From contig OZ251225.1 in NCBI GenBank assembly GCA_965240325.2, positions 2,666,001 to 2,730,000 of the forward strand: 64,000 nucleotides of DNA, in the 5' to 3' direction. Below are positions 1-64,000 of this stretch, one piece after another; positions within the stretch are counted from its first letter, which is position 1; each line of letters opens with the position of its first letter. Position numbers and translations under genes: made by a program. The notes under the pieces are model-generated. The model saw nothing but the letters and a program-made list of their open reading frames with translations. It did no database searches and had not been told where the DNA came from. Source of the DNA: Rebecca billardiae RCC1528 (taxonomy: Eukaryota > Protista > Haptophyta).

Positions 1-1107
1 GATCTGAGCACAACCTATCCGATCCCGGACCTCGCGACCGCGACGGCGTCCATGAAGTCGCTCGGCTCGGGAGGGCATCCAAAGGGGTCCTCGATCTACC
101 AGCGGATGCACAACCCCAACGTCGCTCGCTTCGAGCAGGCGCTCGCGTCGCTCGAGGCCACCGACGAGGCGGTCGCGTTTGCGTCCGGCATGGCGGCCCT
201 CACCGCGGCGGTGCTGGCCGCGCGCACCAAGGACAAGAAGCACATCGTCGGCGTGCGCCCGCTGTACGCCGCGACGGACTCGCTGATCCTATGCGGCATG
301 CTTGACGTCGAGGTCTCGTGGGCCACGCCCGACACCGTCGCCCAGCACATCCGCGACGACACGTGCCTCGTGCTCTGCGAGTCTCCCGCCAACCCCACGT
401 GCACGATCATCGACATCGCGGCGGTGTGCAAGCAGGCGGGGGGCGTGCCCGTGCTGGTGGACTCCACGTTCGGCACGCCCGTTTGCCAGCAGCCCGCCAA
501 GCTCGGCGCGGCCATGGTCGTGCACTCGTGCACCAAGGCCATCGGCGGGCATGGCGACATCCTGGGCGGAGTTGTCGCGTGCGACGGCGAGTGGGGCAAG
601 AAGCTGCGACGCGTGCGCGCGCTCACCGGGGCCAACCTGCACCCGATGGCGGCGTACCAGCTGCACCGCGGTCTGCAGACGCTCCCAGTGCGCATGCGAG
701 CCGCCGAGCACTCCGCCATCGAGATCGCCAAGCGGCTGGCCTCGAGCCCGCACGTCGAGCGCGTGAGCTTCCCTGGCGCGAGCGGCGGTCCGACTGACAA
801 GCTCGTGGGCGCGGGGAAGCAGATGAGCGGGCCGGGAGCGATGATCGCGTTCGACCTCGCCGGAGGGTACGAGGCTGCGCGTGCGCTGATGAGCGCGGTG
901 CGCCTCGTCACCCCGGCCGTCAGCCTGGGCACGACGGATACCCTCATCCAGCACCCAGCGGGGATGACGCACACCAGCCTGCCGCAGGACGCCAAGGATG
1001 CCGGCGGGATCGGCCCCGGGCTGATCCGGCTGAGCGTGGGCCTGGAGGATGTGGAGGACATCTGGGATGACCTCGCGCAGGCACTCGAGGTGGGAGCCGG
1101 GAGCTGA
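1..1107 (+). CDS. PLP-dependent trans-sulfuration enzyme (cystathionine gamma-synthase / methionine gamma-lyase family), 5'-truncated by the window edge
   Basis: Frame is open from base 1 (DLSTTYP...). Motifs YQRMHNP, FASGMAA, ESPANP, VDSTF, HSCTK (PLP lysine), VSLG and IRLSVGLE. Confidence 0.9.
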   Translation, partial: DLSTTYPIPDLATATASMKSLGSGGHPKGSSIYQRMHNPNVARFEQALASLEATDEAVAFASGMAALTAAVLAARTKDKKHIVGVRPLYAATDSLILCGMLDVEVSWATPDTVAQHIRDDTCLVLCESPANPTCTIIDIAAVCKQAGGVPVLVDSTFGTPVCQQPAKLGAAMVVHSCTKAIGGHGDILGGVVACDGEWGKKLRRVRALTGANLHPMAAYQLHRGLQTLPVRMRAAEHSAIEIAKRLASSPHVERVSFPGASGGPTDKLVGAGKQMSGPGAMIAFDLAGGYEAARALMSAVRLVTPAVSLGTTDTLIQHPAGMTHTSLPQDAKDAGGIGPGLIRLSVGLEDVEDIWDDLAQALEVGAGS

Positions 1108-1765
1108 GGCGGCGGCGGAGGCGACGCGGGCACCTCGCTAGTGACTGCGATGATCTGTGCGCGCGGCCCGCCACTCGGCGCTCTGTTGCCAGGGTTGTCG
1201 GGGAGGAGCCCTGACTGCTGAGTGTCAGTGAGGCAGCAGGGCTGGTTGCTGCTGGTCGCGTGGGCCCGGGCGCCGCGCCGCTGGCAGCACCGCCATACAT
1301 CAGCCCAGGGCCCAGGCCGCCGCCAGGCTCAGCGCCGGCGGCGCAGCGCGCGCATCGCGCCGCCCGTCCCGTTACGGACGGCCCTGATGCCGCCTGGCGG
1401 GCTGGAGGTGCCCATCATGTGTGATGTGGCATGTGCCGCCCTGAGCTCGTCTGCGAAGTAGTGCGAGCGCGCGGCGATCTGCGATGACGATCGTCATCGT
1501 GCGCGCGCGACTTCACGGGTAGTGGCGCTTCAGGTTACGAAATGCCAGCCCGATCCGCTTTAATTATTAATACACCGGCCGAGCCGGCGCGGGTCAGCGG
1601 CTAACTGCTACAAGATTGCTGCGCCAGAAATAATAATATCGCGTATTATAATATATATATGTAATTATTTACGGAGGCTTGCGGCCCCCGATGCCATGAT
1701 GACTGATCGGTCCGCGGACTGCTACTCTAAGTTAAGGCTACTACTGACGACGACTGCACTTTAGA

Positions 1766-1767
<2 letters not shown>

Positions 1768-1843
<76 letters not shown>
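1768..1843. repeat. (TA)n microsatellite abutting the LTR element
   Basis: Seen directly. A short TA run resumes at 24382 on the far side of the element. Confidence 0.97.
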
Positions 1844-1847
<4 letters not shown>

Positions 1848-1850
<3 letters not shown>

Positions 1851-2156
1851 CAGGGAACGCGTCTTGAGGCATGACGGTCGAGGTCGCGTGACGAGCTTCG
1901 GCTCTTGTTTGCGGTGGTGAGCACAACGTGTTTTCGTGTGCTTGGGCTCATGTTTCGTTCATTTCAGAATTTTCTGGAATGCTTCGAGATGCCGCCGCAG
2001 CCATGCTGTCCTGCTGTATTTTAGGATGAGGTTCAGGTTGATTTTGGAGGATTTTGTGCGAGCGCCGCCGCAGCGGTCGCGCCGCCACTGTGTGACTGCG
2101 AGTAAAATGTTGGATTGGAAATTGGAAATCACTGTAGATTGGCGATTCCTTTGACA
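1848..2156 (-). repeat. 3' LTR (309 bp, TG...CA)
   Basis: Matches 22580-22702 plus 24196-24381 with no differences seen by eye. Confidence 0.93.
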
Positions 2157-2170
2157 CCCCCCCTCAATCC
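2157..2170 (-). other. Polypurine tract (GGATTGAGGGGGGG on the minus strand)
   Basis: Immediately precedes the 3' LTR on the minus strand. TTGAGGGGG is typical of Copia PPTs. Confidence 0.85.
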
Positions 2171-2421
2171 AATATGCGCTCGTCTGTGAGGACTAAGCTT
2201 GGATTATGAGTGATTTTGGGCTTGGTATTGTTTGTGCATCTGTGTGCATGAGTGAATTGGAGTCAGTAATGGTTGCCAATGCCAGGATACGGGTCATGTG
2301 CTGGGACTTCCGTGTGACGGTTTTGGGTAACCCGAGTCAGTCCTGGGCTTATTTGCACAATTTGTTCACTCTTTGGCCTTGATCTTGGACCTTGTTATTG
2401 GGTCATGCCCTGCCTTGATAG

Positions 2422-4033
2422 TTAATCATAGGCATCCGGAGCAGGAATATCCAGGAAATGGATACGCTCCTTGGGAAATTTGTTGGCTCCCTTGTTTTTG
2501 CCTTTGTTGTAATTGTCGGCCTTGGGGCGTAGCTCTGGGTGGAGCTTCCAACACTGCTGGGCAGTATGGTTCTTGAGACCACAGTGAGTGCACCGTTTGC
2601 CGGTGTCCGAGTTATTCGGCCCGCGCTCGCCATTGGCTGGAGCCTTTTGGGCCTGAGCGGCGAAGACTTCGGCGCCCTCAAAGTCACCGCGTCGCCGCGT
2701 GCCTTGCTGATAATCAGCATTTTGGCGTATCTTGGAATAGTTTTCGGTCTCTCTCCCCTTGGTATTGTTCTGATGGAGTAGCTTCATTGAGCCGTGCCGT
2801 TTGTAGGCATCTTCCATCTGGGCCATTATCTGGTCAGTGTTATCCACACATTGCTCGGGCGTGAGCGCTCCGAAGTGCGAGATAACTGACTCGTAGACTT
2901 GGGGATGGTCGTGCATGCTGTTATACAGCTTGAAGACCAACATCGTAGCATCGTCCAGATTCCCATATCGAGATGAGCGGACTTGCTCGACGGATTTCTT
3001 GATAATGTCCGATGCGCCAATGGGCGACACCTTTGTCGGGTATAACTTCAGGAATTCATCCCTGAGTTCGGACATAGTTGTGATCTTGAGCTCGCGCTCA
3101 AATATCTGTAGCAGCAGCGCCAGATCCAAGTAGTTCTTGGTCGGATCGCTGATGTGCAGCTTCGATTCCAGATAGGCGAATAACTGAGGCTCAATAGAGT
3201 CCTTCAGCTGCTTGAATATCGCTGCCGCAGATCGATCGTAGACCGATCCGATCTTGTTGGCGTCAGCGTTGTCAGCCTTGTATGGATCGATTTTGGCTGC
3301 GTCTTTCACCCATTTGTCTTTGGCAATGAGTTGAAAGCCGGATAGCTTGCTATCCTTGGGCTCCATTATGTCAGGTGTGACATCTGAGGATTTGCCCTTG
3401 TAGTAGGTGCTCACTTCTGCGAGTGCATCCCGTATCGCGCTGTGTACCGCGCGCTTGGATTTCAAAGCCGACTGTGTCAGCTTGTATGTGGCGGGTGTAT
3501 CCACTCCTGCCGAGGATTCGCGTGCCATGAACACACGTTCCTTCTTGTTTTGATTAGAGTCTGTGACTCCTCCTTCGATGACTATCCAGTCACGTTTCTT
3601 CGACTCAAGTGCATTGGTCGATATGTCGCGCGCGCTCTGTGGCGATTCGCGCTCTACCTTCGAGCGAGGAGTGACCCTCGTCGAGGCTGTGGTGCCTTCT
3701 TTGGGCTTCTTCACGCTCGTTCTGTCCAGCGGAGATGCATGCGCATCCGCGGCAGCTTCGGCGGAATACTCTTCCTTGCAAGAGTGTGGCGTTGTGATGG
3801 CTGACGCAGCTGATGCATGCGCACGCGCGTCGCGCTCGCCAACTTGGTTTTGCTGCGGCTTTGCCGTCAAGCAGGTGTATGATGCCCCCCCTGCATCGTA
3901 TGCGCTTCCTACGTTCGACGCGAGTCGATACGTGCCAGACGAGGACTCTGCCGTCTCTGCGGCGGTCATCTCGCGGCTGCTTGTGTCGCTCGTGGCGAGC
4001 AGCTCGGCTTCGGAAGCCATCGTGAGGCTTGTA
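2422..4033 (-). CDS. gag: Gag-like protein with a C-terminal CX2CX4HX4C zinc knuckle; 5' part cut off by the insertion train
   Basis: CTHCGLKNHTAQQC at about 2550-2593, preceded by a helical region, inside the LTR pair. ORF-track residues upstream of 4035 come from element X. Confidence 0.8.
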
Positions 4034-4035
4034 TA

Positions 4036-4825
4036 GGGACCCACAAATTTAGTTGCCGGCTGCAGCAGGCACGACTTTGTCTCAGCCCGCACGCCCGCTA
4101 CGCGCCGACCCGGGCAGAGCCCATCCGCCCGCGCATGCACCAGGCCCAGCCGCGTCAGTACATACCCACCCGGCCGCGGCACCCGCGCTCTGTGCGCCAC
4201 GGTGTCGATGCGCCCGGCAGTCGGTGCGCATGCACGAGCCAGCCGGCGGGCAGCTACGGGCTGGTTTTCGGCGTGGAGCGCGGTCGTGTGAGCTGCATTA
4301 ATTCAGCTGACCCCCGGCTTTTGTGCATTCGGGAGTCGTGCTGCTACGGTGGGCGTGCCACGCGCCAACTCGACGCTGGCAAAATTAGGCGACGAAAGTG
4401 CACGCGCAGCCACACGCAGCCCATATTGATGCTCTCGGAGCAGGCTCGGGCATGCACTCGATCGGCTCTGGCTGACGGCAGCGCCAAGCTGGCGGCGCGG
4501 CGCGAGGGTGCATGCGTGGCGTGGGCGGAGCTACGTCGCACACGCACCGCGCGGCGCGCGGCTCAGCGCACGGAGGCTGCCGACAGCCGGCGGCACGCAG
4601 GCAGGTCTGCTCGCCGCCAGTCGAGCTCGCCGGCCGCCGGGTACCAAACGTCAACCCAGGATGCACAGCCACGCCTATTTGCGAGGACTCGAGCAATCGG
4701 GTCCGGGCGCACCTCATGTGCACGGCAGTGGAGTGGGCCAAGTACGCCCCTGGTATGGTGGCGCGCCGCTGCTTTGCTGCGCTGATATGGCGAACAATGT
4801 CGGGAGGCTTAAACTTGTGAGGGAC
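4036..4825. mobile_element. Element X copy 1: 790-bp non-autonomous TA-flanked element with imperfect inverted termini
   Basis: TA|GGGACCCACAAATTTAG ... CTTAAACTTGTGAGGGAC|TA (13/19 inverted match including TA). Directly repeated at 20824-21613. Confidence 0.72.
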
Positions 4826-4832
4826 TAAGTGA

Positions 4833-6928
4833 GCAGCCTCGGCTGAGGCCGTGAGCTGCCGTAGGCTGATCTGACCCGACAAAAGTCGGCGCGCGAGCGC
4901 GCGCGCGCGCGGCGCGGCGCCGCCCCGCTGGCACGTGGGCTCGGTGTGCCTGGGCCGCGCCGAGTGCCCCGCACCCGGATCTCGCCCAGCTAGCTCGTCC
5001 TCGCCGCGCTCTGAGGCCCCCGTAGCAGTCGTAGCTGCTCGCCGCCGCCGCAGATCGTGAAGACCAGCTGCTGTCAGCTGCTCGCTCTGAGCCGGGACAT
5101 GGGGCCGCGTGGAGGAGACGCCGTGCGGCCGGGCGCGCGCGTGCGCGTCGAGCGGCACCCGGGCGCACTGCTCACGTGTCGGCGCGCCCGCCCGGCGCGC
5201 GCATCATCGCTCAGTCGCGCCGCTCTGCTGAGCTAGCCGCCGCTGGTCGCAGCCGTCGGCTGAGGCCGTGAGCTGCCGTAAGCTGATCTGACCCGACAAA
5301 AGTCGGCGCGCGAGCGCGCGCGCGCGGCGCGCCGCGCCACCTCGCTGGCACGTGGGCTCGGTGCGCCTGGGCCGCGCCGAGCGTCCCGCACCCCGATCGC
5401 GCCCAGCCCGCGCGTCCTCGCCGCGCTCTGAGGTCCCCGTAGCAGTCGTAGCTGCTCGCCGCCGCCGCAGATCGTGAAGACCAGTTGCTGTCAGCTGCTC
5501 GCTCTGAGCCGGGACATGGGGCCGCGAGGAGGAGGCGCCGTGCGGCCGGGCGCGCGCGTGCGCGTCGAGCGGCCCCGGGGCGCACTGCTCACGCGTCGGC
5601 GTGCCCGCCCGGCGCGCGCATCATCGCTCAGTCGCGCCGCTCTGCTGAGCTAGCCGCCGCTGGTCGCAGCCGTCGGCTGAGGCCGTGAGCTGCCGTCAGC
5701 TGATCTGACCCGACAAAAGTCGGCGCGAGCGCGCGCGCGCGCGCGGCGCCGCGCCGCCCCGCTGGCACGTGGGCTCGGTGTGCCTGGGCCACGCAGAGCA
5801 CCCCGCACCCGGATCTCGCCCAGCTAGCTCGTCCTCGCCGCGCTCTGAGGCCCCCGTAGCAGTCGTAGCTGCTCGCCGCCGCCGCAGATCGTGAAGACCA
5901 GCTGCTGTCAGCTGCTCGCTCTGAGCCGGGACATGGGGCCGCGAGGAGGAGGCGCCGTGCGGCCGGGCGCGCGCGTGCGCGTCGAGCGGCCCCGGGGCGC
6001 ACTGCTCACGCGTCGGCGTGCCCGCCCGGCGCGCGCATCATCGCTCAGTCGCGCCGCTCTGCTGAGCTAGCCGCCGCTGGTCGCAGCCGTCGGCTGAGGC
6101 CGTGAGCTGCCGTCAGCTGATCTGACCCGACAAAAGTCGGCGCGAGCGCGCGCGCGCGCGCGGCGCCGCGCCGCCCCGCTGGCACGTGGGCTCGGTGTGC
6201 CTGGGCCACGCAGAGCACCCCGCACCCGGATCTCGCCCAGCTAGCTCGTCCTCGCCGCGCTCTGAGGCCCCCGTAGCAGTCGTAGCTGCTCGCCGCCGCC
6301 GCAGATCGTGAAGACCAGCTGCTGTCAGCTGCTCGCTCTGAGCCGGGACATGGGGCCGCGAGGAGGAGGCGCCGTGCGGCCGGGCGCGCGCGTGCGCGTC
6401 GAGCGGCCCCGGGGCGCACTGCTCACGCGTCGGCGTGCCCGCCCGGCGCGCGCATCATCGCTCAGTCGCGCCGCTCTGCTGAGCTAGCCGCCGCTGGTCG
6501 CAGCCGTCGGCTGAGGCCGTGAGCTGCCGTAGGCTGATCTGACCCGACAAAAGTCGGCGCGCGAGCGCGCGCGCGCGCGCGGCGCGGCGCCGCCCCGCTG
6601 GCACGTGGGCTCGGTGTGCCTGGGCCGCGCCGAGTGCCCCGCACCCCGATCTCGCCCAGCTAGCTCGTCCTCGCCGCGCTCTGAGGCCCCCGTAGCAGTC
6701 GTAGCTGCTCGCCGCCGCCGCAGATCGTGAAGACCAGTTGCTGTCAGCTGCTCGCTCTGAGCCGGGACATGGGGCCGCGTGGAGGAGGCGCCGTGCGGCC
6801 GGGCGCGCGCGCGCGCGTCGAGCGGCCCCGGGGCGCACTGCTCACGCGTCGGCGTGCCCGCCCGGCGCGCACATCATCGCTCAGTCGCGCCGCTCTGCTG
6901 AGCTAGCCGCCGCTGGTCGCAGCCGTCG
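4833..6928. repeat. Tandem array of five ~417-bp GC-rich units inside T copy 1
   Basis: AAAAGTCGG recurs at 4881, 5298, 5715, 6132 and 6549. Units differ by SNPs; units 3 and 4 look identical. Confidence 0.95.
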
Positions 6929-7044
6929 TGAGACGTGACGTTAGACGTAGAGTAAGCTATAGCCTATAGGCTGATATGATATGACTCGAGATCTACTATA
7001 CTGAGCAGCTAATAAACTATACCATCATTGTCCGACACTGCTCT

Positions 7045-8346
7045 TCAGCGCACGCGCTGCTCACCCTTGGTCTCGACGCAGTCCTGCAGCCGACGCCGAT
7101 AGGATTTGAACAGCGCCTGGATGAACTTCTTGTCGTTCCGTACCTCCTCGAACTTAGCCTTCACCACCTCCTCGAACTCCTTGAAGGTTGGCCGCTGCTT
7201 GCTCGGGTTGTCGGTGCACCACTTGTGCTTCCATGCGTTGAGAAGCTGCTCCACGCGCGCCCAGACATGCTCAATGAGCGACAAGTCGGCGCTGTTCGGC
7301 GGCCAGCTACGGCCCGGCTGACCCTCGGTCGACTTGGGGCCAAGGTGTCCCTCGGGGCCAAACCGCTCGTCGAGCCATTGGCGCACAGCCAGCGCCGTGT
7401 GGGGTGAGGCACTGTCCTGCTGGAAGATCATCTGTCTGATGAAGTTGCCGAAGAGCGCCTGGGCCTCCTTGTCCAGGAAAGGCAGCACGTCGTTCAGGTA
7501 CTCCTTCCAGCACACGCCACGGCACTGCTTGCCGCGACCATTCTCATGCGTGCGGCCGTGAGTGCCCGTGGCAAAATAGAGCGGCGTGATGCCGCGAGAG
7601 CAGGCGCCGGCGTAGCCATGGATCACGCAGTCACCTGCCTGGACCTGGTTCAGCTTGCGCTTGGGCTCGTCACGCAGCGTCCACGACATCACCGTGCTCC
7701 GGTTCGTGACGTCGAACTTGAAGTACTTCGAGTCGGTGAAGAACAGCCTGTCAACCATCGCCTTGACTCTCTGCAGCCACCGTGCGAACGCCACCCGCTT
7801 CTTCGCCTGCTGAGCCGTGATCTGCTTCCTCACCTTGAGCGGCTCCCAATCCATCTTCTTCCGCGCCGCGCGGCGTAGCGTCTCGTCGGAGACGTCGAGC
7901 GCGGACGCATCGAGCGATCCAGCACCGACGGCGCGGCACGCAGCCTTCCGCACACTCTGACCAGCCGGCCCGGCGCTGAGCTCGGACGTAAGCGCCGCCT
8001 GCGCCTTGGCACTGAGGCGTGGGCGTGGACCGCGCTTCGGCTTCCCGTCAGCATCGATGTGCCAGCCCTCCGTGTGCCAGTCCATGAACCACTTCTTCAT
8101 CGTCTTCTCGGTGACCTCGGCCGACCGCGCCGCCCTCTGGAAAGCTGAGGCCAACGGAGAGCCTTCATTGAGGCACAGCACGCACGCGCCGATCGCATGG
8201 TGAAACCTCTCCGCAGGGCCCAGGGCCTTCGGGTTGTAATCCAGAGCAATACACTCCCGCGATACCCGCCTGTTCGGAGCGTAGCCGACGCGGTGGGCGC
8301 CTTTGCGCCCGCGCCGATCTTTGGGCGCGGTCGGCGCGCGGCCCAT
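7045..8346 (-). CDS. IS630/Tc1/mariner transposase, 433 aa (DD47E)
   Basis: FFTDSK (D1), FQQDSASPH (D2) and WPPNSADLSLIEHVW (E) correspond to Tc1 FTDE, QQDNA.H and WP.SPDLNPIE.W. Basic/HTH-like N-terminus. Confidence 0.93.
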   Translation of the reverse strand: MGRAPTAPKDRRGRKGAHRVGYAPNRRVSRECIALDYNPKALGPAERFHHAIGACVLCLNEGSPLASAFQRAARSAEVTEKTMKKWFMDWHTEGWHIDADGKPKRGPRPRLSAKAQAALTSELSAGPAGQSVRKAACRAVGAGSLDASALDVSDETLRRAARKKMDWEPLKVRKQITAQQAKKRVAFARWLQRVKAMVDRLFFTDSKYFKFDVTNRSTVMSWTLRDEPKRKLNQVQAGDCVIHGYAGACSRGITPLYFATGTHGRTHENGRGKQCRGVCWKEYLNDVLPFLDKEAQALFGNFIRQMIFQQDSASPHTALAVRQWLDERFGPEGHLGPKSTEGQPGRSWPPNSADLSLIEHVWARVEQLLNAWKHKWCTDNPSKQRPTFKEFEEVVKAKFEEVRNDKKFIQALFKSYRRRLQDCVETKGEQRVR

Positions 8347-8831
8347 CAGCCGCCGCCGGCTGCTTGGCCACGACCGAAGATGAGTGCACGTTACGTCCCG
8401 AGCCGCCCAAAGTTGATCTTACAGCTGACGAAGCGGTGTGGCCTCTATTCGAACTCGTTCCGTCCATGGCGAGCGCCCCATCGACGCAGCCGCCGCGTGC
8501 GCTGGGGCCGCACGCCCTCGCGGATGTGCGCTGGGCACGAGCTCGGCGCCACGGGTTGAGCTCGTCGAGCTATGACAAGCGGCGTGGCGCAAGTCCAACC
8601 CAGTGGAGGCCCCAACTGCCGGCCCCGCCGCCGCGCGGGAGCGTCCGATTAACCTCAGCTGCTCTGCGCAAGATGTGGGCTCCTGTGCCCCACCAACTCG
8701 CCGGAGGCGGACGACGCGCTGGGATCGCTGCACGGCGGGAATATCCCCGACCCATGTGGACCGACGCCGGCCTCGCTCGCCGTCGCCCTCGCCCTCGTTC
8801 CGACTTTTCTACTACCTGCTCACTTAAGTGA

Positions 8832-10927
8832 GCAGCCTCGGCTGAGGCCGTGAGCTGCCGTAGGCTGATCTGACCCGACAAAAGTCGGCGCGCGAGCGCG
8901 CGCGCGCGCGGCGCGGCGCCGCCCCGCTGGCACGTGGGCTCGGTGTGCCTGGGCCGCGCCGAGTGCCCCGCACCCGGATCTCGCCCAGCTAGCTCGTCCT
9001 CGCCGCGCTCTGAGGCCCCCGTAGCAGTCGTAGCTGCTCGCCGCCGCCGCAGATCGTGAAGACCAGCTGCTGTCAGCTGCTCGCTCTGAGCCGGGACATG
9101 GGGCCGCGTGGAGGAGACGCCGTGCGGCCGGGCGCGCGCGTGCGCGTCGAGCGGCACCCGGGCGCACTGCTCACGTGTCGGCGCGCCCGCCCGGCGCGCG
9201 CATCATCGCTCAGTCGCGCCGCTCTGCTGAGCTAGCCGCCGCTGGTCGCAGCCGTCGGCTGAGGCCGTGAGCTGCCGTAAGCTGATCTGACCCGACAAAA
9301 GTCGGCGCGCGAGCGCGCGCGCGCGGCGCGCCGCGCCACCTCGCTGGCACGTGGGCTCGGTGCGCCTGGGCCGCGCCGAGCGTCCCGCACCCCGATCGCG
9401 CCCAGCCCGCGCGTCCTCGCCGCGCTCTGAGGTCCCCGTAGCAGTCGTAGCTGCTCGCCGCCGCCGCAGATCGTGAAGACCAGTTGCTGTCAGCTGCTCG
9501 CTCTGAGCCGGGACATGGGGCCGCGAGGAGGAGGCGCCGTGCGGCCGGGCGCGCGCGTGCGCGTCGAGCGGCCCCGGGGCGCACTGCTCACGCGTCGGCG
9601 TGCCCGCCCGGCGCGCGCATCATCGCTCAGTCGCGCCGCTCTGCTGAGCTAGCCGCCGCTGGTCGCAGCCGTCGGCTGAGGCCGTGAGCTGCCGTCAGCT
9701 GATCTGACCCGACAAAAGTCGGCGCGAGCGCGCGCGCGCGCGCGGCGCCGCGCCGCCCCGCTGGCACGTGGGCTCGGTGTGCCTGGGCCACGCAGAGCAC
9801 CCCGCACCCGGATCTCGCCCAGCTAGCTCGTCCTCGCCGCGCTCTGAGGCCCCCGTAGCAGTCGTAGCTGCTCGCCGCCGCCGCAGATCGTGAAGACCAG
9901 CTGCTGTCAGCTGCTCGCTCTGAGCCGGGACATGGGGCCGCGAGGAGGAGGCGCCGTGCGGCCGGGCGCGCGCGTGCGCGTCGAGCGGCCCCGGGGCGCA
10001 CTGCTCACGCGTCGGCGTGCCCGCCCGGCGCGCGCATCATCGCTCAGTCGCGCCGCTCTGCTGAGCTAGCCGCCGCTGGTCGCAGCCGTCGGCTGAGGCC
10101 GTGAGCTGCCGTCAGCTGATCTGACCCGACAAAAGTCGGCGCGAGCGCGCGCGCGCGCGCGGCGCCGCGCCGCCCCGCTGGCACGTGGGCTCGGTGTGCC
10201 TGGGCCACGCAGAGCACCCCGCACCCGGATCTCGCCCAGCTAGCTCGTCCTCGCCGCGCTCTGAGGCCCCCGTAGCAGTCGTAGCTGCTCGCCGCCGCCG
10301 CAGATCGTGAAGACCAGCTGCTGTCAGCTGCTCGCTCTGAGCCGGGACATGGGGCCGCGAGGAGGAGGCGCCGTGCGGCCGGGCGCGCGCGTGCGCGTCG
10401 AGCGGCCCCGGGGCGCACTGCTCACGCGTCGGCGTGCCCGCCCGGCGCGCGCATCATCGCTCAGTCGCGCCGCTCTGCTGAGCTAGCCGCCGCTGGTCGC
10501 AGCCGTCGGCTGAGGCCGTGAGCTGCCGTAGGCTGATCTGACCCGACAAAAGTCGGCGCGCGAGCGCGCGCGCGCGCGCGGCGCGGCGCCGCCCCGCTGG
10601 CACGTGGGCTCGGTGTGCCTGGGCCGCGCCGAGTGCCCCGCACCCCGATCTCGCCCAGCTAGCTCGTCCTCGCCGCGCTCTGAGGCCCCCGTAGCAGTCG
10701 TAGCTGCTCGCCGCCGCCGCAGATCGTGAAGACCAGTTGCTGTCAGCTGCTCGCTCTGAGCCGGGACATGGGGCCGCGTGGAGGAGGCGCCGTGCGGCCG
10801 GGCGCGCGCGCGCGCGTCGAGCGGCCCCGGGGCGCACTGCTCACGCGTCGGCGTGCCCGCCCGGCGCGCACATCATCGCTCAGTCGCGCCGCTCTGCTGA
10901 GCTAGCCGCCGCTGGTCGCAGCCGTCG
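8832..10927. repeat. 5 x 417-bp array in T copy 2
   Basis: Same unit order and variants as copy 1. Confidence 0.93.
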
Positions 10928-11043
10928 TGAGACGTGACGTTAGACGTAGAGTAAGCTATAGCCTATAGGCTGATATGATATGACTCGAGATCTACTATAC
11001 TGAGCAGCTAATAAACTATACCATCATTGTCCGACACTGCTCT

Positions 11044-12345
11044 TCAGCGCACGCGCTGCTCACCCTTGGTCTCGACGCAGTCCTGCAGCCGACGCCGATA
11101 GGATTTGAACAGCGCCTGGATGAACTTCTTGTCGTTCCGTACCTCCTCGAACTTAGCCTTCACCACCTCCTCGAACTCCTTGAAGGTTGGCCGCTGCTTG
11201 CTCGGGTTGTCGGTGCACCACTTGTGCTTCCATGCGTTGAGAAGCTGCTCCACGCGCGCCCAGACATGCTCAATGAGCGACAAGTCGGCGCTGTTCGGCG
11301 GCCAGCTACGGCCCGGCTGACCCTCGGTCGACTTGGGGCCAAGGTGTCCCTCGGGGCCAAACCGCTCGTCGAGCCATTGGCGCACAGCCAGCGCCGTGTG
11401 GGGTGAGGCACTGTCCTGCTGGAAGATCATCTGTCTGATGAAGTTGCCGAAGAGCGCCTGGGCCTCCTTGTCCAGGAAAGGCAGCACGTCGTTCAGGTAC
11501 TCCTTCCAGCACACGCCACGGCACTGCTTGCCGCGACCATTCTCATGCGTGCGGCCGTGAGTGCCCGTGGCAAAATAGAGCGGCGTGATGCCGCGAGAGC
11601 AGGCGCCGGCGTAGCCATGGATCACGCAGTCACCTGCCTGGACCTGGTTCAGCTTGCGCTTGGGCTCGTCACGCAGCGTCCACGACATCACCGTGCTCCG
11701 GTTCGTGACGTCGAACTTGAAGTACTTCGAGTCGGTGAAGAACAGCCTGTCAACCATCGCCTTGACTCTCTGCAGCCACCGTGCGAACGCCACCCGCTTC
11801 TTCGCCTGCTGAGCCGTGATCTGCTTCCTCACCTTGAGCGGCTCCCAATCCATCTTCTTCCGCGCCGCGCGGCGTAGCGTCTCGTCGGAGACGTCGAGCG
11901 CGGACGCATCGAGCGATCCAGCACCGACGGCGCGGCACGCAGCCTTCCGCACACTCTGACCAGCCGGCCCGGCGCTGAGCTCGGACGTAAGCGCCGCCTG
12001 CGCCTTGGCACTGAGGCGTGGGCGTGGACCGCGCTTCGGCTTCCCGTCAGCATCGATGTGCCAGCCCTCCGTGTGCCAGTCCATGAACCACTTCTTCATC
12101 GTCTTCTCGGTGACCTCGGCCGACCGCGCCGCCCTCTGGAAAGCTGAGGCCAACGGAGAGCCTTCATTGAGGCACAGCACGCACGCGCCGATCGCATGGT
12201 GAAACCTCTCCGCAGGGCCCAGGGCCTTCGGGTTGTAATCCAGAGCAATACACTCCCGCGATACCCGCCTGTTCGGAGCGTAGCCGACGCGGTGGGCGCC
12301 TTTGCGCCCGCGCCGATCTTTGGGCGCGGTCGGCGCGCGGCCCAT
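11044..12345 (-). CDS. Transposase, copy 2
   Basis: Translation identical to 7045-8346. Confidence 0.92.
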   Translation of the reverse strand: MGRAPTAPKDRRGRKGAHRVGYAPNRRVSRECIALDYNPKALGPAERFHHAIGACVLCLNEGSPLASAFQRAARSAEVTEKTMKKWFMDWHTEGWHIDADGKPKRGPRPRLSAKAQAALTSELSAGPAGQSVRKAACRAVGAGSLDASALDVSDETLRRAARKKMDWEPLKVRKQITAQQAKKRVAFARWLQRVKAMVDRLFFTDSKYFKFDVTNRSTVMSWTLRDEPKRKLNQVQAGDCVIHGYAGACSRGITPLYFATGTHGRTHENGRGKQCRGVCWKEYLNDVLPFLDKEAQALFGNFIRQMIFQQDSASPHTALAVRQWLDERFGPEGHLGPKSTEGQPGRSWPPNSADLSLIEHVWARVEQLLNAWKHKWCTDNPSKQRPTFKEFEEVVKAKFEEVRNDKKFIQALFKSYRRRLQDCVETKGEQRVR

Positions 12346-12830
12346 CAGCCGCCGCCGGCTGCTTGGCCACGACCGAAGATGAGTGCACGTTACGTCCCGA
12401 GCCGCCCAAAGTTGATCTTACAGCTGACGAAGCGGTGTGGCCTCTATTCGAACTCGTTCCGTCCATGGCGAGCGCCCCATCGACGCAGCCGCCGCGTGCG
12501 CTGGGGCCGCACGCCCTCGCGGATGTGCGCTGGGCACGAGCTCGGCGCCACGGGTTGAGCTCGTCGAGCTATGACAAGCGGCGTGGCGCAAGTCCAACCC
12601 AGTGGAGGCCCCAACTGCCGGCCCCGCCGCCGCGCGGGAGCGTCCGATTAACCTCAGCTGCTCTGCGCAAGATGTGGGCTCCTGTGCCCCACCAACTCGC
12701 CGGAGGCGGACGACGCGCTGGGATCGCTGCACGGCGGGAATATCCCCGACCCATGTGGACCGACGCCGGCCTCGCTCGCCGTCGCCCTCGCCCTCGTTCC
12801 GACTTTTCTACTACCTGCTCACTTAAGTGA

Positions 12831-14926
12831 GCAGCCTCGGCTGAGGCCGTGAGCTGCCGTAGGCTGATCTGACCCGACAAAAGTCGGCGCGCGAGCGCGC
12901 GCGCGCGCGGCGCGGCGCCGCCCCGCTGGCACGTGGGCTCGGTGTGCCTGGGCCGCGCCGAGTGCCCCGCACCCGGATCTCGCCCAGCTAGCTCGTCCTC
13001 GCCGCGCTCTGAGGCCCCCGTAGCAGTCGTAGCTGCTCGCCGCCGCCGCAGATCGTGAAGACCAGCTGCTGTCAGCTGCTCGCTCTGAGCCGGGACATGG
13101 GGCCGCGTGGAGGAGACGCCGTGCGGCCGGGCGCGCGCGTGCGCGTCGAGCGGCACCCGGGCGCACTGCTCACGTGTCGGCGCGCCCGCCCGGCGCGCGC
13201 ATCATCGCTCAGTCGCGCCGCTCTGCTGAGCTAGCCGCCGCTGGTCGCAGCCGTCGGCTGAGGCCGTGAGCTGCCGTAAGCTGATCTGACCCGACAAAAG
13301 TCGGCGCGCGAGCGCGCGCGCGCGGCGCGCCGCGCCACCTCGCTGGCACGTGGGCTCGGTGCGCCTGGGCCGCGCCGAGCGTCCCGCACCCCGATCGCGC
13401 CCAGCCCGCGCGTCCTCGCCGCGCTCTGAGGTCCCCGTAGCAGTCGTAGCTGCTCGCCGCCGCCGCAGATCGTGAAGACCAGTTGCTGTCAGCTGCTCGC
13501 TCTGAGCCGGGACATGGGGCCGCGAGGAGGAGGCGCCGTGCGGCCGGGCGCGCGCGTGCGCGTCGAGCGGCCCCGGGGCGCACTGCTCACGCGTCGGCGT
13601 GCCCGCCCGGCGCGCGCATCATCGCTCAGTCGCGCCGCTCTGCTGAGCTAGCCGCCGCTGGTCGCAGCCGTCGGCTGAGGCCGTGAGCTGCCGTCAGCTG
13701 ATCTGACCCGACAAAAGTCGGCGCGAGCGCGCGCGCGCGCGCGGCGCCGCGCCGCCCCGCTGGCACGTGGGCTCGGTGTGCCTGGGCCACGCAGAGCACC
13801 CCGCACCCGGATCTCGCCCAGCTAGCTCGTCCTCGCCGCGCTCTGAGGCCCCCGTAGCAGTCGTAGCTGCTCGCCGCCGCCGCAGATCGTGAAGACCAGC
13901 TGCTGTCAGCTGCTCGCTCTGAGCCGGGACATGGGGCCGCGAGGAGGAGGCGCCGTGCGGCCGGGCGCGCGCGTGCGCGTCGAGCGGCCCCGGGGCGCAC
14001 TGCTCACGCGTCGGCGTGCCCGCCCGGCGCGCGCATCATCGCTCAGTCGCGCCGCTCTGCTGAGCTAGCCGCCGCTGGTCGCAGCCGTCGGCTGAGGCCG
14101 TGAGCTGCCGTCAGCTGATCTGACCCGACAAAAGTCGGCGCGAGCGCGCGCGCGCGCGCGGCGCCGCGCCGCCCCGCTGGCACGTGGGCTCGGTGTGCCT
14201 GGGCCACGCAGAGCACCCCGCACCCGGATCTCGCCCAGCTAGCTCGTCCTCGCCGCGCTCTGAGGCCCCCGTAGCAGTCGTAGCTGCTCGCCGCCGCCGC
14301 AGATCGTGAAGACCAGCTGCTGTCAGCTGCTCGCTCTGAGCCGGGACATGGGGCCGCGAGGAGGAGGCGCCGTGCGGCCGGGCGCGCGCGTGCGCGTCGA
14401 GCGGCCCCGGGGCGCACTGCTCACGCGTCGGCGTGCCCGCCCGGCGCGCGCATCATCGCTCAGTCGCGCCGCTCTGCTGAGCTAGCCGCCGCTGGTCGCA
14501 GCCGTCGGCTGAGGCCGTGAGCTGCCGTAGGCTGATCTGACCCGACAAAAGTCGGCGCGCGAGCGCGCGCGCGCGCGCGGCGCGGCGCCGCCCCGCTGGC
14601 ACGTGGGCTCGGTGTGCCTGGGCCGCGCCGAGTGCCCCGCACCCCGATCTCGCCCAGCTAGCTCGTCCTCGCCGCGCTCTGAGGCCCCCGTAGCAGTCGT
14701 AGCTGCTCGCCGCCGCCGCAGATCGTGAAGACCAGTTGCTGTCAGCTGCTCGCTCTGAGCCGGGACATGGGGCCGCGTGGAGGAGGCGCCGTGCGGCCGG
14801 GCGCGCGCGCGCGCGTCGAGCGGCCCCGGGGCGCACTGCTCACGCGTCGGCGTGCCCGCCCGGCGCGCACATCATCGCTCAGTCGCGCCGCTCTGCTGAG
14901 CTAGCCGCCGCTGGTCGCAGCCGTCG
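12831..14926. repeat. 5 x 417-bp array in T copy 3
   Basis: Same unit order and variants as copy 1. Confidence 0.93.
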
Positions 14927-15042
14927 TGAGACGTGACGTTAGACGTAGAGTAAGCTATAGCCTATAGGCTGATATGATATGACTCGAGATCTACTATACT
15001 GAGCAGCTAATAAACTATACCATCATTGTCCGACACTGCTCT

Positions 15043-16344
15043 TCAGCGCACGCGCTGCTCACCCTTGGTCTCGACGCAGTCCTGCAGCCGACGCCGATAG
15101 GATTTGAACAGCGCCTGGATGAACTTCTTGTCGTTCCGTACCTCCTCGAACTTAGCCTTCACCACCTCCTCGAACTCCTTGAAGGTTGGCCGCTGCTTGC
15201 TCGGGTTGTCGGTGCACCACTTGTGCTTCCATGCGTTGAGAAGCTGCTCCACGCGCGCCCAGACATGCTCAATGAGCGACAAGTCGGCGCTGTTCGGCGG
15301 CCAGCTACGGCCCGGCTGACCCTCGGTCGACTTGGGGCCAAGGTGTCCCTCGGGGCCAAACCGCTCGTCGAGCCATTGGCGCACAGCCAGCGCCGTGTGG
15401 GGTGAGGCACTGTCCTGCTGGAAGATCATCTGTCTGATGAAGTTGCCGAAGAGCGCCTGGGCCTCCTTGTCCAGGAAAGGCAGCACGTCGTTCAGGTACT
15501 CCTTCCAGCACACGCCACGGCACTGCTTGCCGCGACCATTCTCATGCGTGCGGCCGTGAGTGCCCGTGGCAAAATAGAGCGGCGTGATGCCGCGAGAGCA
15601 GGCGCCGGCGTAGCCATGGATCACGCAGTCACCTGCCTGGACCTGGTTCAGCTTGCGCTTGGGCTCGTCACGCAGCGTCCACGACATCACCGTGCTCCGG
15701 TTCGTGACGTCGAACTTGAAGTACTTCGAGTCGGTGAAGAACAGCCTGTCAACCATCGCCTTGACTCTCTGCAGCCACCGTGCGAACGCCACCCGCTTCT
15801 TCGCCTGCTGAGCCGTGATCTGCTTCCTCACCTTGAGCGGCTCCCAATCCATCTTCTTCCGCGCCGCGCGGCGTAGCGTCTCGTCGGAGACGTCGAGCGC
15901 GGACGCATCGAGCGATCCAGCACCGACGGCGCGGCACGCAGCCTTCCGCACACTCTGACCAGCCGGCCCGGCGCTGAGCTCGGACGTAAGCGCCGCCTGC
16001 GCCTTGGCACTGAGGCGTGGGCGTGGACCGCGCTTCGGCTTCCCGTCAGCATCGATGTGCCAGCCCTCCGTGTGCCAGTCCATGAACCACTTCTTCATCG
16101 TCTTCTCGGTGACCTCGGCCGACCGCGCCGCCCTCTGGAAAGCTGAGGCCAACGGAGAGCCTTCATTGAGGCACAGCACGCACGCGCCGATCGCATGGTG
16201 AAACCTCTCCGCAGGGCCCAGGGCCTTCGGGTTGTAATCCAGAGCAATACACTCCCGCGATACCCGCCTGTTCGGAGCGTAGCCGACGCGGTGGGCGCCT
16301 TTGCGCCCGCGCCGATCTTTGGGCGCGGTCGGCGCGCGGCCCAT
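15043..16344 (-). CDS. Transposase, copy 3
   Basis: Translation identical to 7045-8346. Confidence 0.92.
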   Translation of the reverse strand: MGRAPTAPKDRRGRKGAHRVGYAPNRRVSRECIALDYNPKALGPAERFHHAIGACVLCLNEGSPLASAFQRAARSAEVTEKTMKKWFMDWHTEGWHIDADGKPKRGPRPRLSAKAQAALTSELSAGPAGQSVRKAACRAVGAGSLDASALDVSDETLRRAARKKMDWEPLKVRKQITAQQAKKRVAFARWLQRVKAMVDRLFFTDSKYFKFDVTNRSTVMSWTLRDEPKRKLNQVQAGDCVIHGYAGACSRGITPLYFATGTHGRTHENGRGKQCRGVCWKEYLNDVLPFLDKEAQALFGNFIRQMIFQQDSASPHTALAVRQWLDERFGPEGHLGPKSTEGQPGRSWPPNSADLSLIEHVWARVEQLLNAWKHKWCTDNPSKQRPTFKEFEEVVKAKFEEVRNDKKFIQALFKSYRRRLQDCVETKGEQRVR

Positions 16345-16829
16345 CAGCCGCCGCCGGCTGCTTGGCCACGACCGAAGATGAGTGCACGTTACGTCCCGAG
16401 CCGCCCAAAGTTGATCTTACAGCTGACGAAGCGGTGTGGCCTCTATTCGAACTCGTTCCGTCCATGGCGAGCGCCCCATCGACGCAGCCGCCGCGTGCGC
16501 TGGGGCCGCACGCCCTCGCGGATGTGCGCTGGGCACGAGCTCGGCGCCACGGGTTGAGCTCGTCGAGCTATGACAAGCGGCGTGGCGCAAGTCCAACCCA
16601 GTGGAGGCCCCAACTGCCGGCCCCGCCGCCGCGCGGGAGCGTCCGATTAACCTCAGCTGCTCTGCGCAAGATGTGGGCTCCTGTGCCCCACCAACTCGCC
16701 GGAGGCGGACGACGCGCTGGGATCGCTGCACGGCGGGAATATCCCCGACCCATGTGGACCGACGCCGGCCTCGCTCGCCGTCGCCCTCGCCCTCGTTCCG
16801 ACTTTTCTACTACCTGCTCACTTAAGTGA

Positions 16830-18925
16830 GCAGCCTCGGCTGAGGCCGTGAGCTGCCGTAGGCTGATCTGACCCGACAAAAGTCGGCGCGCGAGCGCGCG
16901 CGCGCGCGGCGCGGCGCCGCCCCGCTGGCACGTGGGCTCGGTGTGCCTGGGCCGCGCCGAGTGCCCCGCACCCGGATCTCGCCCAGCTAGCTCGTCCTCG
17001 CCGCGCTCTGAGGCCCCCGTAGCAGTCGTAGCTGCTCGCCGCCGCCGCAGATCGTGAAGACCAGCTGCTGTCAGCTGCTCGCTCTGAGCCGGGACATGGG
17101 GCCGCGTGGAGGAGACGCCGTGCGGCCGGGCGCGCGCGTGCGCGTCGAGCGGCACCCGGGCGCACTGCTCACGTGTCGGCGCGCCCGCCCGGCGCGCGCA
17201 TCATCGCTCAGTCGCGCCGCTCTGCTGAGCTAGCCGCCGCTGGTCGCAGCCGTCGGCTGAGGCCGTGAGCTGCCGTAAGCTGATCTGACCCGACAAAAGT
17301 CGGCGCGCGAGCGCGCGCGCGCGGCGCGCCGCGCCACCTCGCTGGCACGTGGGCTCGGTGCGCCTGGGCCGCGCCGAGCGTCCCGCACCCCGATCGCGCC
17401 CAGCCCGCGCGTCCTCGCCGCGCTCTGAGGTCCCCGTAGCAGTCGTAGCTGCTCGCCGCCGCCGCAGATCGTGAAGACCAGTTGCTGTCAGCTGCTCGCT
17501 CTGAGCCGGGACATGGGGCCGCGAGGAGGAGGCGCCGTGCGGCCGGGCGCGCGCGTGCGCGTCGAGCGGCCCCGGGGCGCACTGCTCACGCGTCGGCGTG
17601 CCCGCCCGGCGCGCGCATCATCGCTCAGTCGCGCCGCTCTGCTGAGCTAGCCGCCGCTGGTCGCAGCCGTCGGCTGAGGCCGTGAGCTGCCGTCAGCTGA
17701 TCTGACCCGACAAAAGTCGGCGCGAGCGCGCGCGCGCGCGCGGCGCCGCGCCGCCCCGCTGGCACGTGGGCTCGGTGTGCCTGGGCCACGCAGAGCACCC
17801 CGCACCCGGATCTCGCCCAGCTAGCTCGTCCTCGCCGCGCTCTGAGGCCCCCGTAGCAGTCGTAGCTGCTCGCCGCCGCCGCAGATCGTGAAGACCAGCT
17901 GCTGTCAGCTGCTCGCTCTGAGCCGGGACATGGGGCCGCGAGGAGGAGGCGCCGTGCGGCCGGGCGCGCGCGTGCGCGTCGAGCGGCCCCGGGGCGCACT
18001 GCTCACGCGTCGGCGTGCCCGCCCGGCGCGCGCATCATCGCTCAGTCGCGCCGCTCTGCTGAGCTAGCCGCCGCTGGTCGCAGCCGTCGGCTGAGGCCGT
18101 GAGCTGCCGTCAGCTGATCTGACCCGACAAAAGTCGGCGCGAGCGCGCGCGCGCGCGCGGCGCCGCGCCGCCCCGCTGGCACGTGGGCTCGGTGTGCCTG
18201 GGCCACGCAGAGCACCCCGCACCCGGATCTCGCCCAGCTAGCTCGTCCTCGCCGCGCTCTGAGGCCCCCGTAGCAGTCGTAGCTGCTCGCCGCCGCCGCA
18301 GATCGTGAAGACCAGCTGCTGTCAGCTGCTCGCTCTGAGCCGGGACATGGGGCCGCGAGGAGGAGGCGCCGTGCGGCCGGGCGCGCGCGTGCGCGTCGAG
18401 CGGCCCCGGGGCGCACTGCTCACGCGTCGGCGTGCCCGCCCGGCGCGCGCATCATCGCTCAGTCGCGCCGCTCTGCTGAGCTAGCCGCCGCTGGTCGCAG
18501 CCGTCGGCTGAGGCCGTGAGCTGCCGTAGGCTGATCTGACCCGACAAAAGTCGGCGCGCGAGCGCGCGCGCGCGCGCGGCGCGGCGCCGCCCCGCTGGCA
18601 CGTGGGCTCGGTGTGCCTGGGCCGCGCCGAGTGCCCCGCACCCCGATCTCGCCCAGCTAGCTCGTCCTCGCCGCGCTCTGAGGCCCCCGTAGCAGTCGTA
18701 GCTGCTCGCCGCCGCCGCAGATCGTGAAGACCAGTTGCTGTCAGCTGCTCGCTCTGAGCCGGGACATGGGGCCGCGTGGAGGAGGCGCCGTGCGGCCGGG
18801 CGCGCGCGCGCGCGTCGAGCGGCCCCGGGGCGCACTGCTCACGCGTCGGCGTGCCCGCCCGGCGCGCACATCATCGCTCAGTCGCGCCGCTCTGCTGAGC
18901 TAGCCGCCGCTGGTCGCAGCCGTCG
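16830..18925. repeat. 5 x 417-bp array in T copy 4
   Basis: Same unit order and variants as copy 1. Confidence 0.93.
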
Positions 18926-19041
18926 TGAGACGTGACGTTAGACGTAGAGTAAGCTATAGCCTATAGGCTGATATGATATGACTCGAGATCTACTATACTG
19001 AGCAGCTAATAAACTATACCATCATTGTCCGACACTGCTCT

Positions 19042-20343
19042 TCAGCGCACGCGCTGCTCACCCTTGGTCTCGACGCAGTCCTGCAGCCGACGCCGATAGG
19101 ATTTGAACAGCGCCTGGATGAACTTCTTGTCGTTCCGTACCTCCTCGAACTTAGCCTTCACCACCTCCTCGAACTCCTTGAAGGTTGGCCGCTGCTTGCT
19201 CGGGTTGTCGGTGCACCACTTGTGCTTCCATGCGTTGAGAAGCTGCTCCACGCGCGCCCAGACATGCTCAATGAGCGACAAGTCGGCGCTGTTCGGCGGC
19301 CAGCTACGGCCCGGCTGACCCTCGGTCGACTTGGGGCCAAGGTGTCCCTCGGGGCCAAACCGCTCGTCGAGCCATTGGCGCACAGCCAGCGCCGTGTGGG
19401 GTGAGGCACTGTCCTGCTGGAAGATCATCTGTCTGATGAAGTTGCCGAAGAGCGCCTGGGCCTCCTTGTCCAGGAAAGGCAGCACGTCGTTCAGGTACTC
19501 CTTCCAGCACACGCCACGGCACTGCTTGCCGCGACCATTCTCATGCGTGCGGCCGTGAGTGCCCGTGGCAAAATAGAGCGGCGTGATGCCGCGAGAGCAG
19601 GCGCCGGCGTAGCCATGGATCACGCAGTCACCTGCCTGGACCTGGTTCAGCTTGCGCTTGGGCTCGTCACGCAGCGTCCACGACATCACCGTGCTCCGGT
19701 TCGTGACGTCGAACTTGAAGTACTTCGAGTCGGTGAAGAACAGCCTGTCAACCATCGCCTTGACTCTCTGCAGCCACCGTGCGAACGCCACCCGCTTCTT
19801 CGCCTGCTGAGCCGTGATCTGCTTCCTCACCTTGAGCGGCTCCCAATCCATCTTCTTCCGCGCCGCGCGGCGTAGCGTCTCGTCGGAGACGTCGAGCGCG
19901 GACGCATCGAGCGATCCAGCACCGACGGCGCGGCACGCAGCCTTCCGCACACTCTGACCAGCCGGCCCGGCGCTGAGCTCGGACGTAAGCGCCGCCTGCG
20001 CCTTGGCACTGAGGCGTGGGCGTGGACCGCGCTTCGGCTTCCCGTCAGCATCGATGTGCCAGCCCTCCGTGTGCCAGTCCATGAACCACTTCTTCATCGT
20101 CTTCTCGGTGACCTCGGCCGACCGCGCCGCCCTCTGGAAAGCTGAGGCCAACGGAGAGCCTTCATTGAGGCACAGCACGCACGCGCCGATCGCATGGTGA
20201 AACCTCTCCGCAGGGCCCAGGGCCTTCGGGTTGTAATCCAGAGCAATACACTCCCGCGATACCCGCCTGTTCGGAGCGTAGCCGACGCGGTGGGCGCCTT
20301 TGCGCCCGCGCCGATCTTTGGGCGCGGTCGGCGCGCGGCCCAT
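19042..20343 (-). CDS. Transposase, copy 4
   Basis: Translation identical to 7045-8346. Confidence 0.92.
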   Translation of the reverse strand: MGRAPTAPKDRRGRKGAHRVGYAPNRRVSRECIALDYNPKALGPAERFHHAIGACVLCLNEGSPLASAFQRAARSAEVTEKTMKKWFMDWHTEGWHIDADGKPKRGPRPRLSAKAQAALTSELSAGPAGQSVRKAACRAVGAGSLDASALDVSDETLRRAARKKMDWEPLKVRKQITAQQAKKRVAFARWLQRVKAMVDRLFFTDSKYFKFDVTNRSTVMSWTLRDEPKRKLNQVQAGDCVIHGYAGACSRGITPLYFATGTHGRTHENGRGKQCRGVCWKEYLNDVLPFLDKEAQALFGNFIRQMIFQQDSASPHTALAVRQWLDERFGPEGHLGPKSTEGQPGRSWPPNSADLSLIEHVWARVEQLLNAWKHKWCTDNPSKQRPTFKEFEEVVKAKFEEVRNDKKFIQALFKSYRRRLQDCVETKGEQRVR

Positions 20344-20823
20344 CAGCCGCCGCCGGCTGCTTGGCCACGACCGAAGATGAGTGCACGTTACGTCCCGAGC
20401 CGCCCAAAGTTGATCTTACAGCTGACGAAGCGGTGTGGCCTCTATTCGAACTCGTTCCGTCCATGGCGAGCGCCCCATCGACGCAGCCGCCGCGTGCGCT
20501 GGGGCCGCACGCCCTCGCGGATGTGCGCTGGGCACGAGCTCGGCGCCACGGGTTGAGCTCGTCGAGCTATGACAAGCGGCGTGGCGCAAGTCCAACCCAG
20601 TGGAGGCCCCAACTGCCGGCCCCGCCGCCGCGCGGGAGCGTCCGATTAACCTCAGCTGCTCTGCGCAAGATGTGGGCTCCTGTGCCCCACCAACTCGCCG
20701 GAGGCGGACGACGCGCTGGGATCGCTGCACGGCGGGAATATCCCCGACCCATGTGGACCGACGCCGGCCTCGCTCGCCGTCGCCCTCGCCCTCGTTCCGA
20801 CTTTTCTACTACCTGCTCACTTA

Positions 20824-21613
20824 GGGACCCACAAATTTAGTTGCCGGCTGCAGCAGGCACGACTTTGTCTCAGCCCGCACGCCCGCTACGCGCCGACCCG
20901 GGCAGAGCCCATCCGCCCGCGCATGCACCAGGCCCAGCCGCGTCAGTACATACCCACCCGGCCGCGGCACCCGCGCTCTGTGCGCCACGGTGTCGATGCG
21001 CCCGGCAGTCGGTGCGCATGCACGAGCCAGCCGGCGGGCAGCTACGGGCTGGTTTTCGGCGTGGAGCGCGGTCGTGTGAGCTGCATTAATTCAGCTGACC
21101 CCCGGCTTTTGTGCATTCGGGAGTCGTGCTGCTACGGTGGGCGTGCCACGCGCCAACTCGACGCTGGCAAAATTAGGCGACGAAAGTGCACGCGCAGCCA
21201 CACGCAGCCCATATTGATGCTCTCGGAGCAGGCTCGGGCATGCACTCGATCGGCTCTGGCTGACGGCAGCGCCAAGCTGGCGGCGCGGCGCGAGGGTGCA
21301 TGCGTGGCGTGGGCGGAGCTACGTCGCACACGCACCGCGCGGCGCGCGGCTCAGCGCACGGAGGCTGCCGACAGCCGGCGGCACGCAGGCAGGTCTGCTC
21401 GCCGCCAGTCGAGCTCGCCGGCCGCCGGGTACCAAACGTCAACCCAGGATGCACAGCCACGCCTATTTGCGAGGACTCGAGCAATCGGGTCCGGGCGCAC
21501 CTCATGTGCACGGCAGTGGAGTGGGCCAAGTACGCCCCTGGTATGGTGGCGCGCCGCTGCTTTGCTGCGCTGATATGGCGAACAATGTCGGGAGGCTTAA
21601 ACTTGTGAGGGAC
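20824..21613. mobile_element. Element X copy 2 (790 bp, same orientation as copy 1)
   Basis: Same sequence as 4036-4825, flanked by TA on both sides. Confidence 0.72.
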
Positions 21614-21615
21614 TA

Positions 21616-22579
21616 TAGTTTTGGGGCAAACGTATTTGTTTGGGTCAGGCGCATCAACAATAAATGCGGCCGCTGACTTAATGCTTGAGCTCGCTGTGAC
21701 AGAGTCACGCGTCGTAGCATCTTGGAGCATAGTTTGCTCTGCCAGACCATACAGGTCGTTTGAGTCGCACTCATCGGTGCTAATGTCATCGTTCGATCGG
21801 TCAGACTCAGACACAGAGTCGTGCGAGCGAGGCTGCAGACTGACTAGTGACTGCGGTCACGACCGCGCTGTCATTGGCGGCGGCCAGAAGGCCAGCACGC
21901 CGAGCAGCGTCGGCAGGCTCGAGGGCCTCGACGGTCGAAGCGGCATCAGCGGCAGCAGCGTCGAGCGCTACATCTGCCCCGGAACGCTCGGTGACCTCGT
22001 TCGATGACTCGGAGGCAGCAAGGCACTCCTTGAGCTGCGGGCACGCGGCCACGCGCTGTTCCGCCGCGCTTGCGGGCGCAAAGTCCCGGGCGGTAGTTGT
22101 TGAGATCCCCTGCGCAACGACGTGCGTGCGGATGGAGTGGCGCGATGGCGGGGGATGCGAGCGGTAACGCTCCTCCTCACCGCGCTGTGCGCGAACCTCC
22201 TCCTCAAGGTGATCCTTGATTGACTCGGCATGAAGCCGGTCGATGCGCGGTGCAATCGCACTCGACGCGTGGCTGCCTGAATTCAGGTCAGCGGTGTTGC
22301 CAGGCCCGGAGGCGCTGGAGATGGGCTTGCGGAGAAGCGTGAGCTTCTCGCCTTGCCGGTTCTTCTCAGCCTGCATGCCCCTCAGGGCAGCGGCGAGGTA
22401 GTCTGGCGTGCGCTTGCGCGCAACCGCCGATGAGCCGCGCGGCATTGCCGCGCGCTCGGCCACGCCTGGCTTCAACCCAATGAGGGGAGCAACTGGGGCG
22501 GGCTGATGGCCGTTCACGTCCTTGCCGCTGTTCTCATCGTCTCCATCCTTGCCCAAGTTCTCCCAGCACCGTGCTAGCA
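21616..22579 (-). pseudogene. 5' internal region of the LTR element; probable frameshifted N-terminal part of gag
   Basis: Overlapping open frames (21807-22658 and 21616-21967) with S/A/E/D-rich composition like the start of the Gag ORF. Confidence 0.45.
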
Positions 22580-24381
22580 TGTCAGGGAACGCGTCTTGAG
22601 GCATGACGGTCGAGGTCGCGTGACGAGCTTCGGCTCTTGTTTGCGGTGGTGAGCACAACGTGTTTTCGTGTGCTTGGGCTCATGTTTCGTTCATTTCAGA
22701 ATGGCGGGCCGTAGGTCCGCCCCTTGTAGTGCCCGGGAAAAAGATAAGAAAAAGGAAAGGAAAAAGAAAATCGCCTCTCCAAGAAAAGAAAATCGCTTCG
22801 CTCACTACCGGGCGCCCTCGCAGCTCCCACTGGGGACGCTCGGCCGAAAACCATCTGGCGCCTGGCGCGGAGCGCGTGGGCGGCGCGCGCCAAATCCAAC
22901 GCCGGCGCGGACATCGCGCGGGGATTCCCGAACGGTGTTTTCGCCCGAATCGCGATTGCTGCCCTCGTCGTCTCGCGTGCAGGTCGAACGAGGGCTAAAT
23001 CGACGCGTTTGGAGCGGTACGCTCGGAGCGTCGACACGATCGTGCGACCTGGGGCGATCCTCGCCGGACGTGCACGTCGAAAGCTCGCACCGGCCATAGC
23101 ATCAAGCGCTGCGCACGATGGCCGCCTCGCTCGATTCACCGTCGCGCGTCGGGCTCGGTGCGGAACGGCCCTCATCACGAGGCGTCTCGCGGGCGGGAAG
23201 CGCCATCGCACGGACGCAAGCTTTGGCGCGGCCTTGTGAACTCGATCGCCGGAGCGCACCGGACTCAGTCCTCGCTCGCGGTCCGGACTCCGGTCCCTCA
23301 GCCGAAGCCCACGTCCGGCCTGCATGGCGCATGGCGTCGACGGTGAGCAATGCGACGGAAGCGCAGCGCTAACGGCAAACGACGCGCAGCGGACGCACCT
23401 CCCGGGTCTGTCGCCGTGGCAGCAACCGCGTCATCGCGAGTTGGCGACCCTCGCCGCAGCGCGACACAGACAAGCCCGTGATGCCATCCGCAGAGAGATG
23501 AATCGTCGAGCATGCAACATCGCCGCGTCATCCTCGTCCATGGCGCAGGCGCTGCGGGACGAGGCGGAAGTCGTCACGCCGGTGACTGATGCGCTGCGAT
23601 TCGTGTGCCCGCGTGAGCAGCGCTTGCCTACTCTCGATCGCGAGTGGCACACGCTGTCGCTGTGCGCGCGCGCGCGCACAACCACAGCTCCTCGTGCCGC
23701 CGAGCACGCGGGTGCCAGACCTGTCGAAGATGCGAAGAGCGACGACCGCGTGAACGTCAACGCGCTCGTGCTCAGCGTGGCGGCCGTGTACGACGTCAAC
23801 GCGACCTGCGCCGAGCCCATCGTGCCTGGAGCGGACATCGGCAAGCATCCTCGCGACGACCGCTCTCGGCTGGCGGCAGGAGGACATGCACATGATCTAC
23901 TCTGGCGGCTTCGGCGGCGGCGAGGCGCTCGATTACGCCATCGCGGTCGAGATGCGGCACATACAGCGCGTACCCGCGCTCGCGCGGAGCAACGGGCTAC
24001 CCGTCCCGCCCCGCGTGCTGCACATTCCCTCGTGGGTGTGGGCGGCCTCGCGTCGCTGGTCCTTGCCGACTCGACTGTCCGTCACCCACGGCCACAAGCG
24101 AATGTGGAAAGAGTGAAAGACGCGAACCCGCAGAGGATACATTGCGACAGCACTGGCACGGCCCGCCGACCCCCCCGCCCGCCAGGGCACAGTTTTTTCT
24201 GGAATGCTTCGAGATGCCGCCGCAGCCATGCTGTCCTGCTGTATTTTAGGATGAGGTTCAGGTTGATTTTGGAGGATTTTGTGCGAGCGCCGCCGCAGCG
24301 GTCGCGCCGCCACTGTGTGACTGCGAGTAAAATGTTGGATTGGAAATTGGAAATCACTGTAGATTGGCGATTCCTTTGACA
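22580..24381 (-). repeat. 5' LTR, split into 22580-22702 and 24196-24381 by a 1493-bp insertion
   Basis: The two halves rejoin to give the 309-bp LTR exactly (CAGAAT|TTTCTGG). Confidence 0.92.
22702..24195 (+). mobile_element. Non-autonomous Helitron2/Helentron-like element
   Basis: Inserted in TTTT with no TSD. 5'-terminal GGCGGGCCGT, with its inverse ACGGCCCGCC at 24158-24167 (~27 bp from the 3' end). 5' hairpin GGCGGGCC-GTA-GGTCCGCC. The boundary is ambiguous by 1 bp within the T run. Confidence 0.75.
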
Positions 24382-24919
24382 ATATATATGTACTATATAC
24401 CAGTTGATGCTAGTACTGTCTGTCTGAGACTGATTAACGTCTCACTCACCGCGGCCCGGCACGCCCCGCGCCGCGCCGGGCCCGAGTGATGGCCGGACCG
24501 GGACTCGACGAAGATATAATACGGGCGGCTGAAGCTCTAATTTATTCTGCGCGCTTTAAATAAGACCCAGCACTTGGCACTGCCGCGGCGCGCGAGTATA
24601 CTGTCGTGTAGTAGTGTGTGACGATCTCGACTGTGTTGGAACTGTTCATGATGATTCATATCGTCAGTTATATATTAGTCATCTCGGCTCTCGCGGATCA
24701 CGTCATCGTAAACCGTCATCATCACTCACACTGGACTCTGTCTCTGCGGAGGGGCGATCACGTCAGCGCCGATATTATCATCGTCTAATTCATGTAGTAT
24801 ATATAGAGGCTGCGGTATCAACAAACTGTGCTCGCAGCGGGCTTGGCACTAGTGCTGATGACATGACGACAGTACTGAGTCGTCCGCCGGGTTGATTCGG
24901 TTCATGCCACGCATCAGTG

Positions 24920-26300
24920 TCAGCCGTGGAAGACGACTGCGATTTGGAACACGCCGACTGCCATGCCGAGCAACCCGCCGACCAGGATGAGGAGCCACTC
25001 GTCCTCCTGGAAGATCGGGTGCAGCACGCTCTCAAAGTCGCATGGCGGCATCGCTTTCAACCCCTGCACGAGGGTGGTCTCGAGGTCCAGCGCCTCTGTG
25101 AAATACGGTGCCATGCACTTGATCTGCACAGGCAGCTCGCGCACGTACAGCTCGGTCACCTGTGCGCGCCGCGGCCGCGCAGGGCGGCGGCGCACAGTGC
25201 GCGCATGAGGCATCGGCGCGAGCGCGAGCGCGTGCGCACAGCCCACGGCGCGGCGGCGCGCGCCGCGGCGCTGGCGCCCGTACCGTCGTCTTCAGCCGCT
25301 CGTACGCCTCGCCGCCCAGCGTGAGCGGCAGCAGCGGTCCGAGCGCGAGCGCGTAGTTGTCGAGCGTGCCGGAGATGTGGAAGTGCACGATCTGCACCGC
25401 CTTCTCCGAGGTGGGCGAGAGGAAGAGCTGGTTCAGGATCTGCTCGGAGCTCATGATCTCGCGCGCGACCGCCGTGCCGAACGCGTCGGACACCTCGGGC
25501 TGGTGGCTGAGGAAGAGGCCCTGCAGCACGATGCCGCACACGAACGGCATCGGCTCGACCGGCTCGAAGATCATCTTGAGCGCGATCCAGTTGGTCACGT
25601 ACCCGGAGAGGAAGCCGCAGGCGGGCAGGACGTACCACGCGTGCACGACGGCGAAGAAGAGGGCCTGCAGGATGCCCAGCAGGAAGCCGAAGAAGAAGCC
25701 CGAGTGCTCGATGAAGCGCAGCTCCTTCTCGCCCGCGCGCATGAAGACGGAGTTGAGCAGCTCCTTGTCCTTCACGAGGTGCGTCACGACCATGTCCTCG
25801 AGGTCGATGACGCGGTCGATGTTCTCGCGGATGTCGGCCATCACGGCGGCGATGAGCATCGGCGTGTCCTCCCGCACGCGGTCCACGACCTCCTCGCGCA
25901 CGTACACGGGCAGCGACGCCCAGACGTCGGGCGCGTACGTCATCGCCACCTCTGAGACGATCGTGTGCAGCACGCGGTCGATGACGGGCTCGAGCTCGAC
26001 AGCGACGCGCTCAGGCTCCACGCGGGAGAAGACCTCCCTCACGTCGATCAGTTGCGACGTGAGAAGCGTGATCGCCTTTCGTGCCATCTTCGCCGCCTTT
26101 GACGGGACAATACCCTGCCAGCCTAGGTGCCACGGTCCGACGCCGTACTTGATGAAGTACTTCTCGCCCCAGCCGACGTACTCGAGCGGGTAGAACGTCA
26201 TCTTGAGCGCGACCACATTCGTGCCCCATCCGATGAACGCGGCGCACACGGGTATGAACGCGAACTTCGCGAGCGTGAGCGCTTGGTCTTCGCTGATCAT
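24920..26300 (-). CDS. DUF445/UPF0754 (YheB-like) membrane protein, 2 exons (intron 25160-25283)
   Basis: IGWGTNVVALKMTFYP, WQGIVPSKA, GYVTNWIALKMIFEP and C-terminal FQEDEWLLILVGGLLG. A GT-AG intron restores the frame. Confidence 0.85.
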
Positions 26301-26807
26301 CGCGGCGCCAACGACAACGACGCGGCCATGCGTCGCCTGGCAGCAGTCTTTCGGAGTCCGCACCGGCGGAGTTTATTGAGTTTCATCAGTTTCTCGGTTC
26401 CACCGCGACGAATTCCGCCGGCTTTCGCGTCCGGCTCGGCTCCGGGCGGTTGACCACAGTGGCTTTTCCGCTGACGACCAGCACAGCGGACGAGCAGTGC
26501 ACGCCTGCTTTACTTCCGGCTGCTTGGGGTTGGCCGCCTGGTGGGCCGGGACGGGACCGGCCGGCACGGGTGGCCTTCGGTCGGCCCGGTCTACATTCCT
26601 ACGCTAGTCTGCATGTAGCATCGCATTACAGAAATGCACCCGCGTACGCACGTGCACACTCAGGCACGTGGAGGAAGACGTTCCGACCCGACCGCTTGAA
26701 CCGGCCGAGCCGACAGATTGATGTACGCGCCAGCAAAACTGAGAGCCCGCTCGTCCTGGGGTCCCCTCTCACCGGCGCGGCTGCTGTCACCACCCCAGGC
26801 GCCAGGC

Positions 26808-27254
<447 letters not shown>

Positions 27255-27830
27255 TCAGCGCCCCTGCATGAAGGCGCCGGGAAAAAGGGCACGGGTCGCC
27301 GGCGGGCCGGCGCGCGTGTCAGACGAAAGGTTTCGCGGCGCGAGATCGCTGCGACGGGGAGCGTGGCCAGTTGCCAACCACGCGCACGTGCCCCGCGGGG
27401 CGTCCGGCCGCCCCGCGCGCCACACGCAGCGCGCCGAATCACCTTGGGCGGTTCACAGGCGCAGGTCGAGCAGCAACAACGCTGCACTGGTGAAGGCGTG
27501 GGGGGTGGCACCGAGGCGGCAAGCGTTCTGACTCAGCAACTGACTCGGGCGCCCGGAATCTGCCCGAGTGCCCGAGCAGGACTTGTGGCGGCAACAGCTC
27601 TCACCTCTGACATGTCGGTTGACTCCACTGCCAGTCGGCCAGTCCTCACTCGAACAAAAAAACCCAAATGAAAAAGGCGATGAGCGGCTGTTCGCGAAAA
27701 TACGCGATGTTTTTCAATGATGACACATTTTCGACTTTCGTTGCGAGAACTCGCCCGCTTCCGACCGCGCCCTCTTGATCAGCAGGGCGGCGCGTGGACA
27801 CACACCCTCGCGGCCGTCGGCGGCCACGCC

Positions 27831-30499
27831 ATGGCTCCCATCCTCCGCCGGCTCGCTGCTGCCGACATCCCCGTGATCCGTCGCGATCCTGTCGACCCGC
27901 AGGCGCGCGATGTCGCCGGCCCGATCGTCGAGGCCGTCAAGGAGCGCGGCATGGCCGCCGTGCGCGAGTACGCTGAGAAGTTTGGAGAAGTCGCGCCCGG
28001 TGACGACCTGATCATCGGGCGCGAGCGCCTGGAGCAGGCGTGGAACTCGCTGGATACGCCCACTCAGAAGACCCTCGTGCGTACGGTCCACCGCGTCCGG
28101 CGCTTCGCGGTGAGTTGCCCCGCACCCGAAAGCGCGCGCGCGCGCGCGCGCCATGCGCGCTGCGCGCTGCGGTCTGCCGTAGCTCGCTCGGCCTGGCGCA
28201 CCGCCTGACCTGCTCCCCGCCGCCCGCGGCTCGCCCACCCCTCGGCCGGGGTGTCGCCCCATCGCGCGCGCTCGCTCGCGCGCGCGCAGCTCGTCCAGAA
28301 GCAGGCCATCACCGACGCGCAGCTCGACATCCCGGGCGGCTCGGCCGGGCACACCGTCGCCCCGGTGGAGAACGCCGGCTGCTACGCGCCGGGCGGGCGG
28401 TACCCGCTGCCGTCGTCGGTGATCATGACCGTCACGACGGCACGCGTGGCCGGCTGCAAGAACGTCTGGGCCGCGTCGCCGCGGCCGAACAGCGTCACCC
28501 TCGGCGCCGCGTACATTGCCGGCGCGGATGCGCTGCTCGCTGCCGGCGGCGCGCACGCGATCGCCGGCCTCGCGTATGGCTGCGGCTCGATCGGCCCGTC
28601 GGACTGCGTGGTCGGCCCAGGCAACCAGTACGTGGTGGCCGCCAAGTCGATGATCGCCGGGCGCGTCGCGATCGACATGCTCGCCGGCCCCTCCGAGTGC
28701 CTCATCATCGCCGACGACTCGGCCAGTCCCGCGGTGGTCGCCGCCGACCTGCTCGCGCAGGCAGAGCACGACCCTCAGGCGCTGCCCTCGCTCGTGAGCA
28801 CGAGCGAGGAGCTGATCGTCGAGGTGGACAAGGAGCTGGAGAAGCAGCTGAGCGTGCTCCCCACCGCCGAGATCGCGCGCGAGGCGTGCAAGAACGGCTA
28901 CGCCGTCCTCGTCAGCTCCGCCGCCGAGGCGGTCGAGATCTCGGACCGGCTCGCGCCCGAGCACCTCGAGGTGCACATGGCCAACTCCTCCGAGGTGGCC
29001 TCCAAGTGCCAGCACTACGGCGGGCTGTTCATCGGGCACACGGCGGCGGAGGTGCTCGGCGACTACGGCGCGGGGCCGAACCACACGCTCCCCACCGGCG
29101 GCACCGCGCGCTCCACGGGCGGCCTCAGCGTCTTCACCTTCCTGCGCGTGCGCACGTGGCTGAGCCTCGACCAGCCCAAGACGGCGGCCGGCCTCGTGCG
29201 CGACGCGCACACGCTCGCCAAGCTCGAGGGGCTGGAGGGGCACGCGGTGGCGGCGGCGCTCCGGCTGGACGCGGCGGACCGCGAGGCGATGCTCGGCACG
29301 GCGGCCGCGCGCTCGCTCAACGGCGACGTGCCCGACGTCGCGCACGACACGGGCATCGCGTCGCCGGTCGTGCGGCCGGTGCCGGGCAGCCTCAACGACA
29401 CGACGGGCAACATGCTGCTCGCGCTTCCGAAGAAGGGGCGGCTCGCCGAGATCTGCATGAAGTTCGTCGGCGCGGCGGGGCTGCAGTACCACAGGCTCGA
29501 CCGGCTCGACGTCGCGCCGTGCACCAACCTGCCCATCACCCTCGTCTTCCTCCCGGCGAAGGACATTGCCGCATTCGTCGGCATGGGCAACGTCGACGCC
29601 GGCATCACCGGCCAGGACATGGTCGCTGAGAACGGCTGCTCGGTGCAGACAGAGCTCGAGCTGGGCATCGGCAAGTGCTCGCTCGCGCTGCAGGTGCCCG
29701 AGGCGGACGCGGGCAAGTGCGCGGCGGACTACGCGGGCGGGCGCATCGCCACCTCCTTCCCCAACCTCACGCGCAAGTACTTCGATCCGCTCGATGCAGT
29801 GCAGAGTGCAGGCACGCGCGCCGCGAGCGCGCGCCGCGCCGCGCGAGCTGCGAGCGCCGCGGCGCGGGTGCGCGCGCCGCGTGCTGGGCGCGGCTCACGC
29901 GGGCGCCCGCCGACCCGTCCTGCCCCGATCGCCAGGCAAGAAGACGCAGATCATCGACATCTCGGGCTCCGTCGAGGCCGCCGTCGGCCTGGGCCTCGCG
30001 GACGCCGTCGTCGACCTCGTCGAGACCGGGACCACGATGCGCGCCGCCGGGCTCCGCGTCGGCGACGTGATCATGAAGACGCAGGCACGCCGCGCGGGCA
30101 CCTGCGCTCGGCGCCGAGGCCGCGGCGCGCGCGCCACGCGGGACGGGGGCTCACGCGTTCCGCCCCGCCCCGCGCCTCCGCGCGCAGGCCGTGCTCATTT
30201 CGAACCCGCACACGACGCACGCGAGCCTGGTCAAGAAGATCCGCCAGCGCTTTGAGGGATACCTCACCTCGTCTAAGTATTCGCTCATGTCCTACAACAT
30301 CCCTCGCTCGCTGCTCGCCAAGGCGGTGCTGATCACGCCGGGCAAGCGCTCGCCGACGGTGCAGGCGCTCGAGGAGGACACGTGGGTCGCCGTCTCGGTG
30401 ATGGTCGAGAACAAGGAGACCTCGGAGGTGATGGACCGGCTCAAGGAGCTCGGCGCGACAGACATTCTCCTCGTCAGCCTCTCCAACTGCCGCGCCTAA
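27831..30499 (+). CDS. hisD-hisG: Histidinol dehydrogenase - ATP phosphoribosyltransferase fusion, 4 exons (introns 28110-28289, ~29806/29812-29935, 30085-30187)
   Basis: HisD motifs [38 protein letters not shown] and [13 protein letters not shown] run in one exon into HisG motifs [16 protein letters not shown] and [20 protein letters not shown] and the long-form C-terminal domain ([14 protein letters not shown]) follow. Confidence 0.93.
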
Positions 30500-31393
30500 C
30501 TAGTTAGTGGCGCACGCCGCCTGCTGGTCAGTTCTCTAGCCCGCATCTGGCGTCGCGCGGTCCTGCCGAGCGTGGGTTCTACGTGCCGGCCGCCACCGAG
30601 GGTTGGGCTCACTCGTGGCTGCGCGCGCAGGCATCCACACCCCGGCGCGGTTCCGCCCCGGACCCTGACGCCTGGCAGCGCCCGCTCCGCCGCTCGGGCC
30701 ACGATCCACGGTGCCGCCGCGAATCACGTCACTGCCACACGAATAATGGCAGCACTCGGGTTTGGCAGCGCTGCCCATCGAATGGCCCATATTGGCAACA
30801 TTGGCCATCATGCTCCGAGACAGGCATGGGGACTGATGGGCCGCCCGTCGTTATATATAGTAACTTATTATTATTTATTAATAGTACTCGGACAGCGAGA
30901 TCGACTCGGTATGTACTAAGACTTAACTCTTAAGAGACAGAGTACGCCGTACGGACGGGCCGTAGTCACGCGTCCGCGGGCGCGCCAGCCGCTGAGCCGC
31001 GTGAAGCCTTGATGAACGTGATGAGTCCCGTGTGCCCGACCGGGCGACCGCGGCCGCCCGTGGGCGACTGGTCACTGACACTGGGCGTGTGGCCGTGCCC
31101 GTGACCGTGGCCGTGCCCGGAGGCGGGAGAGTGTCCGATCGGCGGGCGATCGCAACCGCGTGCCCGTGGCATCGAGCCAGCCCGTCGGAGCGGGCCGTGG
31201 CCGGTGCTAAGTCGGGCGTGAGCAGTGCCGCAGTCGTCGCAGCTTCATAGTGCCTGATGTGACGACTTGATGATGTGAATCGTGACTGACGAGGACAGAC
31301 TCAGAATCAGACCGCGTGCGAGACAGCCTGACGGTGACCGCGCTGCGATGTATGCCGCCAAGTCCAGCACGAGCGCTCCGATCGATCATGGCA

Positions 31394-32020
31394 TCAGGAA
31401 GCCGCGCTCGATACCGTCGCAACCTGCGGGCGGCTCGCCGCGTCGTCTGTGACGTACGAATACTCCACGATCGGGCGTCCAGGCTCTTTCATCTCCTTGA
31501 CGCCCTTCCCCAGGCCCAGCAGCACGATCAAGATGACTTTGAACGTGTTGATCACGTTTACCGCGTAGCACGGCGAGCAGTAGACGAGCGGAGCGCGCAT
31601 CGCACTCGCGTACTGCCTGGCGCGTTGGGTCATCTCCTCTTGCTCCTCGGCTGGCAGCGTCACGAAAATGTCGTACTTCACGCCGACGAGGAGAGGGATC
31701 GCGCTCTTGTTGTGGGATCTCGCTTTCGTGTACCACGTGCGAATGCTGTCGAGCGTGCTGCGGCGGCTCAGATCGAACACAAAGAGGATCACGGCAGCAT
31801 CATTACAAACCATGGGGAGCATGCTGGCAAAGTCTGGATGCCCACCAATGTCCCATATAGAAAACGTGACCTCACGCCCGCGCAGATCGAGCGTCTTGTC
31901 CATGAAGTTGACACCGAGTGTCTGCAGGTAGTCATCGTCGTACAAGCCCTCCACGTACCGCGACATCAGCGATGTCTTGCCGACATGGCTGTCGCCGAGC
32001 ATTGCGATCTTGACGAGCAT
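31394..32020 (-). CDS. SPG1: Spg1/Tem1-family small GTPase
   Basis: GDSHVGKTSLM, QTLGVNFMDK, SIWDIGG, MLPMVCNDA..ILFVFDLSR and LVGVKYD. Confidence 0.92.
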   Translation of the reverse strand: MLVKIAMLGDSHVGKTSLMSRYVEGLYDDDYLQTLGVNFMDKTLDLRGREVTFSIWDIGGHPDFASMLPMVCNDAAVILFVFDLSRRSTLDSIRTWYTKARSHNKSAIPLLVGVKYDIFVTLPAEEQEEMTQRARQYASAMRAPLVYCSPCYAVNVINTFKVILIVLLGLGKGVKEMKEPGRPIVEYSYVTDDAASRPQVATVSSAAS

Positions 32021-33003
32021 GGCGGCGAACGCCGCTCGCGCCGGCAAAAGTGCGCTCGCGCTGTGCGAGCGCACCAAGGGCCGTTCACACCGCCCAGTTG
32101 CAGGTTCGCAGCAGGATGGCGGCGGCGCTGGGTCGCCTTCGTCACGCACACTGCACGGCGCACCCTTTTCTCAGGTTGATGGGCCAACCGAGGGCCAAGG
32201 TGGGGGAGAAAAAGAAAACGACTGAAAACTCCCGACGACGTTATCGTCAACTCATGATTGGCGCGCGCTGCCGCTGTGTCTCACTGTCTACCGGTCTGTG
32301 GAGGTCGACCACAACGTCGGACGGCATGAACTCAGGCCTCGCAGGCGGACGGCTGAATGAATCTTCCGACGGCGCTACCATCGGCGTTAAGTCTTATTCT
32401 TAGTAAACTGTAGGAGTGTAGCGCTGAGCGGCGGCTAGCGCCGTCGGCCGTGCCCCGGGGCCGGCCGCCGGGCCCCGTGCGCGGGCCGACCGGGGCCCCG
32501 TGGCAGTGTCAGCGCGGGTCCGCACGCGGTGCCGGTAGCCGATTCACTTCGCCGATGGGCCATGGCGATATACATATTCCGACATTGATTGTCGTCATTC
32601 GATCAGTATGACTCAGCCCGGTGCAGTATGTGCTAAGATAGAATGACTACGCTTAATTCAAACTCACTAGTCTGACAGAGTACTAGTCAAGGCTGTGAAA
32701 CTCACGGAGAAGCGGGAGAAGCCTCAGAAGGGCTCAGCAACCGAACTTAGACGACTCGCTCCATTCCAAACGGCCCTTAGTAGTACAGTGACCCTCCCCT
32801 GCGAGCGTGCGCATCGGATTACTTGACCGACTCTGCGCGTGCCGGCGTGGCGCAGTGCGCACGGCTCAACCTGATTCCTGAACCTCCGGCCATCCCCGAG
32901 CAGGATTCTGCGGAGCCCGGATGCCGGCGTCGCCCTCGCAGTCAGCCCCCGAAGCGCTAGACCTGGACCGATCTGGCGGAGTGGCCGCAGCACATGTTCT
33001 CGA

Positions 33004-33869
33004 CTAGCACATGGCGTCAAAGTCGAGGGCGACGCGCCGCCGCGACGAATCGAAGCGGCACATCTCAACGCCAGCCAGCTTGAGCATGCGCTTTGAGGCA
33101 GTCGTCATCTCACTGTCGTGGTAGCTGTCGGCGAAGAAAATGACACTGGCGATGCGCGCCTGGATGATGAGCTTGGCGCATTCGTTGCACGGGAAGAGCG
33201 TGACGTAGATCTTGCACCCCTGCGGCGCACGAGGCGGGCACACACACAGCAGGAGACCGCACGCTGCCCCCGAGTCAAGGGGGGGGGGGCGTGCCATCCG
33301 ACGGGCATTTGGCAGGTGTGCGCACGGCAGCGCACCTTGAGCGTGGTCGAGTTCGCGTTCATGATGGCGTTCAGCTCGGCGTGGCAGACGTAAGGGTACT
33401 TGGTCTCGAGCGCCGAGTCCCCCCGCTTGCCCCATGGCAGGTCGTCATCGGAGCATCCCCACGGGAAGCCGTTGTAGCCAATGCCGACAATCTTCTTGTC
33501 GGCGTTCACTACGCACGCGCCCACTTGGCGATTGGGGTCCTTCGAACGCTGGGCGGAGAGGAAGGCGACAGCCATGAAGTACTCGTCCCATGTCAGCGCC
33601 GACTCGCGCTTCGACGTGGCCACCGGGTTGCTGTTCAGCCGATCGTTGTTGACCGGTGTGCTGTCCTCGGGCGCGGGCTCCATTGCGCTCGGCCGGCGTT
33701 TTGCCGCCCGCGGCGGGGTGGACGAGGCGCGCAAGGCATCGCACGCCAGGCAAGCGCATGATGTCCTGCGCCGCCGAGCCAGGGCCCGCCGGCGGATCAC
33801 GTACGCGAGGCCCCCGAAGCCTGCGAGCGCTGCCGCCCCGAGCGCTGCGGCGCTGCGGCACGCTGCCAT
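33004..33869 (-). CDS. DCTD: dCMP deaminase with an N-terminal extension, 2 exons (intron 33220-33335)
   Basis: [30 protein letters not shown] and [10 protein letters not shown]. Confidence 0.95.
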
Positions 33870-34401
33870 CGGGCTCCGGCTCCGCCGAGCCCGAGGCGAT
33901 GACCGTTGGTCGACTCAAAATCCGTAAGTAGCGCGTTGTGTTCAGGCGTTCAGCCCGGGACGCTGGCGGCTCCGGAGCAGGCACGGCACGCGCGCCCTTG
34001 ACGGCACGTTGCTCTCTTCTATTCCTTTGTTGAGACCACCCTTGTGCAAAGGGCCTTATTTGATGAAGTAGGTTTGCGCACAGTGGTTCGTCCCGACCGC
34101 CTGTGAAATCTGAATGTCATCATCGAAAGTCGATCGGATCGACTAAACTCGTCTGCTCGTGCAGACTCACTAGACTGCTAAGACAGCAGAGATGGTGAAG
34201 ACAGAATACAGATCAGCCCGTGCTCGGCAGTCGTGATGACTGATGTCACTGATGGCCTTGGCGCCCTTGGCCCAACCAAACTACGTCGTTGGCCTGGCCG
34301 TGCTGCCGCCATGACCTGGGCGGTCAGCAGCCGCGGATCGTGTCTGTCAGTGTCACACAGTGAGTGACGCCGTGTCCGTGACTCGTGGTGTGCACACCCG
34401 T

Positions 34402-37400
34402 TCAGTACACGCGTAGCGTCGGCCCGCCGGCAAGAAGTGGGTCACGCTCGGTCAGCAGCGCGAGCACGTGCTCGGCGGGCGTGTGCTCGGCCACGCCGAG
34501 CGCCGCGCACGCTGCGCGGCGCATGCGCGTCGCCTCGTCGAGCGCCGCGTGCAGCTGGTACATGCGCTCGAAGACAACCTCAAGTCCGGGCACGGCGAAG
34601 AGGCGGAGGAAGAGGCTGAGCGCGCGGTGCACGAACACAGAGGGCGCGGCGGCCATGCTCGCGCGCACCGCCGACAGCGTCTCGCGCGACGAGAGCAGCT
34701 GCGTCTCGAAGCCAACCATCTCACGGAGCCCCTCCAGGGCGGCGGCGGCCGAGATGGGCCGCGCGGCGCCGGCGCCGTGCGTTGCACCGCCCGGCTGCGG
34801 TGCGCCGGCGGCATCCGCCGTCGCGGCGCGCAGGTGCGCGCGGCGCCGCAGCACGCCGAATGCCGCGCTTTCAAACGCGACCAGCTCCTCGATCTCGCGT
34901 ACGATCGCTGCGGGCTCGAGCAGCGCGTCGGCGGAGGCGCGCTCGGCGGCGGCCCGCTCCGCGCGCGGGGACGCCGGCGCCTGCCGCTTGCGCAGCGCGC
35001 GCGCGAGCGCCGCGCGCAGGCTGGTGAGGCGGTGCGCGGTGCGCACGTCCTCGCTCCAGGCCTTGACGACGGGCTCGATCTGCGCGTCGAGCGGCGGCGG
35101 CGGGCGGCGGCGGCGGGCGCGGCGGCGGGCGGCGGAGGCGGCGCGCGGCGGCAGGAGGGGCAGGTGAGTACACTCGCTGGCGGTGTGCGAGTGCGCGCGC
35201 CCGCGCGGCATGCGCGCAAGCGCGCCTCGCGTCGCGCCAGCAGTGGCGGGCGCGGCGGTTGGTGCGGCACTGGCCCGGCGCGCGCGGTGCGGCGCGAGGC
35301 GGCAGCCGTGCGCACCTGCTCGAGCGGCGGCAGCGCCAACGAGCCCAGCTCTCGCTGCTCCGCCCCGTCGGCGGGCGGCGCCTCGCCGTACGGCGCCATG
35401 TGCGCGCGCCACGCCGCGCCCACCGCCTGCGCCACCGTCTCCAGCTTAGGAAGGTCCCCGACGACCGCGGCCAGCCGGCTGAGCAGAGGCACAAGCAGCC
35501 TGTCGTCAGGCAGCTGCAGCAGCGCGCACGCGTCGCGCACGACCGCGCGCGCGCGCGCCGCCTCGGCCGCGCCCGCCGCCTCGCGCGCCGCCTCGGCGCG
35601 CCCGCCGCTCGCGTAGCTGAGCTCACCAGCCGCCGCCGCGCCGGCGAGCGCCGCCGCGCCGCGCGCCGCGCCGCCGCGCGTGCGCGGACTCGCCGCGCGC
35701 GCGTCGTCGTCGCCGACGGCGGCCGCGACGCGCGACGCGCGCTCGATCGCGGCTTCCCACATGCGCAGCGCGGGCGCGCCCGCGTCAGCGGCCGCCTCCG
35801 CCTCCGCCATCCGCTCGTCCAGCGACGCCATCAGCGCGCACACCTCGGCGAGCACGTCCGCACCTGCCGAGTCGACGCGCGCGGCGCGCGCGCCGCTCAG
35901 CGGCGGCGTGCGCGCGGCCTCGCTCGGCAGTGCGCGCATCGGCGTGCGCACATCGCTCGCGCTCAGATGCGTGAGCTCGCTCAGCCGGCGCAGCTCCGCG
36001 GCGGCGGCCGCGGCCGTCGCCGCCGCGGCGGAGCGCGGGCCCTCCCCGGACGCCGACCAGCCCGCGCCGGCGCCCGCACCCGACGACTCCACGGCCCCGG
36101 CGCCCGCGGCGCCCGCCGCGGCGCCCGCGGCCAGGCGCATGCCCCGCAGCATGTCCGCCGCGCGCGCCCTCTCCAGGATGAGCTCGAGCGAGCGCAGCCG
36201 CTCGGAGACCGCGGCGAGCGCGCGCGCGCTCGCGTGCTCCGCGTCGGCGGCGGCGGCCTCGGCGGCGCGGCGCGCGTCCACCGCGCCGGCCAGCGCGCGC
36301 ATGCTCTCATCCGCCTCGTGCGCAGCGCTGCTCATCAACTGCTCGGCCACGCGCCGCCGGCCGCCCTCGGCGCGGCTCAGCTCGCGCGCCGTGTCCGCCG
36401 CCGCGCTCGCGCCCGCGAGCTCGGCGCGCAGCGCGGCGACGCGCGCCTCGAGCGCGGCCTCGCGCTTGCGGCTCCCCTCGCGCTCGGCGCCGAGCGCCGC
36501 GTCGCTCCCCCCGAGCGCCTCGCGCAGCTTGGCGGCGCGCGCGTCCGCAGCGCGCACCGCCTCAGCGCTGTCGGCGAGCTCAGAGCTCAGCCGACGGATC
36601 GTGACGCCCACCTCCGCCGCGCGCGCGGCCGCCCGTTGCAGCTCAGCCTCTGCGCGCGAGGGGCGCGCGCCCGGCTCGTCCCGCTCGGCACCCGCCGCGT
36701 CCGACCCCACGCGCGCCTCCGCGCTCCGCGCCGGCTCGATCGGCGCGCCGAGCGATTCCATGATGGCCGCCGCCGCCGCCTCTGCGCGAGCGGCGAGTGC
36801 TTGGACCTGCGCGGGCGCGTCGGCGTGCGCGGCCAGGGTGTCGCGCTCGTGGCCGAGGCGCGCGCACTCGTCCTGGAGCGCGCGCACGCGCTCGCGCGCC
36901 TTCGACGCCTCGTCCTCGGCCGCGCCTGCGCGAGCGCCGGCGCTCGACGCATCCGACGCCGCCTCCTCTGCGCGCCGAATGGCCGTGCGCGCTCGCTCGG
37001 TCTCAGCGGTGGCGGAGGCCTCGGCGTCGACGCGCGCGGCGCGCTCGCGCTTCAGCTCGGCGCGCGCGCGCTCGAGGTCGTCGCGAAGCTGCGCGGCTGC
37101 GCGCTTCTCCTCGGCGAGCGCCTTCTGCGCGCGCTCCGCCTCCTCCGCCCGCCGCGTCGCCGCGCGCGCGCGCTCGCCCTCCGCCGTCGCGGCAGCCTCG
37201 GCGTCCGCGCGCGCGGCGCGCTCGCGCTGCAGCTCGGCGCGCGCGCGCTCGAGGTCGTCGCGCAGCTGCGCGGAGGCGCGCTGCTCCTCGGCGAGGGCCT
37301 GCTCGGCGAGATCACGGCCGTCCATCGCCTCCTCCACGCGTGCCGACAGGTCGTCGCGCTCATCCATCACCTGCCGCGCGGCACCACCCGTCTCGTCGAG

Positions 37401-37892
37401 AGCGTGCTGCACGCGCGCGAGCTCGGCCTCGGCGGCGCGCTTGGCCTCGAGGGCGCGGTGCCGGTCGTCCTCGAGCGAGCCGAGCCGCTCTCGCTGCTCC
37501 TGCTGCCGCGTCTTCTCGTCCTCGACCTCCGCCTGCAGGCTCTCGATCGCGCGGCGCGCCTTGCGCAGCATCTGGTTCCGCTCCTCGAGCTCGCGCGACG
37601 CCTCGTCGGCGCGGCGCGTCTGCGCATCGAGCTGGGCCTGCGCCTCGGAGAGCTGCTCGCGCAGCTCCTCGTCCGGGGTGAAGCTCATGCCGCGCGGCAG
37701 TCCCGCGGCTGCGAGGCCTGCACTGCGGAGAGCGCAGGCACCAGCTTGGAGCCGCTTGCTCGGATCGGGAGAGACGGTTGGCCGAGCCTGCGAGCAAGCT
37801 GAAAGCGTCCGGCTGTCGTCGCCTGCCGACTGCCGTGCGTGCCCGGACTGCCCGTCGCAGGCTTCGTCAAAAAGGAATTGCTGTTGCTGCAA
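34402..37892 (-). CDS. Long coiled-coil protein with a CEP70-like C-terminus, 2 exons (intron 35080-35315); start may be 37688
   Basis: Heptad-rich N-terminus. C-terminal LFLRLFAVPGLEVVFERMYQL resembles the CEP70 C-terminal motif (recalled, not searched). Confidence 0.65.
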
Positions 37893-38047
37893 TTCCGGCC
37901 GGGCGGCCGGAAAACGTGGCGAAGCGCCGGGCGACTGGCGAGTGGCGATCGAACCGAGTTGAGTTCAAGCAGTGGCTAGCTCATCGCTGCAAGCCTCCAA
38001 CGCGCGCGGCACACCCTCGACGCCCAAGTCGCCGCGGCCGCGGCAAG

Positions 38048-39100
38048 ATGCTGTTCAACAACTGGACGAAGACGCTCGGCGCGTGGCTGCGCACCGTGCT
38101 CGCGGCACAGATGGCCAAGGAGCCGCGCATGTGGACGCTGCCGCCCGATCAGCATGTCGACGAGCTCATCCTGCACGCCAGCTTCGCACTGGGCTGGCTG
38201 ACGGTGTCTGCGCCCGGCCTCGGCGAGAGCGACGTGCTCGTCGGCCGACCAACACGCGGCGAGCTCGGCCTCGGGCTGGTGCTCGCCCTCTTCGTCGTCT
38301 TCAACCTGAGCAAGAAGTTGTTCATCGAAGACGCGGCGGTCGAGGACGCGGGCGCCCGCGGCTGGATCGAGATGCTGCTGCCGTGCCACGTGTACAACAT
38401 GCTCGCGGCGTACAGCCTGCTCGGGTGCTCGCGGCGCGCGCGCGAGGCCACGTACAACCTCCTCCTCTACTGCGCGTGGATGCCGCTGCTCGCGATGCTC
38501 TTCCCCGACCTTGAGGACACGGTCAAAATCCGCAGTCCGCTCGCGCGTGTGTTCAGCATCGGCATGTTCTGGGTGCACCACGCGTTCCTGCTGCTCCTGC
38601 CGGGGATTCTGGGCTGGTACGCCAAGCTCGGGCGCTTCCGCGTGCCGCCCTCCGGCCTCCGCGCCTTTGCGCAGTACCTCGCGTTTGCGAACGCATACAT
38701 TGGCGTGTTCCTGTGCGCATACGCGCTGCTCACGGGGCGCAACATCAACTACAGCCTGTGGCCGCCGCCCGCGCTGCCCGACTCGATGGTCGCGCTGGTC
38801 GGCGGGCATCGGTACCGCGTCTCCATCGGGCTGCTGCTCGCCTTCGTCGTCGGGCCCGCGATGCGCTTCGGCTTCTTCCCGGCTGCGACGTGGCTGGTGA
38901 CGCTCGGCGCGCGCGAGGCCAAGCCGCTCGCGGACCGCGCGCGGCCACACGTGCAGCGCGGCCTGGCGACCGCCGGCGCGAAGCTCGCGAAGCTCGCGTC
39001 GGGCGTCCAAGCGCGCGTCGCCGACGCGGTCGTGCAGGCCAAGGCCCACGCCGCCCACAAGACCAACCAGCAGGCGCCGAACGGGCGCAAGCTTGCATGA
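38048..39100 (+). CDS. TMEM164-like multi-pass membrane protein
   Basis: LLPCH, LAMLFP, FWVHH.LLLP and NINY..PP motif pattern, plus multiple TM segments. Confidence 0.7.
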   Translation: MLFNNWTKTLGAWLRTVLAAQMAKEPRMWTLPPDQHVDELILHASFALGWLTVSAPGLGESDVLVGRPTRGELGLGLVLALFVVFNLSKKLFIEDAAVEDAGARGWIEMLLPCHVYNMLAAYSLLGCSRRAREATYNLLLYCAWMPLLAMLFPDLEDTVKIRSPLARVFSIGMFWVHHAFLLLLPGILGWYAKLGRFRVPPSGLRAFAQYLAFANAYIGVFLCAYALLTGRNINYSLWPPPALPDSMVALVGGHRYRVSIGLLLAFVVGPAMRFGFFPAATWLVTLGAREAKPLADRARPHVQRGLATAGAKLAKLASGVQARVADAVVQAKAHAAHKTNQQAPNGRKLA

Positions 39101-39394
39101 CCGCGGCGAGGGCGCAGGGTGCCGCCAGCTCGCCAGCGCGGCATCCGGCAGCACACGGCTCCTCCGCGCCAAGCCGCACCGGCGGTCGCGTGCGCACTCC
39201 ATGTGCCGCAGAACGCTCCCGGCGAGGCCGGCCGCGCAATTAATTATGCGCGCAGATCACTACGGGCTGACGCTGCATGCCGCTGACGACGCATCGTCTG
39301 TGATATGAATCTGTCGCCGTCAGTCTGTCTGTGCCTTATAAGACCCTTACTCACGCCTCACAGCCTACAGCTACACCGTACAGCCGTAGCGGGC

Positions 39395-41737
<2,343 letters not shown>

Positions 41738-41794
<57 letters not shown>
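41738..41794. repeat. (TA)n microsatellite
   Basis: Seen directly. Confidence 0.97.
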
Positions 41795-41795
<1 letters not shown>

Positions 41796-42160
41796 CTAGT
41801 ATATTAGCGGTGACACTGACACTGACAGTCACACTCGGCACACGGACACAGTCAGGCCGAGCCCGAGTCACGATACTGACTCGTCGACCGCGACGACGTC
41901 TCGGAAAGTCACGCTCCTCTCTCGGACGACTGACTGCACTGCGACTGAGTCTGACACGCCACACGGCGAGACAGCAACTGATGCCAACGGTGGCTCCATG
42001 CCCATGATGGACATGAACATGGTCCTTCGCCGAGCAGGCTCCGACTCAATCTGCATTGTCGCCGGCACCGCCGCGGCGCCGCGCCACCGGCTGCTCACGA
42101 CCGGCGACTGCGCTGCTGCCATGATACACCAGGCGCCCGAGACGGGGCCCCGGCCGTGGC

Positions 42161-45100
42161 TCAGGCGGCTGGCGATGGCGGCGTGTCGCTATCGAAGACT
42201 CGCTCGAACGCGAGCGGCCGGCCGCACACGATCTCCGTGCGCTCGAGTGGCGAGGTCTGGTTGGGGGCGGCGGTCGGGCCGCGCGTCGCAAGGTAGCGCG
42301 CGTGCTGCAGGAAGCGCGCGCCGTCGCTGTACGACGACGGCTGCGACGCGAGCAGCATGCGCGTGCGCGAGAGCAGCAGCAGCTCGAGCAGCGCAACACG
42401 CTGGCACGGCGCAGAGCGCGAGTCGGCGGCGCACACCTCGAGCAGCTCGCGCGGCAGCAGCTCCGCCGCGGCGCACACGCGCTCGGCACCCAGCATGGCG
42501 CGGAGTGAGGCCAGGCATCGGCCGTCGTCGCACGCCGCGAGGAAGCGCGCGCTCGGCTCGCGCTCGAGCAGCGCGCGCGCGCGCGCGCCGAAGACGCGCG
42601 CGTCGCACGCGGCGCGGCGCTGCCGGAGGCCTTCGCGGTGCGCGGCCGAGGCCCAGTTGAGAGCGCGGAGCGCGGCGGAGGCGGGCTCCGCGTCCGCGAG
42701 GGCCTGCACACCGTACACCGCTTCAGACTCGTTCGACGCCATGCGCACATGAATGCCCACGAGCTCGGGCGCGCCGAGGGCCGTCTCGAGCGCGCTGGCG
42801 AGCGCGCGGATCGTGGGCTCGGCGGCCGCCGCGAGCGCGCCGAGCGCTCGCGCGAAGCTGTCGCGGCTGACGCGCGCGCGCGCGCCGCCCACGCGCACCA
42901 GGTGTTGCGTGCGTACGTACACAGAGCGACGCCCGCCCGCGTCCGCCGCGCTGATGATCGCCGCGCCGCTGGGCTTGGCGATCGTGTCCACGGCGCTGCC
43001 CCAGCTGCCCGGAGGCCACGGCCCTGCCGCGCGGCGCCGCCGCGCACCGCCGCCCCCGCCGCTGCCGCCACTACCGTCGACGCCGCCGCCGCCGCCGCCG
43101 CTCGCCCCGCCTGGCCGCCCGCCGCCGCCCGCAGCGATGCCAACGAGCGAGCGTGGTGGTGTGTCGAGCACGATGGGCGCGGGCGTGCCCGCGGGCGCCC
43201 CGCTCGCGAGGGCGTCCGCGTCGAACAGGTCGCCGAAGTGCGCATCGCACTCGAGCGCCGGCTGCCACAGTACGACCAGCCTCCACCCAACCGCCTGCGC
43301 CACCGCCCAGCCGGCCGCGAGCGCGCGCAGCCGGTTTCCCAGGCCTCCCTCCGGCTGAAGGACGAGCGCGCTGGCGTTGCGCGCGCGGATCGAAGCCTCG
43401 AGCGACGCCCACGCGTGCTCCTGCGCGCGCGCCGTGCCGCACGTGCCGCCGCCCTCGCCGCGCCCCTCGCCGTCCGCGTCGGCGAGCTCGCCGGCTGGCA
43501 CGTCAGGCAGAGGCACCAATCGGCCGCGCTCCGCGCGATCCGCGCCGCGGCACGCACCGGCCACGCACGTATCCGGCGTGGAATCGAGGCGCGCCGAGGC
43601 GCCGCGCGCGCCCCACGCGCACGTGCCGCGCCCGATGAAGTCGAGCAGCGCGTGCGCTCCGGGCTCGGCAGCTCCCGGCGCGTTCTGGTCCGCGCCGAGC
43701 TGCGCCGAGCTCAGCCGGGCGACGCCACCGGCCAGGCTGGCCGCGGCGGTCGCGCTCGTGGCGCCTGTGGCCGCGGCGGCGGCGCCCGTGGCGCCAGTGA
43801 GTGGCTGCGCCTGCGCAGGGGCGTCGGTGGTGCCACGGGCGCGCAGGGCAGCGCCAAGCGGCGTCGCCCAGAGGTCGAGCTGCGCCTGCGCTTCGCTCGC
43901 CGCCCTGAGCAGCTCCGCGTGCGGCTCATGCTCGACGCAAGCACACGCCGCCCCTGCGGCGCGCGCCCACGGCACCGCGCGCAGCCGCAGCCGCCGCGCC
44001 AGCAGGGCAATCGCAGCCTCGGGCGACGGGAGCGGCCATGCTGGCAGCCCTCCAGCGCGGTGCCACGCGCGCGCCGAGACGAGCTGCGCGTGCACCGTCG
44101 GGCGGCCTGCGGCGCACGCGTCGCTCGGCGAGCCGTACCCGCCACCACGCGCACGCGCGCGCGCGCACGGCGGCAGCGGAAGAATCGCGCCGGCGGCGCC
44201 GCTGCCGAGCGCGCGCGCGCGCACCGCCGGCCGTACAGCGCTCAACAGCGCGCCCCACGCTCGCAGCGGGTGCGCGTGGCGCGCGTCCGCGCCGAAGGCC
44301 GGCGCCACGGCCGCCGTGGGCAGGAGCAGCAGCCACTCCGCAGATGCCACGCGCGCGCCGACGTTGAGCGCTGCCGTCATCTCCAGCGACGCGGCTGCGC
44401 CGGCCGCGCCGCCGGCCGCGCCGCCGGCCGCGCCGCCAGACGCGCTGCCGACGGCGGCCGGGGCCGGCTGCGCGGCGGCGCGCCTCAGCAGTCGCTCGCG
44501 CAGCGACGCGTCGAGCAAGACGACGCGCGCGCGGAGCGAGGGCTCGCGCCACGCATCGCAGCCGCCGCCGGGCGCTGACGCGTTCGCTGGCGCACCCATG
44601 CCAACGAGCCAGCTCGGCCACGCGGCTGCGGAGCCGTTCTGAGCGCGCGCGTCCGCGGCCGCGGCCGCGGCCGCGCCGTCGGCCGCTGCGCCTCGGCCGC
44701 CGTCGTCGCCTGCAGCGCCCGCACCGGCGTGCGCTGCGCCGCCGGCGGGGGCGTCGGTGAGCAGCACGACCACGTGCTCGACCACGATCGACGCGCGGCT
44801 CGCAGCGCGCGCCAGCACCTCTGCCAGCGCGCACGTGCGCCGCCGCGCCGCGCCGTCCGCGCGAGACGGCTGCAGAACTGAGAGATGAGAACGGGTGGCC
44901 GCGCGCAGGCCCGCCCAGAACGGCGAGTGCCGCCCGTCGGCCCCGGCGGCGTCGGGCTCGGCGGCGCCCAGCCGCGCGTCCAGCACGTCGCGCCAGCCCT
45001 CCCGCAATTCCCACAGCCCGTGCCGCCGCGCGGCTTGCACCTTGGCCGACCCAGTTTTGGGTGTCAGGCAGTGCGCGACGCGCGCGACTCGCAGGGCGCT

Positions 45101-45352
45101 CCCGCCGCCGCGGCCGGCGGCCTCCGATGTCGGCTCGTCGGCCGCCGCGTGGGCGCAGCTGCGCGTGACCACAGCCTCGGGCAGCACGAGCGTGCGCACG
45201 AGCGCCGTCGCGCCGCCCTGCACCGTGCTCGCGGCCGGCTCACTGTCCGCGGCCAACTCGTGCGCGCCCACTGTGGCCTCGATCAAAGTTGCATGGACAG
45301 CTCCGGCACCTCCGCCACCATCGCCGCCACCGTCGCCATCGCCGCCACCTCC

Positions 45353-45384
<32 letters not shown>

Positions 45385-48058
45385 CACCGCCATCGCCGCC
45401 GCCACCGCCGCCGCCGCCGCCATCGCCGCCGCCACCGCCGCCTTCGCCGCCACCTCCACCGCCACCGCCGCCGTCGACGGTCGCCCCGTCGTCCATCGCG
45501 ACGAGCTCGGCAGGCAGCGGCACGGCCCGGACGGCAGGCCGGCCGGCCGCAAGCACAGCGTTCACTGCCAGCTGGTCGTCGTCCGCGCCCTCGCGCGTCG
45601 CCTCGATCGCACGGTCAAGGAGCGCGCGCGCGCCCGCGCTCGGCGCAAAAGCACACCACCCCATGACGACTGTCGCCCCGCCGAGCGTGCGCACGTGCGC
45701 TGGCGGGTACCTTCCCGCGGAGGCGAGCACGTCGATGGGCGCGTGGCCCTGTGCCGCGGGCCGCGCGAGCAGGCGCAGCGCCGGGGCGAGCGGGCGCACC
45801 GCCACTGCGTCCGCGTCGGAGAGCAGCACGCCCCAGCCGGCCCTCAGCAGAGCGCGCGCCAGCTCGAGCCTCTCAAGCCAGAGGCCATCCAGGGAGAACT
45901 GGCCCTCGCCCTCGCGCTCGCGGCCAAACCAGAAGCGCGGGATGAGCGGGAGCGTGGGCGCGCCGAGCGTGCGCAGCTGCGCGTGCGTCGGCCAGTCGAG
46001 CGCGCACAGCAGCGGCACGAGCGCGGGCGCGCCACGCCCCGACGCGGCCGACTCTGTAGGCTCGCGCGCGGCGCCGCGTTGGCGCGCGCGCGCGCCCGCG
46101 CCGGCCGCGGCGCCGGCCGCGGCCGAGCTTGTGGCGGCGAGCGGCGGCGGTGGCAGTGCGGAGCTGAGGGCGAGCGCGGCCGCCCAGTTGAGCGCGGTGT
46201 CGACGTACCCCGCTGAGACGGTGGTGAGCACTGCCACCGCGCCCGACGGCGGCGTGCCCAGCGGCAGCTGCGCGCTCGCCGCGCGCAGCGCGAGCTCGAC
46301 CGCATCCTTGCACGCGTGTCCGATGGCCGGTGCCCAGCCGAGGGGCCTCGCCCAGCGGCCGATCACGGCCCAGACGTCGCACGTGACCTCGCGCGTCCAC
46401 ACGAGCGAGGGCGGCGCGGCGGCGCTCGAGTTACGCCGGAACGCCACGGCGCTCGCCGAGCACGCCCGCGCGGCGTGCACATCCTCACCCCAGAGGCTGC
46501 GGCGAATGCCGTCTGCCGCGGCGGCCGTGAGCGCCGCGGCTGCGGCGCGCGCGGCGGTAGCGCCGCCGCCGCCGCCGCCGCCGCCGGCGTGCAGCGGCGG
46601 CGCGGGGGGTCGCAGCCAGGCGAGCAGCTCGTGCAGCTGCGCGGCGCAGTCCGCACGCAGAGCCTCGTACCGCACGACGTACGTGTGCTCCGAGCGCCCG
46701 CCCGCCGCGCCGCCGAACCGGCGCTGCCACGCGCGATGCGAGGCCCAGGAGGCGGCGTACGCGCGCGCGTACGCTCGCGCGACGCCGGCAAAGTGCGGCG
46801 CGCTGAACAGCGAGGGCGTGACGACGCCGACGTGCGCGTCGAGGTCGGCGAGCGGCTTGCCCTGCCTCGCGCGCGCCTCCTTCAGCGAGGTGAAGAAGTT
46901 GCGCTGGTACTCCGCCCAGATCGCCTCGTACGGCTCACGATCGATGATGAGCGCTCGCGCCGGCGGCAGCCAGTGTGCGCACTTTGCGCCAATCGTCGCG
47001 CGGATCGTCTGCGTGCTCAGCTTCGCGCCGAAATCGCCGCCGCCGTGCCAGGGCACGCGGCGCCCGGCGGCCTCGAGCTCCTTCGCGCGGAGCAGCTCGT
47101 ACGGCACGTGCACCGCGTGCGCCTTCACGGCCACCACCGAGTCGTCGCACCGCCGCTCGCCCGGGAACTTTCGGGAAAGTTCCGCGTCCTCGTACACGGA
47201 GCCGCTGAGGTAGCCTGTCCCCGCCTCGAGTAGTCTGCGCACCCACGTGTTGCCCGAGCCGGGGAAGGACCAGAGGACGGGGGCGCGCCAGCCAACGCCG
47301 TCGAGTATGAACGCCGCGGGGCCGTCTGCCGCCTCGGCGCGCGCCGCCTCCAGCGCGCCGCACTGCTCCCAGCGCACCACTCCGATCGCGGCGCCGCCGC
47401 CCGCGCGCCGCGCGGGCGCGCGGCAGAACACCGCCGTGCGCGGCTGCTGGCCGCCGCTCGACGCGGGCGCAGGGGCGGTGTCATTCGCACGCGCGGTCGT
47501 GTTGCCCGCGAGCGCGGCCACGTCGAAGCAGCTGCGCGCCCCGCCGATGCACAGGCGCGATGGGCATCGCGCGGCGAGCTGATGAGCTTCTGAGCCGAGC
47601 AGGGCAACGTGTGTGGCGCCCGTCGGCGGCTGCGCGGTGCAAGCGCCCGTCGGCGGCGTGGCGATGAGCGCCAACGCGCAGCTGATGCGCTCGAAGCGCT
47701 CGCGCGGCGGCAGCCCCTCCGCGGCGTCCTGCGCATCGGCGCGCCGGAGCGCACACAGCGCGGCACTCGACACCGGAAGTGCATCGAGCGCTGTCGAGCC
47801 TTCGCCATCGCCTGCGCGCGGTCCCGCGCTGCGAGGTGCGGCGGTTGGCTGGCGGATGACGTGGGCACTACTCTCGAGCTGCAGCCGTGGGGCTGTCAGG
47901 AGGCAGCCCACGACCACGGCCGCCGTGACACAAGCCAGAGCGCGTCGGATGCGCGTCATCCAACCAGCGCCGCCATGCTGAAAGCCCCCCCCTACTAAGA
48001 CAGTGGCAAAAGGTGTGCTCTCCGGACCACAGTCGGCCTTCCCGGACTCTTCGAGCAT
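42161..48058 (-). CDS. Giant type II membrane glycan-modifying protein: sulfotransferase + nucleotide-diphospho-sugar transferase + GT-A-like + fucosyltransferase-like domains
   Basis: N-terminal TM segment, SFPGSGNTWVR / VKAH / IIDREPY, LLSDADAV / DDQLAVN, AALNVGARVASAEWLLLL, and GGLGNRL / VGIHVR / ELLLLSR / SSYS. Confidence 0.8.
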
Positions 48059-48126
48059 CGCCAGCGCGCAACGCAGCCCACGAGGGCGACTCGCTCGTGC
48101 CTGGCCGGCAGGACGCAAGCTCAATC

Positions 48127-49155
48127 ATGATGAGGGCCGCGCTCCTCCTGGCCGCCGCGGGGCTGGCGAGCGGGCTCGTGGCGCCGCCCGTGGGCGGTAA
48201 GTGGCGCCGCGCCTGTTACCCCTCGACCCCTTTGTCCGCCTCGCCCTTGCCACGGGCTCGCGCCCCTCACCGCGTCCTCGCGCCTTAGGCTCACCTCACA
48301 CTCCCCTTTCACGTTTGCTAACGACCCTGACGCGCGCGCCTGCAGTGCGCACTGTGGCGAGGACGTCCTTGCGGTCGGGTGCGATTGCGATGAAGATCTT
48401 CGACTGGAAGCGCCGATCTGACACGTACGCGGAGGAGGAGGAGCTCCGGCTGCACAACCTCCGGCCAGCGCCCGGCTCTCACAAGCGCAAGATCCGCAAG
48501 GGCCGCGGGATGGGCTCGGGCAAGGGCGGCTCGTGCGGCTTCGGCATGCGCGGGCAGCTCTCGCGCTCGGGCAGGCCGACGCGCCCCGGCTTCGAGGGCG
48601 GCCAGACGCCGCTCTACCGGCGGATCCCCAAGCTCCGCGGCAAGCCGACCGGCCCGGGCCACACGAAGACAGAGTATGGTCTCATCAAGGTGTGCCGCCA
48701 AACCGCGCACGACACACGCGCGCACGAGCGCGGCGTGGCGAGCGCGCGCACGTGGCTGCGGGCGAGGCGTGCCTTGCACCCTCGGGCCCGCGCGTGCGCT
48801 CACGCGCCCGCCCCCCGCGCGCCGCGCTCTCGGCCGCGCGCAGCTCGAGTACCTGAACGTGATGGACGACAACGCCGAGGTGTCCTATGACGCGCTGCTG
48901 AGCGCCGGCGCCATGACGAAGGTGAAGCCGTCGCTCATCAAGGTGGTCGGTGGCGGCGAGCTCTCGAAGAAGGGGCTCGTGGTCAAGGCGCACGCCTTCA
49001 CCGCCACGGCGCGCCAGGCGATCACCGACAACGGTGGCGAGTGCGTCGTCCTCCCGCCTTACCCGGTGAGCGACAAGGCGCCGGCGGCGGCGGCGCCGGC
49101 TGCGCCCGCCGCCGAGGCGGCACCGGCTGAGGCGGCGGCGCCGGCGGAGGAGTGA
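48127..49155 (+). CDS. rpl15: Plastid ribosomal protein uL15 with a signal/transit presequence, 3 exons (introns 48197-48345, 48690-48843)
   Basis: [40 protein letters not shown] and AHAFTATA. Hydrophobic N-terminal [16 protein letters not shown]. Confidence 0.93.
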
Positions 49156-51670
49156 GCCTCGCCGTGCGCTGGCGAGACAGCCGGGCACCGCCGCCTGCTG
49201 CCGCGCGCGAGATACGGCACGGTGTCGGCGCGGGCTCACGCTTACGGCATCCTGCGGCAGGCAGCGCACGCTGCTTACAGCTTACGGCCGCGTCCGCTCG
49301 AATCGGATGGCACAAACTCCCCATGGAACGATGGCTGTCGATCGGTGACGCTGCTGCAGGCTGGAGGCGAGGACGCTCGGACTTGGGCGGGCGCGCTTGG
49401 CCACGGGGGTGCGCCTCCGCTGCCCGTGCAATCGGAGCCCTCATGTCCCTTAACTGTGACTCGTAAGCCGCCTGGCAGGACGCCGGCCCGCGCACTCTGC
49501 GACTGCTGTACGGCGTACGCGATACAGACGATACTAGTTACTACCGGCTGTGTTGTGCATGACAGTGCATCATGACAGTGCATGCCTGTTCCGTCGTGAA
49601 TCGACGGCCCGGCGAACCCGGAAGGCGGAACTCGATCCGCGTAACTCTGTCAAAACTCACGTGGCAACACGACACACGTACCGAGTCCCGGCGGGTACGG
49701 CTACTCGGCTACTGTACGCGCCAACCCCGGACTCAGCATGCCGCAGCGACGCGGCGCTCACGCTGACGCTGACAGTGCCGGCAACTCAGCAGTCTTATAT
49801 CTCCCGAGTCCTCAGTCCGCGCACTCCGAGTCCGGCTCCGCCGCAGGCGCAGGCCGTCGGACGACGACCGCGTCGCCGGACACCGGTCACACGACCGGTC
49901 TAGAGAGATACTGTGAGTGAGTACTGACTGAACTGACTCTACTGATAACTGAGTGAGTACTGCTGTCATCGTTGTCTAATTCATCAACTAGTACCGAAAT
50001 AACGGCCCGCCATTCAAAAACGTAGCTAGTACTGTTCGACATCATTATTAAATTTTCAGATACAATATATTCAGCATTCAATTAGCAGGTAATAATATTT
50101 AAATACGATAGCAGCTGATTATTAGTAGAGTTACGGTGTGACACACTGGCAGCATCAGTCGTATTATAATTTGCAGGCTGCCAGGCTGTCGTTATTGGGC
50201 TTGGCACTCCCGCCGGGCCTCCCGGCCATAGTCACCCGCGTGGCGCACGTGCGGCGTGCCTGTGGCACGGCCGGGCCCAACCCTGCCCGTGGCGGCCCGT
50301 GCGGGGCAGCCGCGGCCGCCGCGGGCCCGCGGGCGCCGGGCGGGCGGCGCCGGCAGCGCGGGCGGCCCGCCGCCGGGCCCGGGGCGCCCGGCACCGCCCG
50401 GGGACCGCCTGGCCGCATGCGATTCGGACCGATTCAACAGACGCCACTGTCGCACGGATTCGTCGGGAAAGTTCTCAGACTGCCAGAGACAGGCTGCGGC
50501 GAGTAGTGACTAGTGTCACGAGACCGAGTGCCACTTCACTCACTTGTCAATAATCACATATTCATGGAGTCAGTCAATCGTCAGTGACTCGAGTAGATCG
50601 CTAGTTAGATGACTGTCTGACGAGTATGATACTCTGAGTCTCTTCTGAGTCAGCATCGTCAGCACCATCAGACTTTGCCGATGATTGGCGGCCGATTCTG
50701 ACAGCTGGAGAGTAGAGCGATGCAGCGGCCAGGGTTTGAACAGGCCGCAGCGGGCCGCCAGTCTGAGTCGCCGCAGGCTTCGGGGACCCTCAGTAGAGCG
50801 GTGCGCGATCGAGTCCGCGCCAGCGGAATACGTAGTAACAGGGCCTCACGCAGTCGGCAGCTGGAACCGGGCGCACGGCGGACTCTTATTACGGTACTAC
50901 TACGCGACTGACGACGACGTTATTCTTTTAGTAAGACGAATAATAGCAGTCGTACTGACGTAGTTACGACTACCATACTCACAGACCGTTGAGTCAGCCT
51001 GTTCGGAGTGTTCGGATGACAAGTCTGGCACCTCGGAGCCGGCCTAGGCTGCCTAACTACTGCTAGTAGCTTAGTATCAGCCGCGCGTAGCTAGATCTAC
51101 TGCTAGTAAGAATTCCTGCTGGGCCCCGGTTGGCCGGTTATCAATGCTGAGACCCCGGAGACCGCTGCCGTCTGCGAGAGTTCCGAGTGACCCGGCGCGG
51201 TCCGGGCCGGCGGGTCACCCCGGCCGGGCGCTATCGCCACTCATACTATCGGTCAATGCCGATACTCGTGGGACTCGTGGCAGCCGCCAGCCGACGCCGT
51301 GAAGCACGGGCACCGGCCACATGGCAACAGGGCCAGGGGCACCGGCCCGTACTCTGGCAGACGCACAACTAGCAGCCAGCCTTATTCGCCTTTCGCGATG
51401 GCTGCCTCTGCTCAGCGGCGCATCCGGCCACCATCCCGGATCGCGCCGAAAGCGGTCGTCGCTCCATCATGCGGCGCTTAGCAGAGGGTGCACTTCGTTC
51501 GGAGCGCGCAGGCGTACCGCGGGCGGTGCACCCTGCACGACCACGCGCCTGCGTGATCTGGCGCCGGCCGATTGAAATGCGAATGCCACCATGGCACTCA
51601 AACTCAAACGGTGCGAGAGATCGCGCGCACCACTGCCACGCAGGGGGCGCGTGGCATCGACGCGATGCAC

Positions 51671-51939
51671 TCATCCCAGCAGGCGCGCCACCGCGGCGTT
51701 GATGTTTCCGCCCGTGGCGATGAGCGCATCCAGAATCTTTGAGCGGTCATCAAACCCCATCTCAGTGACCGCGTCGATCTCAGCGCTGTACCGCGACTCC
51801 GCGGCCGCGCGCGCAGCCTCGGTCATCGCCGCGGTCGGGGTTGGGGCTGCAGCCTGCGCGCCGCTCGGCGTGGCAGCGGTGGCTGCGCCGCCTGCTGCTG
51901 GTGGGGTGAAGGCCAGCTGCTGCTGGAACATGTTGACCA

Positions 51940-51971
<32 letters not shown>

Positions 51972-53080
51972 GCCGCCGCCGCCGCCCCAGGCTGCTGCTG
52001 CTGCTGTGGAGCCTGCATCCCTCCAAACCCCATCGCGCCCGAGCCGCCACGGCCGAGCAGCTGCTGCATCACCGGATCCTGCATCGCCTCGAGCATGTCC
52101 TGCATGAGCGCCGGGTCGCCGAACATGGAGCCGAGCATACCACCCGAGTTGCCCGCAGCGTCTGCTCCGGCGCCGCCCCTACCGCCCGTCGCCGCCCCGG
52201 CCGCCCCGAGCCCGGCGCCTGGGGGCGCACTGGCCGCGCCGCCTCCGCCGAGCGTGGGGGCAGCGCCACGCGCAGCCCCGCCGCCGAATCCGCCGAACGG
52301 CAGCGCCGCGCCCAGATCGTCGGCACGGGCCGCCGAGCCACGCTCGGGCGCCGCCCACGGGTTCGGCAGGGCGGAGGTGTTCGGCGCCTCCGGCTGCTGT
52401 GAGCTCGTGCGGCTTGCGCCCGTCGGCTCGTCGCCGCCGCCGCCGTGCCCGCCCGGCGGCTGGGAAAGCGGCTCCTGGATGGTGTTGTACATTCGGCGCA
52501 GCGCGTTGAACCCCTCGGGATGCGACTCGATGTTGGACATCGCGCGGTCCGTCGTGCGCATCATCTCGCGCATCAGCTCCGGGTTGCGCGCCGTGGCCAT
52601 CGTCTGCCGCAGCGTTGCCGGGTCGGAGAGGAGGTGGCCGATCTCGGGATTGTTCTCGACGACCTCGCGCATCTGCGGGTTGGAGAAGAGGATCGTACGC
52701 AGCATCTCCGGGTCGGACATGATGTGCTGCATCAGCGGGTTGTCCATCATCGTCCGCATCGCGTCTGGGTCCATGCCGCCCATCCCCGGGAGCGCCGCTT
52801 GGCCACCGGAGTTGGCGGTTGGCACGGTGGCGGAGGCCGGCGGCAGCTCGCGCCGTGCGCCGCGCACGATGTGGATCGAGTCGCCGTCCTCAAACGATAT
52901 GTCAGCCAGCGTCCGGTCGTCGGTGAGCACGCGCCCGCGGTAGATGGCCTTCTGCAGGTCGACATCGAGCCCTGCCACGGCCGCGGCCACGCGCTGCTTC
53001 AGCTCGAGCACGGTGAGCGTGCTCTCGATGTCGTCCATCTCGAGGCGCGCGCCGGTCGAGACGATGATCTTCGCCTTCAT
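51671..53080 (-). CDS. UBQLN: Ubiquilin/Dsk2 (UBL-STI1-UBA)
   Basis: UBL (IYRGRVL.D..TL), NP-M-rich STI1 repeats, DRAMSNIESHPEGFNALRRMY, and UBA (EMGF...ALIATGGNINAAV). Confidence 0.94.
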
Positions 53081-54391
53081 GGCGCAGTTCCAAACCTCGC
53101 CCGAGCAGACGACCCGCGCGCGAGCCCACACGGATCGCGCAGCAGCGAGGACGACTCACGCCTTCTTCCAGGGTCTTTACCACCGCTTCGCGTGGCCCGT
53201 CGCCCGGACTCACTGCAGCGGACGGTCTTTTCCGGACGGACGCTGAGCCGCCACAGGCGGATGCAGGGGCGCTCGCGTCGTCGTCGACTTCTTGCTAGGT
53301 GAGACGCGACTGACGCTTGACTGATTTAGGGAGGCTCGGGCAGTACACGTCCATGGCCATCTGCCGCACGGTCGCAGCAATGCGTAAAATTACGACTCAG
53401 CTTACTAGCAGCGCAGCATTATCAATCACGGCGACGCCTGCCGCCGACTGGGACCGGGCCCCGGACGCGAACTCGTGGGCCGCGCGACCCGCCAAGCAGG
53501 CTGAAACATTCCGCCAGTCCCTGGCTCATCCGGCCGGCCGCCACCCGCCGACTCGCAGACACTCTGCTCTCAGTCTCCCTAATAGTCACTGGTAACACTC
53601 TCAGCCCGCGCGCGGCCGACGTCGTCAGCGCCGCGTCGGGTCGGGCCGCCGGGTCGGCGGGTGGTCGGGCACTCGGGCCGGTGGTCGGAATGCGGTGGGG
53701 CTCGGACCGCGCTACTTGCCCTTGCGGCGCCGAGACCGCGCGGCCGACTGGCGACTCGCGGACCGTCACGCGGTCCGACGAAACCCTGCCGGTGCCAAGC
53801 TGCTCGTGAGGCGGGCCGGCAGTGCCCAGTGGCCTGGGCCGGCTGCCCCTGCTCACTGGCAGCCCAACTGCCCGCGGCCAACGCCGAGAAAGTGCCGGAC
53901 TCTCTCGCCCGAGCCGCCAGCGTCGGGCCGAGCGGGCGAGCCCGCGCCGCCGCTGAGGCAATGTGTCATAAGACATAACAACAGCCCTCTGTACGGTCTG
54001 TACGGAATTGTTACTCAGTTGTAGATGAACTCCGAATCCGATTGTGAAGACTGAAGTGCCCGGCCGCACTTTTAGTAAGAGCAGTTGACTTTTAGCTAAC
54101 TATCTGAAATAGCATATATCAGTGATTATTCATTAAATCTGATTTGATTTGTAAACTGCAAGCCTGGTGCGGCGCGGCAATGGCACTGAGGCGTTGCCAC
54201 CGGCACCGGTGCCGACGGATTCACAGAATGCGGCATGCCAGCCGCAGTTCTCCACAGCAGGCATGCTCCCAGCCGCAGTTCTCCACAGCAGGCATGCTCA
54301 GACGCGATCGTGCAGGCAGTGACGCCATTTGCCCCAGCGCTGCCAGTCATGTTATGATCAGGAATGCCGTCCGCCCCGTCGGAGCCCTCCG

Positions 54392-55120
54392 TCAGCGAGG
54401 CCCTCCGTGATGCGGGTAAGGAGCGGGCGGCATGCCAGGTGGCGCGCCACCGCCCTGTGGAGGTCCACCGATCCCGAATGCAGCAGCTAGCGCCGATTGT
54501 GGCATGCCACCTGGCCCAGGGCCACCGAGGGCCTGGGGCGGGGGCGCATAGCCGTAGCCGCCAGGTGGCCCCATGGCCGGTGGCATCTGCCCCATGTGTG
54601 CAGGCGGCCTCGGCGGCGGGGGAGGGAGCTGGTGCCCCGGCGGTGCAAAGCCACCACCTGGCGGGAAGCCACCACCTGGCGCCGGGAAGCCGCCGCCGCC
54701 TGGCGCCGGGAAGCCGCCGCCGCCTGGCGCCGGGAAGCCGCCGCCCGCTGGCGCCGGGAAGCCGCCGCCCGGCTGGTTTGGGTTTGGGGGTGGTAGTGGC
54801 ATGCCTACGCGAAGGCGTTGGCAAGGGGCGACGGAACGATATGGTGGAGGGGCATGCGCGGTCAGACATCGGATCAGAGCGCTTCGTCGCGCGCCGCGAC
54901 CGAACTTCGCGCGCGCTGATGGGCGAGGCGCGCTCTGCAACGTACTCGGCACATTGGGCAGGCCGCCGGGACCAGCATTCTCTCGCAGCTGCAGCTGGAA
55001 TTTCGCATAGTACTCGACGACACTCATGATGTGCCTGCGCCCGCTCATGTGCTGCCGCCTGCCAGAGACGGAAGAGTGCGTCAAGAAGATCTCGCAGTAG
55101 TCGCAGTAGAAGCGCGGCAT
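54392..55120 (-). CDS. SNRPC: U1 snRNP protein C; probable in-frame intron 54805-54945
   Basis: [30 protein letters not shown] zinc finger and Pro/Gly-rich tail with GGGFPAPG repeats. Confidence 0.94.
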
Positions 55121-55254
55121 GATGGCGTCTGCGAGGCGCTCGACCTCTCAAGCTTTCGCTTGACCGTGAGGCGTGACGTCGTTGCGGGGCTCCACGTCCG
55201 GAAAGCTGGGCTGATGCTTTTCTCCGGACCAAGTCAACGACGCCGCCGCTGCTC

Positions 55255-56148
55255 ATGATCACCATCGATCGGAAACCGTCCACCGCGGAAAGTCGGAAAC
55301 CACAAGCTGCAGTGCTGGCGGCAGAGCCGGGGGCCCACGGCAACTCACAACTCCTGCCTGAACTCGCGACGATTCGTCAGCCTTGGCGGGGGATGGTAGA
55401 GGCGCGCCATGAAGCGGAGCGGTCACTCCTGCTCTCCGAGATGGAAGACATGGAATTCCATCGTGCAGCCCTCGAGTCGCAGCTCAGCCTAGCGACCACC
55501 ACAAAGCTACCGACCTCGCACACGCGCGCAGACGACGTTGTGTCAAAAGGCGTGATGCGCGCTGAACTGGCCGACCTCGAGCGAAAGATGGAGGAGGCGC
55601 GCGCGCTCCAGCGCGCCGCGGAGCACATCTACCACACGCACCTGTCGGTCTTTTCGCACACGCTCTCGAGCATGGAGGAGAGCGAGGCAAGCCTGGGCCT
55701 CGAGCGTGCCGCGGCGGCTCAGCCACCTGAGTCTTCATCGGCGACGCTTGCAGCTCCGCCTGTCAACATGGGCGAGCTTCGCCAGGCCGTGGTCGCGCTG
55801 GAGCACCTGCTCGATGCCGAGCTTGGGGCACCCTCGCCGGCGCCGCCGCTGGCCCCCGCGCCAGACCTTGTCTGCGCCATGCAACTCGATCAAGTGCTTC
55901 GGGCAGCGCTGGCCTCGGCGCCTGTACACGCGCAGTCGCGCAGTGCCCTGCTCGGTGTGGAGGGCCGCTCGATCATGTCGCGCGCTGTCCAAGCGCTCGG
56001 CCGGCGCGCGCACGGCATCACCGTCGCTGTGCAGGAGCTTGCCGCGCTTCAGGCCATTCTCGAGGCCGAGATCGGCATGCTTGAACCAGTTGCTGCGCAG
56101 CTATACGGCGGCGCTCCGGCGTTTGCGGCGCCAGTCGCCGGGGGATGA
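55255..56148 (+). CDS. Hypothetical coiled-coil protein (start may be 55393)
   Basis: L/E/A-rich helical ORF followed by AT-rich intergenic DNA. Confidence 0.55.
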   Translation: MITIDRKPSTAESRKPQAAVLAAEPGAHGNSQLLPELATIRQPWRGMVEARHEAERSLLLSEMEDMEFHRAALESQLSLATTTKLPTSHTRADDVVSKGVMRAELADLERKMEEARALQRAAEHIYHTHLSVFSHTLSSMEESEASLGLERAAAAQPPESSSATLAAPPVNMGELRQAVVALEHLLDAELGAPSPAPPLAPAPDLVCAMQLDQVLRAALASAPVHAQSRSALLGVEGRSIMSRAVQALGRRAHGITVAVQELAALQAILEAEIGMLEPVAAQLYGGAPAFAAPVAGG

Positions 56149-56394
56149 TTCGGATACTACTACTAACAGTACTATGCAACGTCACGTGACTGTATGGCCG
56201 TTGGTCTGGGCGTGAACGTTGTAGGGAGCTAAACTGTGGCGCGAAGGCCTCAACCTCGGAGCCTGTAAGCTGCTAAGCTGCTACGATTCCGGACGTTCCA
56301 TCGCGGAGCCTGGTGACAGGCTTCCATAGTTATTCATCGCTAGCTACTGAGCTATTGTCGTAGTTATAATTGGACGGCCGTTTTCGCCCGCCCC

Positions 56395-57612
56395 ATGGCG
56401 GACTGGCGCCAGGCCGGCACTGGGGCGACAGGCGCGGCCGGCCGCGAGCTGGCTGCCCTCACGCGCGAGGAGCGCGAGCTGGAAGCCTCGCTGCGCGAGC
56501 TCGACGCCAGACTTTCCGCGGTGGCCTCGCTGAGGCAGCGGCGCGAGAGACGCGTCGGCCATCCGGCAACAGCGGCGACTGCCACTTCCCGGGCAGACAC
56601 ATCTCCGGCGGCCGAGAAGCCGCCATTGTCATCGCGCCCGGCGGATGCCGATGGCCATCGCGGCCGTCCGATTCTTGCGCAGCCGCTGCAGGGCTTCGGC
56701 CCCGTGCCCGCTGCGTACCCGACCCCATCGACCACGGGTCAGCCCGCGCAGGCAGCCCCGCAATCGAGCTGTGCGAGTGTGTCTGGCCCGGACGTTGGCG
56801 CGCTCGCACGCCAACGTGCCGACGCCATCGCCGCTCAACAGCACGCTGCCAGCCATGCTACCGCAATCACGCAGCAGTCACAACCGATGCTCCGGCAGCC
56901 GCCACCAGTTCCCCCCTTCGGGCTGGGCACGCCACTGCAAGTCCCCGCAGCGCCGCACGCTGGCGCTGCACAATGGCCTGCCGGCCCGCCAATGGATCAC
57001 TATTGTCCTGGCCATGGGGCCGGAGCGCTAGGTGCGCATCTGTCGTACCCCAGTGGATACCTCTACCAGCCGCAGCTGGCGCCTGGCCTCGGGGCGCCAC
57101 ACCACGCCGCCTCCTTTGCGCAACAAGCTCCAGCAGCCGGGGCATACGTTGCAGGACGTGAGCCTCCGCGGCAGCACTGGGCTGGGTACGGTGCACATCC
57201 CTCCAGCGTGGCATTCGGGTATCTCGGCGCTGCCGGCGCATCATATGCGCCAAGCGCGCTCGGCACAGCCCTGCCGTCGTGCACATCACCACACTACAGC
57301 GTGATGCAGCACGCGCCAGTGTTGCCTGCTAGTGCTGGCGGGCAGAATGACGATGCGTGGATGCAGGCTGCACATCGGGCTCAGCCAGCGTTCCCGCCTC
57401 GAGCAGGGCCTGGAGCTGCGCCACCAGCGGCACCATATCGTTGGGATGGCGGCGGGGGGCGTGGGCCGCCAGGTGCTGTGCTGATGCCAGCCGGCGCCGC
57501 AGGCGCCGCTCCCGCACATCACCCACATCAGTATCTGGGCCCGGGGCTGGCACCGCTGGGCCTGGCGTCGCAGCGGCAGTGGCAGCAGTGTCATAATCAG
57601 CCACATCGTTGA
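56395..57612 (+). CDS. Hypothetical protein: short coiled coil plus P/A/G/Q/Y-rich low-complexity region
   Basis: 405-aa ORF bounded by AT-rich spacers. No recognised domain. Confidence 0.55.
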   Translation: MADWRQAGTGATGAAGRELAALTREERELEASLRELDARLSAVASLRQRRERRVGHPATAATATSRADTSPAAEKPPLSSRPADADGHRGRPILAQPLQGFGPVPAAYPTPSTTGQPAQAAPQSSCASVSGPDVGALARQRADAIAAQQHAASHATAITQQSQPMLRQPPPVPPFGLGTPLQVPAAPHAGAAQWPAGPPMDHYCPGHGAGALGAHLSYPSGYLYQPQLAPGLGAPHHAASFAQQAPAAGAYVAGREPPRQHWAGYGAHPSSVAFGYLGAAGASYAPSALGTALPSCTSPHYSVMQHAPVLPASAGGQNDDAWMQAAHRAQPAFPPRAGPGAAPPAAPYRWDGGGGRGPPGAVLMPAGAAGAAPAHHPHQYLGPGLAPLGLASQRQWQQCHNQPHR

Positions 57613-58496
57613 CCCCCGGGCGGAGCCAGCTGCTTGATGGGCGATCCGGCGGCATGATATAATCTGCTGACGATGCATTATTTTGTTATTTGCATACTAC
57701 CGCCGCCACATTATTATAAACGTGTCGTACGGACTAATAACCGAATAACCGCCGCTACTCCGTAGCTACGGCATATATTATTATAATAATAGTACGTATA
57801 TGACTACTATGAGGGGCTCCGCGGTGCCAAGTTCCGTGTCAAAGTAGCTGGCGGGCCCTCACGAGGCCGCATAGCGTGAGTTTAGGCTAATAGCGTACAG
57901 CCATATCGCAGCAGCTAGTTAGTCTACGACTACAGTTTACTAAGAATAAGAGACGCACACAGCTCAGGCAGGCGAGATTACCATTGACTAACAGTCACGC
58001 AGCTCACGCGATCGACGCGGTCAGCCGGACGATTGGCATTGCTGATCGTTGACCACCTGCCCCGGCCCGGCGCCCCCGGCTGCCCGTGGCCGTTAGCCGC
58101 GGGTCGCTGGCAGATATGCCAGTGGCAGAAGGCAGATGACACCTGACAGGCTGACTGCGCTGACACTTAGCTCCGCAGTCGTCGTCATCATCTCAGAGAC
58201 TCAATGCCAACCCGCCGATATGCCCATCCATATAAATAATACAATAATATATATCATTATAATATTCCCGGCGATGATGCGGCGAGGAATGCCCGCGCAG
58301 AATAATGGCGGATGATGCGCGGACACTATTGACTTCATTGACGAGCAGCTAGATCATTGTCAAGCTGACAAGCATCCGAAGAGTAGAGCGCGCAGTAATT
58401 CCGGGTCCGACTCCAGACACGCCGAACTCGTGGCGCATACCGCCGATCCGACGACGCGCCGAGTCTCCTGCCGTGTCACATGGCAGCCGGCGCCTC

Positions 58497-59375
58497 TCAG
58501 CTGTCTTCATTCTCGGCGGCGAGGGGTCCGGGATGGTGATGATGCGACGACAATTCGTACAGTACGCTCAGGGCAAGGAGCCGGCGCCGGCCCCCGCGGC
58601 GAGGAGGCCCGTTGGTCACATTGACGTAGACCGGGTGCACTTCGCATCGCTCGCCTGGCAGAGCCAGGGCGCGGAGCTGCTCGCGCCGTGCCGTGCGCGG
58701 CACGTACGCGACTGCGCGCTGTGCGACACGCCGTGCCGCGCCCAGCGTGACGGAGAGCGGAGGATCGAGCATCCTCTCAACGTCGAACTCGGGCTGGCTC
58801 AAGTACTCTGGCCCGCCCCACGGCGGACTCAGGAAGACAGCATCAGCGCGCAGAGCGCCCGCAGCTAATTCGTAAAAGTCAGCGCACACAAAGTCGATGC
58901 GGTGCTCGACGCCATAGACCGCAGCGTTGTGACGGGCGATCGCCAGGCGAGACGGGTCGATGTCGATGGCAAGCACTCGTGCAGATGTGCGTGTGAGCGC
59001 AATCGCATCCGCCCCAGAGCCTGCGAATGCGTCGATGACGAGACCATGCGGCGATGTGCACATGCGAGCATGGGCGCGCGCGACAGCTTCTGGCGTCACC
59101 GAGAACCAAGCCGTCGCGTCGAGACGGATGCCCTCCTCGTACCGCCAGAACAGCGCGTGGCGACGCGCGTAGAACTTGCTCAACTCCGGGGAGAAGGGCG
59201 GGCGCACATTGCCACTCTCTGCCTGAAAGATGCGCGCTGTCTCCGCTGGCGCCAGCGGACGGGCGCGTGAGCGGCGCTTGCCTCGCCTTCTGCAACGCGC
59301 TCGCGGCGCAAGGAGGGAGTGCAAACGTAGGACTCTGACGATGGGACCGGGCGGGGGCGGCGCAGCAGCAGCCAT
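58497..59375 (-). CDS. TGS1: Trimethylguanosine synthase (RNA cap hypermethylase)
   Basis: GIRLD..AWFSVTPE, IDAFAGSG, IDIDP...ARHNAAVYGV and VFLSPPWGGPEY. Confidence 0.93.
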   Translation of the reverse strand: MAAAAPPPPGPIVRVLRLHSLLAPRARCRRRGKRRSRARPLAPAETARIFQAESGNVRPPFSPELSKFYARRHALFWRYEEGIRLDATAWFSVTPEAVARAHARMCTSPHGLVIDAFAGSGADAIALTRTSARVLAIDIDPSRLAIARHNAAVYGVEHRIDFVCADFYELAAGALRADAVFLSPPWGGPEYLSQPEFDVERMLDPPLSVTLGAARRVAQRAVAYVPRTARREQLRALALPGERCEVHPVYVNVTNGPPRRGGRRRLLALSVLYELSSHHHHPGPLAAENEDS

Positions 59376-59509
59376 GCTGATGAACGCGCGCCAAGCTTCT
59401 ACTAATAACTACCGTAAAACGCGATCGATCGCGTGCCGCTCACGCGTGCGTCAGACCCGCTCGCTCGGTGATCGCAACCCGACCCGGGACGGCCCGACGA
59501 TCGCGCGGG

Positions 59510-60118
59510 ATGAAGGCGCAAGGCGCCATCTGTGCGGCGATTCTCGTCGCGACGCTTCCATCTGGCTGCGAAGCATATGCCGTACTTCGGCGCACTGGAT
59601 CTGCTCGCTCGGCGCTGCTGCCCACGGCCGGCTCGAGCGTGCAGCCCGCTGTGCCATCCGCGAGTCCCCAGGTTGCGCGGCAGTGCCGGCAACGCGCGCA
59701 CGTGCGCGCCGCAGCCGGCTCGCTCGACGGTGGTGTATCGGACGCGGTCTTCGGCATTGCGTTCTTCATCCTTCTGTCTGGCTCGGGCATTCTCTTTATC
59801 AAGTCGACCTTCTACGAGAGCCAGGACAGCAGCTCCATCCTCGAGGGCGATCCGTTCTCTGCTGTCGGCCAGCGCTTCGGTGGCCCACGGATGACTGAGG
59901 CCGACGCACTTGCAAGGGCGGACGAGATCAGCTCGCAGCTGCGTATAGCAATCCAAGAGAAGGAGTACCCCACAGCGCTCCAGCTCAAGCGCGAGCTCGC
60001 CAACCTCATGGTGGACTACAAGCTCGATTACACCGTCGATGCGGACATGCCAATCGGCACGAGCATGGCGCCGGACGGCGATGATCCCGAACTCGACAGC
60101 GAGCTGCCGTCAGTCTGA
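59510..60118 (+). CDS. Hypothetical, probably plastid-targeted membrane protein with a UVR-like helical hairpin
   Basis: Signal peptide-like start, R/A/S-rich transit-like stretch, one TM segment, and LRIAIQEKEYPTALQLKREL. Confidence 0.6.
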   Translation: MKAQGAICAAILVATLPSGCEAYAVLRRTGSARSALLPTAGSSVQPAVPSASPQVARQCRQRAHVRAAAGSLDGGVSDAVFGIAFFILLSGSGILFIKSTFYESQDSSSILEGDPFSAVGQRFGGPRMTEADALARADEISSQLRIAIQEKEYPTALQLKRELANLMVDYKLDYTVDADMPIGTSMAPDGDDPELDSELPSV

Positions 60119-60604
60119 ATCTGAGAGGAGTCTGGCGTGGCCCTGCGATGCACCCTGCTGCCCGCGCGCCGCGTGACCCGAGGCGGGCGATGACGGGGTC
60201 CCAGGGCTGGGCCGCGTGAGCCCGATGACGGGTCTACTCCGCCGCCGCCGCCCGCCTCGGGCGGGTGGCGGCCCTCCGGGGTCTGACAGTGTCAGTGTCA
60301 GTGATCTTCAGCGGCGGACGGTCGCCCGCGGCTGAATTGAGTTGCTGTCAGTACTGTACTCAGCGTGGCAGGGCCGCGCAGGGGCCAGGCAGCAGGCTGC
60401 TGCGACCATTGAAGGGAAGTCCATTGGGTCATCGTGACGTTAGTCAGCCTGCCGAGCTACCGGTACAGTAGCGTAAGCACTGTGCGCCAATCCGGCGGCG
60501 TTCTCATTGGTTCCTCGTCCGTTCGATGGTGGTCGGTGGCCGCGGCGCGCGTGCACGCGCCATCGGAAGCGGCACGTTGGCGCGCGCCGTCGGGACCGAC
60601 CGAC

Positions 60605-62679
60605 ATGGCGGAGGAGAACAGCCTCACGGAGAAGCTGGTGAAAGACGACGAGCAGGCCGAGCGCGCTGAAGCTGGCGCGGACGATGCCGGCGCCGACGAC
60701 GAGCATGACGAGCCTCCGCCCCCGGGCCCCGTGGACAAGGTCGCAGCCAGGCTGAGCGAAGCGCGCAAGCGCATCTCCGAGACGCCCGCGGCGCGCGCGT
60801 GCGCGGGCTTCATGAGCTCGGGCACGTCGCGCGTGCTCGTCGGGGTCCTGCTCGTCCTACTCGCTGCGGGGCTGGGAGCGGTCGGCGGCGCGCTCTTCGA
60901 CCGCAGCGCTGAGAATGCGGAGCGGCGCCACCCAGTCGCACCTGAACCCGCGCCTTTGCCGAGCCCGCACGTCCGGCCGCATCCTCAGCCCGTACCAGTG
61001 CCGCATCCGGTCCGGCCCGCGCCGAAGCCGTCGCCGAAGCCCAGTACGAGCCAGCCCGAGCCTCCGGCCACCTACATGCCGCCGCCGGCGCCGCCGCCGC
61101 TGCCGACGCTCGCGCCGTCGCCACCAGCCGGGATCTCGCCGCCGCCGTTCCCGCCGCTCTACGTCGGCCCCGAGGACGAGGAGCCGCCGCCCGCGCCGAT
61201 CTGCCACTTCCACCAGCCCTCTGCGGCGGACGACCCCACCACCAAGCACCCGGGCACCGACCGCGACCGGCTGCGCCGCCTCGTCTTCGTGAACGAGTGC
61301 GACAGCGACCTGCTGGTCAACATTCAGGGCTTCACGTTTTGGGACACAGGCCGGTGGCACATGCAGGATCTGCCGCACGATGGCGGCTTCCCGCTCGCGG
61401 CGGGGGACAGCGTGGAGGAGTTCATCTCGGAGCGGCTCTACTCCGGCCGCATCTGGGCGCGGCCCAACTGCCGCTCGCCGTGCAACATCGTCTCGTGCGG
61501 CAACCCGCACAACTTGAAGGCCAAGTGCACCTTCCACAAGGGCTCGCGTGAGCCCCAGTGCCTGCGCGACGGCCTCTGGTGCGACACGGGCAACTGCCCG
61601 GGCGGCAACGAGACGACGTGCCGCGGCGAAGTGGGCGAGTTCATCGGCGGGCTGCCGCCCGGCCCGCTCCTCGAGCTCACGCTGTGCGGCGGCCGCGGCT
61701 CGCGCATCGCGTGCTACAAGGACGGCCCGGCGTACAACCAGAAGGAGTGCGACGCGCTCCCCACCTCCGACTACTACGACATCAGCAACGTGGACGGCAC
61801 GTCCAAGATCTGGGCGGGGATGGAGGTGATCAGGGGGAGGCGGCTCACGGGCGCGTACGCGCCGCAGGGCCGCTTCAACTGCGGCGCGGCCAACATGCCC
61901 GGCGCCTTCGACATGAGCAGCTGCCCGCAGCCACTCCGGATTGCGCGCAACGACTCCGACCCTCACGGCTACTCGGCCAACGCGACGGTCGAGGATGCGG
62001 TGGGGTGCCTCTCGGCGTGCAACTTCATGTCGCAGGTGGCGTGGTCCGCGCCCGGACAGCCGAAATCCCGCTGGGTGGCCGACCGCCGCAGATCGCAGAA
62101 CCAGACCGAGGGCACAGGCGGCACGCAGCCAGATGAGTCGACCGTCACGTCTGAGGATGTCGCGCGCACGTGCTGCGAGTGCGGCCACGGCGCTGACCGA
62201 GGCATCTGCCCCGCGCCGAGGGTCATGCCGGGCGGCGAGGTGCGCGCGCGCGCGCGCGCTCGCGCCACGCTCGCGCCGCCTGCGCGCGCCAACGGCCTGC
62301 GCGTGCTCACGCACGACAGCCCGCCGCCGCACCCACCACGGTGTCGCCGCCATCCACGCCGCAGGTGATCTGGCCGCCGCCCAACGACGCGTGCATCGCC
62401 GGCTGCTCGCCTTACGCCAACTACCCCAAGTCGTACAAGAAGACGATGTGCACGCTCGGGCAGATGCCCGCGATCAAGTTCAACGAGCGCACGAGCATCG
62501 AGCTCAGCCAGGTGCAGAAGATCTTCAAGGACTGGGCGCCGGAGGCGTACTCGTGGCAGTTCGACGACATGTCCTCGACCTACCTGTGCGAGGGCGCTGA
62601 CTTCAAGCTCACCTTCTGCCCGCGCACCAAGAAGCACGACTCCGACAAGCACGGGGGCAGCGGCAAGGGCGACAAGTGA
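60605..62679 (+). CDS. Membrane-anchored thaumatin-like protein, 2 exons (intron 62240-62364)
   Basis: FVNEC, SGRIWAR..C, CDTGNC, LELTL, DYYDISNVDG, CLSAC and FK...PEAYSWQFDD.SSTYLC...LTFCP. N-terminal TM segment and Pro-rich stalk. Confidence 0.88.
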
Positions 62680-62885
62680 GTCCTATGCGTGGCCGCGCGC
62701 TGTCGAGGCGGGTGCTTGGCAGCGCTGCCATAGTGGACCGATCACGCCGATGCATGTGCTCGCGCAGGATATTGCCCGCACGAGACGATTGAAGAAGCTT
62801 ACGAGTTACGGCGGCTACATACAGCCTCAGAGCGCTATACTACTGTCATCGATAATATATTAGTACGTACTGTTGCCAACTTTGA

Positions 62886-63980
62886 TCATCGTGCGTCAGT
62901 CATAGTGAGTGAGTCATGCGGCGTGCTCCGAGAACGTAGCAATATAGGGGGGTCTGGATCCAGTTCAGCTTCGGAAGGGGGGCAGCTGCGGGCACGGAGG
63001 GACGCGCGCTCTTGCTCCGCCTCAGCTGCTGCGCCCTTCTTGGTCTCGGCGGTGCAGAGCCCGGCGGCAGTGGATGCGATGATGGTGGCGCCACCGCACA
63101 GCGTTAAGATGCCCACGTGCCGCTCCTCCGCCGTGCGGCCGAAAGCAGCCTGCAGGCTGATGGAGCCTAGCACCTCCGCTGCGATGAGGAGTACGCCAGA
63201 CACCGCTGCGTCCATCACCGCCATGCCCGACGCCATAAGCGCCTGCGTGCAGACCATAATGCTTGCGAAGGATAGCAGCGAGGCCCACGCCCAAGGGCTC
63301 CCTTCCCCCAAGCCACCGGCCAGTGGCAGCGACAGGCTCGCAGGGACCAGGAGGCCGCACGCGGGTGCCGCGGCGATGAGGCCTAGCGTCTGCGTGAGGA
63401 CGAGGGCGTGGAGAGGGGTATTCGATCTCACGTGGAGTACGCGCACTGCTGCGTAACCCACCGCGACGATGCAGGCACCGACGAGGGCGGCGGCAATGCC
63501 TCGGATCCGCATGATGTGCCTTGGAGCGTCGCCGTGATGGACGCCAGAGTTTGCAACGAGCCCCACGCCGACGACGATGCCGACACCGGACCAGACGCGC
63601 ATCGCGCTGATTGGCTCGCGCAGGAAGAGCCAGCCCAATGGAGAGGACCACAGGGCGACGGAGGCGAGCAGGATCATCGCGTCGGCGAGGGGTAGAAGCG
63701 CAACTGCCGTGTATGACAGCGCCGTGCCGAGGCCCGCGCCGAGCGCTCGCACGATGAGCCAGCCCCACGGCCGCGGGCTCGGCCCGAGCCACGAGCGCAC
63801 TGGCACGCCGCGCGCCACGAGGAATGCGCAGAAGAGCGCGAGCTGAAGACAGCTGCCGATGAAGATCATCTGCATGGGGCCCATACCGAGCGTCTGCGCT
63901 ACCTGGATGAGCAGCGACTGCACCGCGAAGCCCAAGCCGGCGAAAGCCGTACCGAGCACGCCGCGCCAGGCGGGCAGCAT
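62886..63980 (-). CDS. EamA/DMT-superfamily transporter (SLC35G-like)
   Basis: About 10 TM segments; LPLADA and LGWLFLREP motifs. Confidence 0.85.
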   Translation of the reverse strand: MLPAWRGVLGTAFAGLGFAVQSLLIQVAQTLGMGPMQMIFIGSCLQLALFCAFLVARGVPVRSWLGPSPRPWGWLIVRALGAGLGTALSYTAVALLPLADAMILLASVALWSSPLGWLFLREPISAMRVWSGVGIVVGVGLVANSGVHHGDAPRHIMRIRGIAAALVGACIVAVGYAAVRVLHVRSNTPLHALVLTQTLGLIAAAPACGLLVPASLSLPLAGGLGEGSPWAWASLLSFASIMVCTQALMASGMAVMDAAVSGVLLIAAEVLGSISLQAAFGRTAEERHVGILTLCGGATIIASTAAGLCTAETKKGAAAEAEQERASLRARSCPPSEAELDPDPPILLRSRSTPHDSLTMTDAR

Positions 63981-64000
63981 GCCGGCAAGCGCATTGATTC

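Follow-up and report, generated by a model that had tools for sequence, protein, structure and literature searches.

Kojima and Bao showed that KolobokP, found in animals, has an LTDR-INT-LTDR layout in which the LTDRs (long terminal direct repeats) bear TIRs, and it was published as 'a unique eukaryotic lineage' (Kojima & Bao 2022, Mob DNA 13:24, PMC9587614). KolobokP also occurs as solo LTDRs and as multimers of the forms (LTDR-INT)n-LTDR and LTDR-(INT)n-LTDR, the latter including n = 4, and its INT-INT joints contain only one TSD-like motif (PMC9587614). A His-Me finger nuclease underlies the 'induced unequal crossover' model, and multimerisation is tied to this captured homing nuclease (PMC9587614). 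The LTDR-(INT)4-LTDR layout has so far been described only for KolobokP, which is unrelated to the locus reported here.

This locus is a 17.6-kb train in a window of 64,000 nt (the whole stretch of DNA analysed, from contig OZ251225.1 of Rebecca billardiae RCC1528, to which all coordinates refer unless another contig is named). The train is an LTDR-(INT)4-LTDR multimer that reads X-T-T-T-T-X, with X modules of 790 bp and four T modules of 3997 bp, the count of four being that of the assembly (Table 1). The first-pass annotation had noted a TA at each of seven junctions and co-oriented copies within each kind. All seven TAs were read in the sequence and the orientations agree; moreover, there are 0 differences between the two X and 0 among the four T. 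It had also counted a single TA at every junction, which is true of the five internal joints and not of the outer borders, where the sequence is TATA (4032-4035 and 21614-21617).

Table 1. Features of the train in the window and related blocks on other contigs (C numbers)
Feature	Position	Strand	Remarks
Host, small LTR-type element around train	1849-24381	+	Train nested in internal region
Left target-site duplication, TA	4032-4033		Filled site CTTG-TATA-X versus empty CTTG-TA-GTTT
Putative terminal TA, left end of mobile unit	4034-4035	+	14/14 outer borders in genome are TATA
X1, non-coding LTDR, 790 bp	4036-4825	+	Identical to X2
X-T joint, single TA	4826-4827
T1, internal module, 3997 bp	4828-8824	+	TIR, satellite and transposase ORF inside
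Transposase, Tc1-like, 433 aa, in T1	7045-8346	-	D205/D311/E359 (DD47E)
T-T joint, single TA	8825-8826		Centre of 20-bp palindrome CTGCTCACT-TA-AGTGAGCAG
T2	8827-12823	+	Identical to T1
T-T joint, single TA	12824-12825
T3	12826-16822	+	Identical to T1
T-T joint, single TA	16823-16824
T4	16825-20821	+	Identical to T1
Identical transposase ORFs in T2-T4	11044-12345, 15043-16344, 19042-20343	-
T-X joint, single TA	20822-20823
X2, right LTDR	20824-21613	+	Identical to X1
Putative terminal TA, right end of mobile unit	21614-21615	+	TATA outer borders; paralogous empty sites
Right target-site duplication, TA	21616-21617		Paralogous empty sites
X-T-X monomers	C1 (two sites), C10, C17, C33, C35, C39
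(X-T)n-X multimers	C1, C3
Second train, X-T3-X	C30:254854-270931		Three T of 4830 bp
X-X	C1:2318315-2319896
Solo X	C8, C13, C10, C27

TIRs are found only inside the modules. X, which begins TAGGG... and ends ...GGGACTA, carries its own short imperfect TIRs, and its ends, TA included, align in register at 13 of 18 positions (TAGGGACCCACAAATTTA / TAGTCCCTCACAAGTTTA). T bears a perfect TIR of 9 bp, AGTGAGCAG, that is flanked by TA, and its ends have no similarity to those of X beyond chance. A satellite of 417-bp units (5 x 417 bp at 4833-6928 in T1), in which the motif AAAAGTCGG recurs, derives from one end of T. A search of Rfam with X and T returned no family, and besides the transposase no Pfam family was found in any ORF of T or X, here or in the relatives described below. 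The bracketing module had been called non-coding, which agrees with the lack of a Pfam or Rfam match in X and of an ORF common to the X of relatives.

The element that hosts the train has LTRs of 308 bp (TG..CA; 1849-2156 and 22581-22702 plus 24195-24381), the right one of which is interrupted by a 1.49-kb insert. The host element sits within an (AT)n microsatellite, and no RT was found in it. The empty site is known from nine host-repeat paralogues, all of which have one TA, GAGGCTTG-TA-GTTTTGGG. The duplicated target is therefore the outermost TA on each side of the train; the next TA inward (at 4034 and 21614) belongs to the unit, as its terminal dinucleotide, and is not shared with the host. 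This assignment of TA to the mobile unit is drawn from one insertion site with nine paralogues and should be regarded as probable. The statement that removal of the train restores CTTGTA-TA-TAGTTT had to be abandoned, given TATA at both borders and a single TA in 9/9 paralogues. The same paralogues rule out both a duplication of 4 bp (TATA) and a target that is strictly TATATA. Further empty sites were not found among the genomic sequences examined, nor was a tRNA found at those insertion sites whose flanks look tRNA-like.

Genome-wide, the outer borders read TATA-X...X-TATA in 14/14 cases with unrelated flanks, and the internal joints (X-T, T-T, T-X and X-X) have one TA in each of the 34 that could be read; for the inside of the C30 train and the greater part of the C1 array, the layout was judged from pattern coordinates alone. 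X is present in about 35 copies, 30 of them at 100% identity. Young T modules number 21 to 22, every one inside an X...X block, and these blocks occupy 11 dispersed sites with unique flanks. When the termini of T and X were tabulated across the genome, as the first-pass annotation had proposed, each of 21 T starts and 22 T ends was found 2 bp from an X or a T, and no T was solo. T does not move alone in this genome. Thus, the 'four intact autonomous copies' of the earlier account are intact (the 433-codon frame is open in 4/4), while their autonomy is at odds with a module that has never moved by itself. Solo X, X-T-X and multimers are all found, showing that any pair of a left and a right X end is movable. 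C1 has a suspicious palindromic arrangement (C1:2327505-2392003).

The length of T varies from 3996 to 11084 bp across loci and is constant within each train (4 x 3997 here; 3 x 4830 on C30). Nucleotide substitutions tend to be common to both X of a unit (G2T on C17, C647T on C33), with only one case of a SNP private to a single X copy; both X copies of a unit are co-derived, as in LTR elements. T falls into two subfamilies that are about 0.5% apart, and X is identical across both, so the two modules do not trace back to a single shared genealogy, contrary to what one would expect of a strictly unitary element.

The transposase of the train was matched by 401 relatives at E <= 1e-3 in an exhaustive protein search; a word-indexed protein search with the same protein returned only the query itself, and Pfam at default thresholds gave no match for it. 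D205, D311 and E359 are invariant in an alignment of 30 sequences, of which 26 contain DDE_3, 23 HTH_32 and 17 HTH_Tnp_Tc3_2. The family profile matches Mos1 at E = 3e-15 and the catalytic domain of SB100X (5cr4) at 8.5e-38; taken singly, the protein from the window reaches only E = 0.013 for the catalytic domain. Profile positions 10-141 match the DNA-binding domain of Tc3 (1u78; E = 1.5e-7), the HTH being assigned to the window protein through its alignment with relatives and not through a match of its own. The element thus has the DDE/D RNase-H-like triad, N-terminal paired-like HTH and TA target-site duplication of the IS630/Tc1/mariner group. It departs from that group in its ends, since the unit is bounded by direct 790-bp repeats and not formed by one gene between a TIR pair.

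Relatives with the two-module X/T build are present in metagenomes, with transposases that are 32-34% identical. Contig L063 reads TATA-X'(792)-TA-T'(2200)-TA-T'-TA-X'-TA-T' and so includes a T-T joint, and L064 and L066 are X+T units with terminal overlap whose contigs close on themselves (X'' of 793 bp). X is 790, 792 and 793 bp long in the three lineages, the only three measured by this comparison, and no similarity of DNA or protein links the X modules of different lineages. Those transposases that are known to occur with the repeats form one supported group (96/91) with DD41-47E spacing. The same build in distant relatives argues for a family design and against three chance insertions; the two-module design is inherited in a DD41-47E Tc1-like clade. 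Other contigs were less informative: P0002, P0003, P0027 and P0070 are too short for their architecture to be read, L065 has only a possible T-TA-GGG... joint, and L068, L069, L072, L073 and L077 are self-closing or tandem with ambiguous module borders.

With a probability of roughly 0.75, the train is a single insertion of a two-module DNA transposon of the Tc1/mariner superfamily, in which X LTDRs surround a transposase-bearing T. The putative transposase-competent ends are the outer ends of X, and the mobile form is TA-X...X-TA, which duplicates a TA target. One resident T, the version with five satellite units, would have multiplied in place until there were four copies with a single TA at each junction. 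If TA forms the last two bases of the module ends, Tc1-type cleavage (the 3' cut falling at the end and the 5' cut 2 nt further in) would expose a TA overhang, complementary to itself, at every joint. Rejoining of breaks at T ends on sister chromatids could then create exact head-to-tail T-T joints with one TA, and loss of T would leave X-TA-X. Alternatively, an excised and circularised T may recombine with the resident T, producing the same joints. The cohesive-overhang model alone leaves the uniform head-to-tail orientation of the joints unexplained.

Two of the three mechanisms that were suggested at first pass survive in part. Amplification of T is consistent with the equal T lengths within each train, with a circle as a possible intermediate. 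The idea of a composite transposon holds in that X-[cargo]-X moves, as 11 dispersed blocks with unique flanks and TA duplications attest. It fails as an opportunistic composite of bacterial style because the 'cargo' includes the transposase and the build is inherited in relatives.

It is possible, though we consider it unlikely, that the life cycle passes through a form with a single X, either a circular X+T unit or a head-to-tail concatemer, from which the modules are re-ligated. The modules would be cut, circularised and rejoined like restriction fragments through their self-complementary TA overhangs. A single template would serve to remake both terminal repeats, much as LTRs are regenerated in reverse transcription, and trains would be built in the process. 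Circular X+T units resembling 'translocatable units' are plausible from the L064 and L066 contigs. If true, such a cycle would be a DNA-only path to LTR-like ends in the most widespread cut-and-paste superfamily.

The remaining mechanism from the first pass, in which independent X and T are steered stepwise into the TA beside resident ends, is improbable. It would account for the occurrence of exactly one TA at T-T, X-T, T-X and X-X joints alike, for the perfect, TA-flanked TIR of T and for the differing genealogies of X and T. Additionally, the six new T copies of the trains all adjoin T, with none elsewhere in 72 Mb. However, true insertion borders are TATA in 14/14 and the internal joints have one TA in 34/34; a mobile form that brings a TA with it is expected to leave TATA, and not TA, when it inserts in the ordinary way beside an end. 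X and T keep one relative orientation at all loci and in distant relatives, which, together with the equal T lengths per train, is better explained by local duplication than by repeated arrivals.

A train might instead have lost its inner X modules, unequal crossover producing (X-T)4-X from which three inner X were precisely excised. This too is hard to credit. Multimers of the (X-T)n-X form do exist on C1 and C3, solo X at new sites show that X is mobile, and the one-motif INT-INT joints of KolobokP were ascribed to LTDR excision (PMC9587614). But X is absent at 6/10 inner and 0/22 outer positions (Fisher p = 2e-4). An outer X is never missing from a T, in contrast to KolobokP with its many INT-LTDR remnants, and the scenario calls for three independent precise excisions at this locus plus two on C30.

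The figure of four T copies, and even their perfect identity, could owe something to the assembler. That the train holds one T, or fewer than four, expanded from a repeat in assembly is nevertheless quite unlikely. The four copies are identical base for base, satellite included, the related array on C3 holds a 200-N gap, and the palindrome on C1 is suspect. On the other hand, T-T joints recur at three separate loci with differing T lengths, and a distant relative has one in a metagenome that was assembled independently; the usual error of assemblers, besides, is to collapse identical tandem copies and not to add to them. A non-autonomous LTR retrotransposon (LARD/TRIM-like) with X as LTR would account for the long identical direct repeats, the solo repeats, the tandem multimers and the SNPs common to both repeats, but it can be dismissed almost entirely given a TA duplication instead of 4-6 bp, TIR-bearing X ends that are not TG..CA, no primer-binding-site-like or polypurine sequence seen at T ends, and a Tc1-like DDE transposase as the only gene with no RT found in the elements.

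The family is young, with all reading frames intact and X copies 100% identical. Being also small (about 22 T and 35 X), with clean joints and a defined TA-terminated form, it is a tractable system, suited to the questions of how transposon ends stay identical and how transposons seed satellites and tandem arrays. Annotation should avoid splitting X-T-X blocks into a MITE family and a 'Tc1 element'.

Among known systems, LTR retrotransposons, LARDs and TRIMs are excluded as a class, the likeness being confined to the shared-SNP pattern of the two repeats. Tc1, Tc3, Sleeping Beauty and Mos1 share with the family the transposase fold, DDE triad and paired-like HTH N-terminus, and classical Tc1/mariner elements have the TA target duplication and TA-flanked TIRs. 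Those elements consist of one gene between two inverted repeats. In the present family the functional ends are supplied by a separate 790-bp module in two direct copies; the triad has DD47E spacing, the unit is TA-terminated and multimers with single-TA joints are frequent. Bari1 of Drosophila melanogaster is a single-family, head-to-tail Tc1-like array at one heterochromatic site. The trains resemble it in their head-to-tail tandem copies. They differ in that they are short, are flanked by a second module and move themselves, leaving TA duplications at dispersed locations. Bacterial composite transposons have their transposase in the flanking IS and cargo in the centre. In the family described here the centre encodes the transposase, the flanks are non-coding and the architecture is inherited. 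Bacterial composites, IS26-type pseudo-compound transposons and (IS30)2 dimers are alike in that two direct TIR-bearing copies mobilise the middle and in having abutted ends 2 bp apart (compare the discussion in PMC9587614).

KolobokP shares the LTDR-INT-LTDR layout, TIR-bearing LTDRs, solo LTDRs, multimers that have or lack internal LTDRs, with TSDs at their outer ends, and a constrained LTDR length (790-793 bp here, in three lineages only). The claim that the train represents an undescribed system was thus too strong, since LTDR-(INT)n-LTDR, n = 4 included, is known from KolobokP (PMC9587614). The differences are a Kolobok DDD/E transposase there and a Tc1-like DD47E enzyme here, a His-Me finger (His-Cys box) nuclease there and no second protein found here, TSDs of 3-5 bp compared with TA, and animal hosts compared with a GC-rich alga and metagenomes. 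The many INT-LTDR remnants of KolobokP have no counterpart in this family, and the internal module here additionally has perfect TA-flanked TIRs and an end-derived satellite. The presence of a KolobokP-like architecture in a Tc1/mariner family without the nuclease suggests that the LTDR design is a convergent, transposase-driven solution and not a Kolobok oddity.

The train X-T-T-T-T-X at 4034-21615 is a real feature and a Tc1/mariner variant of the composite-like DNA transposon bounded by long terminal direct repeats (LTDRs), of the form LTDR-(INT)4-LTDR, in which X is the non-coding LTDR and T is the internal module (INT) carrying the transposase gene. The seven junction TAs were correctly placed in the first-pass annotation. 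The X pair is identical, as is the T quartet (3997 bp each, matching base for base), and all six elements are co-oriented. The layout is no chance pattern. The window contains no N, and the T copy number of four is assembly-based. Each T has a perfect 9-bp terminal inverted repeat (AGTGAGCAG), a minus-strand frame of 433 codons and five tandem 417-bp units, every one opening on a close match to nt 6-70 from T's left end, including the AAAAGTCGG motif that also lies 14 nt from the opposite end. This satellite occupies 4833-6928 in T1 and the same span in T2-T4; across loci the number of units ranges from 5 to about 22.

Features in and around the train, and arrangements of X and T in the 72-Mb genome assembly
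Feature	Location	Strand or orientation	Description
ORF	52-1107	+	Cys/Met-metabolism PLP-dependent enzyme, PF01053, E = 3e-94
Host of train, small LTR-type element	1849-2156; 22581-22702 + 24195-24381		308-bp TG..CA direct repeats, 100% identical
X1	4036-4825	co-oriented with other five elements	790 bp, identical to X2
X2	20824-21613	co-oriented with other five elements	790 bp, identical to X1
X-T-X	C1 (twice), C10, C17, C33, C35, C39		seven sites
X-T-[200-N gap]-X-T-X	C3
X-T-X-T-X-T-X-T-T-X	C1		long array, judged from assembly and coordinates
X-T-T-T-X	C30		second train, three T of 4830 bp; interior judged from assembly and coordinates
X-TA-X	C1		pair
Solo X	e.g. C8, C13

The host element has a 2.8-kb interior with no recognisable reverse transcriptase, occurs at least 10 times in the genome and sits within the (AT)n microsatellite at 1768-1848. 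A 1.49-kb insertion at 22703-24194 interrupts its right LTR. Since the neighbouring ORF encodes a PF01053 enzyme, the nested transposons adjoin an ordinary gene. The train's host sequence is a dispersed repeat, which allows comparison with paralogous empty sites. Anchors of 14+14 nt recovered one paralogue and anchors of 8+8 nt recovered nine, with a gap of 0-8 nt permitted. All nine paralogues without the train read GAGGCTTG-TA-GTTTTGGG, and neither TATA nor TATATA occurred at any (0/9) within that permitted gap; therefore the target held a single TA before insertion, and the empty site CTTGTA-TA-TAGTTT reconstructed earlier is not borne out. Both outer borders of the train are TATA (CTTG-TATA-GGGAC... 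on the left, ...GGGAC-TATA-GTTT on the right), so the duplicated target is 4032-4033/21616-21617 and the inserted unit is TA-X-...-X-TA. The X ends, TA included, match at 13/18 when aligned in register, and in two further lineages the X module starts with TAGGGG and finishes with CCCCTA.

Pattern searches of the 72-Mb assembly found 21 T starts and 22 T ends, all lying 2 bp from X or another T, and no solo T; X left ends number about 35. The relative orientation of X and T is constant at all loci. Element-TA-element joints, whose enrichment had been expected if the transposase targets element ends, are indeed universal (34/34 internal joints with sequence available), but end-targeting fits poorly because all 14 readable outer boundaries, with mutually unrelated flanks, have the form TATA|X...X|TATA; the single outer border that can be read in a distant relative is TATA as well. 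T length, set by the number of 417-bp units, ranges from 3996 to 11084 bp between loci and is uniform inside trains (4 x 3997 in the window, 3 x 4830 on C30) and inside the C3 dimer, and two dispersed monomers match or nearly match members of the long C1 array (8165 vs 8165 and 7748 vs 7750). Hence an X...X block is mobile as a whole, multimers give rise to monomers, and trains gain their additional T locally from a resident copy.

Several loci show further peculiarities. The C3 array contains 200 N (C3:3676769-3676968, L011/L019) and both its T copies have an inferred length of 5667 bp; such arrays are thus hard to assemble. The ~61-kb C1 array has an X right end at both extremities and flanks (C1:2327505-2329004 and C1:2390504-2392003; L051, L046) that are reverse complements identical at 1497/1500 positions, reflecting either a real large palindromic duplication whose centre lies in the array or an assembly error of the fold-back type. 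About 115 kb of C1 (C1:2318315-2431804) holds five separate family insertion sites, comprising the X-X pair, the big array, one monomer and the array's inverted flank, a clustering consistent with local hopping out of a master array. X copies at C35:669272-671758 and C10:268671-271163 are each broken, at different positions, by a ~1.69-kb insertion that may be another element favouring X.

Only three kinds of SNP occur among 28 X copies. G2T is carried by the two X of the C17 unit and by the C13 solo X, C647T by the two X of the C33 unit, and a private change by a single X of one C1 unit. A plain cut-and-paste composite would not transfer a new change between flanks. In this X behaves like an LTR, and the shared changes point to a single-X template stage (circle or concatemer), sub-excision from homogenised multimers, or gene conversion. 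Nine substitutions and one indel in 1.9 kb separate two T subfamilies that have identical X copies where about four differences would be expected, so X and T do not have a single genealogy in common.

Against Pfam, the T protein is a marginal match to DDE_3 (E = 0.013). An exhaustive search gave 401 relatives; among 30 aligned sequences D205, D311 and E359 never vary, DDE_3 is matched by 26/30 members and Tc3-type HTH domains by most. The family profile has matches to the catalytic domain of Sleeping Beauty (E = 8.5e-38), to Mos1 and to the DNA-binding domain of Tc3, so the product is a Tc1-like transposase with DD47E spacing. The frame is unbroken in 11/11 comparable T copies. No second protein, and above all no nuclease, is detectable in T. 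X matches nothing in Pfam or Rfam, and none of its frames is conserved in the X of relatives.

The two-module design is inherited rather than accidental. Metagenome contig L063, whose transposase is 34% identical to the window's, reads TATA|X'(792 bp)-TA-T'(2200 bp)-TA-T'-TA-X'-TA-T'... and includes a T'-T' joint; L064 is a self-closing X'+T' unit of 2996 bp, and L066 (transposase P0005) a self-closing 3217-bp unit with an X'' of 793 bp. X, X' and X'' (790/792/793 bp) have TAGGG-type ends in common and no detectable sequence similarity. In a maximum-likelihood tree the transposases P0001, P0004 and P0005 fall into a single supported group (96/91), together with P0002 and P0070, which lie on contigs of insufficient length for judging architecture. 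Spacing is DD41-47E in P0001-P0005 (this group and a neighbour branch) and DD32-39E in most other alignment members, with DD44E in two more. The closest metagenomic relatives (L068, L069, L072, L073, L077) are mostly self-closing or tandem units of 2028-3199 bp, and more distant ones have classical inverted ends. Contig L067 has a ~382-bp tandem repeat adjoining the gene.

In KolobokP, INT-INT joints were attributed to excision of an internal LTDR (PMC9587614). Here X is missing at 6/10 inner and 0/22 outer positions (p = 2e-4) and no T is without an outer X; therefore random internal excision is not sufficient. Ordinary insertion beside an element end should yield TATA, as at all true borders, and T-T joints show TA. 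A local process specific to T ends is favoured. Tc1 and Tc3 transposases cut the 3' strand at the element end and the 5' strand 2 nt inside. If module ends take in the TA, such cleavage would leave a self-complementary TA overhang at each joint break. A chromatid broken behind T could then be joined to its sister broken ahead of T, or an excised, circularised T could recombine with a resident T, either route giving a precise head-to-tail T-TA-T. Loss of T would give X-TA-X, matching the one instance in the genome. By itself the model would leave strict orientation unexplained, save through chromosome continuity.

Among the earlier proposals, a bacterial-style composite (X-[cargo]-X) comes nearest to the evidence. 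The first-pass reconstruction of the empty site is wrong, and calling the system undescribed was an overstatement, as the LTDR composite-like kind is already known from KolobokP. A full-text literature search of open-access papers found no description of this design in Tc1/mariner. KolobokP elements have LTDRs of constrained length that bear their own terminal inverted repeats and also occur as solo repeats, take the forms (LTDR-INT)n-LTDR and LTDR-(INT)n-LTDR, n = 4 included, and have one TATA at INT-INT joints (PMC9587614). The window family has the same layout but is not a KolobokP member: it has a Tc1-like transposase, lacks the His-Me nuclease and duplicates TA.
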